The translations under genes and the position numbers were made by a program. A stretch of 62,108 nucleotides of DNA, counting the filler, from Dimorphilus gyrociliatus (taxonomy: Eukaryota; Animalia; Annelida), in the NCBI GenBank assembly GCA_904063045.1. It is 4 parts of 4 records of this genome, joined end to end, with 100 filler letters (N's around TTAATTAATTAA, not from the genome) between each part and the next. Parts side by side here need not be neighbours in the genome. Positions count along the whole stretch, not along the records: positions 18,111 to 46,938 come from CAJFCJ010000136.1; 3 more parts are not named here. One strand, written 5' to 3'. The notes below the pieces were generated by a model, which worked only from the letters and a program-made list of their open reading frames with translations, was not told the DNA's origin and searched no databases. Each line of letters begins with the position of its first letter. Within the stretch, counting starts at the first letter, position 1. Below, piece after piece: positions 1-62,108 of this stretch.

Positions 1-159
1 AAAAATCTAGTACAAACTATTTGAAACTTGAGTCTCAAAAATTGTCTCAAATTTTGATTTTCCGTGTGTAAAAGGTTGGAGTTAAAAAAAAAAGTGTGTT
101 TTAAAAATTGGATTTTAATCTAACCCTAATAATACCTAATCACTAGTGTAAATTTTGCA

Positions 160-285
160 GGGGTTGGTGGAAAACGTCCACAAAAGAGATATTTAGAGTT
201 TAGATTTTGGGTTGAAAAACTGGTTATTGATTTGGCCTATGGGAGATGGTATCTGAGATCTTTGTGGACCTTTACCATGACACCC
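160..285. mobile_element. Degenerate Mutator-type MITE (old copy)
   Basis: Left end GGGGTTGGTGGAAAACGTCCACAAAAG; the reverse complement of the right end is GGGTGTCATGGTAAAGGTCCACAAAG. Ends resemble the MULE/MITE termini elsewhere in the window. No clean TSD. Confidence 0.35.
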
Positions 286-956
286 AACTTTAAGTCCTAA
301 CTCCTGCCACAAATCCGACCCATCTTAGGGATGAGTAGGAGAAAACGAATTGATGTTTCTGACACTCTGAAGAATGAAACATTCATCTGAAAGTAGTTAA
401 ATCTAAAATGATAATCTTTGCCCAAATATAATTATCAAAAAAAGCTTGACTTTCAAAGTAAATTCTTTCCAAAGTGAAAGTTAATTTCAGTTTCTTCATT
501 TTTAAAATGGCTGTCAGTTTATATTTCAACAGTCTTTTTATTTTTGTAGCTTCCATTATTATAATTCTACCGGAGAAAACTTACTCTTTCAATTTTTTTA
601 AAAGAAAAAAGAAACTACTGCAATTCCAATTTTTTAGCTTTTAAAGCTTTTAAATATTTGAATATTGTACTACAAGTATACAGTATTGGATTTGTTGTTG
701 AATGAATAAATAGTAAACAGCAGACAATCGAAATGTACATGTTATTGTTCACTTCAAATGATATAAATTCAGAAGAATTACCATTTTGAAAATTATTTTT
801 CACTTTATTTTTCATTAGCCTAAGACTATGATTGATGTCTAAGTTAATAAATATAAATAGGTAATGACAAGCTTGTCCAATGAATCTTATTCTCTTTCCT
901 GTTTAATGACTTTACAGATGGTTTAACAAGACTAAATGTCTTGTAATATATTAAAC

Positions 957-1135
957 GGGGTTGACAGAAAACGTTCACAACTGAGAAATGGTTAGGAAGA
1001 AGAAGACAGCAACTGATATGTACTTAGGAGGGTCTCCTCTAAGGGATAGGGGTAGTAGAAAAGGTTAGGTACAGCCAGGGGCTGGGTTAGGGTTAGGGTG
1101 AAAGCACTGATTTGTGGACGTTTTCTGTCGCATCC
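957..1135. mobile_element. Mutator-superfamily MITE, 179 bp, 9-bp TSD
   Basis: Perfect ATATTAAAC direct repeat at 948-956 and 1136-1144. Ends GGGGTTGACAGAAAACG and (rc) GGATGCGACAGAAAACGTCCA match the two ends of the large MULE at 28400-31035. Contains GGGTTAGGGTTAGGG. Confidence 0.85.
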
Positions 1136-1293
1136 ATATTAAACAACTTAAAAAGCTCAGAGTTAATGTAAAATAGCCAAATGTTAGAAATGATAAAATG
1201 TAACCTTAAGCTTTTAAGTTTGGTATTATTTCTAATCAAAAACAAATTGTTCATTCGGAATAGAAATGCTAAAAATGGTGTATATACAGTATA

Positions 1294-2922
1294 CAGTATA
1301 GGCAAAAAGTCCCCAGCCACCCTGTAAAATTTTTAGTTTCCATATTAAGATATGCTGAATAACTACTTTTAATAGATAATAATAATGATTATTATGTATA
1401 AACTAATATCTTTCAGGAAAAATTATCAAAAAATTGTTTTTCTTTTAAAAAATGCAGTTTTAGTAATTATACCTCGAAAAAAGGGGTTGGTTAAAAATGA
1501 GTTACCATCTATTTAATTAAATATTTTACTTTAAATCTACCTTAGGACACTCTTTTACAATTTGTATACATGAATTATTATAATATTTCATTAAAATATA
1601 GTAATAATACTTTTAAACCTTTTTAATACTTTGTATGACCACCCTTATTGAAAAGACACAGCTGTAGCCTCTTTTTAAAACTATTAAACAATTTTTCAAC
1701 ATATTCAGTTGGAATATTGTCAAATTCTTGCTGTGTTACCCTCCATAGATCATCTACATTTGTGCACATATGTTTACCAACCCTTCCTTTTAGGTATGAC
1801 CATAAATTTTCAATAGGATTTAGGTCAGGACTCTGGGCTGGCCAGTCTTGCAAGTGCCTAATGTTCTTTTCATCCAAATACCTTAAGGTACTCCTAGATG
1901 TATGGCATGGAGCACCATCCTGCATGAATACTTGGTCCCTATTATAATTCTCTAGAAAAGATTTATCAAGAATTTCTTGATATTTTTCGGAATTTAAATT
2001 ACTTTTATATAAATGTATACCTCTGCTGCCATCACTTTTTATAAAACCCCATATATTTAGGGAACCATTTGCCTCTTTAAACGTTTTTATGGCATATTTT
2101 GCTTGAAATCTATCTGCTGGATGCCTTCTGACAAACTGCCTGTGTTTTGGATATAAATCTATCCTTGTCTCATCTGAAAACACAATTGAATCGATTTGCT
2201 CTGTGCTCCAAGAGAGGAGTCTTTTGCAAAACTTTCTCCTATTTATTAAATGCCTTTCTTTTTAATGGGGGTTTTTTTGCTGCAACATAGCCTCTCAAGT
2301 TATGTTTGCTTAAAACATTCTTGCAAGTAGATAGGGATATTATTGAGGCTAATTTAGAGGCTGACAAAATTTTTTTTGCTCCCCAGAAAGGATTTCTGCT
2401 AGATATAAGGCATAATATTCTCTCATCTCGCTCACTTAATTTGACTGGCCTGCCACTTCTGGGTAAATCTTCAATTGTACGATGCAATTGAAACTTTTTC
2501 CAGATATTTTGGGCACTGAACCTCGAAATTTTTAGCATTTTGGCAATTTTATATCAACGATAGCCCTTCTTGGTGTTTTTCAACAACCAAACGACGAATT
2601 CCTTTATCAATGACCACCATTTTTTTGAATAACCAAAGATATAATTATAATAAGATAATTTCCTATTTGATTTATGCAGCTTAGCCCCCTAGTTTTTGAT
2701 TAAATAGATGGTGACTCATTTTTAACTAACCCTTTTTTTCGAGGTATAATTACTAAAACTGTATTTTTTAAAAGAAAAACAATTTTTTGATAATTTTTTG
2801 TAAAGGATATTAGTTTATACATATTAATAATTATTATTACCAATTCAAAGTAGTTATTCAGTATATCTTAATATGAAAACTAAAAATTTTACAGGGTGGC
2901 TGGGGACTTTTTGCCTATACTG
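1294..2922 (-). mobile_element. Tc1/mariner DNA transposon, 1629 bp, ~200-bp TIRs, TA TSD
   Basis: TIR CAGTATAGGCAAAAAGTCCCCAGCCACCCTGTAAAA... at 1294 and its inverted copy ending at 2922. TA at 1292-1293 and 2923-2924. Transposase inside. Confidence 0.95.
1623..2620 (-). pseudogene. Tc1-family transposase (DD35E spacing), frameshifted
   Basis: ATG at 2620 (MVVIDKGIRR...), HTH with PRSGRP, FSDET, FMQDGAPCH, WPAQSPDLNPIENLW. 35 residues lie between the second D and E. Broken near 2550 and 2240-2185. Confidence 0.9.
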
Positions 2923-3131
2923 TATATTTTGAAGAAAATATTTCAGTACAACTTTGTAAAAGAATGTTGGGCATAAAACAACAAAAAGAGAAAACACAAA
3001 GATAAATGCTGATATGAAAACATGAAATTTCGATACAAAAGGTTTCTTAAGTGGAGACTTAACAATTTGATATCTTTTTTCAGCAACTAATACTGTACTT
3101 AATTGAGTTGAGAGTAATGAAATTGAGGCAA

Positions 3132-5600
3132 TTATTCAAAAGCATTGCAAGTAATGCCCTCTCTCCAATCTTTTTCAGACTTAAGGTATTCCTCTTGTGT
3201 TGGATCTTGATTAGCTACTGACAATGCTAAAAGATAGATTGAAGTCAGCATATCACTAATTGCCAGAGAGAGACAGTAGATCCTAAATGACTTTTCAACT
3301 GATAACATGATATTAATATTTATTGAATTAGCATTTGCAAGAAAACCAAAAATTCCTTCAAGTATTGAAATTGGTATTAATTTATCACATGTATCAAAAT
3401 TTGATGGTTTTGGTGTGCAGTTGATATCATTCGAAATCAACTTATTAGCTAAACAGCAAATTGAAATTGTTCAATTTCAAAACATCCTTTAAAATGTTTT
3501 TAAAATGTTTAATTGGATGAGAAGTATTTAGCATGAGTAGTATTTTCAGATTTACAAAATTTTTAAATGAATTCTTTTCAATGTGATATAAAGTAATAAT
3601 AGAATTTAAATTGAGATGCTTTAAGTTCTTAAAATTTTTGAAAGTATTTTCCGAAATAGTCGTAATTTTACTAAAAGAAATATCTAGTGATAAAAGATTT
3701 AGACTTTAGATTTGAGCCAGGAAATATACATATTCAAAGGGATTATAGGACAAATTTAAGTTTTGCAACATAGGAAAAACTTGATTGTTTCTTAAAAAAT
3801 TCAAATTTTTTAACTCATTTTCAGAGAATTTTAAATGAACAGTGTTGCATAGATTCAAGAAATCCCACTGATGTAGATAAATATTTCTAGAAATTTCTAA
3901 ACTGAAAAGATTTCTTGCATTTAAATATGAATCTTTTTTAAAATTTCCAATGATTGATATTTCTTTGAAATTTGAATCAATAAACAATATATTTTCAAAA
4001 AAAAATTACGTGATTAAATGTTTTGAAGAATTCCAAAGTATAAATAATTTTTTAAGTGCAAAATTTGGAGTGATTAGTCATTTCGGGTACATTGCAAAAT
4101 ACTTCATCACTGGCAAACTTACAATTAACAATTAAGTTACATATTTTCTCATATGCTGAAAGTATGTTTTCATTTTTGCATTTATAAAATCCAAATGGTT
4201 GAAATTCTTAGAAATTAATCAACAAAATGGCAGTATTTCGTTTAAAGAATATGTATTGAGTAAATGAGTTTCTAGTTCTAAACAAGTAAGTTTAAACAAC
4301 CTGTTAACATTTAAAGAACTGAACTGACAAGCTGGGGAAAAGCATTTCCTTTTGTACATTTCCAAAGCTTGGGTTCAAGTGGTCAAAGGATTACAAAGTT
4401 GAAATCTGACGTTCTCATAATTCTCATGTAACAAAAATATGAAAGACTGTTATATCACACGTATAAAATATAATCCTAAGATTAGGGCCATATGTCAAAC
4501 ATGTGCCACAGTAAACAGGCCTGCCTCATCAGCATCTGGTGTTTGACCTGCATCTTTTCCATGTTCTTTGTTCCTTTGTTAATTCCCAAGTAGCCACCAT
4601 CTGTTACAGTCAAAGAGTCTATTTCTTACGAAATAGAGTTCTTTCTAAAGTACTAAAAGCTAACACTACGAAATAAAAGTCTTTCTAAAGTTCCACCACT
4701 ATAATTCCTATGAAATATAAGTATTTCTATAGTTGCACCAGTCTAATTCCTATAAAATACAAGTCTTTCTAATGTACCCTTATATCTAAAGTTTAAGTAT
4801 TGATATATCATTATATCTAAGTTCACACTTACCACAATCTAATTCATCATCTCCATTCAAACATTGATTTATTCTATCGCACAACAGTTCAACACCAATA
4901 CACATTCCTTCATAGAAACATTTACACTGACCTTTCCCACATGTCCTGTTAACGCAGATACTTCTTAGCTTTAGTGGATATCCTGTTAAAGTAGTTAGAA
5001 ATCCTGTTGAACTATATTTGATATTACAATAATCTAGATTTTCTTTAGAACAATTCTCTTGTTGGCAATATATTTCATCTTCATAATCTTTGCAGTTTTG
5101 TTTTAAATTACACTGAAGGCTCTTAGCAATGTATTCCTTTTCCTTAGTATAATAATTGCAGAGGCACTGTTTATCAGTATTATAATCTGTTGCCAAAAGA
5201 TTGTGTAGACTGTTATTATCATAGATTTTTCTATAAATATACTTGTCTTTTAAGAATCTTAAAAGATGTGATGGAATATTTGATTGTGAACTAGGTGAAG
5301 ATGAAAATGATTTCTTCTCTGAACAATCACAGCTATAAATTATATTTATGCATACGTTATTTGTTTCACATTGGAAATAGTTTTCAAAAGATTTTGGCTG
5401 TTTATTTGCCAAATGTGATCCCTCTGTGCAACAGAAAGGTAGATGTTATTTTTATGCATAGTAATATAATTTTTTGTCCTTGTTCAGTCAAACAAACTTT
5501 CAAACTGGTGACAAACTGTCCAAAAAATGTTAGTTCTACGTTGCAATGGTGTTATATATGAACTATACCTTTCATACTTTTCTGTCGCTTGATCTAGATA
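3132..5600 (-). pseudogene. LDLa-LRR-7TM receptor (GRL101/LGR-like), disrupted
   Basis: LDLa-like repeats (LLCDRINQCLNGDDELDC; QCNLKQNCKDYEDEIYC), LRR (LQNLNLSYNPF) and TM1-2 (LSLAISDMLTSIYLLALSVA...DWREGITC). Multiple stops and an inserted repeat. Confidence 0.7.
4205..4787. repeat. Unclassified ~580-bp dispersed repeat (inverted copy ~34222-34803; fragment ~37318-37430)
   Basis: Reverse-complement match such as CCTGCCTCATCAGCATCTGGTGTTTGAC vs 34465-34495. Shared terminus GTACCCTTATA. About 40-bp sub-repeats near that end. Confidence 0.75.
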
Positions 5601-8097
5601 TACGCTGAAACATTTGTTTCACTACTGTTTTGATTGTCACGATTGTCACGTGACAATAAACTTTTTAGTACTAATATTATATAGCATAAAACAGGTTTTA
5701 TTAAAAGCAATTCATCAATAAGGTAATGCTGATGTCTTTTCCTGTATCTATAGGAATCAAGTTCTTTAAATTTTGGGGAATGAAATATTTCTGTCTCTAG
5801 TTAATCCATGAGCATTAATTAGATTAGAACTGAGTAGTTACCTGATGTTACTGTGAAATTTCTTTTATTTTTTTTTAGTAGTTTTAAATTCTGAAAAAAA
5901 CTCAACTGCAAAATTGAAATATAATGTGAAATACTTGAACCAAATATTAAATTCAAAAATATCGTTTTGGTAATTTTGCACTTGAATAAATTTTCTGAGA
6001 ACTATTATAAAAATAAATATAGTAGCAAACATGCTCAAAATGTAAAAAAGCATTTCCAGTTCTGGTAAAAACTGCATAAAGAATTTTTTTAATTTAGGTA
6101 TTTTAAAATATTTTTAATCTTTTCCGGAACATTCTATTGTTGCTAATTCGAAAGTATCTATTGAACTCTTTGGTATTCTAGATATTTATTTGTTAAAAAT
6201 ATTTATAAATACAGTTATGTACTTATAAAATTTTCTACTGTTTCCTATTCTGAGGGATACAATCATCAAAACTAATTGAATTGTTTTAACATTTTAAATA
6301 TGGAAAGGAGTGCACTTGTTTCCGCCAAAGAGCTGCATGTGTTGATTTTAATACATCTCCATAATACATTGGTGTATCAAATTTAAAAAGGTTCAAGATT
6401 TGAAATTAAATGTTTGCAAATCATTTACAAATGCTGAAATACTAAAAAGGCTATAAAGTAATACCTTTGGCTTGTTATATTTTCAATTTCATATTTTGAT
6501 TTGATACGCTTATCTGAGGTTTCAATTAGTATTCTTTTATCTGATTTAAAGAAGAAACAGCAGTAGAATATAGAATTTGGCAGTGAATCAAATACAACCT
6601 GAGGAATTTGGTAAACATTCAGGATTGAGGGCAAGTTGAGTGGAACCAAAACCAATTTGAACATAACAGTCAACTACCTTTTCTTGTTTTAATTTACAAT
6701 TTGTAAGATATATAAAGTGCATTTCTTCATAACTATTTAAAAACTAGCAAATTTATTTATTTGAATTTCTATTCAGACTTAACATGATTGCTGATGAAAA
6801 AAGAAAATTAATATTTGGGAATAATTTTCTAGAAAATTGACTGCTAATAAAGTCACTGGCAATTTCAATGTCTATTTTTCAACGAAATATAATAATTGGA
6901 AACTTTATATCTTGGAGTTTACAATATATTTTCCAAATTTTTTAGTATTAAAAAAATCTATCATAGCTATCAGAATATTTGATACTATATTTCAAAATTT
7001 CAAAATCTTTTTGACACAAAAATAAATATTATAGTTAAATGCACAAACAAGAAACAATAGATACCTTGCAAATCCATATATCTACAATGAAAAGTATTGT
7101 TATTTTTGATTTATTAATGATAAAACTGCAGTTGAATTTTCAAATTAACATATAATTTTTGTTTACTGCACAAAATTTCTCTATCAAGTTTTGAATATAT
7201 TATGTAGACTTTTCCCTCATGTTTGTACAGCATTTCAAACAAATTGTCACTCAACTTTTGAACAAATAAATCTGTTTTTGTATTAAAAAAATATATATTA
7301 TTAATCCAGCATATGAAAGAATAGAATGTGAAAATTTTACAAGTTTTGCCACCTTCCTGATAGGCATACCTGGCTTTTGAAGGCAATTGAAGATTGATAT
7401 TCTTGTGAACTCTGACAGCTTCACCATTTTGTCTGAAGTTTAGTTGAAGGGACTTAAATATATCATATACATAAACAACCTTAAAATAATATTAAAAATG
7501 ACACTACATAACAATTACAACAAATATCAGAATATAGCAGAATCTAGTTGTGCACTCAAAATAGGCCCCATTAGTAAATGGGGAAGAAGTCACATTTCTG
7601 AAATAAAAAGAGAAGAAAATATTTTTTCTCTCCAAAATGATCAGGAGAATACTACTAAATATAAATTTTATCTTTCCTTCTTTTCTTTAAGTGTGCCAAA
7701 AAGAATAATTATTAAAATATATATTTTTCATGGTGTAGTGATGACTTCTCACCGATACTGTATAGGTTAGTACCCAATCGTATAATTCTTAATGCTTGGT
7801 AAGAAACAGGGAATAGTTCAGTGTTAGTTAGCAACAACCGATATTTCGCAGTCTCTTGATGTTATTGCAGACCAATCACATTCTGTTCTTTCATTGGCTG
7901 GATGAGTGCGAACATTTGAAGATTGATAAAACCCAAGCTGTTATGCTTTTATAGATAATACTTGATTTTATTCAATAATATTGCCTTAGCTAAATCAGAA
8001 AACAAAAACGCTTCTGAAATTTCCATGAAATGATAATTTAGATTTAAGATTGTCATAGACAGCGAGAATCTGAAAATAGATTAAGTAAAGCTTAGAT

Positions 8098-8303
8098 GGA
8101 TGTGGTAGAAAACGGCCATAAATCTACGGTTTTACCGTAACCCTAACATAGCTCTTGTTTTTGCCTAAACTTTTTCAATGCCACTAACCTTTACATGGGA
8201 CCCTCCTACGAGCGTATCAATATCTATCCTATTCTCCTAGCCATTACCCAGCCCGAAATCTGACCTTCAAATATTTAATATTTGGCCGTTTTCGATTGGT
8301 CTC
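8098..8303. mobile_element. Mutator-type MITE, 206 bp, 9-bp TSD
   Basis: Perfect AGCTTAGAT at 8089-8097 and 8304-8312. Imperfect TIRs GGATGTGGTAGAAAACGGCCA / (rc) GAGACCAATCGAAAACGGCCA. Confidence 0.85.
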
Positions 8304-8956
8304 AGCTTAGATCCTTTAACAACCGATCAAAGTGAATTATGAAACAGTGCTCCTCTTATTAGCACAGTTTTTAAAATGTCGTGTAATGAATGATTTTCTC
8401 TTTCAATTTTGTCCAATACAATAAACAAAAAGTTGTCAATCTGACTCGTCGACAAGTGTCAACACAATCATTGCGTTAAAAAAACTTATTTCAAAATTAA
8501 TCAATTACTGTTTGTTAATAACCAGAGATAGGCCTATTGCTATAAAGAAAACGATTGAAATTAGCCATAAATTGAGAAAATCATTTATCACACGACATTT
8601 TTCACTTTAATCTGTTGTTAAAGAAATTCGCCACTTGTATACCATTTCCGCTTATTTTATTGTCCTGCATCTGGGTGCTTGACATTGCTCCTCATTGAAC
8701 AGCTCAACTGGTTTAGAACAATCCGGAATATATTCAAATATTATTTTATATAATACAAACAAATTTATTAGTCTAAGATAAATGTGAAAAAAATCTATAA
8801 AATAATACTAAAAAAAACAAAGTTCTAGATTAATTTATTTGCCAATATCACAAATCTTTTGCCTTGATTTGAAGCTCCATGGAAACTTTGTTGATTCAAT
8901 GCTAATAACAATAATACAAGTTTGCAATCAGCTAGAGACGAGTATATCTGCTCAAA

Positions 8957-9440
8957 ATGGTCGTTGTACAAATCAAAACTGTTGTAAGTTTTATTTCTAT
9001 TCTAATTAAATCAACTTGAATATTTGAGTATTAATATAGTTTCTATATATTAATATAAAAATAATAGGCAGAACACGATAGCATTATAAGCAATGCTCCG
9101 AATTTACTGATAATTATTGATTTTTATGCAACCTGGTGTCCACCTTGCCAACGGATCGCACCAATCCTGGAGCAAATGAGTGAAGATAATAAAAGTGTTT
9201 TATTTTTAAAAGTGAATGTTGACGAGTCACCGGAACTCTCAACGCTGTATGGGGTAAGATACTTGAGCTGCTTCTGCATGTACTATACTGTATATTTTGA
9301 TATGTCTTTCTATAAAGATTGATGCCATGCCTACTTTCCATGCTTTATTGAATGGTAAGAGATTGGATAGTGTTAAAGGAGCTGATGAAGAAAAATTAAG
9401 ACAACTAATATCTTCCATCCTTGGTGAAAACTTTTGGTGA
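8957..9440 (+). CDS. Thioredoxin, 3 exons (8957-8983, 9068-9253, 9318-9440), WCPPC active site
   Basis: Manually spliced with GT-AG introns: MVVVQIKTV|AEHDSIISNAPNLLIIIDFYATWCPPCQRIAPILEQMSEDNKSVLFLKVNVDESPELSTLYG|IDAMPTFHALLNGKRLDSVKGADEEKLRQLISSILGENFW*. Not in the ORF track. Confidence 0.93.
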
Positions 9441-9479
9441 AAAAATGTTTGTGCTGCCTTTGATTAGATGAGTTACGCG

Positions 9480-9915
9480 TTTCAGAACTAGAACAGTAAA
9501 GGTTCTACTTGAACCATTAAACAATGCTAAACTTAAGTGGTTTATTCAAAATAAAAATACACTGAAGAAAGTAATTATATGAAAACTGGATATGGTAGAA
9601 AACGGCCACAAATCTATGGCTTTACCCTAATTCTAACCAAACCCTTGTTTTTGTTAACCTTTTTGAATACCCCTAACCCTCAGATAGGACACCCTAACTA
9701 CATATCAATAGCTATTATATTCCTCCTAATCATTTCCTAGCCCAAAATCCTACCTTGCAATTTTTCATCTATGGCCACTTTCAACCGGTCCCATGAAAGC
9801 TTAATAGCAGAGTAGATAGTTTGTAGTAGTTGCTTGCTAAATTGTCAAACTAGCATCTAATATGAATGGATAGAATTGTTGCCTTAAGAGAGTTATTTCC
9901 AGATGATCTTCTCAA
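9480..9915 (-). mobile_element. Old diverged LTR fragment related to the 635-bp gypsy LTR, split by a MITE
   Basis: GGTTCTACTTGAACCATTAAAC (about 9500) and ATAGCAGAGTAGATAGTTTGTA...TTTCCAGATGAT (9804-9908) are collinear with the solo LTR at 31304-31938 on both sides of the MITE. Confidence 0.65.
9588..9792. mobile_element. Mutator-type MITE, 205 bp
   Basis: TSD ATGAAAACT / ATGAAAGCT (8 of 9 match). Clearly homologous to 8098-8303. Confidence 0.8.
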
Positions 9916-10930
9916 ATTATCAGATGATTGGAAGAAAACAGTAAGAATTTATATACTCTTGGGCTGATTTCTAGCATCTATCCATCTCTACAGTTTGAGA
10001 ACTGTTTTAGTTGATACTTATCTTTAGTACAAACATATCACAAAGTCTAACAGTCGAGTTCTTTGTCTTTTACTAGGATTAATAAAATTATAACTTGGCT
10101 AAAAGTTATTTTACTAGGTATAATTTAATATGGCGTTGCTCTAGTCTAGTCCTATAATTGTTTCAAGAGTAATAAAAATATAACGAAAGCTGCACAGCCT
10201 CCCTTGCTCGAATAAACATGAGTGCTTTTATCTAGTTTGAAAAAAGTATTACTTCATGTTGTCTTTCTTCTTCATGATTTGGAAAAGATCAGATCTAAAA
10301 CGTCATTCATTAGATTCTGACTCTTTCAGGGTAAAATAAAAGATTTGAAAATACATATTACATAAAAGAGTTATAAACTTAAGCAATATAAATTGCATCA
10401 AGAGGTAAAAAGTCTTCTTACAAATCTCAAATCGTGCGTATTTCTTTATTAATAAACTACTTTCTATTATTGAATATTCTTCCTATCCAAACACTCCATA
10501 TTAGTCGTCCGGCTGATAATTAACTTCATAAAAAATTTCAACCACCAACAAATATTAACTTTCAACAACAATTATGGATATTCTCTATCTTAACTTGTGA
10601 AAATGTTAACAAAACGATTTCATCTAAAACTCAATGGAAATCCAACGAAGAGCCATCTATTGTTTAAAAAAAATTGAAAAAGAAGAAACAATAAACATAT
10701 GCGGATAATGAATGATAATTCAAAAAAAAAGAGTTTTGATGAGTTGAAATGATATCATGTAGAATTGAATAGAAGTTTATAATTATCTACTATAAGTAGA
10801 TAGGGGTAATTAGCTATACATATTTATAATTGATTTTATAGATATACAGTACACATATAAAATTTATATGTATATATATATATATATATATATGGGATAA
10901 GCGTAACGTATATAGAGTACAATTATTGTG

Positions 10931-12109
10931 ATGTATGCTACTCTTGTATTTTGGATTATCCTCTTCATTGTTCTAATAAGGACATTTGAATGGCTTATAA
11001 GATCATTCTATATAACTAATATCAACGATAAATACGTACTAATAACTGGATGTGACATGGGTAAAAATATTCCATATGCCTTGGCAAAGTGCCTGAGAAA
11101 TATTATCCTCCCTTTCTTTCTTTTCTCTCTTTACCTCTTTCCTCTTCATAATAGGTTTTGGGAATCTTTTAGCGAAGCGTCTAGACAGCAAAGGAATGAA
11201 TGTCATTGCCACTTGCCTAAAGGAATCTGGTGCTGAAGAATTGAACAAATCATGCTCAAACAAATTATCAACTTACGTTATGAACGTTACTAACGAAGAA
11301 GAAATTGATAGTCTGAGAGAGTTTGTTAAGGAAAAGGTTGGCGATAAAGGTCTATACGCATTGGTGAATAACGCCGGAATTGGTAGGAAAGGCTGCGGTT
11401 CACCAGAGACATTCATGATGAAGAGCTTGGTGGAGATTTTAAGCATCAATTCAGTAGCGCCGGCTGCTTTTTGCTTTAAATTTCTAGAACTGTTGAATAT
11501 GGGAAAAGGTAGAATCGTTAATATGTCGTCGATGGGTGGAAGAGTTCAAGACACAAACTTACTTTACGGTATATCTAAACACTGCGTTGAGGGTCTTTCT
11601 ACAATTTTAGGGTAATTTACTTTGAACAGCAAAACAACTTTGTTTTATAAAAAGAAAATGACAAACAGATATCTACTGAAGCAACAAAACTGGAATGTTT
11701 CTCTTCACACTCTTGAACCGGGAAGATTTTTGACGTCTATTCATCAAAAAGAGACGATTAATGAAGAAATTTTGGACAGTTATTCGAGAATTTCAAAATG
11801 GACAAAAGAAAAATATCCAACTGAAGAATTATACCTTGAAAAATGTACGAAAAACTTTATACAGAAACTGGAATGTCTAACTTTTTTCTTTTTTTCCTTT
11901 AATTAGTTATCAAACCATATAATGAATTTATGGCATCGGCATCAGAAAATTTACACGAGGTTATTGATGCATACGAACATGCTATCCTTTCAATTTGGCC
12001 TAAAAATCGGTATACAATTGGATTTTGGGAGAAGTATTTCATGATTCCCTTATCTTACATTCCAACTACAATTTCTGATTGTATTTTTCAAGAATTAAGT
12101 GATAAATGA
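10931..12109 (+). CDS. Short-chain dehydrogenase/reductase, retinol/17-beta-HSD (SDR9C)-like, 4 exons
   Basis: N-terminal hydrophobic anchor, TGCDMG|GFG, LVNNAGI, GRIVNMSS, YGISK, EPG. Introns 11061-11154, 11612-11668 and about 11845-11906 splice into an open frame ending in TGA at 12107-12109. Confidence 0.93.
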
Positions 12110-12443
12110 ACGATTTCTATCTTTCTTTTGTCATCTAGAGATATATTGAATGAGTTGACGCAAATTCAAGGATTAGATAAGGGTTAGGATAAAAATCTAT
12201 AATATCTGATATTTAATCCTGCATCATAATTCAACTGTTCTTTTTAATCAATATCATCATAAATTAAATTAAATAACTTGAAAGGAAATATCTTTTATTA
12301 ACTAATTTAAAAATAGTAGGGAAAGTGTTAGGGCCTGAATAATCATTCTTCATCGAAAGGTGACTCACCAGCAATATTTTATGCTCAAAATGTAATTGTA
12401 CTAAGCGTCTTACGTTAATCAGCTAACTCAGATTATGACAATA

Positions 12444-14990
12444 TTATTTTACATATGCCTGTTCAAAAGAAAACATAACGTACAAATGTAGAAGTGTTTC
12501 TTTTAAATAGTTGGCGTTCTCCGTGCTTAAAATGCATTGATTTATGTAGATGGTTTTTAAAGAGATTAATGATGATTTGATACCGTCACAGATCGTTTTA
12601 AATCCATTATATATCAGAATTTGAGCAGAGGGCAACAGTTTGTAATGAAGAACAATGTCGTAATGTTTTGCCAAAACATCTGGCCACATGTTCATTTAGA
12701 TGACACCAGATTATTCGTATTATCCCTAAACTTTTAAAAGACGTCGTAAGTCCTTTACAAATCATCTTAAATCCATCACAACACATTCTCTGATTTAACG
12801 ATAAATTAACACTTTCTAATGAGGAACAATATCGAAATGTTTCAGCTAAACCTAGTTAATTTTTACCAGTTGAAATACACTTACTTACGTCAATTGTTCT
12901 CAAAGTGAGAAAAGATGATTTCAGTCCTTCACAAATCGTCTGAAATCCATTTTCCTTGCAAGAATTTAAAGATAAATTGATATTTTCCAACGAAAAGCAG
13001 AGTTTTAATGCTTGTCCTAGACATTCACCTAGTTCGCTATTCAAATCACATCCGCTTACATTGAGTTCTTTCAGTGTGTAAGAGGAATAGTAGAGTCCTT
13101 TACTGATTTGTTTGAATCCATTGCCCATGTCTTTATTGAAAGATAAATCAATGTATTCTAATGAAGAAACTTTCTGAAATAATTTGCCTAAATGGTTGAC
13201 GTTAAACTGTCGGCAGAAGACTCAGGTGCTTCGCATTTTGTTTTGAATCCTCTATCCATTTCCTCATTGAAAGTTAAAAATATATTTTCTAATGACGAAC
13301 AAGCTTGACGCGTCCCTCTAAGATATTTTAAATTATTATCACTTAAACTACAATCGCTCAAGTTGATTGAAGGAAATTTCCTAAATTATCCTTGTAATTA
13401 AACAACGAAAATCTTGTTAAATTGGGGCATTTTGTTAAAAATTCCTGACTACTATTATGTAATTTTTCATAATTTAAATATTGATTTATGTCAATAAATC
13501 CAATCTTTCAACAATAACTGTTAATAAATCATCAAAACAGGTTTTTTTTTCTATTTGATATAAATCTACTTGAAGGCTATTCATTCGTACATAATCGTTC
13601 TTTATTGCCTATGTTATTATTTCTAAATCATCATTATTTAGGTCCATAGATTTTGTTTCCTCTTCAAAATTCTGGATACTCTGACAACCGTTGAATAACA
13701 GTCCAAGCTTTTGCTTATTAAAGATCTTGATTTTTATTGAATTCTGAAATGAAGTGTATACAACGTCACGAAGCCCTTATTATGAATATTCATGCTATTC
13801 ATAACAAAATTATAACAATTCCGTAAGAATTCCTTCTCCGGATGAATAAGTCGGCAATTTTGAATTGTTAATTTTTTAAAGATTCCAATTTCTGTCTTAG
13901 ATTCTATGATTTTAAAAAACGATTTCGTTGTACTTCCGGTTAAAATTTTATTTTTAATTGTAATATTTTCTAGAAATGCACATCTGTTTAAAAAACTTAT
14001 TGTTGTTTTCGTAAAAAAAATTGTTGATATTGTAAGATTCGTCAAAAATTTCAATATTTTTCCAACCAAAAGTCGCTTTGATCAGCCAATTATTGCCTTT
14101 TTGATTATTTGATATTTTTATCTTTTCGATGCTCTTTGTCGTCTCCTTATCGTAATTAGTCCAATTTTCCCGTATAATCTTAACTGTCACTTTAAACAGG
14201 TAGAGAAAATGGATATTTGTAGATGAGATTAGCATGATAATTTTATCAAAAACGATATCGAAGTAATCTAATGTAACTCAACAGAGGTGAATGTAGAGAA
14301 AGTTGCTCTAGTAGATGTTTATTTACTTGAATATTATGAAGATTAACCTCATTTAGCCATTTTCCGTTGTTTTTCAGCACAATCTCCAATACTAAATCAT
14401 TCAAATGGTCATTTTCCAATATTAATTTCCCATCATTCCCTAAACCTCTACGCAAGACGTTTTATAGCTTGACAACAATCGAATAATTGGTGTGCACTTT
14501 GAGAAGATGAGATAATATTTTGAAAAAAGAACCAATATTTATTGGTTCAATAAAGTTTATAATGCTTAATACTTTTGTAATTTCAGTTTAAGAGAAAAAT
14601 TTGTCTATTAATATACTAATATTATATTTCTTCAATTTTGGTTTTTGCAATTTCATTAAGAATTTTGAGGAGAAAAAGTCTTGAAATGATAAATGACAGG
14701 ATTTCAATTCCATTTTGTTCAATTCCGATGGAAAAATGTCTATTGGGCTTTTTAAACTCTTTTCTATAAATTTATATTTTTTTTTATTGGAGTCGAGGAT
14801 AGTTCTACATTTGGATAGATTAAGAAAAGATAATCTGCAGATTTCTTTTAGATTATAATAATCTTTACTTGACTTATCATTCAAGTAATTTTTCTCTTGA
14901 ACAACTTGAACAATCCTTTGGTAGATTTCTTGTCGAGTTCTCTCAAATAGCCTCCTACCCTCTTTTAAGATGAAAAGATCTTTCAATTTC
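12444..14990 (-). CDS. Ribonuclease-inhibitor-type LRR protein (NLR-like), fragmented or possibly a pseudogene
   Basis: Repeats such as LKELNVSGCDLNSELGECLGQAL, LENINLSLNSCKENGFQTICEGL and LKTIYINQCIL across several minus-strand ORFs. The 5' end abuts an LTR fragment. Confidence 0.7.
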
Positions 14991-14996
14991 CTGCTC

Positions 14997-15198
14997 TTGG
15001 CCACACCCTAGGCAGGTTAATTAAATTATAACTTGGCCAAACCTTTATTGGTAATTAAAGATGAGCCTTCAAGCTGACTAATCAGACTTATGTTTGGCCA
15101 ATGTTATAGCATTTTCTTGCGTAGGTTTTAAGATGTACATGTATATGTTGCATAAAATAATAGAGTTCAAGCATGTAAAATATAACCAAAGTTGTACA
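14997..15198 (-). mobile_element. Truncated copy (U3 portion) of the gypsy LTR
   Basis: Near-identical reverse complement of 23667-23868, ending in TGTACA at 15198. Confidence 0.9.
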
Positions 15199-16673
15199 GT
15201 GATAAAGTAAAATAAAATTTTCAATCCTATTCTTAAAAGGACAGAGTACTCAATTCGTTTGAATGTCTACAAATTCAGCAAAATCGAATGATTGCGCAAT
15301 AAAATACAATAATAAGATTAGAGTTGACGAATAAATTAGATATTCTATTTTGTCCTTTGCGCCTTCTTTCCTAGTATGTCCAATTATCAAGAACAGTATA
15401 CTGACATCATCCTACGAAAATAATTGCTATTTCCAATTAAGAAAACATTTAAATTCGGATGAGCCTAATTAATTTTGTTTTGAGAGGAATTCAAAATTAT
15501 TTAGCATTTCCGGTTTATCCCAAATTAAATCCCTCAAATTTGGATTACTTTTCATTATGAAACGAAACGAAGATTTTTCAGAAAGAAATATAACACAAAA
15601 ATATAATTTGCGAAATAATATTACGTAATAAAATAACCGGAAATGGGATAATTTCTATCAAATCTGTACAATTAATCTTTTATACAAATTATAGCCGACA
15701 GGTTTTCAATTTCGTGTATTCAAAATTGCAATGACAGGATTTTTACTTGCAGTCATAATACATTCCTATAAGTTCGCGAATTCATCTGCGTAGCGAGTAT
15801 TTCCTTATGTGACTTTAATTGTATTGACGGAAAAAGAAGACATACAACATTCTACTCGAAATACTCAGATAATTCCTTTTTGCCTGAAGAATTCTCTAAA
15901 TGTAGAAATAAACGAAGAGTTTTATTCAAACTACTCAAATTTGCAATAGAATTTACGATTGCAAGGACGAAAGTGACGAAATCGTTTGTCATAGTTTCAG
16001 TTGTTCACAAAATTGCCGACAATGTCTATACAACCATACATATAAATAGTATTCAATAAAATTAATGGAATACCGACGAAGATCAAAACGCTGAAGACTT
16101 TAAAAACTACTCAAATTTCAAATTTATCCTATTTTTGGACATTTATTATATTTTCAGTCGTTCTTTAAAATTTAATCAAATATTCTGATCAATTCAAAAT
16201 ATTTTATTAAATTTTTGTAACAATTAGTAGCTCTAGACTTAAGTATGATTATAACTGGTGAGTGGTTTTTATTTTGGATATTATCCTTCATTTCCTATTC
16301 TTTTCCATTCTATTTTACACGTAAATTTATTGGAGGAAACATTGAAGAAGTATTCTGCTAAATACTAAAGCTGTACTCAAGTTTTGATCTTTTTTTAAAA
16401 ACATATATTCTATTCATTTTGTTAGGCATGGGTTAAATGAAACGTTTATGATATTGTTTATACAGGTAGCATTTTTCACACCGTTTCACGTGGAATAAAA
16501 GAGCTGTTTCAATATTGAATAAGACGATAATCTTATGATTATGAGTTTCGTTCATTCTGTCATAATCTTTATTGTTATCTCAACGAAACAATCCAGAATT
16601 TACATAATGAAGTATTTATTTTCCCCCTCTCTGTAATCGGTAATTTTTTAGTGGCCATTTTCAAATAATGTAA

Positions 16674-17760
16674 ATGATTAAAATCTTAACAGCTATTGGA
16701 ATTAATATAAATCGTATTGGATTATCCAAAACAGTATTTGAAGTTTTGGCCATTCCTAAAGATTATTATAACAGCAAAACTATGGATATTTCCTACCGCA
16801 CCCGTCTCCAGTTATTTCTAGATATATGTATGATTGTGATAATAATCAACTATTTAATGAATTGGCACATTTTGAAAATGCTAAATGTACTCAATACCAT
16901 TACTAATGTTATTATGTGGGATAAGGCATTGAAACTACTCTCATTTGTGATAGTATTAGACAATGTTCCTATGGAGATGGTGAACTAAATTTTTGGTCTG
17001 TTTAAAGCAAAAATATAAAAGAAACGCTGTCACCATTTCACACTTCAAAATTCTAATATTTACAGAAAATAACATTTTAAAAATATTTTGCAAATGTAGA
17101 AATGAAAATATGTTTCTTTGAAATAATAAAATTTACAACAGCATTGTTGATTGTCAAAGGCGAAGATGAAATATTTTGTACAGCACCGAAAAAAGCTAAA
17201 TATAGAAATGTTTGCTATCTAACATACACTTCTTTATTTATTGCAAAACAAGCAATTCAAAAGAGATTTTGAAAAATTTCAAATATACTGCTTGGAAGTT
17301 TTTTACATTTTCTTCCGTTGAGAGCACACCAAAACAAAAACAATTTTTAACTTACCACAATAAAATCCAACAATAATTTTGAGAATTTCCTTTCGGATAT
17401 TTGGAACATTTGGTGTTTTTGGTCATATTTTTCGAAATTTTAATTCAATGCACAAAAAATCATCAAAATTTTTTAAACTTTGCATAGCATTTGCTGATTT
17501 TTTAACATCATTACATTTTTTAATGATAGTAATTTTTGATTGGATTCATTCTGAAGGCGATTATCTTAAAATTGAAGAATTTGGGAGATTTGATATTTTT
17601 TGCTCAGTTTTAGGAACTTTAGTAACATTTTCCATAGTATTTTCAATATCAGCAATTCAATTTCATTAAATTGTCTAGATTTATCAGAAAGTGTATATTA
17701 CAATGTTTATATTTGAACTTTTGCTAACTTATTAAATAAAACAGCAAATGCACAAAATAG
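16674..17760 (+). pseudogene. Degenerate LDLa-7TM receptor (GRL101-like) remnant
   Basis: LICDSIRQCSYGDGEL (LDLa-like); FGTFGVFGH...LCIAFADFLTSLHFLMIVIFD...FCSVLGTL (TM1-3). Stops and frameshifts. Confidence 0.55.
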
Positions 17761-18010
17761 GAAAACACTAAAAAATTCTCTGTACATTATAAACAATTTA
17801 AGAAGCTTACTATAGAACACAAATTAAAGATTCTATAAAATATGGAGATTATTGTAAGAAAATTTTTACAGAAAAAACGTTTTTTTAATAAATCAAAAAA
17901 AATGTTGTCATTTATCTCAAATTCTTGTAAAAGTGTAATAATATATTGGAAATATTCAATATAAATTTAGATTTATATTTTCAACCTTTATCTGTTTTAC
18001 CTGAAGAGCA

Positions 18011-18110
18011 NNNNNNNNNNNNNNNNNNNNNNNNNNNNNNNNNNNNNNNNNNNNTTAATTAATTAANNNNNNNNNNNNNNNNNNNNNNNNNNNNNNNNNN
18101 NNNNNNNNNN
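18011..18110. other. Artificial scaffold spacer (N44-TTAATTAATTAA-N44)
   Basis: Identical 100-bp construct with stops in all six frames occurs three times. Confidence 0.97.
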
Positions 18111-18120
18111 TAAATTATTA

Positions 18121-20230
18121 ATTTACAGCCACCAGTGTTTGCAAATTCACTACTAAGCTTTGTTGCATTTTGTGGCTATTACAGAAAATTTATACAAGAT
18201 TTGCAAGAGTAGCTAAACCTCTGTATATGTTAATGAAACTACATGGGAAAAAGGATAAATTGCAATGGACTGAGGAAGCCAAGCAATCATTTTTCAAGTT
18301 GAGAGATGCAGTAGTTAACCCTCCTGTATTACAACTACCTGATTTTGCTAAAGATTTTCACTTAACAACAGATGCATCGAATGTAGCTGTAGGAGGAGTT
18401 CTTGAACAAGTTTATGTAGATGAGAATGGAAGAAAACAATGAAACCCATTGCCTACGCTTCAAAACAATTCAACAATAATCAAATGAAATATGCAGCCTA
18501 TCAAAAGGAAGCATTTGGGGTTTACTGGGTTGTAAAGAAATTTTTACATTACCTTCAAGACAAGCCATTCTTTTTATATACTGACCATCAGAGTCTAGTA
18601 CAAACATTTAAGCAAAACAAATTGAATGTCAGCACAGCAAAATGGGTCATGGCTTTAATGGATTTAAAATTTACAATTAACTATGTGACAGGACGAAAAA
18701 ATAGAGCAGATGCATTAACAAGATTAGAAGAATATACACCCCCAAGGAAAGTAACATTTGAAGAGCTAATTCATGGAAAGATCAAAAAGGAGAATTCTCC
18801 CTCTATTTCAGTTAAAATGGAACAGTATGAACATACACCAGAGTTAACTTTTGTAGCTACCAGTGATAACAGTGAAGAGAAAATTGATTTGTCTTCTGTT
18901 GACTTACAGTCAGAGCAAGAAAAAGATGTGAATTTAAAATCAATTAAAGAATATTTAACATTGGATGGTCAGCTACCTATTCCTTATTTTGGAACTTTTA
19001 CACCTTTCATAATGGAGATGTTTGTTCACAAGGAAATGATCTGGATTATCCTTGAAGAAAGAAACATTCTGGTTTTACCTGACCATTTGATGCTAACTCT
19101 GCTCCCTAAATTCCATAAAAATAAAATTCACAATCACCATGGACCCAGAATGACATTACAAATAATTACAAAGACCTTTTGGCACCCAAAATTAAAGATT
19201 ATGATTGAGAATTCAATAAAGGATTGCACTTTGTGTGAACAAATGAATGGTAGGAGTAGAGTATACCCTTTGGTAGAAACCTTTCACCCTGCATCACCAA
19301 TGGAGTTGGTAGCCATGGATATAATGGGACCCTTACCCATGGTTAAGTCATACAGATTCATACTTGTGATAGTGGATCATTTCAGTAGATACACAGTTTT
19401 ATATGCACTCAAACAGCAAACCAGTAAAGAAATTGCAAACCTTCTTTTCAACAGATTTTTCCCCATTTTTGGAATTCCAAAACAAATGTTGACAGATCAA
19501 GGAAGAAACTTTGTTGGTAAAGCTTTTAAAGAGTTTATGAAGGTATTAGGTATTGAGAAAATCCAAACAACAGCTTATAGAAGCCAGAGCAATGGACTAG
19601 TTGAACGAAGAAATAGAGAAGTGAGGAAGGAAATCAATAAATTAGTGGTGGAAGAAAATCAGCATAACTGGGTTGCAAACCTACCCTTGATTCAAGCATT
19701 TTTGAATCAATCACCTGTAGGAAGTACAAGACTACCACCCCAGGAACTTCTTTTTGGCACCAGCACAAGAACACTGATTGATGTAACAATGCATACTACC
19801 TCTCCTGAAACAAATGTACTATTTGTATTCAATCACCAGCAGCAATTAGTACAGTTAAGAGCTACAGCCTTCTGTAAATCCATCATGGCAAAAGAACAAT
19901 ATAGGAAAGAAAGAATAGAAATCTAATCTTCCAAAATATTTTGAGGTTGATGATGAAGTATTCTTAAGAAATGATGCTGCAAGAATTGCAATAACAAAAA
20001 TCCTTCTTTAAAATGGTTAGGCCCATACCGAATAACAAAAGTCATCATCAAAAGTGGATATATGAAATACAAATGGATGATAATACATGCAAGTTGGTAA
20101 TGGTAGCAGATTAAGACTAGCCAATGAATCTAATAAGTTGGAAACAAGGAAAGAAGCAACAACAATCTTCACCTTGTGGAGAAGGAATAACACACCTCCA
20201 ATATCTTTCTCAGGTAGAAGGAAGAAATGA
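18121..20230 (+). pseudogene. pol: Gypsy Pol: RT thumb, RNase H, integrase (HHCC, DDE, GPY/F); several 1-nt frameshifts
   Basis: FCGYYRKFI; TDASNVAVGGVLEQ...PIAYASK...YTDHQSL; HHG...CTLC; AMDIMG, LTDQGRNF, SNGLVER. The GPY/F domain (FEVDDEVFLR, KWLGPYRITKV, YEIQ) is frameshifted at 19920-20130. Confidence 0.95.
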
Positions 20231-20256
20231 CTTCCAATTCCGTTGAAGAATCAAAA

Positions 20257-20560
20257 AGGCAAGAAGTCATTGCCTTGTGTGACACAGGAGCATTGAGATC
20301 CTTTATTACTGAAAAAGAAATCAGTTAATGGATGTTACAATTATGGATAAAGAAACAATTGCTTACCAATTATAACTTCAGCTGATGGGAAAGCTTTAAA
20401 GCAAAAAGGAAGCGTAAAGCTGAATATCCAATTTGCTGGAGAAAGTATGAAACAAGAATTTATAGTTATGGAAAATCTAGACATAGCAATAATACTTGGT
20501 TGTGATTTCCTACAAACTGTGGGAGCAAACCTCAATTTTGAAGCTAAACAGTGTTCTCTC
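20257..20560 (+). CDS. Retropepsin (A2 aspartic protease) downstream of integrase; C-terminal half in frame with the env ORF
   Basis: RQEVIALCDTGALRSFITE (D at 20281), then across two 1-nt shifts LPIITSADGKALKQKGSVKLNIQFAGESMKQEFIVMENLDIAIILGCDFLQTVG. Confidence 0.88.
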
Positions 20561-23500
20561 AAATTTGATAGAAGGAAAGGGAACCTGGCTGAAAGAATAA
20601 GGCAACCTCAACTAAACAAAGTCACTATAGCCATGATGGGACAGCATGACTCTTCATCAGAAAGTTCAGATAGTGATGACTCAGAGATGGAAGTTACTAA
20701 TTCTGATACTGGTTATGACACAAGCAATACTTTCAAAACAGACAGTAATTACAGTCTCAATGAACCTTCAAGCTCATCTGAAAGTGATGACACAGAAACA
20801 AATAATGAACTGGATCAAAATACAGATTCAGAGGCAAACATTATCTCTGATAGAGAAGATGAAATATCTAGTTCAGACGATGAGTCAATAATTATTGAAA
20901 GCGAAATTATTGATATAACCCATTCGGATAATGAGTCAATAATTATTGAAGGTGAAATTATTGACATAACCCATTCAGATAATGAGTCCCTCATAGTGGT
21001 AGATTCATCCCAAGATGAGAAAGAAAATACAAGTGACACAGACAATGAGTCAGTCATATTTTTAGATGAGACTAAAATCATCTCTGAACAATTAGATTCC
21101 CAACAAGAAGTGGAACCACAATATATAGAGTTAGAAGATGGAATAACTATCAGAGTGGAACAACAACACAAAACTTTCAACCATTCAACTATAGCCAACA
21201 CAGGAAGAGCTAACATGAAACAGATGTTGTGGCTTCCACTAATGATGACTGTAATGGTGATCTGTGGCTGCATCCACTCAATAACAGTCCCAAAACCATC
21301 CTACCAAGGTGCCCATGTTACAAGTGCAAACATTACCTTAACATTTAAACCACCGTTATACTTTTGTTCTAACCAACTACCAAGCCAGGCATTTGATCTA
21401 GCAGATGAGCCAACTTGTAATATAGAATCACAAGAAACCAAGACAATTACAGCTGATATCTATGAATTGAACTTGGAAGAAATTGAAACAAGAGCAGTAA
21501 AATGTCAAGTGTATCTAAGAACTAATTTTTACACTTACTATTTCTTTGGAGCAAAGAAGAGGAGGATTGTTAACTCAGTTATCAAAGTAACTCATGATCA
21601 ATGCAGACAGATGATAAAAGACAAACGATCTTTTCAAGGAAAACCTTTAATGATGAAAAGAAACACTTGGATCCACCAAGATCAGTTTCCTGCTGCCTAC
21701 ACATGGCCAACAACGACCAAGGTGCTGGAATACACCACAATTATCCAGTTTGGCAAAGCATATTGGCAACCTCCTAATATGAAAATTACAACTAATCTGG
21801 ACTACCTGGAAGATTGTTTACCAGGGCAGTCCTATTGTGAGACAGAAGAGGCAATTATTGTCTTTAGAAACCTCAAGAATAATTACACACTTGGGCAACA
21901 ATCACCATGGATAAAAATTAGCAACAGAATTAGTTGTATCAAATTTGCTGGTCACTATTCTTGTCCAGGGTATTCTATTCTGGACATCCCTTATCAAGAT
22001 AAGTTTATTGATGGAATTGGTGGTCCTGGAACAAAAGTACTAGTACCACTGGAGGAACAGAGTTTAATACAGGAAACAAGCAAGGAACACCTATACAATT
22101 TGCTACAATATCAGAAGATTGGCAAAAATGAAGAAAAACGACTATTAAACTATCCCAATAAAGTTAAAGAACAAATTATACTATACAAGCGAAACAACCC
22201 CTTACCAAGTCTTAACCAATGGTACAGAGAAACAAACACAAAGTATAAACTAATGAGAAATAAAGGCACACTCAAGGAAGTTGTGATATATCATCTACAA
22301 CAACCCATTAGTCCATCTTACTGGGAGCTGGATAACTATTATATCCAAGAAATGCTGCAAGCAGTCAATTGGACAAGGGCAACAAGACAATCTGTGACGA
22401 TTTCAAAATATGTATACAGTGAGAAAAGAATCAAAAAGAAGGTATTACCAACATTGGGCATATGGTATAAAGGACCACCAGCCAGAGAATTTAAGATTAC
22501 CTATGAAGGAATTTATTTTACTCTACACATGAGAATGGCTAAAAAGCAGATGAAGAAGGAAGCAAAACTGAAACATAAGATAAGTAAAAACCCATACCAC
22601 AAATTCCCATTGGAAATGAGAGAAGCTGCCCAAACATCTACCTTACTACATGGTATTGATTCAAATTTTAAGAATTTAAAAAAGTTTACCCAACAGCTGT
22701 CAAGTCTTCTCTGCAATCAATTTGTTCAAAGAAGCAGAATGATGGCATTACTAGCAAATTTGGATCCTCAATTGACCACAGTGTTAACAAATGAGTTGGG
22801 AATGCACAGTAGTCAGATGGGAGAATTAGCTATAATTAAACAATGTTCACCAATAGCCTCAACAGAAGTAGTTTGTGACTTAAGCATGATAAAAAAGAAT
22901 AACAAATGTTCTCAATTTTTACTTGTCACCATGAACAACCTGCTTTTCCAAGTAGAACCAGTTACTCATGTTTTACAGCAAGTCAATCCTGAAGAGATTA
23001 CCTATAATGAGTGTAAGTCTAACAAGTTATTCTACAAAACAACTCACAACCCATTAAATCCTATAAGAAACCAACCAATGAAAGACAAAACGTATGTGTA
23101 TTATTCAGAAAGAGGATGCAGATTTCACACTGTGTCTGCAAAATCCATGCAGTTACATATCCACAATCACCTTTCTGAACCAAAAATTGAAATTGCCAGA
23201 TTAGCTGATCTACTCCACCATGGGGTAAAGAAGGATATTGCATACCAGCACTCAAAAATTAAGCAAGTTATCAGTTCACTGGAACAGAAGCAGGCAAGGT
23301 ATGATAACATGGTCACTGTTGCAGAGAAAAATGGCATTGTACCCAATTTATCTGGAATTAAACAGTTTTTCCATAGTTGGTACTATAAACCTGGGAAAAC
23401 ACTTTATGTTATCATACGAAATATTTGTTTGAGTATTGTAGTGTCAATGGTATGTATCATCATTTTCAACTATATTATTGGAAGAAGAAAACAAAGAGAA

Positions 23501-23635
23501 GAAATTGCTACCCCAAGTGAGAGCACAGATAACTCTCCTGAAAACCCAAAACTAATGAAACAAAGTTGTAGCTTTAGTCAACATCAAACTAATGAAGAAG
23601 AACAACCACCTGTAATTCTCATTAAATCAAGATGA
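20351..23635 (+). CDS. env: Env polyprotein: protease half, acidic leader, signal peptide, class III (herpesvirus gB-like) fusion glycoprotein, TM, tail
   Basis: Open frame from 20351 (first ATG 20447). Signal peptide MKQMLWLPLMMTVMVICGCIHS at 21215. Cys-rich ectodomain with RATR furin-like site (22376-22387). LCNQ...LANLDPQ...GELAIIKQCSP resembles gB domain III. TM ICLSIVVSMVCIIIFNYIIG followed by RRK. Confidence 0.85.
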   Translation, partial: RNNCLPIITSADGKALKQKGSVKLNIQFAGESMKQEFIVMENLDIAIILGCDFLQTVGANLNFEAKQCSLKFDRRKGNLAERIRQPQLNKVTIAMMGQHDSSSESSDSDDSEMEVTNSDTGYDTSNTFKTDSNYSLNEPSSSSESDDTETNNELDQNTDSEANIISDREDEISSSDDESIIIESEIIDITHSDNESIIIEGEIIDITHSDNESLIVVDSSQDEKENTSDTDNESVIFLDETKIISEQLDSQQEVEPQYIELEDGITIRVEQQHKTFNHSTIANTGRANMKQMLWLPLMMTVMVICGCIHSITVPKPSYQGAHVTSANITLTFKPPLYFCSNQLPSQAFDLADEPTCNIESQETKTITADIYELNLEEIETRAVKCQVYLRTNFYTYYFFGAKKRRIVNSVIKVTHDQCRQMIKDKRSFQGKPLMMKRNTWIHQDQFPAAYTWPTTTKVLEYTTIIQFGKAYWQPPNMKITTNLDYLEDCLPGQSYCETEEAIIVFRNLKNNYTLGQQSPWIKISNRISCIKFAGHYSCPGYSILDIPYQDKFIDGIGGPGTKVLVPLEEQSLIQETSKEHLYNLLQYQKIGKNEEKRLLNYPNKVKEQIILYKRNNPLPSLNQWYRETNTKYKLMRNKGTLKEVVIYHLQQPISPSYWELDNYYIQEMLQAVNWTRATRQSVTISKYVYSEKRIKKKVLPTLGIWYKGPPAREFKITYEGIYFTLHMRMAKKQMKKEAKLKHKISKNPYHKFPLEMREAAQTSTLLHGIDSNFKNLKKFTQQLSSLLCNQFVQRSRMMALLANLDPQLTTVLTNELGMHSSQMGELAIIKQCSPIASTEVVCDLSMIKKNNKCSQFLLVTMNNLLFQVEPVTHVLQQVNPEEITYNECKSNKLFYKTTHNPLNPIRNQPMKDKTYVYYSERGCRFHTVSAKSMQLHIHNHLSEPKIEIARLADLLHHGVKKDIAYQHSKIKQVISSLEQKQARYDNMVTVAEKNGIVPNLSGIKQFFHSWYYKPGKTLYVIIRNICLSIVVSMVCIIIFNYIIGRRKQREEIATPSESTDNSPENPKLMKQSCSFSQHQTNEEEQPPVILIKSR
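20873..21000 (+). repeat. 51-bp (17-aa) coding tandem repeat SDDESIIIESEIIDITH / SDNESIIIEGEIIDITH / SDNESL
   Basis: Units start at 20873, 20924 and 20975. Confidence 0.9.
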
Positions 23636-23651
23636 AGGGACTCATCTTCAC

Positions 23652-23665
23652 AAAGAAGGGGGAAG
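23652..23665 (+). promoter_or_regulatory. Polypurine tract
   Basis: AAAGAAGGGGGAAG immediately before the LTR TG start. Confidence 0.85.
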
Positions 23666-23666
23666 T

Positions 23667-24301
23667 TGTACAACTTTGGTTATATTTTACATGCTTGAAC
23701 TCTATTATTTTATGCAACATATACATGTACATCTTAAAACCTACGCAAGAAAATGCTATAACATTGGCCAAACATAAGTCTGATTAGTCAGCTTGAAGGC
23801 TCATCTTTAATTACCAATAAAGGTTTGGCCAAGTTATAATTTAATTAACTTGCCTAGGGTGTGGCCAAGTTATAATTCAATTAACCTTCCTAAATGTTGA
23901 ACCTTGTAACATCCTGTTACTAAAGATAAATATGAACTACACATTTTGGCAACTGTAAAGTGATGATTGGATGTCAGAGACAAACCTCAAAGTATATAAA
24001 TCCTTATTATTCTCATTTGGCATGCAGCTTCCATCTGGACCCAAGGACCTGGGAAAATCATCTGGAAACAACCTCCACTGGAACCATCCATCTACTCCTC
24101 AACATTGGAAGACAGTTTGGTAATTTGGCAACCTGCTTTTACAAACTATCTACTCTGCTATCGAACTCTCATATTGTTACTTGCTTAAGTATTATTATTG
24201 CGAATAAACCGTTTTAATTTAAACATTTGTTTAAAGGTTCGAGTAGAACCAGTATTGTTATAACTTGCAAACGCATAGATTTTGCCAGCAAGAGCAGTAC
24301 A
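23667..24301 (+). mobile_element. 3' LTR, 635 bp, TGTAC...GTACA
   Basis: Same length as the solo copies. 36-bp tandem repeat at 23826-23897, TATATAAA near 23994 and AATAAA near 24203. Confidence 0.95.
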
Positions 24302-24303
24302 AT

Positions 24304-24385
24304 ATTGGTCAAGAGGCTGTTGGGAAGATGATTAAGAAGCTAGGGTACAGAAAAATTTGTGCTAAATGGATCCCCATTAACATCT
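24304..24385 (+). pseudogene. Mariner transposase fragment
   Basis: IGQEAVGKMIKKLGYRKICAKWIP matches the mariner LGYRKxCARWVP motif. Confidence 0.65.
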
Positions 24386-24627
24386 GGTGGAATTTGCGTG
24401 GTTACTTTCCAATGGCATTTTTCAAAATCTAGAACAGCCTTTCTTTAAATTTAAATTTAGAAGAAATTTCAAATTACCATTTTAATCAATCCTTTACAGA
24501 AGAAAAAAGAATTATAGCATTGAGGAAATTGCATTCTCTCAGAACTAAAAATATTTCTAGAAGTGAAAAATTGATATTTGAAAAACTTTTTTCTCTGCCT
24601 ATAAATTTTGTTGTATTTTGCGACATT

Positions 24628-24679
24628 GGGTTAGGGTTAGGGTAAAAGCACTGATTTGTGGACGTTTTCTGTCGCATCC
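24628..24679. mobile_element. Isolated MITE end truncated at the TTAGGG repeats
   Basis: GGGTTAGGGTTAGGGTAAAAGCACTGATTTGTGGACGTTTTCTGTCGCATCC is nearly identical to 1084-1135. Confidence 0.8.
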
Positions 24680-24844
24680 ATCCCAGAGCTACTGCTACAA
24701 TTCATAATGAATGTAGTCCAAGTTGTCTGAAAAGGGAGCTTTATGCAAATTATGCATTATTGGGTGTACAATGTTGTGTTGCAATTGTAGGAATTTCCTT
24801 CTTGTCCTAACCATAGTCATCCTTACCACTCATTTAATAATGCA

Positions 24845-25334
24845 TCAAAGAACTGACCCAAACAGAAATTGATCTCCAAGAGTCAAACTATGTAAATAAG
24901 ATAATGCTAGCTGACAGGATGTCGACATCCCATCATACAAACTTGGTAGCAAATGTGGATTCTTCTTGATAACCTCATAGCAGTTCTTCTTAATTTTTTC
25001 CCACAGTTCATCCTCTGACCAGAACTGTGGGCCATCATAGACCATTGTTTTGGTTGGGTTTCACATATTCTCATTTGGGTTTAGGTCAGGGCTCCTTGCT
25101 GCCTAATTAATGGGCTTGACGTTCTCTTTAAAGGCCCTTTTTTGTTCTTCTTGCTGTATGACAACCAGCACTGTCTTGCTGGAAGATGTACTTCCTGCCC
25201 ATTTTTGCCTCAATCTCTTCCATGACATGAAGAACATCTTCCACAATGAAGGAGCTGTAGTTTTCTGCATTTAATCTTCTCCTTATCCTCCAGACTTGAA
25301 ATACACTGTCCGAGATTGTCAATTCCCACACCAA
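24845..25334 (-). pseudogene. Tc1-like transposase remnant
   Basis: YIFQQDSAGCHTA...*AARSPDLNPNENM*; Trp codons mutated to stops. Confidence 0.8.
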
Positions 25335-25380
25335 TACTCTACCTCACTGCATATAAATTAATTACCAGATTTTTCACATA

Positions 25381-26629
25381 ATGAATGGAGTTGATCTTGT
25401 CTATAGAAGAATCAATGATCCGAGATATATGATTTCTGTATTTGTTAAGAAACTGCTGATTTTTAGACAAAAAGCAAATTGTCCACTTACAGATGGACCC
25501 AGACCATTGAATCTGGGAACACAAAATGGTAGACAAGTAATCAATGCATTTTAATCATTGAAGCGTTTCACTACCTCGATGGATGACCCTACAAATACAG
25601 GTGGAGATGATTGGATGGATTGGGATCAGACATTTTTATGGACAAAGAAAGATATTGCAACAAGGTCTCGCCATGCAGTTGGATTGGCTGGTGTTGGAGA
25701 AGTCTGTACAAAAAAGGGCTCGTCAATTAATGAATATATTGGTATGAGCTCTTGGAAAATTGCTGCTTATGAGCTTGCTCATAATCTTGGATCCTATCAT
25801 GATGGATCACAAACTAGTGCTACCTGTGGATCGAATAATCAATAAATTATGACACTTGCAATAGGCTCTCTTGATGTTGTCAATATCAGAAATTCTTTTG
25901 TATTTAGTCAATGTACAACTGACGCTATCTCTGACGTTGTTAATGGAAATAATTATCAAGGATTTCCAAGAACCTGCCTTATGAACAAAGTATGCAGTAA
26001 TGATGCATTCAATCATGATGAAATCTCTAGCGATGACAAACTTCCAGGTGTTAAATATTCATTGACTGAACAATGTGTGTTGAGACACGGTAATGGAGCT
26101 GTTCACAAGCCAGAGCTAATGTTTGTTGATGTCTCACTTGTAAGAAGAGAAATGCTTGCCATAGTCAAGACCCAGGAGCTGCGGATGGAAAGAGTGTAGC
26201 AGTAAGGGTTTGACCAGGGCCAATAGTCAAGCAATGATCTCAAATTCACCTTGCGACCCAAATCCTTGTAGGAATAGTGGTGTATGTTGTCAATACGGCA
26301 GTTCAGCTTATGTATGTGAATGTCCTGTAGGACGTGGCGGAAAGGATTGGAATAAAAATGAAAATGAAGGTGCACCTGCTCCAGACCAGCCTATAGTTCC
26401 AACTCCTCGTGTTCCAGGTCAGCCTAATGCTTCAACTGCTACTGTTCTAGATCAGCCTATAGTTCAAACTGTACCAACACCAGCCTGCACAGATCGAGAT
26501 ATTACATTTAACGTGCTTGGTTCAAATGGTAGAGAAACAATAGGTTGTAGTGATGGAGCAATGAGATTTGGAAAACCATTTTGCAATTCAATGGGAAATT
26601 ATTGCTGTCAATCATGCAGTAATGTTTGA
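25381..26629 (+). pseudogene. Reprolysin (M12B/ADAMTS-like) metalloprotease with EGF, Pro-rich and ShK-like C-terminus
   Basis: MNGVDLVYRR... with an in-frame TAA at 25552. AAYELAHNLGSYHDG (HExxH with H to Y); LPGVKYSLTEQC; CDPNPCRNSGVC...CECP; CTD...C...C...CCQSC. Confidence 0.8.
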
Positions 26630-27060
26630 ATTTAAGCAATAAACAGAAAAAATCAAAAACCACATGTAAATTTGAAAAATATTGGACTCACCTATAGGGG
26701 TGTCTGTATAAATAGGCTTAGAAAAAAATATTTGCACATGCGCAACAGTTCACAACATAACTACTTTGAAGTTACTCAACCAACTGTAGTACAATTGGAT
26801 TTTTTTTGAAAAGAGGTGAATGAAAGCCTATTAAAAAATATTGTAAATTTGTAATGAGAGCTCCTCTAAGTCAGTATGTTAATGAACTCAACCCTCAATT
26901 TAAGATTCCTATTAGGCTGTTTAAGGGTATGGATTATATTAAAGTTAAAGATTTGGTGATTTTCTTATCAATTACACCAGTATTATCATAAATTTCTTAT
27001 ATTTAAAGGTGTGCAATTCATGAAAGAACATAACATAATGAAGGAGGATGGAGGTTAATT

Positions 27061-28306
27061 TTGACATCAAATTTGTCACTTTTCACTCCTCCAGTTGCTA
27101 AGCATTCATCAAAGAGTCATGCCGATAATATGGTTGTACTGGGCAAAGGTTTAATTAAATCTGGACATAAGGTTAGCATTCTATGTCAAGGAACTGTTCG
27201 AATTGACAATCCGGGTAATATTTCACTATTTGATGTATATTCACCACTTTCTGAAGAAGATGACAAGCAGATTGGTGAAAGTGTGAATAGGGCTGCAGTT
27301 GATATGTTATATCAGAACGTATCTTATCTATCTATGGATAAAAATTTCAAACCCATGTGGAATGGTTTCATCATTGACTGTAAAGCAATGTTGGCTGATC
27401 CAAATATTGCAAAAACAACTAGATGAATTTGATTTAATAGTTGTTGATTATTTTTACTTTTGTGGTTTCTTATTGGTTGTATAAAAGTATAAAAAACCAT
27501 TTATTGTCTTTGAATGTACTTCCTCCTGTACATATTCACAAGCAATTGTCACATCACCAATGTCATGGGTTCCAGCATTTCTAAGTTTTTTAACTGATAA
27601 AATGACCTTTGTTGATAGAGCTAAAAGTGTGATGTCCTATATTTTTCTATCTTTTTTTACTGTTGTAATGGATAGAAATTTTGAGAAATTAAAAGCAGAA
27701 TTGAAAATTTCACCTGAGAAAAGTTTAACAAAAATTAGACAACAAGCTCAAATATATCTTGTAAATTCAAATCCAATTTTGGAATTTCCTCATCCTCTAA
27801 CTCCAAATGTAATACAAGTTGGTAGTATTCTAGCATCTCAACCAATAAATGTAACAAATATTGATCCTAAATTTGATGAAATTACATCTAAAAAGTAAAA
27901 AAAAACACTTTGTTTAAATGTTTAATTTTATTGTTAATTTTGCAGATTTGGTATAATTGCTTTTGGAAGTACTCTAGATTTTTGCAGTCATCCAAAATTA
28001 TTGACAAATATTCATAAAATTTTAATTCAATTTTCAGATATTCAGTGGATTTGGTCATTAAAATGCAAATTGGATGAAGATTATCCAAATATTCATACTT
28101 TTAAATGGATTCCTCAAACCTATCTCTTAGCAAAAGAAAACTGTGTTTTATTGATTTCTCATGGCGGTCTTAATTCTATTTACAAGTCTATGTATCATGG
28201 AACTCCAGTTTGTACTCAACTGATTTTATCAGAAATCAGGGATGGTCTGTCTGTCCATATCCAACATACAGCCCTGATTTGGGCTATTAAGGAACAGAAT
28301 AGTTAA
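27061..28306 (+). pseudogene. UDP-glucuronosyltransferase, frameshifted
   Basis: SHADNMVVLGKGLIKSGHKV; FDLIVVD; TDKMTFVDRAKS; PHPLTPNVIQVG; KWIPQTYLL...ISHGGLNSIYKSMYHGTP (UGT signature). Confidence 0.9.
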
Positions 28307-28399
28307 TTTTTCTAGAGTAGACTATAGGCTATAATATAAAAATTTCATACTTTGTAGACTGAATATTTAAAAAAAATGGCGTCGATTAGTCTTAAAAAT

Positions 28400-31035
28400 G
28401 GGGTTGACAGAAAATGTCCATGAAAGAAAACGTCCATTAAAATAAATTTCATTTAAATATAAATATGTGTTGAAAAAGTAAACCTTTGGTAAAAGAATAT
28501 GTTAAACATATAATTAATAAATGAAATATTCACAAAAAAAATCACTTAACTTTTCCTATTAGCTTAATTTTTTAGGAATTATATTTCCTTATGGAGTGAA
28601 AGAAAATGTCCATAAAGTGAAAGAAAACATCCATAAAGTGAAAGTAAACGTCCATAAAGTGAAAGAAAACGTCCATACAGTGAAAGAAAATGTCTATAAA
28701 CTAAAAGTAAATATCCATGAACTAAAAGAAAACATAAATAAAAATAAATTTCATTTAAATGTAAATCTATATTGAAAAACAAGTTAATAGAAAACTTTTC
28801 ATATATACAACTTTAGGTTTACCATATAAATTGTTTATTGATTATTTGTAAACAACTTTAAAAGAAAGACAAACTTTTTTCAAGTTTTACAATTAAATGA
28901 CCAGTGTTTTCAAGTAAAGTTTTTTGATATCAAGGTATTGTCAATTATTTTCAATAATATAATTCTGAGCAAAGCTGCAGAAGCTGGTTTGCATTAATTT
29001 CACCTGTTTTAAAATTTTCCCAAATTAAGAAAAGATCTTTTTGAATTTGGCTATAAGTCTTCCTTAAAAGCTTTTTGTACAGATTTATCATGTCTGCTTC
29101 CCTCTTTAACTCATCAATCACTAAATAAAAAGAAACATTTTCTCCAACAATTTTATTCAGCCTTTGATGATAACCTTCCAGATCATTATTTGTCCTTATG
29201 CTTTGATCAAAAACAGACCAAGTCTCTGGAGACCAAAATGTATTTTTTATCCAACTATTAGACACATAGTCCAACAAATCAGACAGTTTATTTTCTTTTG
29301 TCAGTTGATTTTGAATTTTAGTGAATTGATTTTCAATCATGCCATGAGGCAAATATGGCAAAGACATAATCATTCTCCTGGATTCCCAAGCTCCCTCTTT
29401 TTTTCTAAATTCCCTGCTATAACCAAGTTCCTTAAACAAAAAAATATTAACTGGATTGTTAAAAATTTTAGAAATCAATAAACCTGAATTTTTCTAAATA
29501 TTGCCTGAGACCAGTGAAATGAACATCCAGTCAAGACAGCATCAGGCCATATATTTTGTAAAGTTTTCCAAACAGCCTTTTCATAGTCTAAGACTATTTT
29601 CTTAGGAGCACAATTTTCAGCTAAATCCTTCACAGCCTTAAAAATTTAACATGATTGCTTATTAGTAAGTATATTTATGAAATGTAATTCTTACCTGGAA
29701 AAGTAGTTTATATGCTCTCTTTTTTTTAGAAGAACTTGCTTAAGCTGTCCATTTTTTTTCAAAAATACATGAATAGAGTACATTTGAATGAAAGGTTCAT
29801 TGGCAATCTTAAAAGTACCATCAAGGTACCAAATTTTCCCCTTTGACAAAAGCTCCAATTGATGATTTGTTGCAAAGATAATGATCCTCTCATTATTCAT
29901 ATTTATATCCTTCTTTAAAAATTCAGGAGGAATGAATGTCATATTCAGCTCAAAGTTTTTATCATTGGGTACAATAGGCCTGTTCTTCCTTCTATTCCAA
30001 TTTGCCACTTCTTTACAATTAATTATATTTGATATAGATAACCTCAATTCTTCTGTGAACTCTTCAGTACTCTTTTCTTGTCCTTGATTATTGTCTCCTT
30101 TCTCATCAATTTTTAATTTTTCCTCAGTCATGCTGTTATTCTCCTCAATATTCTTTTCTGGATATTCAACAATTGCTTCTTCCTTCTCATTAAGTTTTGC
30201 AGTAGAATTACTTTTTATTGGTACACTTTCCCTGCATTTTTTTGGTTCATCAATTCTCTTTAACATCACAAAACAGGTTTTTTTAGTTATTTTATAACAA
30301 ATAAAACAGAGTGGTGATGCTGTTGATGAATCTGGAAGAAAAAAAAACAGTAAATGTTTTTCAAATAGAAGATAGTACAAACCATGCAGACATTTTATAT
30401 GACAAATATGCAGGCACAATGAGCATTGGCCTTTTATTTGCCTACCAACAAATTTATCATTGCAAATAGAACACTTGTCCATTATTCAATATTTTTTCTA
30501 AAATATTGGAGAAAAAGAAGAGTTAAACTAAAATTAATAAATGAATTTGTCATATTATTATGATTATTTATGTAACAATTAGTATTTTGACAAAAACATT
30601 GAGAAAAAACTTCATTAACAAATAAAATTGCTAAATTTATGTTAGATTGATTATTAATAAAATAATCAATAACTTTTTAATCACAGAGATTATTAAGAAC
30701 AAAAAAACCTCAAAAAATTAAAAATTTCATATTACCTCAAGAGAGTGAAAATAGAAGAGGAAGTTGATGTTTTGTATCTCTTTTCCTGAAGATTTCTTCA
30801 TTTCTACCAGTTTTTTTAAAGTTTTGTGTTAATTTGTTTTTCAACATATATTTATATTTAAATGAAAATTTCTTTATTTTATGTGTTCTTTTGATTCATG
30901 GATGTTTTCTTTCAGTTTATGGACGTTTTCTTTCACTTTATGGACATTTTCTTTCAGTTCATGGACGTTTTCTTTCAGTTTATGGACATTTTCTTTCATG
31001 GATGTTTTCTTTCATGGACGTTTTCTGTTGCATCC
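28400..31035 (-). mobile_element. Mutator-like (MULE) DNA transposon, 2.6 kb, with subterminal 21-bp repeat arrays
   Basis: Ends GGGGTTGACAGAAAATGTCCA and (rc) GGATGCAACAGAAAACGTCCA. Arrays of GAAAGAAAACGTCCATAAACT-like units at ~28594-28735 and inverted at ~30893-31025. No TSD. Confidence 0.9.
28951..30482 (-). CDS. MULE transposase with N-terminal PHD-type finger, intron-containing, one frameshift lesion
   Basis: C4HC3 pattern after removing a 51-bp intron; WYLDGTFK; IVLDYEKA; GCSFHWSQA; RTNNDLEGYH. Confidence 0.9.
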
Positions 31036-33484
31036 GTTTTGTAGTTATCTCTTTTATATTAGACATATCTTATTACATGAATAAAATATTACACATCTTT
31101 TTTTCTAATTTTTCATATTTTCATTCAAATATTAAACCATTCTTCATATAAAAAATTGCTGTGGATGTTTTCTCCTAAGCTATGGACATTTTCTCCTGTG
31201 GACAGTTTCTCTTGTGAACATTTTCTCCCTAAACTGTTTTTTATACGTGAACACTTTTTAAGTAAAGTGGCTAAAGAATCACAAAAGTATTCATATTAAA
31301 TAGTGTACTGCTCTTGCTGGCAAAATCTATGTGTTTGCAAGTTATAACAATACTGGTTCTACTCGAACCTTTAAACAAATGTTTAAATTAAAACAGTTTA
31401 TTCGCAATAATAATACTTAAGCAAGTAACAATATGAGAGTTCGATAGCAGAGTAGATAGTTTGTAAAAGTAGGTTGTCAAATTACCAAACTGTCTTCTAA
31501 TGTTGAGGAGTAGATGGATGGTTCCAGTGGAGGTTGTTTCCAGATGATTTTCCCAGGTCCTTGGGTCCAGATGGAAGCTGCATGCCAAATGACAATAGTG
31601 AGGATTTATATACTTTGAGGTTTACCTTTGACATCCAATCATCACTTTACAGTTGCCAAAATGTGTAGTTCATATTTATCTTTAGTAACAGGATGTTACA
31701 AAGTTGAACATTTAGGAAGGTTAATTGAATTATAACTTGGCCACACCCTAGGCAAGTTAATTAAATTATAACTTGGCCAAACCTTTATTGGTAATTAAAG
31801 ATGAGCCTTCAAGCTGACTAATCCGACCTATGTTTGGCCAATGTTATAGCATTTTCTTGCATAGGTTTTAAGATGTACATGTATATGTTGCATAAAAGAA
31901 TAGAGTTCAAGCATGTAAAATATAACCAAAGTTGTACAATAGTATTGAGTTAAGTCTACAGTTTTCTAAAAGAACATCTATATTGAACTAAAGTGCACAA
32001 ATTTCTACCACAATTACATTTTTTAAGACTATTTGTGAATAAAATGGATAGGTTCTATTTGGACCAATACTTTGGTAAGTTGGTAAATAATTAGGAAGAA
32101 TGATTACAGTTGTGACAAACCAGAAATCCCTGCAAGTACAATACAACAAAGTACACACACGGAAAAAACATTTTCATTAAAGCAACAATTAATAAATTGC
32201 TTTGGTTTTGTTACTTTCATAAACCAAAATATGATTCCTTGAAGTTGAATTGTGGACTGTCAACTAAAGAGGTACAATTAATAGTTCACAAGATAAGATA
32301 TCACAATTACAATTGTAATAAGCAAGTTTTGGCATTACCATGTTTTTTAAAACAAGAGAGGTTAGAATTTCAGATACTGTAACCTCTATTGAAATATTAA
32401 AAGTACAGAATAGTGGGGACTGGTCAAAAACAGCCATAAATGAAATATATGAAGTTTAGATTTCAAGCTGGGAAATGGTTAGGAGGAACAAGATAAGTAT
32501 TGATATGTACTTAGGTGGGTCCCATCTAAGGGTTAGGGGCATTGAAAAAGGTTAGGCAAAAGCAAGGGCTAGGTCTTTAGTGCTTAAGGGATTAGCACAA
32601 TCAGTACAGATTGATAACCTCACAATTGCACTCACACTTCTAACCTTGTTAGGCTAAAGGTTGGTATGGCTGTTTAGGAATTGCTATAAAAAGTAGCTCT
32701 TCCTAGCCTAAGCTATTACTGTATCTCCAACAAACACCAGATACAGATTCTCAACACAGGTGAAGAGAACCTGCATTGCAATAATATAACAAAATCTCCA
32801 AGAAGTAAAGGGATAAAATATAATTGAATGGTGAGAATTATTTGAGGGGTATAAAGTCAATTTGAAGGCAGCATAATTACCTTTACCTTGCCTATTTAGC
32901 TGGTTGAGTTTAATATCCTCATTTTATTCAAAACAGACACAAATATTTTTTTCTTAGTTTATTGGACAGTGTAAGAGCTTGACCTAAATTAAAAAGATAA
33001 GAATATTATACAATGCTAAAAAATGTTTTTGTAAGGCTAATTTTAAAGGGTAATCAATAACATTTTGTATTAAAAAATTTTGGATTATAATAGAGAAATA
33101 GAGATAGAACCCTCATGAAGAGGAAGATAAATAAAGAGAAAGAAAGGACTTCAAGTACAAAGCTGGCATCCAAGTGAAACATAACAGTATTATAGACAAC
33201 AATACAGAAAGCCTTGAAAGAAAATGGGAGGGAAATTTAAAAATTTAAAAATTTAAAAATAGATTTAGGTCCAGTCTTACTAGTTTCTGGCATGCTTTAT
33301 TTTTTTTTGGCCTCTGTCACCTTGAGTATATTTGGTGTATGTTGAAAATTATTCTATATTTGCATATGATAGGTCTCAATTTTAGAAAAGTGAGACATCA
33401 GACAAAGGAATCTAAAAGAACATTTCCTGCATTTGAAGTGAAGCATGTCAAACCAGTTTTTCAGGTCTTTTAGTTGGCCTACAT
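31036..33484 (+). repeat. Segmental duplication copy A (copy B 43409-45763)
   Basis: Near-identical over ~2.4 kb, including the solo LTR and a truncated MITE (32415-32573). Copy B lacks 33334-33425 at an ATTT microhomology. Confidence 0.95.
31304..31938 (-). mobile_element. Solo LTR of the env-bearing gypsy family, 4-bp TSD ATAG
   Basis: 635 bp, TGTAC...GTACA, ATAG at 31300-31303 and 31939-31942. Confidence 0.95.
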
Positions 33485-33589
33485 ACTTTTAATATATATA
33501 TATATATATACTGTGTGTGTGTGTTAATTCTACACTTTGATTTTGCTTAACATTTTCTGGCTAATAAAATCTTCAATCTATTTGCCAAA

Positions 33590-33844
33590 ATGAAATATCT
33601 CCTCAATATTTGCCTTGTTTTAATTCTGGCTAATTTGGCATTTTCTACACTTTTAGAAGATGAATTGACAGAGTTATTGTCTAAAAAAGATGATAGATTA
33701 ATGAACAAACTTATAATGAGAGGAACATTAATTCGGGCAGGCTCCCTAAGTCCAACCTATTGCCGTTATTGTCAAAAGTACTATTATGCTGCATGTGGAG
33801 ATGATAGATATGAGTGCAAGCTGAAATATAATATATCATTCTAA
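33590..33844 (+). CDS. Secreted prepropeptide with 4-Cys mature region (paralog A)
   Basis: Signal peptide, acidic pro-region, then C-x2-C-x7-C-x6-C (CRYCQKYYYAACGDDRYECK). A paralog lies at 46091. Confidence 0.75.
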   Translation: MKYLLNICLVLILANLAFSTLLEDELTELLSKKDDRLMNKLIMRGTLIRAGSLSPTYCRYCQKYYYAACGDDRYECKLKYNISF

Positions 33845-36299
33845 TGGACTTAGATGCATGTCAACAAATAATAAGTTTCCTTTACATTTAACCTGAGCTG
33901 AACATTTGTATCTATTTCTTCATAAATAATACATTCTATTAAATTTTTATGTTGTATTTTCATTTTATTCTATTAATGAGGTATTGTAGGAATTTCTTGT
34001 AAATTGCCAAGATAGATCTTTTTTCTTGGCTCAAACTGGTCCTCTAGTTATCTGAGGAAATTAGGGAACAAATATGTGACCTACTAGAATGGATGTCAAC
34101 ATAGGAAAAATTTAATTTTAATATTTGAGTTAAATATCAAGTATCTACAATTGGCTGTAGAATTGAAGAAAAACCATTGTATGTGTGCACTTTGATATAA
34201 TGATATATGAATACTTAGACTTTAGTTATAAGGGTACAGCAGAAAGACTTCTATTTCATAGCAATTACAATGGTTCAACTATAGAAATACTTCTATTTCG
34301 TACCCATTATAATGGTGCAACTTTAGAAAGACTTTTATCTCCTAGATTAGCTTTTAGTACTTTAGAAATAACTTGATTTTGTAAGAAATAGACTCTTTGA
34401 CCATTGCAGATGGTGGCTACTTGGGAATTAACAATGGAACAAAGAACATGGAAAAGATGCATGTCAAACACCAGATGCTGATGAGGCAGGCCTGTTGGCT
34501 GTGGCACATGTTTGGCATGTGGCTCTAATCTTAGGATTATATTTTATATGTGTGATATAACAAGTCTTTCATATTTTTGTTACACGAGAATTATGAGACT
34601 GTCAGATTTGAACTTTGTAATCCTTTGACCACTTGAACCCAAGCTTTGAGAAATGTATAAAAGGAAATGCATTTCCCCACCTTGTCAGTTCAGTTCTTTA
34701 ACTGTTAACTGGTTGTTTAAACTTACTTGTTTAGAACAAGAAACTCATTTACTCAATACATATTCTTTAAATGAAATACTGCCATTTTGTTGATTAATTT
34801 CTACCGAAATTACGTTTCTTAAGACTATTTTGTGTAGAAACTTGAAAAGTTCTATTTGTTTGAGTACTTTGGTAAGTTAATAAATGATTGGAAAGGACGA
34901 ATACTGTTCTGAAGAAGCAGAAATTCCTACAATTACAATACAACAAAGTACAGTGTGATGTGTAAATAGAGTGTTGCTCAAAGCTTTTTTAATATTACAT
35001 ATGCATGGTTGAGCTAGTCTGATAAATATATTTTTAATATCTTTTTCTTGCTGTGCATTATTATTCATACAAAAAAATGGTATTTTTAGTAGCACTTTTA
35101 TTGAAGTTGGGGTGTGAACTTACCTTGGTCAGGTGCAGACATATCAATGAACATTCACACCCTAACTCCATTAAAACAAACACTAAACACTATATTTAAC
35201 AACAAGAAAGGTTATAAATTGATGTTTATGCTAGAGAGAAGATATGCGATGTCTGAATGGAGAAGTTTTCAGCATTGGGTATAGTAGGCCTATTCTTTCT
35301 TCTGTTCCACTTTTCAATTTCATTACAATTACTTATATTTGGTTTACAATGTGGAGCCCAACCCAAAACCAAAATCAAAACCTAACCCTCTGTGCAATTG
35401 GGGGATTGCTATAATCTTTAGTGGCTAATCCCTAAATCTAAGCCTTCACTCCTATTCTTTGATTTAAATGGTGTATTTGAAATAAAACACTCAGACACAA
35501 AGAGAGGAAAGTTGTTCAGTGGTAATCTCTGGTGATATTTGTGGTGGTGATCTTTTGGAAAAAGTGTTGAGCAATTTATCACATATAAAAATGTCCGCTG
35601 TCTGCCATTTCTTTGAAAGCTCTGTTCAGTTAATGGGCAATTTCAACAGGTTTGTGGGGCGTTGAAACAGTTGGCAGTTTTAAAAATGTGCGTTTATCAA
35701 CAATATCGGTAAAGGTTTCCCTACACAAAGCTGATGTTGCTTACACCACTACTGCACAATAGGATAACCCTTGACCCTATTTGTTGGAAACAATCTTATC
35801 TTGATTAAAATTTCTTTTTTAAAGTCTAAAAAGACCCCAGAATTGAGCTTAATTCAAAATTTAACTAGTTAAGCTGCTTTGAAGCAATTAAGCTATATCT
35901 GGCACTATAAAAAGACCCCAGCACTTCCAACATATTCCTGGTTTTGTTGGTACACACCCTACTTCTGGTCCTAAGGTTCCCAAAGCTACACCTTTTGTAT
36001 TGAACCCCAAGCCCAAGCAATCCTAATTATTTTTATTCCACTTGGTCACGTGGTTATCTGCTGGGGGTTTTCTTAATCTTAGGAATAAATTATATATTTT
36101 AAGCCTTATTTTTTTATAGATTGACAACATCAAAATTAATATATTCACAAATTGATTTTTGATTTGGTTTATTATCTGTAGATCTAAGAACTAGGCTAGA
36201 AGGTAAGTTAATGAGTTCATTGAGATGTCTAGAGGTTAACCTTGTCAACTACATGACTGAAAAGTAGAGGTAGAAGAGACTGGGTGAGATAGACTATGT

Positions 36300-36800
36300 G
36301 AAATAAGGAAGCAACTGCTGAATTGTTTTTAAGGAAAAGCTATAAATCAACTATGCCACTTTTGCTTGTCACTTGGAAGAAAGGCAGCATGGAGCCAAGT
36401 ATGACCTTACAGTGAATGTTTGTTTACATAGTTTGAGGATTGTCTCGGATATCAAATTATTACTCTGCAGTGGCCAGGTCTTGTTTTTCATATACAGGCA
36501 TTCTATCGTTGTCAGAATTAGAATGATTGATATTAACAGAGAAGGCAGTGTGTTTAGGCTGTGTAGAAGACTTGTGATGAAGAGATGTGTGGTGAGGTTG
36601 ATCACATATATGACACCAGGATTTAGAAGGACAGTTGTCACTGGAATGATCGCTTTGTAGACAGTTGATAAATCTATTTAAAATTCGAATCAGCCTACCT
36701 TTGCCTTCTAGATTGGCATTTGTAAAAAGACAGTAGGCTAGACATTGGGCTCGAATGTCTGGTGGTTGTCTTTGTGAAAATAGATTGAGTTTTTCAAGCT
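36300..36800 (-). pseudogene. BEL/Pao retrotransposon gag remnant
   Basis: Translation of rc 36676-36575 gives RFINCLQSDHSSDNCPSKSWCHICDQPHHTSLH, matching BEL/Pao Gag Cys-His knuckles ending HHTxLH. Confidence 0.75.
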
Positions 36801-37525
36801 GTCAGTGTGCTTTAAAGTCTGGTATTGAACTTTTTCGGATGAGTCGATCTTTTTATTCCTTGAGTTTGAAGTGTCTCTTTCATGAATTTAAATTTTTCAG
36901 ACATTCAAAGTTCCACCATCTTGTCCTCCATTAAATTATGTTATTATTCTTTAATATATTTTTGATAACGTGTTATTTTATCAACTTGTTATAATATCTC
37001 AAATCAAAGATGGCAGCTATGTCTAGAAAAAGAATTTGATAACTATCTCCAACAATGAGGTCAGTTAATGCATTTTTTCATTCTTAACATAAGAAATCAC
37101 AAAGTCCACAAAATGTTTGCCCATGGGTAGATGAGAATTAGTTGGGAACCTTAGAGTTCAAGCTATAGTCCATAAATAGTGGACTTCTATTGAGAGGTTA
37201 AAGTCCACTAATGGTCTTCATGTCGTAGGTACTTGAGACAGTAGGTTCTTTGTGCAAGATTCTCAAGTCAAATTTATTTTCCTGACTAAAGTGAATTCTT
37301 CTGTGTTGGGTTCACTTATTCAAAGGATTACAAAGTTGAAATGTAACAGTCTCATAAAGCACATATAACAAAAACATGAAAAACTGTTATATCATACATG
37401 CTTAACATGTGGCACTGTAAAAACAAGCCTACCCCTTCAGTTTCGGATACAAGAGATTTCATCCTTGAATATGCTTGTTTATAATCTTCCTTTTTATATC
37501 TAATTCACTTATTTTCTTATTTTAG

Positions 37526-37790
37526 TATTGAATCTTTCAACTTACACAACCAAAGAATAGAATATGAGGAAAATGGCAGAAGGTTGAATTGCAAACTGTG
37601 TTTGTCAAGGATAGCAAATATATTAACAATTCCGTGCAATCACATGGTTATCTGCTCATGGTGCTCGGATACATTTTCAACATCTAGATGCATTTTGTGT
37701 AGAAACATTGCTACAGAAATGATTAGTATAAAGAGTGATTTGAACAGTTTTAGTTTCATAGATATGAAACGTATGAGAAATTTGCATTGA
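37526..37790 (+). CDS. C-terminal RING-HC finger exon (IAP/MIB-type spacing)
   Basis: CKLCLSRIANILTIPCNHMVICSWC...CILCR, preceded by a splice acceptor. Upstream exons not resolved. Confidence 0.7.
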
Positions 37791-39859
37791 CTGACTATTA
37801 AAATCAATTTTTAATTGTCATTAGTTTACTGCTTTTGTCTATTTGCTTTCTAATTTACTCCTGATGACGTCTCCAAATATTGTGATTGTCTTCCTGAGGT
37901 TCTACCCTGAGGTTATCATTTCTTCATCACAATCACTGATTTGCTCTGCTAACCTATCAAATACACTGGCTGAATAACCAATTCTTGAATTGAGAGGTGA
38001 AACTTGCATGTTTAGGATTGATTGTCTTTTCTATGTTCATAGACAGTTAGTTTTTTTGTAGCAGCCTTCAGTCCTTTTCTTATTCCTAATAATAAGCATA
38101 TGTACATTTATATGCAGATCTTTTATTAGTAAAAATTATCTATTCTAAGATAATATCTATCTTTAAAATCTTGATGATGATTGCATATCATACATAAAAC
38201 CTAAGTAGTCAAAAAAAACTGAACAAAATAAAAATGGCAACAAATCCTTTAACATCAGCTATAACTTATCAGGAACAACATTAATTACAATGAATGTATG
38301 GCTTATTTTTGTATAAGAAATATTTCAATGCAGACAATTCAAATGAATCAAAATCAGCCATAAAATTGTCTTAAGAAGTTGACATTCAAGGAAAAAAGAC
38401 TTTGAAGATTAATCATAAAAAACAAACTACTTTAAATGATAAATAATTTAGAAAGCTTAAACAAAACACTTCATTTGAATGATAATAAATATAAACTATT
38501 ATAAGAGGCTAAAAAACCAGATATATCTATCACTTAGATTAATTATCTCTATCAGCAAAAGTCCCTAAGCCTTCTTAAAATATTTTGCATTGTAAAAATT
38601 AAAAGGCTTTCTATTCTAATCTTCTTAACTGCTGAAAATTGATCTCAACAAACTTTGCCTGCCTTTATCTTAACTTTAACACAGCTCTTGTCTATAAACT
38701 TGGAGCTTTTTAAATGTTTTTTTTAGTCACATTCCACCAATATCAGCTTTTTTTGGAATGTACTTCACTTATTTTTGAAGCTACCATTTAGTAAATCTGT
38801 CCTCATTCCAGACAAATTAATGTCTTTAAATGTTTAAAAACATTTGTAAGGAATCTGTGAGAAAATGGCCAATTTTTTTGGTTTTTAACCCAAACTATCA
38901 GTTCAGAACTTGCACAAACTGAAAAAAGGATTAAAATAGAAATTTTCCTGATTTTAAATTGGGGCAAATAATTACCAATCGTTCCATTTAGAACGCAAAA
39001 AATTCAGATCAAAGGTTGATATAAAAAAGCACTCTTTATTACTGTATTAATCAATTATTGCACAGAACAAAAGTAGGTCAACTTAGCCTATCTTTATCAT
39101 TTGAAATCAAATAGCTCACTAGGAGTTCAATACCACTTATCAATAATTATTTTAAATAAATTTTTTATTGAAAGAGGCTGGCACAACTCACATCTTCATT
39201 AAAACCAACAGAAATACTGCTGTCATTGTTCTTTGCCTTCTGGTAGAAGTTTTATCTTCTTCTTAATAACTCCACTGAGTGAACAGACTCTAAGAAGAGA
39301 TTAGAAAAGAGAGACAAGACTCTCTTTATAACTTCAAAATATTTTATATTAACTTCAACCAAACGAAATGATGGAGAATGAAAAATATTTCATTTCTTCC
39401 AATCATTCTGATGAATTCAAATTTGAAATTTCATGATTTATAATAAATTGGATTTTATTTGATTGTAATTGCAGGAATATCTATTTTTCCTAATCTATCA
39501 AAGTACTCACAGTAATACAATCTTTTAGATTCATTGACAAATAGTGTTTTACAAAAATGTATCTGAAAAACTGTTAAATTAGAAGAAATGACATTTTGAT
39601 GTCTTGAAACCAAAATTGTTGTAATTATACTTTAAATTCTGAAAAAGACTGAATGTTTTAGAATCAAGCAGTAGGCTTGATTTATAGAAATATCAAACAA
39701 GTAGTCATTTCGCAATGGAATGAATAGTGAAGCATATGCTGGTTGTTAATAATTGAACCATGGAGAATTTTTTGTTTGAAACTACAGTTGCTACTGAACT
39801 ATTTAATTGAACACAAGGTTGGTTGTTGGTTTCTTGGCACAATTGGGAATAGTAGCTTT

Positions 39860-40618
39860 AACTTGGAAGAAAAGAAAACAATGGTAAAAACAAAGTTTTG
39901 TCCAGAAATTTTTGTCTGTTTATTTTCTATTTTTTTAGTCAAAAGCTGTAGCTTTTATTATACTAGCTGTCTTCATTGGAATTGCAGTTTAGCTTTAATT
40001 CTTGGACTTTATTTTGGATTAAAAAAGAGCAATGATAGGAAATTGATTCTGTAATATTTTTATTTCAAATATTACAAAAGTTATTGAAAATTTTTTAATA
40101 TTAAACACACTACCCCAGAAGGAACTTTAACAACAAAGCCAACAAGGTTCAAATCCATTAGATATATCATGTGGAAAGACATTTAGTGAATTGAGCAGTA
40201 GGATAATTGGTGGTGTGAAGACAAATATTATAAATGTTCCCTGGCAGGTTCAATGCAATAAATTATTATTTTAGGTTAATGTTTAATACAAAATTTATTT
40301 TAAATAAATAGGCTTTCTTGGAAATTAAAAAGGGTAGTAAAACAACCCTTTGTGGAGGAGTGATTATCCATTCAATTATCAGCAGCTCACTGTATTAAGG
40401 ACACTGGGTAAAATAATATTAATTATAAAACTAACTCTTAAAACTACTTTTTTTTAATTTATTTAAAATAGAAGTTACACTTTCAAACTTGGAATTGATG
40501 ATTTAGAAAATGTATTAGAAAATACTACATTCTCTGCTGAAAAAGTCTGGGTACATGATAAATACAATGCACTCACTTTTGAAAATGATATTGCACTTTT
40601 TCGAATTAATAAAAAAAA
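39860..40618 (+). pseudogene. Trypsin-like (probably type II transmembrane) serine protease truncated by a MULE
   Basis: Hydrophobic anchor ...LALILGLYFGLKK; CGKTFSELSSRIIGG...VPWQV; FCGGVII...SAAHC; HDKYNALTFENDIALF, then the transposon. No GDSGGP seen. Confidence 0.8.
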
Positions 40619-42860
40619 GGATGCGACAGAAAACGTCCATGAAAGAAAATGTCCATAAACTGAAAGAAAACGTCCATGAACTGAAAGAAAATGTCCATAA
40701 AGTGAAAGAAAACGTCCATAAACTGAAAGAAAACATCCATGAATCAAAAGAACACATAAAATAAAGAAATTTTCATTTAAATATAAATATATGTTGAAAA
40801 ACAAATTAACACAAAACTTTATAAAAACTGGTAGAAATGAAGAAATCTTCAGGAAAAGAGATACAAAACATCAACTTCCTCTTCTATTTTCACTCTCTTG
40901 AGGTAATATGAAATTTTTAATTTTTTGAGGTTTTTTTGTTCTTAATAATCTCTGTGATTAAAAAGTTATTGATTATTTTATTAATAATCAATCTAACATA
41001 AATTTAGCAATTTTATTTGTTAATGAAGTTTTTTCTCAATGTTTTTGTCAAAATACTAATTGTTACATAAATAATCATAATAATATGACAAATTCATTTA
41101 TTAATTTTAGTTTAACTCTTCTTTTTCTCCAATATTTTAGAAAAAATATTGAATAATGGACAAGTGTTCTATTTGCAATGATAAATTTGTTGGTAGGCAA
41201 ATAAAAGGCCAATGCTCATTGTGCCTGCATATTTGTCATATAAAATGTCTGCATGGTTTGTACTATCTTCTATTTGAAAAACATTTACTGTTTTTTTTTC
41301 TTCCAGATTCATCAACAGCATCACCACTCTGTTTTATTTGTTATAAAATAACTAAAAAAACCTGTTTTGTGATGTTAAAGAGAATTGATGAACCAAAAAA
41401 ATGCAGGGAAAGTGTACCAATAAAAAGTAATTCTACTGCAAAACTTAATGAGAAGGAAGAAGCAATTGTTGAATATCCAGAAAAGAATATTGAGGAGAAT
41501 AACAGCATGACTGAGGAAAAATTAAAAATTGATGAGAAAGGAGACAATAATCAAGGACAAGAAAAGAGTACTGAAGAGTTCACAGAAGAATTGAGGTTAT
41601 CTATATCAAATATAATTAATTGTAAAGAAGTGGCAAATTGGAATAGAAGGAAGAACAGGCCTATTGTACCCAATGATAAAAACTTTGAGCTGAATATGAC
41701 ATTCATTCCTCCTGAATTTTTAAAGAAGGATATAAATATGAATAATGAGAGGATCATTATCTTTGCAACAAATCATCAATTGGAGCTTTTGTCAAAGGGG
41801 AAAATTTGGTACCTTGATGGTACTTTTAAGATTGCCAATGAACCTTTCATTCAAATGTACTCTATTCATGTATTTTTGAAAAAAAATGGACAGCTTAAGC
41901 AAGTTCTTCTAAAAAAAAGAGAGCATATAAACTACTTTTCCAGGTAAGAATTACATTTCATAAATATACTTACTAATAAGCAATCATGTTAAATTTTTAA
42001 GGCTGTGAAGGATTTAGCTGAAAATTGTGCTCCTAAGAAAATAGTCTTAGACTATGAAAAGGCTGTTTGGAAAACTTTACAAAATATATGGCCTGATGCT
42101 GTCTTGACTGGATGTTCATTTCACTGGTCTCAGGCAATATTTAGAAAAATTCAGGTTTATTGATTTCTAAAATTTTTAACAATCCAGTTAATATTTTTTT
42201 GTTTAAGGAACTTGGTTATAGCAGGGAATTTAGAAAAAAAGAGGGAGCTTGGGAATCCAGGAGAATGATTATGTCTTTGCCATATTTGCCTCATGGCATG
42301 ATTGAAAATCAATTCACTAAAATTCAAAATCAACTGACAAAAGAAAATAAACTGTCTGATTTGTTGGACTATGTGTCTAATAGTTGGATAAAAAATACAT
42401 TTTGGTCTCCAGAGACTTGGTCTGTTTTTGATCAAAGCATAAGGACAAATAATGATCTGGAAGGTTATCATCAAAGGCTGAATAAAATTGTTGGAGAAAA
42501 TGTTTCTTTTTATTTAGTGATTGATGAGTTAAAGAGGGAAGCAGACATGATAAATCTGTACAAAAAGCTTTTAAGGAAGACTTATAGCCAAATTCAAAAA
42601 GATCTTTTCTTAATTTGGGAAAATTTTAAAACAGGTGAAATTAATGCAAACCAGCTTCTGCAGCTTTGCTCAGAATTATATTATTGAAAATAATTGACAA
42701 TACCTTGATATCAAAAAACTTTACTTGAAAACACTGGTCATTTAATTGTAAAACTTGAAAAAAGTTTGTCTTTCTTTTAAAGTTGTTTACAAATAATCAA
42801 TAAACAATTTATATGGTAAACCTAAAGTTGTATATATAAAAAGTTTTCTATTAACTTGTT
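40619..42860 (+). mobile_element. Second MULE copy, inverted relative to the first, 3'-truncated
   Basis: Reverse complement of 28778-31035 minus one 16-bp repeat unit. Transposase at 41156-42687 has the same ORF translations. Confidence 0.95.
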
Positions 42861-43408
42861 AATAGCATAATCCATTTTTGGTGATAATTGTTGTATCACA
42901 CACTACTTGAACTGATTTTAATTCTGTACAAGTATTTAAGGTTGTTAGATCACCAAGCCATGTACTGTGCATTCCATGCTTAGATCCAAGTATTGTTGGT
43001 AGTTGAGGTGCCAATGGTGTAATGGAGTAATGCTCTAATTGGACCAGTACTTTGGTAAATTGATAAATGATTAGAAAGGACGAATACTGTTCTGAAGAAG
43101 CAGAAATTCCTACAATTACAATACAACAAAGTACACTGTCTATCAACCAAATCAAAAGAATGGGCTCTATATTGGAAAAAGGAGTTAAGATAACAGATGA
43201 ATAAGTAAGCATTGATGCTATCACTGAGAATGATGTTGTTAATAATGGTTCAGATGTTGAAAAAAATGGAAAACAAAACGATGAAGACATCACACAAGTT
43301 GTGGGAAATAGTTATGTTATTGTTCAAAACAATTATACAGAAGCTATGATTGGGTGTAACATTGAAATAACAACAGAAATTGAATTCATATTCTGGCAGC
43401 TAATATAT

Positions 43409-45763
43409 GTTTTGTAGTTATCTCTTTTATATTAGACATATCTTATTACATGAATAAAATATTACACATCTTTTTTTCTAATTTTTCATATTTTCATTCA
43501 AATATTAAACCATTCTTCATATAAAAAATTACTGTGGATGTTTTCTCCTAAGCTATGGACATTTTCTCCTGTGGACAGTTTCTCTTGTGGACATTTTCTC
43601 CATAAACCATTTTTTATACATGAACACTTTTTAAGTAAAGTGGCTAAAGAATCACAAAAGTATTCATATTAAATAGTGTACTGCTCTTGCTGGCAAAATC
43701 TATGTGTTTGCAAGTTATAACAATACTGGTTCTACTCGAACCTTTAAACAAATGTTTAAATTAAAACAGTTTATTCGCAATAATAATACTTAAGCAAGTA
43801 ACAATATGAGAGTTCGATAGCAGAGTAGATAGTTTGTAAAAGTAGGTTGTCAAATTACCAAACTGTCTTCTAATGTTGAGGAGTAGATGGATGGTTCCAG
43901 TGGAGGTTGTTTCCAGATGATTTTCCCAGGTCCTTGGGTCCAGATGGAAGCTGCATGCCAAATGACAATAGTGAGGATTTATATACTTTGAGGTTTACCT
44001 TTGACATCCAATCATCACTTTACAGTTGCCAAAATGTGTAGTTCATATTTATCTTTAGTAACAGGATGTTACAAAGTTGAACATTTAGGAAGGTTAATTG
44101 AATTATAACTTGGCCACACCCTAGGCAAGTTAATTAAATTATAACTTGGCCAAACCTTTATTGGTAATTAAAGATGAGCCTTCAAGCTGACTAATCCGAC
44201 CTATGTTTGGCCAATGTTATAGCATTTTCTTGCATAGGTTTTAAGATGTACATGTATATGTTGCATAAAAGAATAGAGTTCAAGCATGTAAAATATAACC
44301 AAAGTTGTACAATAGTATTGAGTTAAGTCTACAGTTTTCTAAAAGAACATCTATATTGAACTAAAGTGCACAAATTTCTACCACAATTACATTTTTTAAG
44401 ACTATTTGTGAATAAAATGGATAGGTTCTATTTGGACCAATACTTTGGTAAGTTGGTAAATAATTAGGAAGAATGATTACAGTTGTGACAAACCAGAAAT
44501 CCCTGCAAGTACAATACAACAAAGTACACACACGGAAAAAACATTTTCATTAAAGCAACAATTAATAAATTGCTTTGGTTTTGTTACTTTCATAAACCAA
44601 AATATGATTCCTTGAAGTTGAATTGTGGACTGTCAACTAAAGAGGTACAATTAATAGTTCACAAGATAAGATATCACAATTACAATTGTAATAAGCAAGT
44701 TTTGGCATTACCATGTTTTTTAAAACAAGAGAGGTTAGAATTTCAGATACTGTAACCTCTATTGAAATATTAAAAGTACAGAATAGTGGGGACTGGTCAA
44801 AAACAGCCATAAATGAAATATATGAAGTTTAGATTTCAAGCTGGGAAATGGTTAGGAGGAACAAGATAAGTATTGATATGTACTTAGGTGGGTCCCATCT
44901 AAGGGTTAGGGGCATTGAAAAGGTTAGGCAAAAGCAAGGGCTAGGTCTTTAGTGCTTAAGGGATTAGCACAATCAGTACAGATTGATAACCTCACAATTG
45001 CACTCACACTTCTAACCTTGTTAGGCTAAAGGTTGGTATGGCTGTTTAGGAATTGCTATAAAAAGTAGCTCTTCCTAGCCTAAGCTATTACTGTATCTCC
45101 AACAAACACCAGATACAGATTCTCAACACAGGTGAAGAGAACCTGCATTGCAATAATATAACAAAATCTCCAAGAAGTAAAGGGATAAAATATAATTGAA
45201 TGGTGAGAATTATTTGAGGGGTATAAAGTCAATTTGAAGGCAGCATAATTACCTTTACCTTGCCTATTTAGCTGGTTGAGTTTAATATCCTCATTTTATT
45301 CAAAACAGACACAAATATTTTTTTCTTAGTTTATTGGACAGTGTAAGAGCTTGACCTAAATTAAAAAGATAAGAATATTATACAATGCTAAAAAATGTTT
45401 TTGTAAGGCTAATTTTAAAGGGTAATCAATAACATTTTGTATTAAAAAATTTTGGATTATAATAGAGAAATAGAGATAGAACCCTCATGAAGAGGAAGAT
45501 AAATAAAGAGAAAGAAAGGACTTCAAGTACAAAGCTGGCATCCAAGTGAAACATAACAGTATTATAGACAACAATACAGAAAGCCTTGAAAGAAAATGGG
45601 AGGGAAATTTAAAAATTTAAAAATTTAAAAATAGATTTAGGTCCAGTCTTACTAGTTTCTGGCATGCTTTATTTTTTTTGGCCTCTGTCACCTTGAGTAT
45701 ATTTCCTGCATTTGAAGTGAAGCATGTCAAACCAGTTTTTCAGGTCTTTTAGTTGGCCTACAT
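43409..45763 (+). repeat. Segmental duplication copy B
   Basis: See copy A. Includes a truncated MITE at 44788-44946. Confidence 0.95.
43677..44311 (-). mobile_element. Solo LTR (duplicated with the segment), TSD ATAG
   Basis: Same sequence and flanks as 31304-31938. Confidence 0.95.
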
Positions 45764-46090
45764 GCTTTCAATATAAGTTGAACCTTATGTATGACCAGAC
45801 AAGGTCAGAATTTGGCTAAATGGTGATTATATTTCTCTCAAAGGTTTTTGAATAAGTAGTACACAGGTATAAAATAGTAACAGATTAATTTTTGTTTACA
45901 GCCTATCAGAAGCATATTACACAGTATTGAGTTATTGAAGTCTTAAACTGGTTTTTTTGCTATTCATTTTATCATAAACTCCATAATGTCAAAAAATATA
46001 AAAGATATATATATATATACATGTATATATATCAACTAGAATATTTTCAACTTTCACACATTTCAAATCTTTTACAAGCTACTTCAAATC

Positions 46091-46430
46091 ATGAAATATC
46101 TTTGGGCATTTGTCTTGTTATTATGCTGGCACATTTTGCAATTTCTGCACCATTTCAAAGTGAATTGATGGAGTTATTGGATGAAAGAGATGAAGGATTG
46201 ATGGAAACTCTTCTTATGAGAAGAATTAGTGAAGAAGGTATTTAATATAGAAAATTTATTCCATAAGCTTTATTTGTACTTTTTCCTTACAGCAACGATA
46301 TATTAGCAGAAATTCTTGTATAAATTGCAAACATGGCAAAATTGATGATTGTGATTGGAGAAGATCATATTGTAAGAGAGTCTATCGTGATCTTTCAATA
46401 TCAGAAAGAAGGGGAGAAAAGCTTATGTAA
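46091..46430 (+). CDS. Secreted prepropeptide with 4-Cys mature region (paralog B); needs small indel corrections
   Basis: MKY(L)LGICLVIMLAHFAISAPFQSELMELLDERDEGLMETLLMRRISEE, a 55-bp intron (46238-46292), then ...ISRNSCINCKHGKIDDCDWRRSYCKRVYRDLSISERRGEKLM*. One T is missing at ~46101 and the frame slips just after the acceptor. Confidence 0.65.
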
Positions 46431-46938
46431 AATTAACAAAAGCTCCACACATTAAGGAAAAACACTAGAATGCACAATTTTTTTAGAGTGGAATGTTTTA
46501 TTACATCTGATATTTTTTCTCTTTAATACATATTTTACAAGATTTATGATTACTTGTATTGTACTTTGTTGTATCATGATTGTAGGAATTTTGTTCTCAT
46601 CCCAAACATATTTGTTGGTACCCCTCATTTAATATTACGCCAAAGCACTTGTCCAAATAGAACCTCAAGTTATAGCTTAATTGCTTCAAAGCAGCTTAAC
46701 TAGTTAAATTTGAATTAAGCTCAATTCTGGGGTCTTTTTAGACTTTAAAAAAGTAATTTTAATCAAGATAAATGATATTATAGCTGATTAGCAAATAGAG
46801 AAAGCATTTAAAATGCCAAAAATCAAGATATATTTTATTCAATTAATCAAAATGGATTTTGTAGGAGATTATTTTAAAAGTGTTCAGTTTTTATTTAAAT
46901 ATTTTCAACTTTACTTTCTTTCCTAGAAATTGTCAAAA

Positions 46939-47038
46939 NNNNNNNNNNNNNNNNNNNNNNNNNNNNNNNNNNNNNNNNNNNNTTAATTAATTAANNNNNN
47001 NNNNNNNNNNNNNNNNNNNNNNNNNNNNNNNNNNNNNN
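46939..47038. other. Artificial scaffold spacer
   Basis: N44-TTAATTAATTAA-N44. Confidence 0.97.
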
Positions 47039-50000
47039 ATTTGAAAATTTTCCAATGTCGCTTTAGAATCATTTATGATTGAAAATATACGAATGTAGCA
47101 AAAGGCAATTACAATGTAGACAATGAGAAAGAGGATATTGAATACAAAAAATGAAAAGAACCATCCATCTGATTTGTCATTTCTCATATGAATATTAAAG
47201 CAAATAGATGTTTTTGAATAGAAATTCTTTAAAAGATCATTATGGTCAGTCTTTTTGCCTTTTTCTTAATTCAATATAACCTACTTGATAGAGTAATGAA
47301 GGTATAATTGTTATCAATAACCCAGAAACAGTTGTCAATATCATAAAGTGTAGCTTCTTCTGTTTAAGGATTGTTAATCCAAAATTTTGAATTGCAAACA
47401 TTCGTTCCAAAGTCAAAAATAGAATACTTAGTGATGGAGTACCAATCCGAATGTCAGTATATTTCCCAAAAATGTACACAATTTGCTAAATCTCCAATTG
47501 TGCTCACGGTGCAGGTAATTATTTGAATAATACGAATCAGCTGAAGCTATTATTAAAAGATAAACAGATGTAAATAGGTCACCAATAGTTAGCGTTGATT
47601 GGTAGGAAATGAAAAGTTTATGCTTAATATTAAAGAAGAATGTTGCAAAGGCTATTGTATTTCCTAAAATACCATTTACACCATAAAACCAAAACAGCAC
47701 TCTAGTTATGGTATTTGGCAATAAACTGGTACATGTTTGAAATTCAATGGGAACTGGTAAACATGTTATATTATCGCTAATAATATTCCATGCTAAACAA
47801 CAAAGAGTGTATTGTAGACTAAATAATTTTGTCAAACTGCTCAAATATTCAGAGACTATTTTTTCAGGATTAGAAAATAGATTTGTGTTATTCAAGTGCA
47901 ATTCAATCAAATTTTTCAACTGGTTGAAAAATTCCTGTTCAATTGCACTAATTCTGCAATTTGTCATTTTTAATATTCTCAACTCTTGCAATTGGACTTT
48001 TTCATTGAATTTTATAATTGATATTGAAGTATGTGAAATATCTAAGTAATATAACATTATAGGATTAATGGCTGACAAAAATTCCATGTTCCTTATTGGA
48101 TTAGAAGAAAGGTCAATGTACTGCAACAGTTTTGGTTTATCTGCAAATCCAGTTGGAAATTTTGAAATGTTATTGTTTTTTAAACTAGCAACAACCAAAT
48201 TTGGAAAATAGTGAAAGAAAAAGATGGCATATTGAGTTTTTTCCATTTCTATAACATGCAAATTAATTGAATTATTGTCATCTATGTCTAATTCAAATCT
48301 TCCAACTATTGATAATTTTTTAGTGTGTTGATAGAGAACAATATGGGATATAGATTGATCAGTTGTCAAATTTTTGCCATTGCAAATCTGATGGTATTGA
48401 TTTCTTTGAACACAAAATTCAGATGATGTGGAATGTTTATGAAAGCAGAGTTGTTCATCACCACCATAAAAACAGTCAATAATACCATTGCACACCTTTT
48501 CCAATGGGATAAAATGTCCATCTCCTTTACATTTAAAGAAACCTTGTGGTTGAAAGTTTCCTATGAAATAAAAACTTTATGTCTTTGTTTGTTTGTTTGT
48601 TTTTTGAAAATTTAAAAAACAACAAATTGTCTATAATTTATTACCATCACAAGAACTTTCATCGTCGCCATAGGAACAATGATTGATACCGTCGCAAAAC
48701 TGTTCAATGGATATACAGAAATTGATGTGAGAACAAAGATATTCTCCTGGATTGCAGATAATATTTTGCAATTTATGAATTCTTCAAATGGAAAATTTGG
48801 TCTAGTTTTCAAATTTCCCTGAGAATCATATACAACTCTACATCTTGTTTCTGAACTTTTCGGTTTATCTTTTAAGTTTTGGCATCTTGGATGAAAAAGA
48901 TATTTCAAAGATGGAAAACAATTTCGTGCGTCTTCATCAATTCTACTTTTGCAATTATAGTAAAAGTCGCATTGAAATCTTTTCGGTAGAAAATCGTTAT
49001 CGCAAGATCTTTCCAAATTTTCTGATGTAAAAAATTCAAATGATTTGAACAATATTTTGTAATGACGTCATACTTACTTGGATAATAGTTTCTCTTTTTA
49101 GCATAAATGTAATTTTCATCACTTTTATCAAAGCAATTGATTTCATCATCACCGAATTTGTGATACTCTATACACTGGTCATTTAAGCAGTGTCTATAAA
49201 TGTTAGTTATAGATTCCTTCTTCAATAATTCAAATGATTGTATTACCTGGAATCTTTTAAGCAATTCTTGAACTCTGTGATATAGAAAGTTTAATGTGTT
49301 TTTTTAACAGGTGAAAATTTATTTGCAGCCATAAATTATCTCCATCTTGCTGTATTGCAACTAGTCCTTCTACAAATACTCTACTCTCTTCCATTACTTT
49401 TAAAACTGCTTCTGCATAACATTTCACAAATAATGTAAAGAATAACAGCAGAAAATGCCTCATTTGTATTCACCAGACTCTTTCAAGATGGAAATGCAAT
49501 TTATAATTTGTCATGTAATTTAAAAGGTGATGTAACCTTTTAAAATTTGAAATTTAATCTGGCTCCACCTTTTATAACATTTTACTTTGATCTTTTATGT
49601 AAATAAAACTCTGAAAACAAAGGTTTACAGTCTCATCAGAAAGAGTAAAAAAAACAAATTTAAATATTTCTGCTAATTGATAAAATAATCTTTCCTTTGA
49701 GGAAAAAACCAATTGAAGATAATCTGATACAATATATCTATTTTTCTAAAATTATCTAGCTCATAAAACTTCTCACAACTTAAATCTGTCTACAATTGAA
49801 ATTGAAACCATATCACTCTATTGTAAAAGGTCAAAAGCAGAAGCTATAAATGTAGATGAATCCTTTCAATTGATATTTTATTAAGAGCACTTACAAGTTG
49901 TATTTTTGAATGATAATCACAAGATCTGGCAATAAGAAGGAAGAGAAGATGTATGGTGTCATGATGTGTCTCACTTTTTAACTGAGATGTTTATTATCTC

Positions 50001-51311
50001 TAGCAGAGCATGACAACCATCCTGATGGACAGTTTTATTGTAATGGTCAAAGAAGATATGGACAGATGTCTAAACAGGATAAAGTGAACTTTAAATCTTT
50101 GGAAATATCATTCTATCAGCAAAATTATGAATATGGAAGATAATTGAAATATTAATAGAGTTTTTACATATGTTTTACATGTGGGGATTGACACATTGTG
50201 GACTTGAACAGTTGGGTTTTTAACAATTAAACTTGGTGGCACTCTGTCAACATTCAAACTTTCACCATAACTTTCATTGTAGTAGAATCATGTTATTCGT
50301 ATACTTTTACAATTATACAAAAGAATACCGTCATCATCACGTGACACCTATTGGAATGAGCAGTCTTTTTAGAGGTTTGCTTAGATTCCTTATCTTCTCA
50401 GTATCATCTTTCAACTTGAAAGATTGTATGATATTTTCAACAAATCTACCTTCCTGATACGGAGATATGCCAACAAGTTGATTATTGCATAATTCTCCCG
50501 TTTTCGTAATAGCATTTTCCAACATAGGAGAAAGTCTCATCACAACTATTCGCTGGTGGACAATCTAATCAATTAAGACTCTTTTACTCTTACGGCTTCA
50601 GAAAACTGGTAATGTTTATTGGAAATTTTTTCTCTAACCTCGTTTTTTCTGATATCATCTTATTTTTATAAACGAAACGTAAAATCTATTTAGCCAGCCT
50701 TCATTGAAATAGTCAAGAATACAATCCTCCAGACGTGTTCAGCCAATCAACTACAGTTAATTGCAATGTAGACAAAATCTTTGTTTTGTCTTGTTTCAAC
50801 ATTATAGACATCGCCGCCTTGGAATCCGAATGATTTGCATATAATTTGCACTTGGTGATGATTGAACATTAAGCGCGAAACTGGTAATGAGTGGCCGTTG
50901 AAAATCACTTGAAGTTTCCCATTGATAGAGTCTTCACTCTTCCTTTTCGTAAAGGTCGTATACGTTGTATTCAATACTGATGTTACATCTGAAATTGATG
51001 GAATTTCTCTCTCATAAAATCAGTCAGTCAGTCAGCAAATATGTTGACAAACCTGTGAGATTAATGTTTGTTTTGGCGGTCTTTAACGGACAACTGATGG
51101 TAAATATTATATGATAAAGGAAAATATACTTTTTTATAGTTTCTGCGCATTTGTCACTGTCATCAACTTGATTTTGGCATTTGTATACCAAAATTGTGTT
51201 TAGTTTCAAGTAATACGTATCCCTATAGGAGAATGACACGAATGGAAGGCTCTTTGGGTAGGGAGCGGTACGCAAACGTTTAGAATACGGAAAATCGAGC
51301 GTAAATATCAT
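47039..51311 (-). CDS. Multidomain receptor: SRCR-like / lectin-like / LDLa repeats / LRR / 7TM (GRL101-like), frameshifted, 3' end in gap
   Basis: IICKSFGFQGG (SRCR-like), NCPSGW, FQCDFYYNCKSRIDED and VCNGIIDCFYGGDEQLC (LDLa), LQYIDLSSNP etc. (LRR), GILGN...LTIGDLFTSVYLLIIA...WRFSKLC...TLERMFAI (TM1-3). Confidence 0.8.
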
Positions 51312-52193
51312 TCAAGAAAATTGAATAAATGTAAATGAACACCAGTTAGATAAGTTGTTTTTAGACATTATCAATCTTGAATAAAAATAAATAAAAAGTA
51401 TGATAAAATAGAAAATTTGTAAAAGGTTTTGCCAAGATAGGAAACGGCATTAATTAGGAAATAGACAGGTAGTAATTAGGCCTAATGGGTTGATTGAGAC
51501 ACGGTTAAATAATTCACCAGTTTAAATCCCAAGTTTTTTGTGAAATGAATTCTGATCAAGTGGGAAAAATGATAACACGCCCAACATACAATCTATACAA
51601 TGTATGATCCCACAAAACTAGAGACACTACCAGTCTCATCAATCTTCTTTCAAAGAGATGACAACAACTTTTATTGACAATGGGAAGGGAATAATAGTAA
51701 AAAATTGTTTGTTCATAGATGAATGATGGTATTGAACAACAGGAGGATGGAATGTTTCATAAGAGTCAAAGGTTAACCCTAACCTTCAATTTTTATTCCA
51801 ATGTATTTGGAGGGGAATATTACCTAAGAACAAAAATTTTACCAAGTTTTTCTGTTTCATGCTAATACTAAATGAGCCTTGGCTCCCTTATTGACCTAGT
51901 TGACAAACTTTTCTTTTAACCCAAAATAGTAGCCCAAAACTAACTTAGTTTACTGCTTCTAAAATGCCTTCAGGCCTCAATTCTGTTTTCAGTTGAAAAA
52001 ATATCAAGGAAGTTGTCTGCGATTCAATACTTTTATTCTCAAATTTTCAAAAAACACACAACAAAAATGAATGATATAAAGAAAAGACAAATCTTAATCT
52101 TATTGCTTATTGTATCATGAATCTTTCATTGTCAATGAGACAACAGTCAATTTTATTGATTAAATTGAATGGTCTAGTGATGACAATTTCTTA

Positions 52194-53513
52194 TCAGATA
52201 CTATTAGTAGCAGAAATATCACAAACTGACACTTTTGTCAAAGGATTTAATTCTTTGTCATAATTCAATAACCATTTTAAATAAATCATTTTACAGATTG
52301 ATTGACCACAATCACAGTGATATAGACATGTATCTTGAGTAGATATATAGGTACATTGTAAGAATTCTCCACTCCATAGATCATTATAATTCAGATATTG
52401 ATCATTAGCCTTATTGTATACAATCAGGTATGGTTTTTTTAATGATGTATCTTGACATTCAAAATTATCTCCCCTAACTTCTATAAACACTTTTGAACTA
52501 TTTGGTTTAAAAATTTGATATAGAAATTTTTGTTCAAAAGTTGTTGCTGTTAGATTAGAACAAGTTGAATATCTGTAAGGGATTGATAAACCTCCTAATT
52601 GGCAAATATTATCAATCATTTTATAAGAATATCTTCCCAAGTGAACATTTTTCTCTGCAATCACTGAAATATATTAACGAAACCTTAACATTTAGTTTAG
52701 AAAGATCAACAATAGACTTACAAGGTGATATGAAAGCTGATTTTATTTTATCATTAAAACTGTCCCCTGGATATGGGTAATTATAAAAATAAACAATTCC
52801 CCCATTTTCAATAGAATATTGAAATTGGATGGATTTACATATAGAATTTTGTAAAACACTATTAACAATCCAAATATACATTCCTGGAAGAAAATCATAA
52901 TCAAAAATTATTTTCTTCTAAATGATGGGTCTGGGAGAAAATAGCCCAGTTTTTCATGTTTTACCCTAACCCTAACCCACCAGTTATGAAGATTGTTTCC
53001 ACTTTCTGCTTCATAACCCTCAGTTCAGCCCTTCATCAACTGAAAATAATTAAAATGAAAAGTTTCCTAACCCTAGAAATACCCAAAAACTTACCCTAAA
53101 TTTTAGCCTACTGGGCCGTTTTCTCCCAACCCCTATTTCTATTGACTTACCATTAACTTCAGCTTTTGTATGCTTATTACCATACTCACATTTCTGATAC
53201 TTTTTAACTAAGGTTTCCTTTAAACTTCCAGAAATTTTTCCTTCAGTATATAGAGTTATTTCTCCTTAATTTAAACAACAATACTTATCACTACTAAATT
53301 CACTATAGTTGACAAACACCTACCTCCTGGAAGAAAACAACTTATAGCAGCAGCAATATCTGAACAACAACCTAAATTTTCACATTGATTCGAGGTAATA
53401 CCATCCCAGCCACATTCAACCCTTTCATCTTTGGGTTGGCTACATATTTTACCACTCACAAGGAATGAAAAGACATGGAATGATAGCAGTAGTGAGAAGA
53501 TAATATTTTCCAT
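52194..53513 (-). CDS. Secreted protein with N-terminal trefoil (P-type) domain and Cys-rich C-terminal region
   Basis: Signal peptide + CSQPKDERVECGWDGITSNQCENLGCC...SCF. Downstream exons 52194-52881 are inferred to belong to the same gene. Confidence 0.7.
52927..53133. mobile_element. Related MITE in the trefoil gene intron
   Basis: TIRs GGGTCTGGGAGAAAATAGCCCAG / (rc) GGGGTTGGGAGAAAACGGCCCAG; CCCTAACCCTAACCC near the left end. No clean TSD. Confidence 0.65.
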
Positions 53514-54576
53514 TTATAAAGACTGAGGGAATTCACAATTTCAAATGACTGTTTGCAATTACCTTAATTACTCTAAATAAAGTTGCACATATTGGACTAA
53601 TCAGTATGAAAATATTTACAAAAGCCCACCTTTTTTTATCATTAAATACCTATTGATCATTTATCCAGCTTTCTTTTTGTATTCTATTTGAATTTAAAAA
53701 GATAAGAAAACAAAATGAATTTAAAGTGTTTGATTTAGCAAAATATTTACATAGCTAAGTGAATTCGTTTAGTGATTCAGATTAATAATCATTGATAATC
53801 CATGATTTAGAGTTACAATTCATTATTACAATTTTCATTTACATGTTGAATAATTTCAAAAAATCTCTTGACCTTTTTACGGATAGGTCTTAGGGTTAGG
53901 AATTTGCCAATCTGACTATTTGTCCCTTTTTCAAGTGAACTGAAAAATGACTGTTCAATTGCCACCAGACTGATCTCTGAGCAGTTTATTGTACATAAGG
54001 AATGGATACTAGTTCTATGCCACACAATTTCGCTACAAATCACCTCGTTTTGATGATCAATATAGTCAGTTGACCACTAAAAATATGGAACAATTTTCAA
54101 CTAGCTCCGATTTCAATGAAATTTTGTACAGCGTTAAATCTCGACGAACCAGGCCACTGTACAAAATTTGAGTCAAATCGACTAAGCTGTTGCAGAGCTA
54201 TGGAATTTTGAAGTTGTCTGTTGGCACAGCCTTATAATCTCTCACCTAACCCTGACAAATTCTATATTCCTTCCTATGTGGCCATCACCTAATAAAAAGC
54301 CTCATAATTAAGATATCAGTTGTTAGACACTATAGTTTTTAGGCTTAACATATACCCTGAAAAAGCAAAAAGTTGTTATTGTTGTTGTCTATAAGGCACT
54401 AAAAATGAGCCACACCCTTTTGTCCCACACTTGCCACATGTCAACAATTATCAATTTTATTTACATCTAATTATCTATTTGTTATTTATAGTATTTTATG
54501 TTTAAAAAAAAATAATATTTAAGGACTTTTTCAAAAAAATTTTCTACTTTTAATTTCAATTGAGAGGAAAAGAAGT

Positions 54577-55115
54577 ATGAATAATTCTACAGATTATCCA
54601 TCATTTCCAGATATACCAGGTACAATGGACTGGTATATTGCTGTTAGAACAATAGCATCAATTTGTTTTATTATGGGTATGTTTGGAAATCTTACCAGTT
54701 ATGTAATCTTTACAAAAAGTAAGATAAGTGGAACAACAACTTCAATCTATCTTCGGGCTTTGGCGATGGCTGACTCTCTCACTTTGATAGTTTGGTTCTT
54801 TCTTTACATGTTTGATACAATTGAATTAAAGATTTCAACAATCATCATGATATTCTATACTTTTCTTGTATGGCAAAGAATGGACTTGGCAAAATGAGCC
54901 AACAAGCTAGCACATTAATTCTCTGTGCAATGACAATTGATAGAAGTCTATTTATACTTTTTCCAACTGTAGCCAAATCTTTGACTTCAAAGAAAAGCAC
55001 AATTCTAATAATTCTAGCAATATGTGTTTTATCAGTTGCAGGCTACTCAACAATTTTTGTTATGTTCAACAAAGTTGTAGTTATTGATAATCCATTGCAA
55101 AAAAATTCTGGATAA
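54577..55115 (+). pseudogene. Rhodopsin-class peptide-receptor-like GPCR, TM1-TM4 only
   Basis: GMFGNLTSYVIF, YLRALAMADSL, AMTIDRSLFILFP. One frameshift; no TM5-7 recognised. Confidence 0.75.
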
Positions 55116-55475
55116 GAACAAGTTTATAGTTGGGTGGGTAGATAGAGTGTGTTCTGCATACTGAATATCTTTACTGACTCAGGGTTAAATTCACTAGGAC
55201 AACAAATATTTTCTCTTGAATTGAAATCATGAATGGGCCACTTGTGAAGATGCAAAAAATCTTCTTTCGTTATTCAGTAAAAAAATATTGTCACTCCTTG
55301 GCCAACTTTCGTTGGGGATTGATAAACATTTTTTCTTGCTGTTGCCTATTCTTCTCCCAATGTTAACCTAGGGTTAGATAGGAAAAACCTTTCTCTATAT
55401 AATTGGTTCTTTTCAGCGGTTTGTCTTTCAAAACATTAAAACTCTATTTACATATGTAAAAGTGTTTTATTAAAA

Positions 55476-55516
55476 AACGCAACGTTTCGCCAGACTCGCT
55501 GACTTCATCAGGTGTA
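55476..55516 (-). ncRNA. Minimal Penelope-type hammerhead ribozyme motif
   Basis: Minus strand reads ACAC-CUGAUGA-A-GUCAG(CGAGU)CUGGC-GAAAC-GUU-GCGU, followed by AAUAAA. Confidence 0.55.
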
Positions 55517-56399
55517 ATGAATGCTAAACTAAAGTTCTTAACATATATATGTGAAATCTTTAAACAATTACTAAAAAGTGGTGATGAGCCTAAAAACCTA
55601 AAGCTTATGATATATCTATATACTTAGGGTAGTGTCTAGCATAAGGCCTGTAGACCTATGTCAAGCTATCGACCCTCCCTATATATATATCAGACACACT
55701 TGTTACTTAAGGTTAGATACACACTGAAAGCTGTTACTCAATGGTCATACTTGTACTGTTCTTGTTGCTATGTCATCAGGATGTATTTGTGATATTTTTC
55801 AATTGATAAATGATCAACTGAGCATTTAATTTTCATATTAATTGTTGCCATTGTCAAAATTGCAGTAGAATAAATAATCAGAAGGTACAGCTTTAAAGGC
55901 AAAATCTTGTCTCAACAAGTGTGAAGAGAACCTGTACTGCAATGATCTACCTACTCACCAATCAAAATCTCATACTATATTTGGAGGTATTCCTCCTTTT
56001 TCAAGTGAGAGAAAAAGTTGATATCAGCTTGCCACCAGACTGATCTTCTGGAAGGCTTACTGTACCATAGGTTCAGAACCAGTTGAACCCACCTAATAAA
56101 GCTAAAATTCTTTCTAGTACTCCCAGTTAACAGTTGACCATTGAAAATATCAAAATTTTAGGGTTAGGTTAGGGTTTATGAAGGTTTTTTTTGACAAAAG
56201 TCAAAAAAAGAGAAACAAAATTCTCAAATTGATTTTGGGAAGCAGTCAAAGAAAAAATACACCAATATCTACATTTAAAGCAGTGTTAAATATTCAATTG
56301 GCTATCTTTATTGCAGCGTTGACTCCTTAATCTTCAAACTACACATGAAGGCTGAGAAAATACATATACAATATAAATAAGATATATGGAAAAGTCTAT

Positions 56400-56757
56400 T
56401 ATATAAGCAAGATATACTAAAACTGACATTTTACTGAATGATGGATATTCTTTTGTTTTTAAACATAAAACATCATCAAGTACTATTTTGGTATGCAGTG
56501 TGAGAAGTAAGAAGAAAAGTTGTGTGGCCAGAATAAGACAAAATGGAAATTTATCTCTCAAAGGCAATTTGGAACATAATCACAACAGAAAAAAGAATTT
56601 AAAAGTGGATATTAAAGTGAAAACAGATTTAAAAATTGTTTGCAGAAGTGATAATCAAACATCTGGAAGAAGTACCGCTGAAAAAGTTGTTCTGTCCTAT
56701 GAACCCAATGCTACTTGTCTTCCTGACATCAGCTATTTAAAGAGAATAGCAAACTAA
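56400..56757 (+). pseudogene. FLYWCH-type zinc finger, probably a MULE remnant
   Basis: LLNDGYSFVFKHK...LVCSVRSKKKSCVARI...EHNH. Confidence 0.6.
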
Positions 56758-57310
56758 AATAGACAAAAGTTTAGGCCAATGTAACCTAAAATGTATAATT
56801 TCAATTTAGATGAAACATTTTTTATTTAAATGAATTTTTGCAGAAAGATATTTCCATAAAAATGGAGTAAGAATTTTAATCTTTGATGAAATTGATGAAA
56901 TAATTGTGCAAAAAAGTTGATGATTAAAGAAATTACATGTTCACTTTGCCGTCATAAATGTAAAGGTGATATTTATTATGTAGCAATGCACATTTACCTA
57001 GCTTTTCTTAATATTACAGAAATGATAGATGATAAGTGTTCATCATGCAAAAGTTTGAGTGACAGCTATTGTCTCATCAGTTTGTCAAATGTGATTAATG
57101 ATGATCCCATTGTAAAGCTGCTCTGAGTTGTACTTATAATAATTTAGTTAAAGAACATTGTAGTCTGAAAGAAGTTAACAATACTTGCAATTTGGAGGAT
57201 TATCTGTTGTATGAAAATGAAACTGAGCATGGTGAGAATACTAAAGGTTCAGAGGAATTTCATATTGTCATTGGTGGAAGCCAAAAAGGAAAAAATGTTT
57301 TGAAAAAGAG

Positions 57311-58110
57311 TGTTCATTTGTTCACAAAAAGTACAATCCTGTATTGAATTCTCAATCATGATCTTTAATTTTGGATGCCAAAAGGTTTTTGTAATTATTT
57401 GTAATGTCATTCTGGGTCCTTGATGATTGATTGTGCATTTTATTTTTATGGAATTTTGGGATCAAAATTAGTATCAACTGGTCAGGTAGAACTAAGATGT
57501 TTCTTTTTCCCACAACAATCCATATCGTTTCATTGTGAACAAACATGTCCATTACAAATGGGGTAAAAGTTCCAAAGCAGGGGAGAGGTGGTTGTCCATC
57601 AAATATTAAATACTCTTTAATTGATTTTAAATTGATATCTTTCTCTTGTTCTTATCTTCATAATCATTTCCAGAAGCCACAACTAATAGATCTTGTGTGT
57701 GTTCATATACTTTCATTTTCACTGAGGTAGGAAGAGGCATTTCCTCCTCAGTTTTCCTTTGAACTAGATCTTCAAATGTTAGGCATTTGTATGAATTCAA
57801 ATAAGCCAAAAGGTGTCTTGAATGCTGTTTTAGGCCTATCTTCTTCCTTGATATTAATATGGTGGTATGGACTTGTCAAATCCATTATAGAAAAGAAGTT
57901 ATTTCCTCCTCCCAGATGATCAAATAGACCCTCTTGATTTGGCAGTGGATACTTGTTCTTGATAGTCATGTTGTTGAATTTTCTGTAATCTACACACATT
58001 TGTAGACTACCTTCCTTCTTTCTTGCAAAGATAATTGGTGAAGCCCAGTGTACACTTAGAAATAGTGGTAACCATAACCCTAACTCAGTTTCATTTTGAT
58101 AAATTCCCCT
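57311..58110 (-). mobile_element. pol: Internally deleted gypsy pol remnant, sister of the env-bearing element
   Basis: WASPIIFARKKEGSLQMCVDYRK...KTAFKTPFGLFEFIQMP is fused at ~57781 to TFEDLVQ...FHKNKMHN...QDCTFCEQMN, which is homologous to 18752-19250. Confidence 0.88.
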
Positions 58111-58389
58111 TCGATTTGTCATTAAATCATTATGTCTGTGCACATACATTCTTCAGCTCCGTTCTACAGAAAAGTTGCTGAAATAGTTGCAAAATCACTT
58201 TGAAGGTTCCATTCTTAAATAAAATTTTTGTTCGTTTCCTTAAATATTAAAGTTAAGTTGTAAATTGCAATATTTAGCTTAAAAATATGTTGCCGTGCCT
58301 TTCTGAGGCACCAGCCTATGCAAAAGTAGGTCAAGCCTTCTCATCTGTGCAATTAGTACAGATATACAAGACAATATCTCCCAAGTTCC

Positions 58390-58489
58390 NNNNNNNNNNN
58401 NNNNNNNNNNNNNNNNNNNNNNNNNNNNNNNNNTTAATTAATTAANNNNNNNNNNNNNNNNNNNNNNNNNNNNNNNNNNNNNNNNNNNN
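58390..58489. other. Artificial scaffold spacer
   Basis: N44-TTAATTAATTAA-N44. Confidence 0.97.
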
Positions 58490-58975
58490 ATTTAAAAAAT
58501 TGAATGTTTTTTTATGAAAATGAAATAAATTATTTCAAATGCTGTTATTTTATAATCATGTTGACAAAAATATTTCTATCAGTTCAATTTTCAAGTATGT
58601 TATAACAATCTAGAAATCATTAGCTATGCTCTTTAAAATGCTATTAATATACTAAGTATTGTTTTACAGATCATGGAAAATCTGTATTCACTATTGTTTC
58701 TACCCTTACACTTTACCATTATACAATTTTTTTTTGAATGTGACCTTAAACTCGACCCCTATAAGTGGAGATTTTTGACGTGTTTATATTGTACAACTTT
58801 CTTTCTACAGTACAAATATTGATACAAAGATTATATTTATTTCATTATTAATAATGTGTAATCTCTGTAATAGTAGTAAGAAATTTGAATATTGATATCC
58901 AAAAGATCAAATCAATGTGAAGACTTTTAATTAAATAAACAGAATCAACTTTTAACTTTACAATTTAACATTCAA

Positions 58976-61095
58976 ATGGAAAAGAGAAGAAAACTGATAA
59001 CATTTTTGACAATTTCTATTAATGTAATAATTTCCATTAGCAGAAAGGAAATAAAAAGTTCACTTAAAAATAAAATACAATTCAATGAAAGTAATTTTTT
59101 CATGACAAATATCATTAAAAATGAAGACACTGTTAGAGGTGTTTTAAAAATAAGATTGGATAGTAATGATACAGATGGATTTTCTGTGAAATATGATTTT
59201 AATATACCAGTAATAATATTAAATACAATCTGCAAAAAACTGGGCTATAATTCACCCCATTCCTTATCATTGCCATGGAATGTAAGAGAAGAAACAAAAG
59301 GACTTGCTCATATTAGATATGAACAGAATACTTCTACAGTTTCATATTTGTAAATATTTCAGAATGCTGACAAGAGACAAACTTTTAATGATAATATTTG
59401 ACTTAATAGAGAAATTTCTGAAAAATTGAATGAACATGGGACACATCTTACTTGTTATTTTGGAAGTTTGAACTTAAATTTATTTTGACTTTTTTTAAAA
59501 ATTTAAATATTGATAATTTCAGATATTTTTGCTGTAAAATCAAAAACAGAAGACATATATAATTTATATCACAAAAAAAAAATTAAATTTTATCAAATAT
59601 TTCATTTTATTCTTGCTAACCGCTTACAAGTTGCCTGTTCAAAAAGCAACTTTATCCTTCAAATTCCTTTACCTTCGCAATTAATATCCAAAGAAGAGGT
59701 GTATGTTTCTGTGGATGAATCTGGTGTTCTAATACCAAAATCACAAACAATTTCTCTAATACCAACCACATGCACTTTTTCTGAAATAGCTGGTTATTGA
59801 AAGATATTTTCTTGTAGCAAAAAATGTTAAAATTTGTTTGAAAACATTTTAGATTATAAAATTAAGCACATCAATGATGCAGATAAAGTAGATAAATATT
59901 ATTTATCATCATTAAAAGTTCAGAACTTTAGTTATTATTTGAAATCGCAAACGTTCCAACCATCTCCATTACTTTTTAAGAAAAGCTTTCGGAAAGATAT
60001 TTGGTATTGCATTGAACTATGCTACTATTTTTCTTCAACATTAATAGAAGGCAGTTGCTCAGTAGAGCATTACAAGAAAGATTCAATTTCAGTATAGATG
60101 AATTATTAATTTAAAACCATTCAAAACATTTTCTAATGAATAATGAATATCTTTTTTTAGAAAGGGACACCTATCCTTGACAAGTGTACTTTTCACAGTA
60201 GGCTTTTGGAATGTCAGTTATCAAATGTTGATAGATTAATACAAGAGGATTACACTTTTACAATTTCACCAATTTGTGAAAAAAAATTTAATAGTATAGT
60301 TAAATTTTATGACAAAATTCATTTCTTTAATACTAAAGTAGGTTACAGATTAATGTCTCCATCTAGCACAGCATTGTATCCTGGAGAACCTCATTCTATG
60401 AAAAAGTTTAAGGGTGCACTTTATGTCATGAAATTTGAGTGGGTTAGCTTAACACTTTTACGTTATTATGAAACTCAATTGATTTGTAAATATTTTGGTT
60501 TCAAATATGGAACAATTGTAAAAGTAGTAGATGAAACAGTAACAACACTAAAATATCAACAAACTTTAATATGCAATAGAAATGCTACTGAACTTTCACA
60601 CTGTGAATATAGGTCAATGTAATTATTATTGAAATTTTATGTATAAAGTCTTTTCTCATCAAAAAAATATCTTGATATTTTAGTCATATCTCGGATAAGA
60701 AAGACACACATCAAAATCCAGTAGACTGGTTGGAATGTTCAAACACAGTTATAAATGGTACTTTGGTGTCACAAAAAAAAATTTGCTATTAATAGTTTTC
60801 TATTAAAGAATGTACAGGTGAAATGGTTGTCCTAGTAAATGATGTTTGTTACTATTTATTTCATCAGAGAAAAATTAGTCATTGGTTGCAGCTGGAAAAT
60901 TTTTGTGAATCAAAAAATTTAACATTATCAGATATTCCATCATTATCAAGAAATGCTATACTTAGATATTTGTCAATGATAAATTTCATCTTTGTAGGAA
61001 ATCAAGCTGGGGATATAACATATGATGGACCATGTAAGAAGAATAAGACTAATATATGCTTTAGGCTTATATATATATATATAGGACTAAAATAA
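58976..61095 (+). CDS. Extracellular multidomain protein fragments (SRCR-like x2, C-type-lectin-like)
   Basis: TICKKLGY; LICKYFGFKYG...LICNRNATELSHC; VCYYLF...SHWLQLENFCESKNLTL. Fragmented, and resembles the N-terminus of the 47039-51311 receptor. Confidence 0.5.
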
Positions 61096-62108
61096 GTTTT
61101 TAAACAGTGCTGTTAAAATATAAACAAGGCATATATGTGACAACTGGTGGTGTAACAGCTGATTTACCAATATACACTAACAGACTTGTTAAAATATATA
61201 TTATACACCACTCTTTCAATGTCTATTTAAATTTTTTTTCTTAAATCATTCAGAAAGATCAAGAATCAGAAAACTTTAATTCAATCTTCTATAAGTATAC
61301 AAATGAAATTTTATGCCTAAATCTACATTTTAAGGTAAATTATAATTTTTTCATCCTATTTTTTATGTTTTAAAAAATCCATTAATTTTACATTTTGAAA
61401 GAGACGTTGGGATACAAGAAATTATGTAAATATTTATTTAAAACACCTTCCTTTCGAGGAAATGCAGAAAAAAGCGTTAATTTTGAAATTAGTTATTTGT
61501 ACAAAATATATTGATAATTAATAATGTATCTTTCAGTCAAAGATATAGCAGATATGCTCACTTGTCTAACATAAACTGCAATTTAAAATACATTGGAAAC
61601 ATCTATTGTCAAAAAATGAAAGGTGAGATTTTTATTTAATCTACCAATATATTGTTTATATATGAAAGCAGAAAATTTCTTGAAATTACCATATATTTTA
61701 AACCAATTACACTTGTATGAACAATAGTTGATTAGTATTATGTAAATGATACTTCAAAAGTCATAGAAGTGTAGGATTAGATGTTACCTCTATGATAGAT
61801 AGAACCTAACTACTAAAATCAAAACCTTTCTTAGGCAAAAGATAATATGTTACTTAACTGAACACATTAACAACAGCAAAAGTTTTTTCTTACATGTCTC
61901 TTCCACATGCACAAATTAGTTAAACAAAAACAGTACATTACATCCCATAGAACGACACAGTTTCTAGTCAAATTGTGGAACAAATATTTTGTTTACATGA
62001 TTAGTAAACAAAAAGATACTTCACTTAATAGTTCTCCCAAAGTGATATAACAAAGGTAGTTTATTTCTAGTTCAAAGGTAATAAATTGCCAAACCATCAT
62101 TAAAACAT

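Follow-up and report, generated by a model that had tools for sequence, protein, structure and literature searches.

Positions 18111-24301 of the window (the whole 62,108-nt stretch of DNA that was analysed) contain the 3' part of an envelope-carrying Ty3/gypsy copy in Dimorphilus gyrociliatus, the element lying to the right of the gap at 18011-18110 (Table 1). The order RT end, RNase H, Integrase_H2C2 and rve given by the Pfam matches is the Ty3/gypsy arrangement, in which integrase follows RT and RNase H, and many of the best matches to the RNase H-integrase region are named gypsy polyproteins with 26-35% identity. RT is represented within 18111-24301 by no more than its last ~45 codons; the RT core falls behind the gap. 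KWLGPY at 20011 matches a tail profile built from 116 other pols (E 0.002 among local pieces), and the piece before it matches the same integrase-tail profile weakly. The sequence-only reading had proposed the order RT-RH-IN-PR-leader-Env. Its succession of integrase, protease, linker and Env is real, but the RT core lies outside 18111-24301 and the "leader" is no novel Env leader, as discussed below.

The element displays the hallmarks of the Ty3/gypsy group: TG...CA LTRs, a polypurine tract, a tRNA primer site in contigs assembled from short reads and a 4-nt target-site duplication at solo LTRs. The primer site (PBS) was seen only in the contigs of runs X1-X3 and nowhere in the window, where the sequence to the left of the gap yielded neither a 5' LTR nor a primer site. 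In an X1 contig (record 1), the LTR end is followed by 2,488 letters that begin with the primer site and lead to position 18119. Because this contig bridges the two points, the complete element is ~9.3 kb long, with a span of 9,306 nt in the measure of the window and about 9.32 kb in contigs. The translated LTR is 85% identical to part of the gene model DgyrCDS14789. A stretch at 9793-10052 is 66% similar to the LTR of the present family and probably represents the LTR of a related one. Three identical artificial spacers, each a 12-nt all-frame stop flanked by a run of N on either side, occupy 18011-18110, 46939-47038 and 58390-58489; two of the three adjoin pieces of the present retroelement family.

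Table 1. Features of the retroelement and its relatives, in window coordinates
Feature	Position	Strand	Basis
RT end (thumb/connection) and RNase H start	18119-18442	+	Pfam RT_RNaseH_2, E 6e-15; contigs extend upstream of 18119
RNase H end, bridge, integrase zinc finger (19078-19248) and DDE core (19294-19581)	18424-19926	+	Pfam RT_RNaseH, Integrase_H2C2, rve
Integrase C-terminal GPY/F module, in several frames	19900-20110	+	tail profile; three-frame translation
About 45-50 unassigned codons between integrase tail and protease	20110-20259	+	frames fragmented in window
Retropepsin, halves broken apart in window	20260-20545	+	profile, HHalign, RVP_2 (E 0.008), P0008 alignment
Acidic Ser-rich linker with 51-nt tandem repeat	20645-21172	+	composition; homology of linker end
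Met and hydrophobic stretch, predicted internal Env signal peptide	21215-21283	+	hydropathy; env relatives
Class III fusion glycoprotein (gB / rhabdovirus G type)	21284-23635	+	ESM features, PDB profile matches, Foldseek
C-terminal transmembrane helix of Env, then tail	~23399-23485	+	predicted
Polypurine tract	23652-23665	+	sequence
3' LTR, 634 nt, TG...CA	23667-24300	+	sequence
Solo LTR, same family, 4-nt target-site duplication	31304-31938	-	617/635 identical
Solo LTR, sequence context that of the 31304 copy (in duplicated segment)	43677-44311	-	sequence comparison
Partial LTR (first 203 nt)	14996-15198	-	99.5% identity
Decayed relative with internal deletion: RT N-terminal part and bridge/integrase piece	57313-58152	-	RVT_1, E 4e-7; 85% identity to 18912-19247

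A retropepsin behind the integrase

The motifs CDTG (20278-20289), SADG (20378-20389) and ILGCDFL (20492-20512) all lie 3' of rve and KWLGPY. When a retropepsin profile made from other gypsy proteins was run on the complete set of 2,633 stop-to-stop pieces from the window, the C-terminal half of the protease ranked first (E 1.1e-8) and the N-terminal half second, with a weak match (E 0.11). HHalign gave the C-terminal half 96.9%, and within the protease the alignment of the natural paralog P0008 passes from one window frame to the next. Motif coordinates, profile and HHalign thus agree with the earlier proposal of a retropepsin with intact CDTG behind the integrase GPY/F domain. The proposed sharing of a frame between the second half of the protease and Env was likewise borne out: the stop-free frame at 20351-23635 (1,094 codons) comprises the protease C-terminal half, the acidic linker, the signal peptide and Env, so that about 290 codons upstream of Env are open and in frame with it.

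The gypsy comparison set comprised the 120 best among 433 long gypsy polyproteins that match the integrase, and the retropepsin profile had itself been built in part from these proteins. In 102 of them the protease was found before the integrase, in none after it, and in 18 it was not detected. In a gypsy profile comparison, P0055 and P0058 showed the domain order PR-IN-RT, which we take to be that of the Gmr1-type gypsy elements. These elements resemble the present one in that gypsy pol domains can be reshuffled, but there it is the integrase that has changed place, and the protease still comes first. The 17 matches of a full HMMER search included no intact IN-PR or PR-Env fusion protein. A word-indexed protein search yielded no match with the PR-Env ORF as query and P0003 alone with the env alignment as query, and neither the metagenome scans nor one viral-contig scan revealed a related locus.

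Short reads were used to examine the order at the DNA level. Five public runs from two studies (X1-X5) each hold 81-86% of the sampled window words; a sixth listed run contains almost none of them. The window may itself derive from runs of study P1, but X5 belongs to the other study and to another year. Single contigs of X1 (19357-22575), X2 (19479-22221) and X3 (18119-22640) span the integrase, the protease and the start of env. A contig of X5 (18119-21155) crosses integrase, protease and linker, with a deletion inside the protease, and a contig of X4 likewise crosses these three. In all five runs, which stem from two studies, the contigs show the order integrase, protease, linker and Env as far as they extend, so it is no misassembly. 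An assembly chimera in an error-prone window might be suspected from the adjoining scaffold gap and the many one-letter errors of the region, but in view of these contigs, with X5 coming from a separate study, a chimera is scarcely credible.

Compared with the window, the spanning contig of X3 shows 13 one-letter gaps, 12 of which are listed. All 12 are letters missing from the window, and 10 of them fall within 19.9-20.35 kb; 11 were found in all four runs compared and the remaining one in three, the only runs in which that stretch is present. The frame breaks had been attributed to 1-nt assembly slips and a check of 19900-20360 against short reads had been suggested. The contigs supply the missing letters, the same ones in run after run, and support the attribution. 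The number of one-letter gaps between frame anchors is compatible with one continuous integrase-protease frame, which we infer for the element. The main contigs of X4 and X5 are without 58 window bases (20309-20366) directly after the catalytic motif, so that some copies probably have a crippled protease; the deletion, judged from gap counts, appears to keep the frame. X4 and X5 also share several substitutions that are not in X1-X3. The shared substitutions and the 58-base loss together indicate that two variants of the element segregate or coexist.

The envelope and its lineage

The Met at 21215 is followed by a hydrophobic stretch, a cysteine-rich ectodomain and a transmembrane helix, and the env relatives P0004, P0006, P0012 and P0017 also start with a hydrophobic stretch. 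Clusters of rhabdovirus/Monjiviricetes glycoproteins ranked at the top in the comparison of ESM features (0.95), and the homolog P0006 (E 5e-36) lies above the Pfam cut-off for the rhabdovirus fusion domain. The env family profile matched PDB entries weakly (E about 0.01-0.03), with glycoprotein entries in the fusion domain and Epstein-Barr virus gB centrally. The alignment-based model of Env, calculated from 13 sequences, was used for the fold class alone because it is partial (pLDDT 52), and a single-sequence AlphaFold model (pLDDT 35) was left unused. Foldseek aligned the partial model with herpes gB at E 5e-8 and with rhabdo-like G at E 9e-11, the TM-scores being low. Env is a class III fusogen. 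More distant class III env relatives (P0006, P0007 and P0017) are encoded on contigs of 4.9-9.5 kb.

Four named relatives, all of them D. gyrociliatus gene models, are among the 17 matches of the full search, and one of these models includes a nearly identical LTR in translated form. The commonest transposon of this worm is Dingle (Dinophilidae Gypsy-like elements), like the present element a Ty3/gypsy LTR element of D. gyrociliatus with a gB-like env downstream of the integrase (PMC7854359). An element catalogued as Annelida_Polychaeta_Dgyr_errantivirus_1 has an HSV/gB-type env, LTRs of about 631/636 nt, a span of 9,315 nt and 7 copies with >98% identity, and is listed with a chromodomain in supplementary file 4 (PMC13524379). 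Its 12-nt PBS is identical to that of the element studied here, whose LTRs measure 634/635 nt and whose span is 9,306 nt. A new enveloped lineage had been suspected from the sequence; however, since PBS, LTR length, the 9.3-kb span, env type and host fit a published family, the lineage is not new. The element is likely Dingle / Dgyr_errantivirus_1, matched by PBS, lengths, env type and host and not by sequence. In the eLife table the ORF of Dgyr_errantivirus_1 is labelled "GAG-POL" and other entries "GAG-POL-ENV" (PMC13524379), which hints that Env may be a separate ORF in that element.

A position of the protease after the integrase was not found in the searchable text of either paper. The Dingle text and its five supplements (PMC7854359) do not mention the element's protease, their one match to "protease" being a reagent, and Extended Data Fig. 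3d may picture the order. The text of PMC13524379 contains "protease" once, in a generic scheme PRO-RT-RH-IN, and no post-integrase protease. Figures, the sequence repository of the authors, Repbase and subscription journals may have it.

Origin and role of the protease

The linker consists of 31% D+E and 19% S. Its end shares 59% identity with the part of P0015 that runs into RT, with a score of 152 compared with 96 for the best of 1,000 shuffles and at most 47 for other fetched proteins. P0015 (DgyrCDS14407) and X2 record 15 belong to a sister Dingle family in the same host, whose protease, acidic linker, integrase and env tail are homologous to those of the present element. At the DNA level, the X2 contig of this family contains the protease, 727 letters, the linker-end match and then the P0015 peptide leading to RT. 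Because both P0015 and the X2 contig run the linker into RT, the sister family has the canonical order PR-linker-RT. In the present element, by contrast, the homologous module runs into the Env signal peptide, and the similarity to the sister module stops at 21168, shortly before the signal-peptide Met. Judged by this homology, the linker is the ordinary PR-RT linker of the sister family and not a novel Env leader. Linker length varies: in a diverged subfamily (X4 contig, record 23) 102 linker bases within 20645-21100, corresponding to the two 51-nt repeats, are missing. Identity to the named paralogs amounts to 58% for the protease, 59% for the linker end and 42% for the integrase region. As the identity of the module is no lower than that of the integrase, it fits long residence and not recent nesting. 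Parsimony, based on the sister family and on the 0 of 120 polyproteins with a post-integrase protease, makes the canonical position the ancestral one.

These observations suggest that the protease and the acidic linker moved as a module from before RT to between integrase and Env and that the protease is likely the ordinary maturation protease, a proposal to which we assign an even chance. According to this model, the element would encode one long polyprotein of Gag, RT, RNase H, integrase, protease, acidic linker, signal peptide and Env. Targeted to the ER by the internal signal peptide, the class III ectodomain would be released by the signal peptidase of the host. The domains upstream of the signal peptide would remain in the cytosol, where protease dimers would cleave the Gag/Pol junctions, and the acidic linker could serve as a spacer between Pol and the membrane anchor. 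Env is predicted to be a type I membrane protein, the domains ahead of it all being cytosolic. With such a topology, predicted from the signal peptide and the terminal helix, the protease could not reach the ectodomain, and ordinary Gag-Pol maturation from the new position would therefore be its simplest role. A more far-reaching version, in which the only active protease of a recently multiplying errantivirus resides at the far end of Pol in a single Gag-RT-RH-IN-PR-Env polyprotein, has a somewhat less than even chance of being correct.

The 5' block of 2,488 letters between the LTR and 18119 shows no listed match to the protease or the linker at 80-85% likeness. If this block held a sister-type module, by an estimate from lengths about 560 nt would remain for PBS, leader and gag, and the block is too short for such a module plus gag. 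It may, however, encode an active protease of more divergent sequence. Its length would fit gag and a ~100-residue protease without a linker, as demanded by a scenario with two proteases, in which an active canonical protease precedes RT and the post-integrase copy is accessory, trimming the Pol-linker junction or serving merely as a spacer. The seemingly frame-keeping deletion in the downstream protease of X4 and X5 would agree with such an accessory copy. The only proxy for the pre-RT region is P0013, a related gene model of a decayed copy; like P0015 it was predicted automatically and may be spliced or broken. Its pre-RT part has a protease-like C-terminal motif and gives retropepsin-like named matches in ESM (0.90-0.93, with low shared counts of 84-112). 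Arguing against an active protease there are the absence of D-T/S-G from the 200 residues of P0013 that cover the pre-RT region, an HHalign comparison with retropepsin that lacks significance (3 of 60 shuffles score higher) and the position of the motif, 46 residues ahead of the RT-start point compared with a median of 171 in 22 other pols. Moreover, the downstream protease has kept its catalytic motifs intact despite ~40% divergence from its paralogs. The decayed copy at 57.3-58.4 kb has ~300 nt upstream of RT with similarity neither to the protease nor to the pre-RT part of P0013, and this stretch is therefore uninformative. On balance, two proteases seem unlikely.

In the alphavirus polyprotein a protease precedes an internal signal sequence, which in turn is followed by a glycoprotein. 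With this precedent in mind, the sequence-only reading had left the choice between a relocated sole protease and a second one dedicated to Env; the first is favoured by the homology to the pre-RT module of the sister family and the second fares poorly. An Env-dedicated protease would free Env in the manner of the alphavirus capsid, possibly from a subgenomic PR-linker-Env message, and the single stop-free frame of protease C-terminal half, linker and Env would suit it. However, alphaviruses combine a cis-acting serine protease, that of the capsid, with class II fusogens, whereas profile and HHalign identify the protease studied here as a retropepsin and not as a chymotrypsin-like serine type; retropepsins are homodimeric aspartic proteases, and the fusogen is of class III. 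Protease and internal signal sequence are ~220 residues apart, unlike the directly adjoining alphavirus-type arrangement. The predicted topology sets the protease opposite the ectodomain behind an internal signal peptide, an R-x-K/R-R (furin) site occurs nowhere in the PR-Env ORF, rhabdovirus G-type fusogens require no priming cleavage, and the linker is that of the sister family's PR-RT junction. The "GAG-POL" label in the eLife table (PMC13524379) would agree with a separate ORF for the remainder; even so, a dedication to Env is highly improbable. The same label leans slightly towards a spliced env message from 21215. Such a message is part of another scenario, in which a fragment of another Dingle family was caught as a passenger between integrase and env in one recombination and is tolerated because Env translation begins at Met 21215 of a spliced RNA. 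The end of the sister similarity at 21168 just ahead of the Met, the AG dinucleotides at 21193-21194 and 21202-21203, the protease deletion variant in X4 and X5 and the further subfamily with a shorter linker (X4 record 23) could all be accommodated. A passenger is nevertheless improbable, given the about 290 codons that have stayed open in frame with Env, a divergence from the sister module that is deep and not recent, and the recurrence of the order in five runs from two studies.

If the relocated protease is the only active one and part of a single polyprotein, the element has a pol domain order that was not found reported for LTR retroelements, and the canonical sister family in the same genome provides a natural control. 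The protease-first order of pol is regarded as conserved in retroviruses, Ty3/gypsy and BEL elements (PMC12440569); a multi-copy element that carries the protease at the end of pol would demonstrate that this position can change. Tethered to the membrane anchor of Env, the protease would couple maturation to envelopment, which raises the testable question of how a protease anchored beside Env forms dimers and controls when particles mature. Since both orders occur in sister families of a single small animal that can be cultured, they could be compared directly. A precedent for the single polyprotein proposed here is Atlas virus, a BEL/Pao element with a single Gag-Pol-Env polyprotein and a captured viral fusogen (PMC9094657). 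The Env of this belpaovirus is class II and phlebovirus-like, whereas the present Env is class III in a Ty3/gypsy element, and the passages of PMC9094657 on Atlas virus do not mention a protease after the integrase.

Among the other features of the window is a 2.2-kb inverted duplicate (28778-31013 / 40625-42860, 99.8% identical) that is bordered by 21-nt tandem repeats and contains a transposase-like frame. It is presumably MULE-like by motif; a Pfam search gave no match to a MULE family. A 2.3-kb direct duplication (31036-33346 / 43409-45716, 99.5% identity) includes a solo LTR and may be a haplotype or assembly duplicate. A sister-family env fragment (42865-43023, minus strand, 57% to P0005) lies beside a duplicated segment. 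A DNA transposon at 1273-2943 has inverted ends of ~249 nt and contains a DDE_3 transposase frame. Host-like frames at 4786-5445, 47428-49303, 11097-11615, 25846-26629 and 56407-56757 represent LDL-A, LRR, a short-chain dehydrogenase, ADAMTS/EGF pieces and a FLYWCH finger.

Follow-up and report, generated by a model that had tools for sequence, protein, structure and literature searches.

The acidic linker that joins a retropepsin to an envelope glycoprotein (Env) in a Ty3/gypsy element of the annelid Dimorphilus gyrociliatus is, on balance, best regarded as a translated, likely disordered and fast-evolving spacer with a drifting number of repeats, and not as a selected reader of SUMO chains. 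The first-pass annotation of the window (the whole stretch of 62,108 nucleotides that was analysed) had suggested that the hydrophobic cores of this linker could be a tandem array of SUMO-interacting motifs (SIMs) within a leader directed against silencing. One duplicated motif, EIIDITHSD, does seem from its sequence to resemble a real SUMO-binding site, that of RNF4; the array of SIMs as such has probably arisen as a side effect of duplication.

The domain order of the element, RT thumb, RNase H, H2C2 and rve, is that of Ty3/gypsy elements (Metaviridae). Pfam recognizes RT_RNaseH (4e-19), Integrase_H2C2 (5e-9) and rve (3e-13) in pol, the RT thumb upstream of RNase H is supported by tblastn to Pol relatives, and WxGPY matches to Pol tails lie at 20005-20073. 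Further downstream, an ORF of 1094 codons, 20351-23635 (+), contains in one frame the protease C-half, the linker, a signal-like helix, the ectodomain and a transmembrane (TM) helix. The features are as follows:

18119..19926 (+): RT thumb, RNase H and integrase of a Ty3/gypsy pol, in several frames, the longest ORF being 18424-19926
19927..20259 (+): integrase C-terminal (GPY-type) remnants, split over several frames, from three-frame translation
20260..20316 (+): retropepsin N-half, DTG at 20281-20289, in a frame that differs from that of the long ORF
20351..20641 (+): retropepsin C-half, the first 97 codons of the 1094-codon ORF
20642..21214 (+): acidic Ser/Asp/Glu-rich linker, 191 codons, likely disordered
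20872-20988 (+): 51-bp (17-codon) tandem repeat, 2.3 copies, 89% matches, bearing IIIE(S/G)E-IIDITH
21107..21168 (+): conserved island (E)PQYIELEDGITIRVEQ, the sole part common to a more distant family
21175..21217 (+): candidate 3' splice sites, AG ending at 21194 and at 21203, ahead of the Env ATG at 21215
21215..23635 (+): class III fusion glycoprotein, with a signal-like helix (~21215-21289) and a TM helix (23423-23479) predicted by hydropathy
23652-23665 and 23667-24302 (+): polypurine tract and 3' LTR of 636 nt, TG...CA

A 4-bp target-site duplication flanks a solo LTR, and a loose end resembling a primer-binding site (PBS) was found in one of the four runs, the PBS-like 12-mer starting 3 nt past the LTR. 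The 5' part of the element is missing from the window at an assembly gap (18011-18110), beyond which one run contig has 2,488 letters. Copies were compared as contigs from four of the six listed runs (two studies). All four show an identical series of one-base indels relative to the window across the RH-IN-protease region; the frame breaks of the window are therefore probably assembly errors or peculiar to its copy.

A catalogue of gypsy elements with gB-type envelopes already exists. In the accessible portions of the survey by Chary and Hayashi (PMC13524379), 1,512 env-bearing gypsy elements have an Env of the F or HSV/gB type; among them, Annelida_Polychaeta_Dgyr_errantivirus_1 is gB-type, with 7 copies; its LTRs measure 631 and 636 nt, the stretch between them ~8,048 nt, and its PBS starts 3 nt after the LTR. 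As far as that description goes, our element shares with it the Ty3/gypsy RH-IN region and a class III Env ahead of the 3' LTR, and is close to it in its LTR of 636 nt, in its internal length (8,036 in window coordinates, to which about a dozen one-base differences are to be added) and in a PBS-like 12-mer identical at 11/12 positions, whereas the chromodomain published for the Pol end is not recognized in its broken Pol tail. Judged by dimensions and PBS, the element probably is, or is sister to, the catalogued one. In the accessible main text of the catalogue, 'protease' occurs once (in the canonical order), and 'acidic', 'SUMO' and 'linker' do not occur.

The window is animal DNA with assembly gaps, and other pieces of this and other elements lie in it. 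Two solo LTRs, 31303-31938 (-) and 43676-44311 (-), are 97% identical to the LTR of the element, carry the 4-bp target-site duplication and sit in a 2.3-kb duplicated block (31036-33346 and 43409-45716, 99.5%); a truncated LTR piece lies at 14996-15198 (-). A sister gypsy element, 57312-58047 (-), is a broken RT-to-integrase fragment lacking RNase H, with 85% DNA identity in the integrase. Another element is present twice in opposite orientation (28400-31030 and 40625-42860, 99.8%). Its ends are inverted arrays of 21-bp repeats, and it contains two ORFs (a Cys-rich start and a WYLDGTF motif); it has no Pfam match at E 0.01, and we presume from the motif that it is a Mutator-type DNA transposon. 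Host sequences include UDP-glucuronosyltransferase exons at 27034-27898 (+), an EGF-domain exon at 26165-26629 (+) and LDLa-LRR-TM receptor fragments resembling LGR/GRL101-type GPCRs at 47428-48576 (-), backed by LRR and LDLa matches, and at 17364-17669 (+), assigned by eye only.

The long ORF opens with a retropepsin C-half located after the integrase. Pfam RVP_2 matches it at 21.8 bits (cut-off 20.3), the profile iE is 6e-9, and among solved structures an ASPRV1-type protease comes closest to it (E 0.015). The N-half matches the profile weakly when taken alone (score 3.7) and is 53% identical over 17 aa to the DTG regions of two Pol proteins. In the window, the DTG motif is followed by a stop and is not in frame with the C-half, so that the protease is split and the in-frame D(T/S)G of an active retropepsin is lacking from this copy. 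The main contig of three of the four runs has a 58-nt deletion inside the protease, and the whole precursor is consequently not made from those copies; run X1 spans the region without the deletion. The gene model P0139 shares the post-integrase C-half at 58% identity, and conservation extends through the VTxAMM boundary (VTIAMM being common to P0139 and the ORF of the element). None of 120 long Pol relatives, many of them Gmr1-type with the integrase ahead of RT, has a DTG-type motif after the integrase, and 64 have one before it. Alignment of the protease to metagenome contigs gave four loci, all ordinary PR-RT-RH-IN elements without an Env match, and to viral contigs none. Exact-phrase searches of the open-access literature returned no description of a second or post-integrase protease, nor of a retropepsin after the integrase joined to Env via a long acidic leader; those worded for a class III Env returned no paper either.

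The model P0012 is a chain of pieces from a related element: PR-RT, env (68% identical) and LTR. Its pre-RT stretch is retropepsin-like (Atlas 0.93, with few shared features) but lacks D(T/S)G, and profile tests of it give weak results: hhalign assigns a probability of 0.7%, and the score of 5.1 exceeds 100 of 100 shuffles. Given these tests and the lack of a match to this stretch in the Atlas structure rows, relocation of the protease remains a lead: a decay of the usual pre-RT protease, with the working enzyme relocated to the head of the env ORF, is a doubtful if conceivable proposal, drawn from this one chimeric model. Three protein relatives are D. gyrociliatus gene models. Public models splice pieces of this element family onto host domains, the protease half to TIR in P0139 and PR-RT-env-LTR to TSP1-C1q in P0012; these fusions are probably annotation artefacts and possibly exaptation.

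That the linker is coding and in frame with the retropepsin and Env is borne out: its 191-codon frame was open in none of 20,000 shuffles, which rules out a chance ORF, and the other five frames carry 3-35 stops. No stop lies between linker and Env, the open stretch being 288 codons long. Asp and Glu account for 30-32% of residues 98-263. The single-sequence fold of the leader is uninformative, with a mean pLDDT of 36.8; it draws strands at residues 257-260 and 266-269, in the island. Pfam has no family for 20795-21214 and recognizes only RVP_2, RVP and a weak Phlebo_G2_C on the whole ORF. A search with residues 1-300 gave one match among 5,497 candidates, covering the protease only, and a full-length ORF search matched none of 2,983 candidates of 601-1915 aa.

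The eight peptides that had been singled out as SIMs are all present in ORF 20351-23635 (+), and the tandem duplication of 51 bp is equally real (20872-20988, 2.3 copies, 89% matches). The cores are:

20840-20851 (+): IISD
20888-20905 (+): IIIESE
20906-20929 (+): IIDITHSD copy 1, a SIMb-like core
20939-20956 (+): IIIEGE
20957-20980 (+): IIDITHSD copy 2, a SIMb-like core
20990-21010 (+): LIVVDSS
21053-21070 (+): VIFLDE
20990..21070 (+): the LIVVD and VIFLD cores, diverged copies of the xDNES-core unit according to a codon table of four units
21122-21139 (+): YIELED

The SIM consensus used for scoring is psi-psi-x-psi or psi-x-psi-psi. Four of the eight peptides (IIDI twice, LIVV and VIFL) fit it, and none fits the strict xxDLT core. 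These four cores, which have acidic flanks, derive from two duplicated units, and their excess over chance is borderline. The bare psi-psi-x-psi count exceeds that of shuffles with p=0.035 in 20835..21140 and p=0.007 in the whole linker. When acidic flanks are required, four cores are found against 2.0 expected (p=0.08), and with one repeat unit omitted three against 1.4 (p=0.12) in 20835..21140 and three against 0.8 (p=0.03) in the whole linker. Likewise, 1 of 46 equally acidic windows in the 120 Pol proteins contains four cores. An (S/T)D(D/N)ES unit, at 20873, 20924, 20975 and 21038, precedes IIIES, IIIEG, LIVVD and VIFLD, so that these cores are not independent; as IIDIT is in addition present twice through a recent duplication, the array has about two independent origins. 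What had been presented as a poly-SIM array is thus mostly the duplication of one or two units. IIDIT-type cores themselves are rare (0 in 160,984 Pol residues). At least seven substitutions in three core codons of the four xDNES units have always spared the second-position T and kept hydrophobicity, and a hand count puts the chance of all of them staying hydrophobic at about 0.06.

Variation between copies gives little sign that the linker protein is constrained. Among the differences listed, near-identical copies have 1 silent and 5 replacement changes in the linker; the corresponding numbers are 7 and 2 in RH-IN (Fisher p=0.04 for linker versus RH-IN), and 3 and 3 for Env. In two of the four runs, one variant has a Thr in place of a core Ile. 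A sister copy ~87% alike shows 7 silent and 16 replacement codons, from the 26 of 33 differences listed, and its silent fraction is close to the neutral expectation of 0.26 (p=0.39). These counts, small and taken among the differences listed, lean towards a linker without protein-level constraint. In two of the four runs, the sister contig skips 102 nt, from 20898 to 21001, exactly two 51-bp units, and thereby lacks IIDIT; it also fuses an RT-like motif straight to the linker. This copy appears to be an internal deletion derivative, possibly dead, and the loss of units need not then reflect selection. All linker indels seen keep the frame, and repeat number varies between copies.

A third, more distant family, present in four of four runs, matches 21107-21168 only, with 8 differences in 62 nt. 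Its flanks are unlike those of the element, loose ends fall at the island limits in all four runs, and an acidic, unalignable stretch precedes the island. The conserved element is hence the island PQYIELEDGITIRVEQ at the edge of 20835..21140, and not the repeat array. For the idea that cores are kept while spacers drift, the outcome leans negative, since the rearranged sister lacks both IIDIT units and the third family retains just the YIELED island; the internal units do stay hydrophobic. The island pattern had no match in metagenome and viral contigs. As a separate matter, a role for RNA structure at the island is unsupported, seven windows giving no signal (z from -1.5 to +0.6).

The Env is predicted to have the signal peptide, class III ectodomain and C-terminal TM helix of a gB-type errantivirus glycoprotein. 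Its signal-like helix begins at ORF residue 289. ESM Atlas places it with the Monjiviricetes_fusion and Rhabdo_glycop clusters (0.95), and Foldseek of the model has HSV-1 gB as best match (E 5e-12), the others being gB or rhabdo-, chu- and nyami-like G. The model has a mean pLDDT of 53.6, mostly 75-92 in the fusion-domain part, and as TM-scores are low (0.11-0.23) the gB match rests on domains. A search of viral contigs with Env alone gave no loci. An Env fragment of a more distant family, 42865-43023 (-), is 57% identical to P0005 and 44% to the Env of the element. P0013 (631 aa; a cluster of four members on contigs of 7-9.5 kb) is a stand-alone class III-like glycoprotein without Pfam family, related to this Env at E 4e-4.

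SUMO takes part in transposon silencing in flies and worms, which counts in favour of the reading in which the cores are working SIMs. A cleaved leader of protease and linker would then bind SUMO chains by avidity, as RNF4 does, and would counter SUMO-dependent silencing either as a decoy or as a protease directed to SUMO, the duplication having raised its valency; we hold this reading to be rather unlikely. In the accessible portions of the RNF4 studies, chain binding needs two type-b SIMs together with acidic linker residues (PMC3901395, PMC4083429), two such SIMs being sufficient (PMC3901395), and EIIDITHSD closely resembles the SIM2/SIM3 peptides shown (PMC4083429). The two SIMb-like IIDIT cores lie 17 residues apart with an acidic spacer, and their rarity in Pol and the hydrophobicity retained across diverged units argue in the same direction. 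So does the long Env leader of FIV, which, according to the accessible part of PMC10128041, can act as an autonomous anti-host protein. Against working SIMs stand the absence of the strict core, the single independent origin of IIDIT, the sister contig without either copy and the lack of protein-level constraint. Moreover, cleavage by signal peptidase would leave the leader attached to its hydrophobic stub, and its release would take a further step, as happens with retroviral signal peptides. An exact-phrase open-access search combining SIM and retrotransposon retrieved, by title or abstract start, no transposon-encoded poly-SIM.

Two further readings would leave the linker without a role of its own. 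In insect errantiviruses, spliced env is the rule, and a spliced RNA read from ATG 21215, or from another ATG nearby, may here be the main source of Env, with protease and linker a rare read-through or Pol-linked product and the linker, seldom translated, a tolerated tail. The AGs ending at 21194 and 21203 are the most pyrimidine-rich of the 10 AGs in 21120-21215 and lie just ahead of an ATG that has A at -3. Of the 12 Env relatives, 6 open with a Met and signal helix of their own, and a leader of protease plus acidic linker is present in none, but it was the gene caller that set these starts, in many cases on short contigs. The 58-nt-deleted protease copies that dominate three of the four runs agree with splicing; the open frame across linker and Env, and the alteration of ATG 21215 in some sister contigs, do not, and we consider this reading quite unlikely. 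Very unlikely, in our estimation, is that protease and linker are a decaying, functionless passenger captured with env from another element. The near-neutral evolution of the linker, a protease broken in the window and deleted in most runs, and the non-canonical domain order, met in none of the 120 Pol relatives, would suit a passenger, as would the variable position of env among gB-type elements (GAG-ENV-POL, ENV-GAG-POL) in the accessible text of PMC13524379. A passenger is difficult to reconcile, however, with a protease C-half conserved in P0139 through its boundary, an island kept in a family that has lost alignable flanks, and linker indels that all keep frame.

If the linker is a spacer, as we favour, a protease-linker-Env precursor would be translated and inserted in the ER at the internal signal, which would leave protease and linker on the cytosolic side. 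Signal peptidase would release Env, and the linker would hold the dimeric protease off the membrane. Extended hydrophobic strands (the VTIAMM boundary and the conserved YIELEDGITIRV island) would be offered as processing or docking sites, and the linker strands may thus have a role in processing. Changes by slippage in how many xDNES-core units there are would cost little, and an I/V/L plus D/E/S composition, together with duplication, would largely account for the resemblance to SIMs.

Comparison with known systems shows partial likenesses. With RNF4-type poly-SIM proteins (STUbL), the linker shares an acidic and probably disordered region with hydrophobic cores in tandem, and a motif similar to SIM2/SIM3; it differs in having DIT instead of DLT, a 17- instead of about 12-residue spacing, no RING domain and cores that are not conserved between subfamilies, and SUMO binding is here putative. 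The domesticated retropepsins Ddi1/DDI2 and ASPRV1 have the retropepsin fold in common with the element, whose protease, in contrast, lies inside an LTR element and is fused to Env. The parallel previously drawn with ubiquitin-directed Ddi1 is rejected, as Pfam finds neither UBL, UBA nor the Ddi1-type Asp_protease domain in the whole ORF. FIV Fsp, MMTV SP and HERV-K SP are leaders of retroviral class I Env proteins. Like them, the leader is long, cytosolic and precedes an internal signal sequence, but it has at least 290 residues, is acidic and contains a protease.

The most far-reaching proposal combines decay of the pre-RT protease with an active retropepsin moved to the head of the env ORF and an expanding poly-SIM tail, the leader being a SUMO-chain-targeted protease or decoy; we give it little credence. 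A leader that did bind SUMO chains would give the transposon a countermeasure of its own against SUMO-dependent silencing. Should the post-integrase protease be the working one, the Gag-PR-RT-RH-IN-Env layout assumed for these elements, and the way their polyprotein is thought to be processed, would change.
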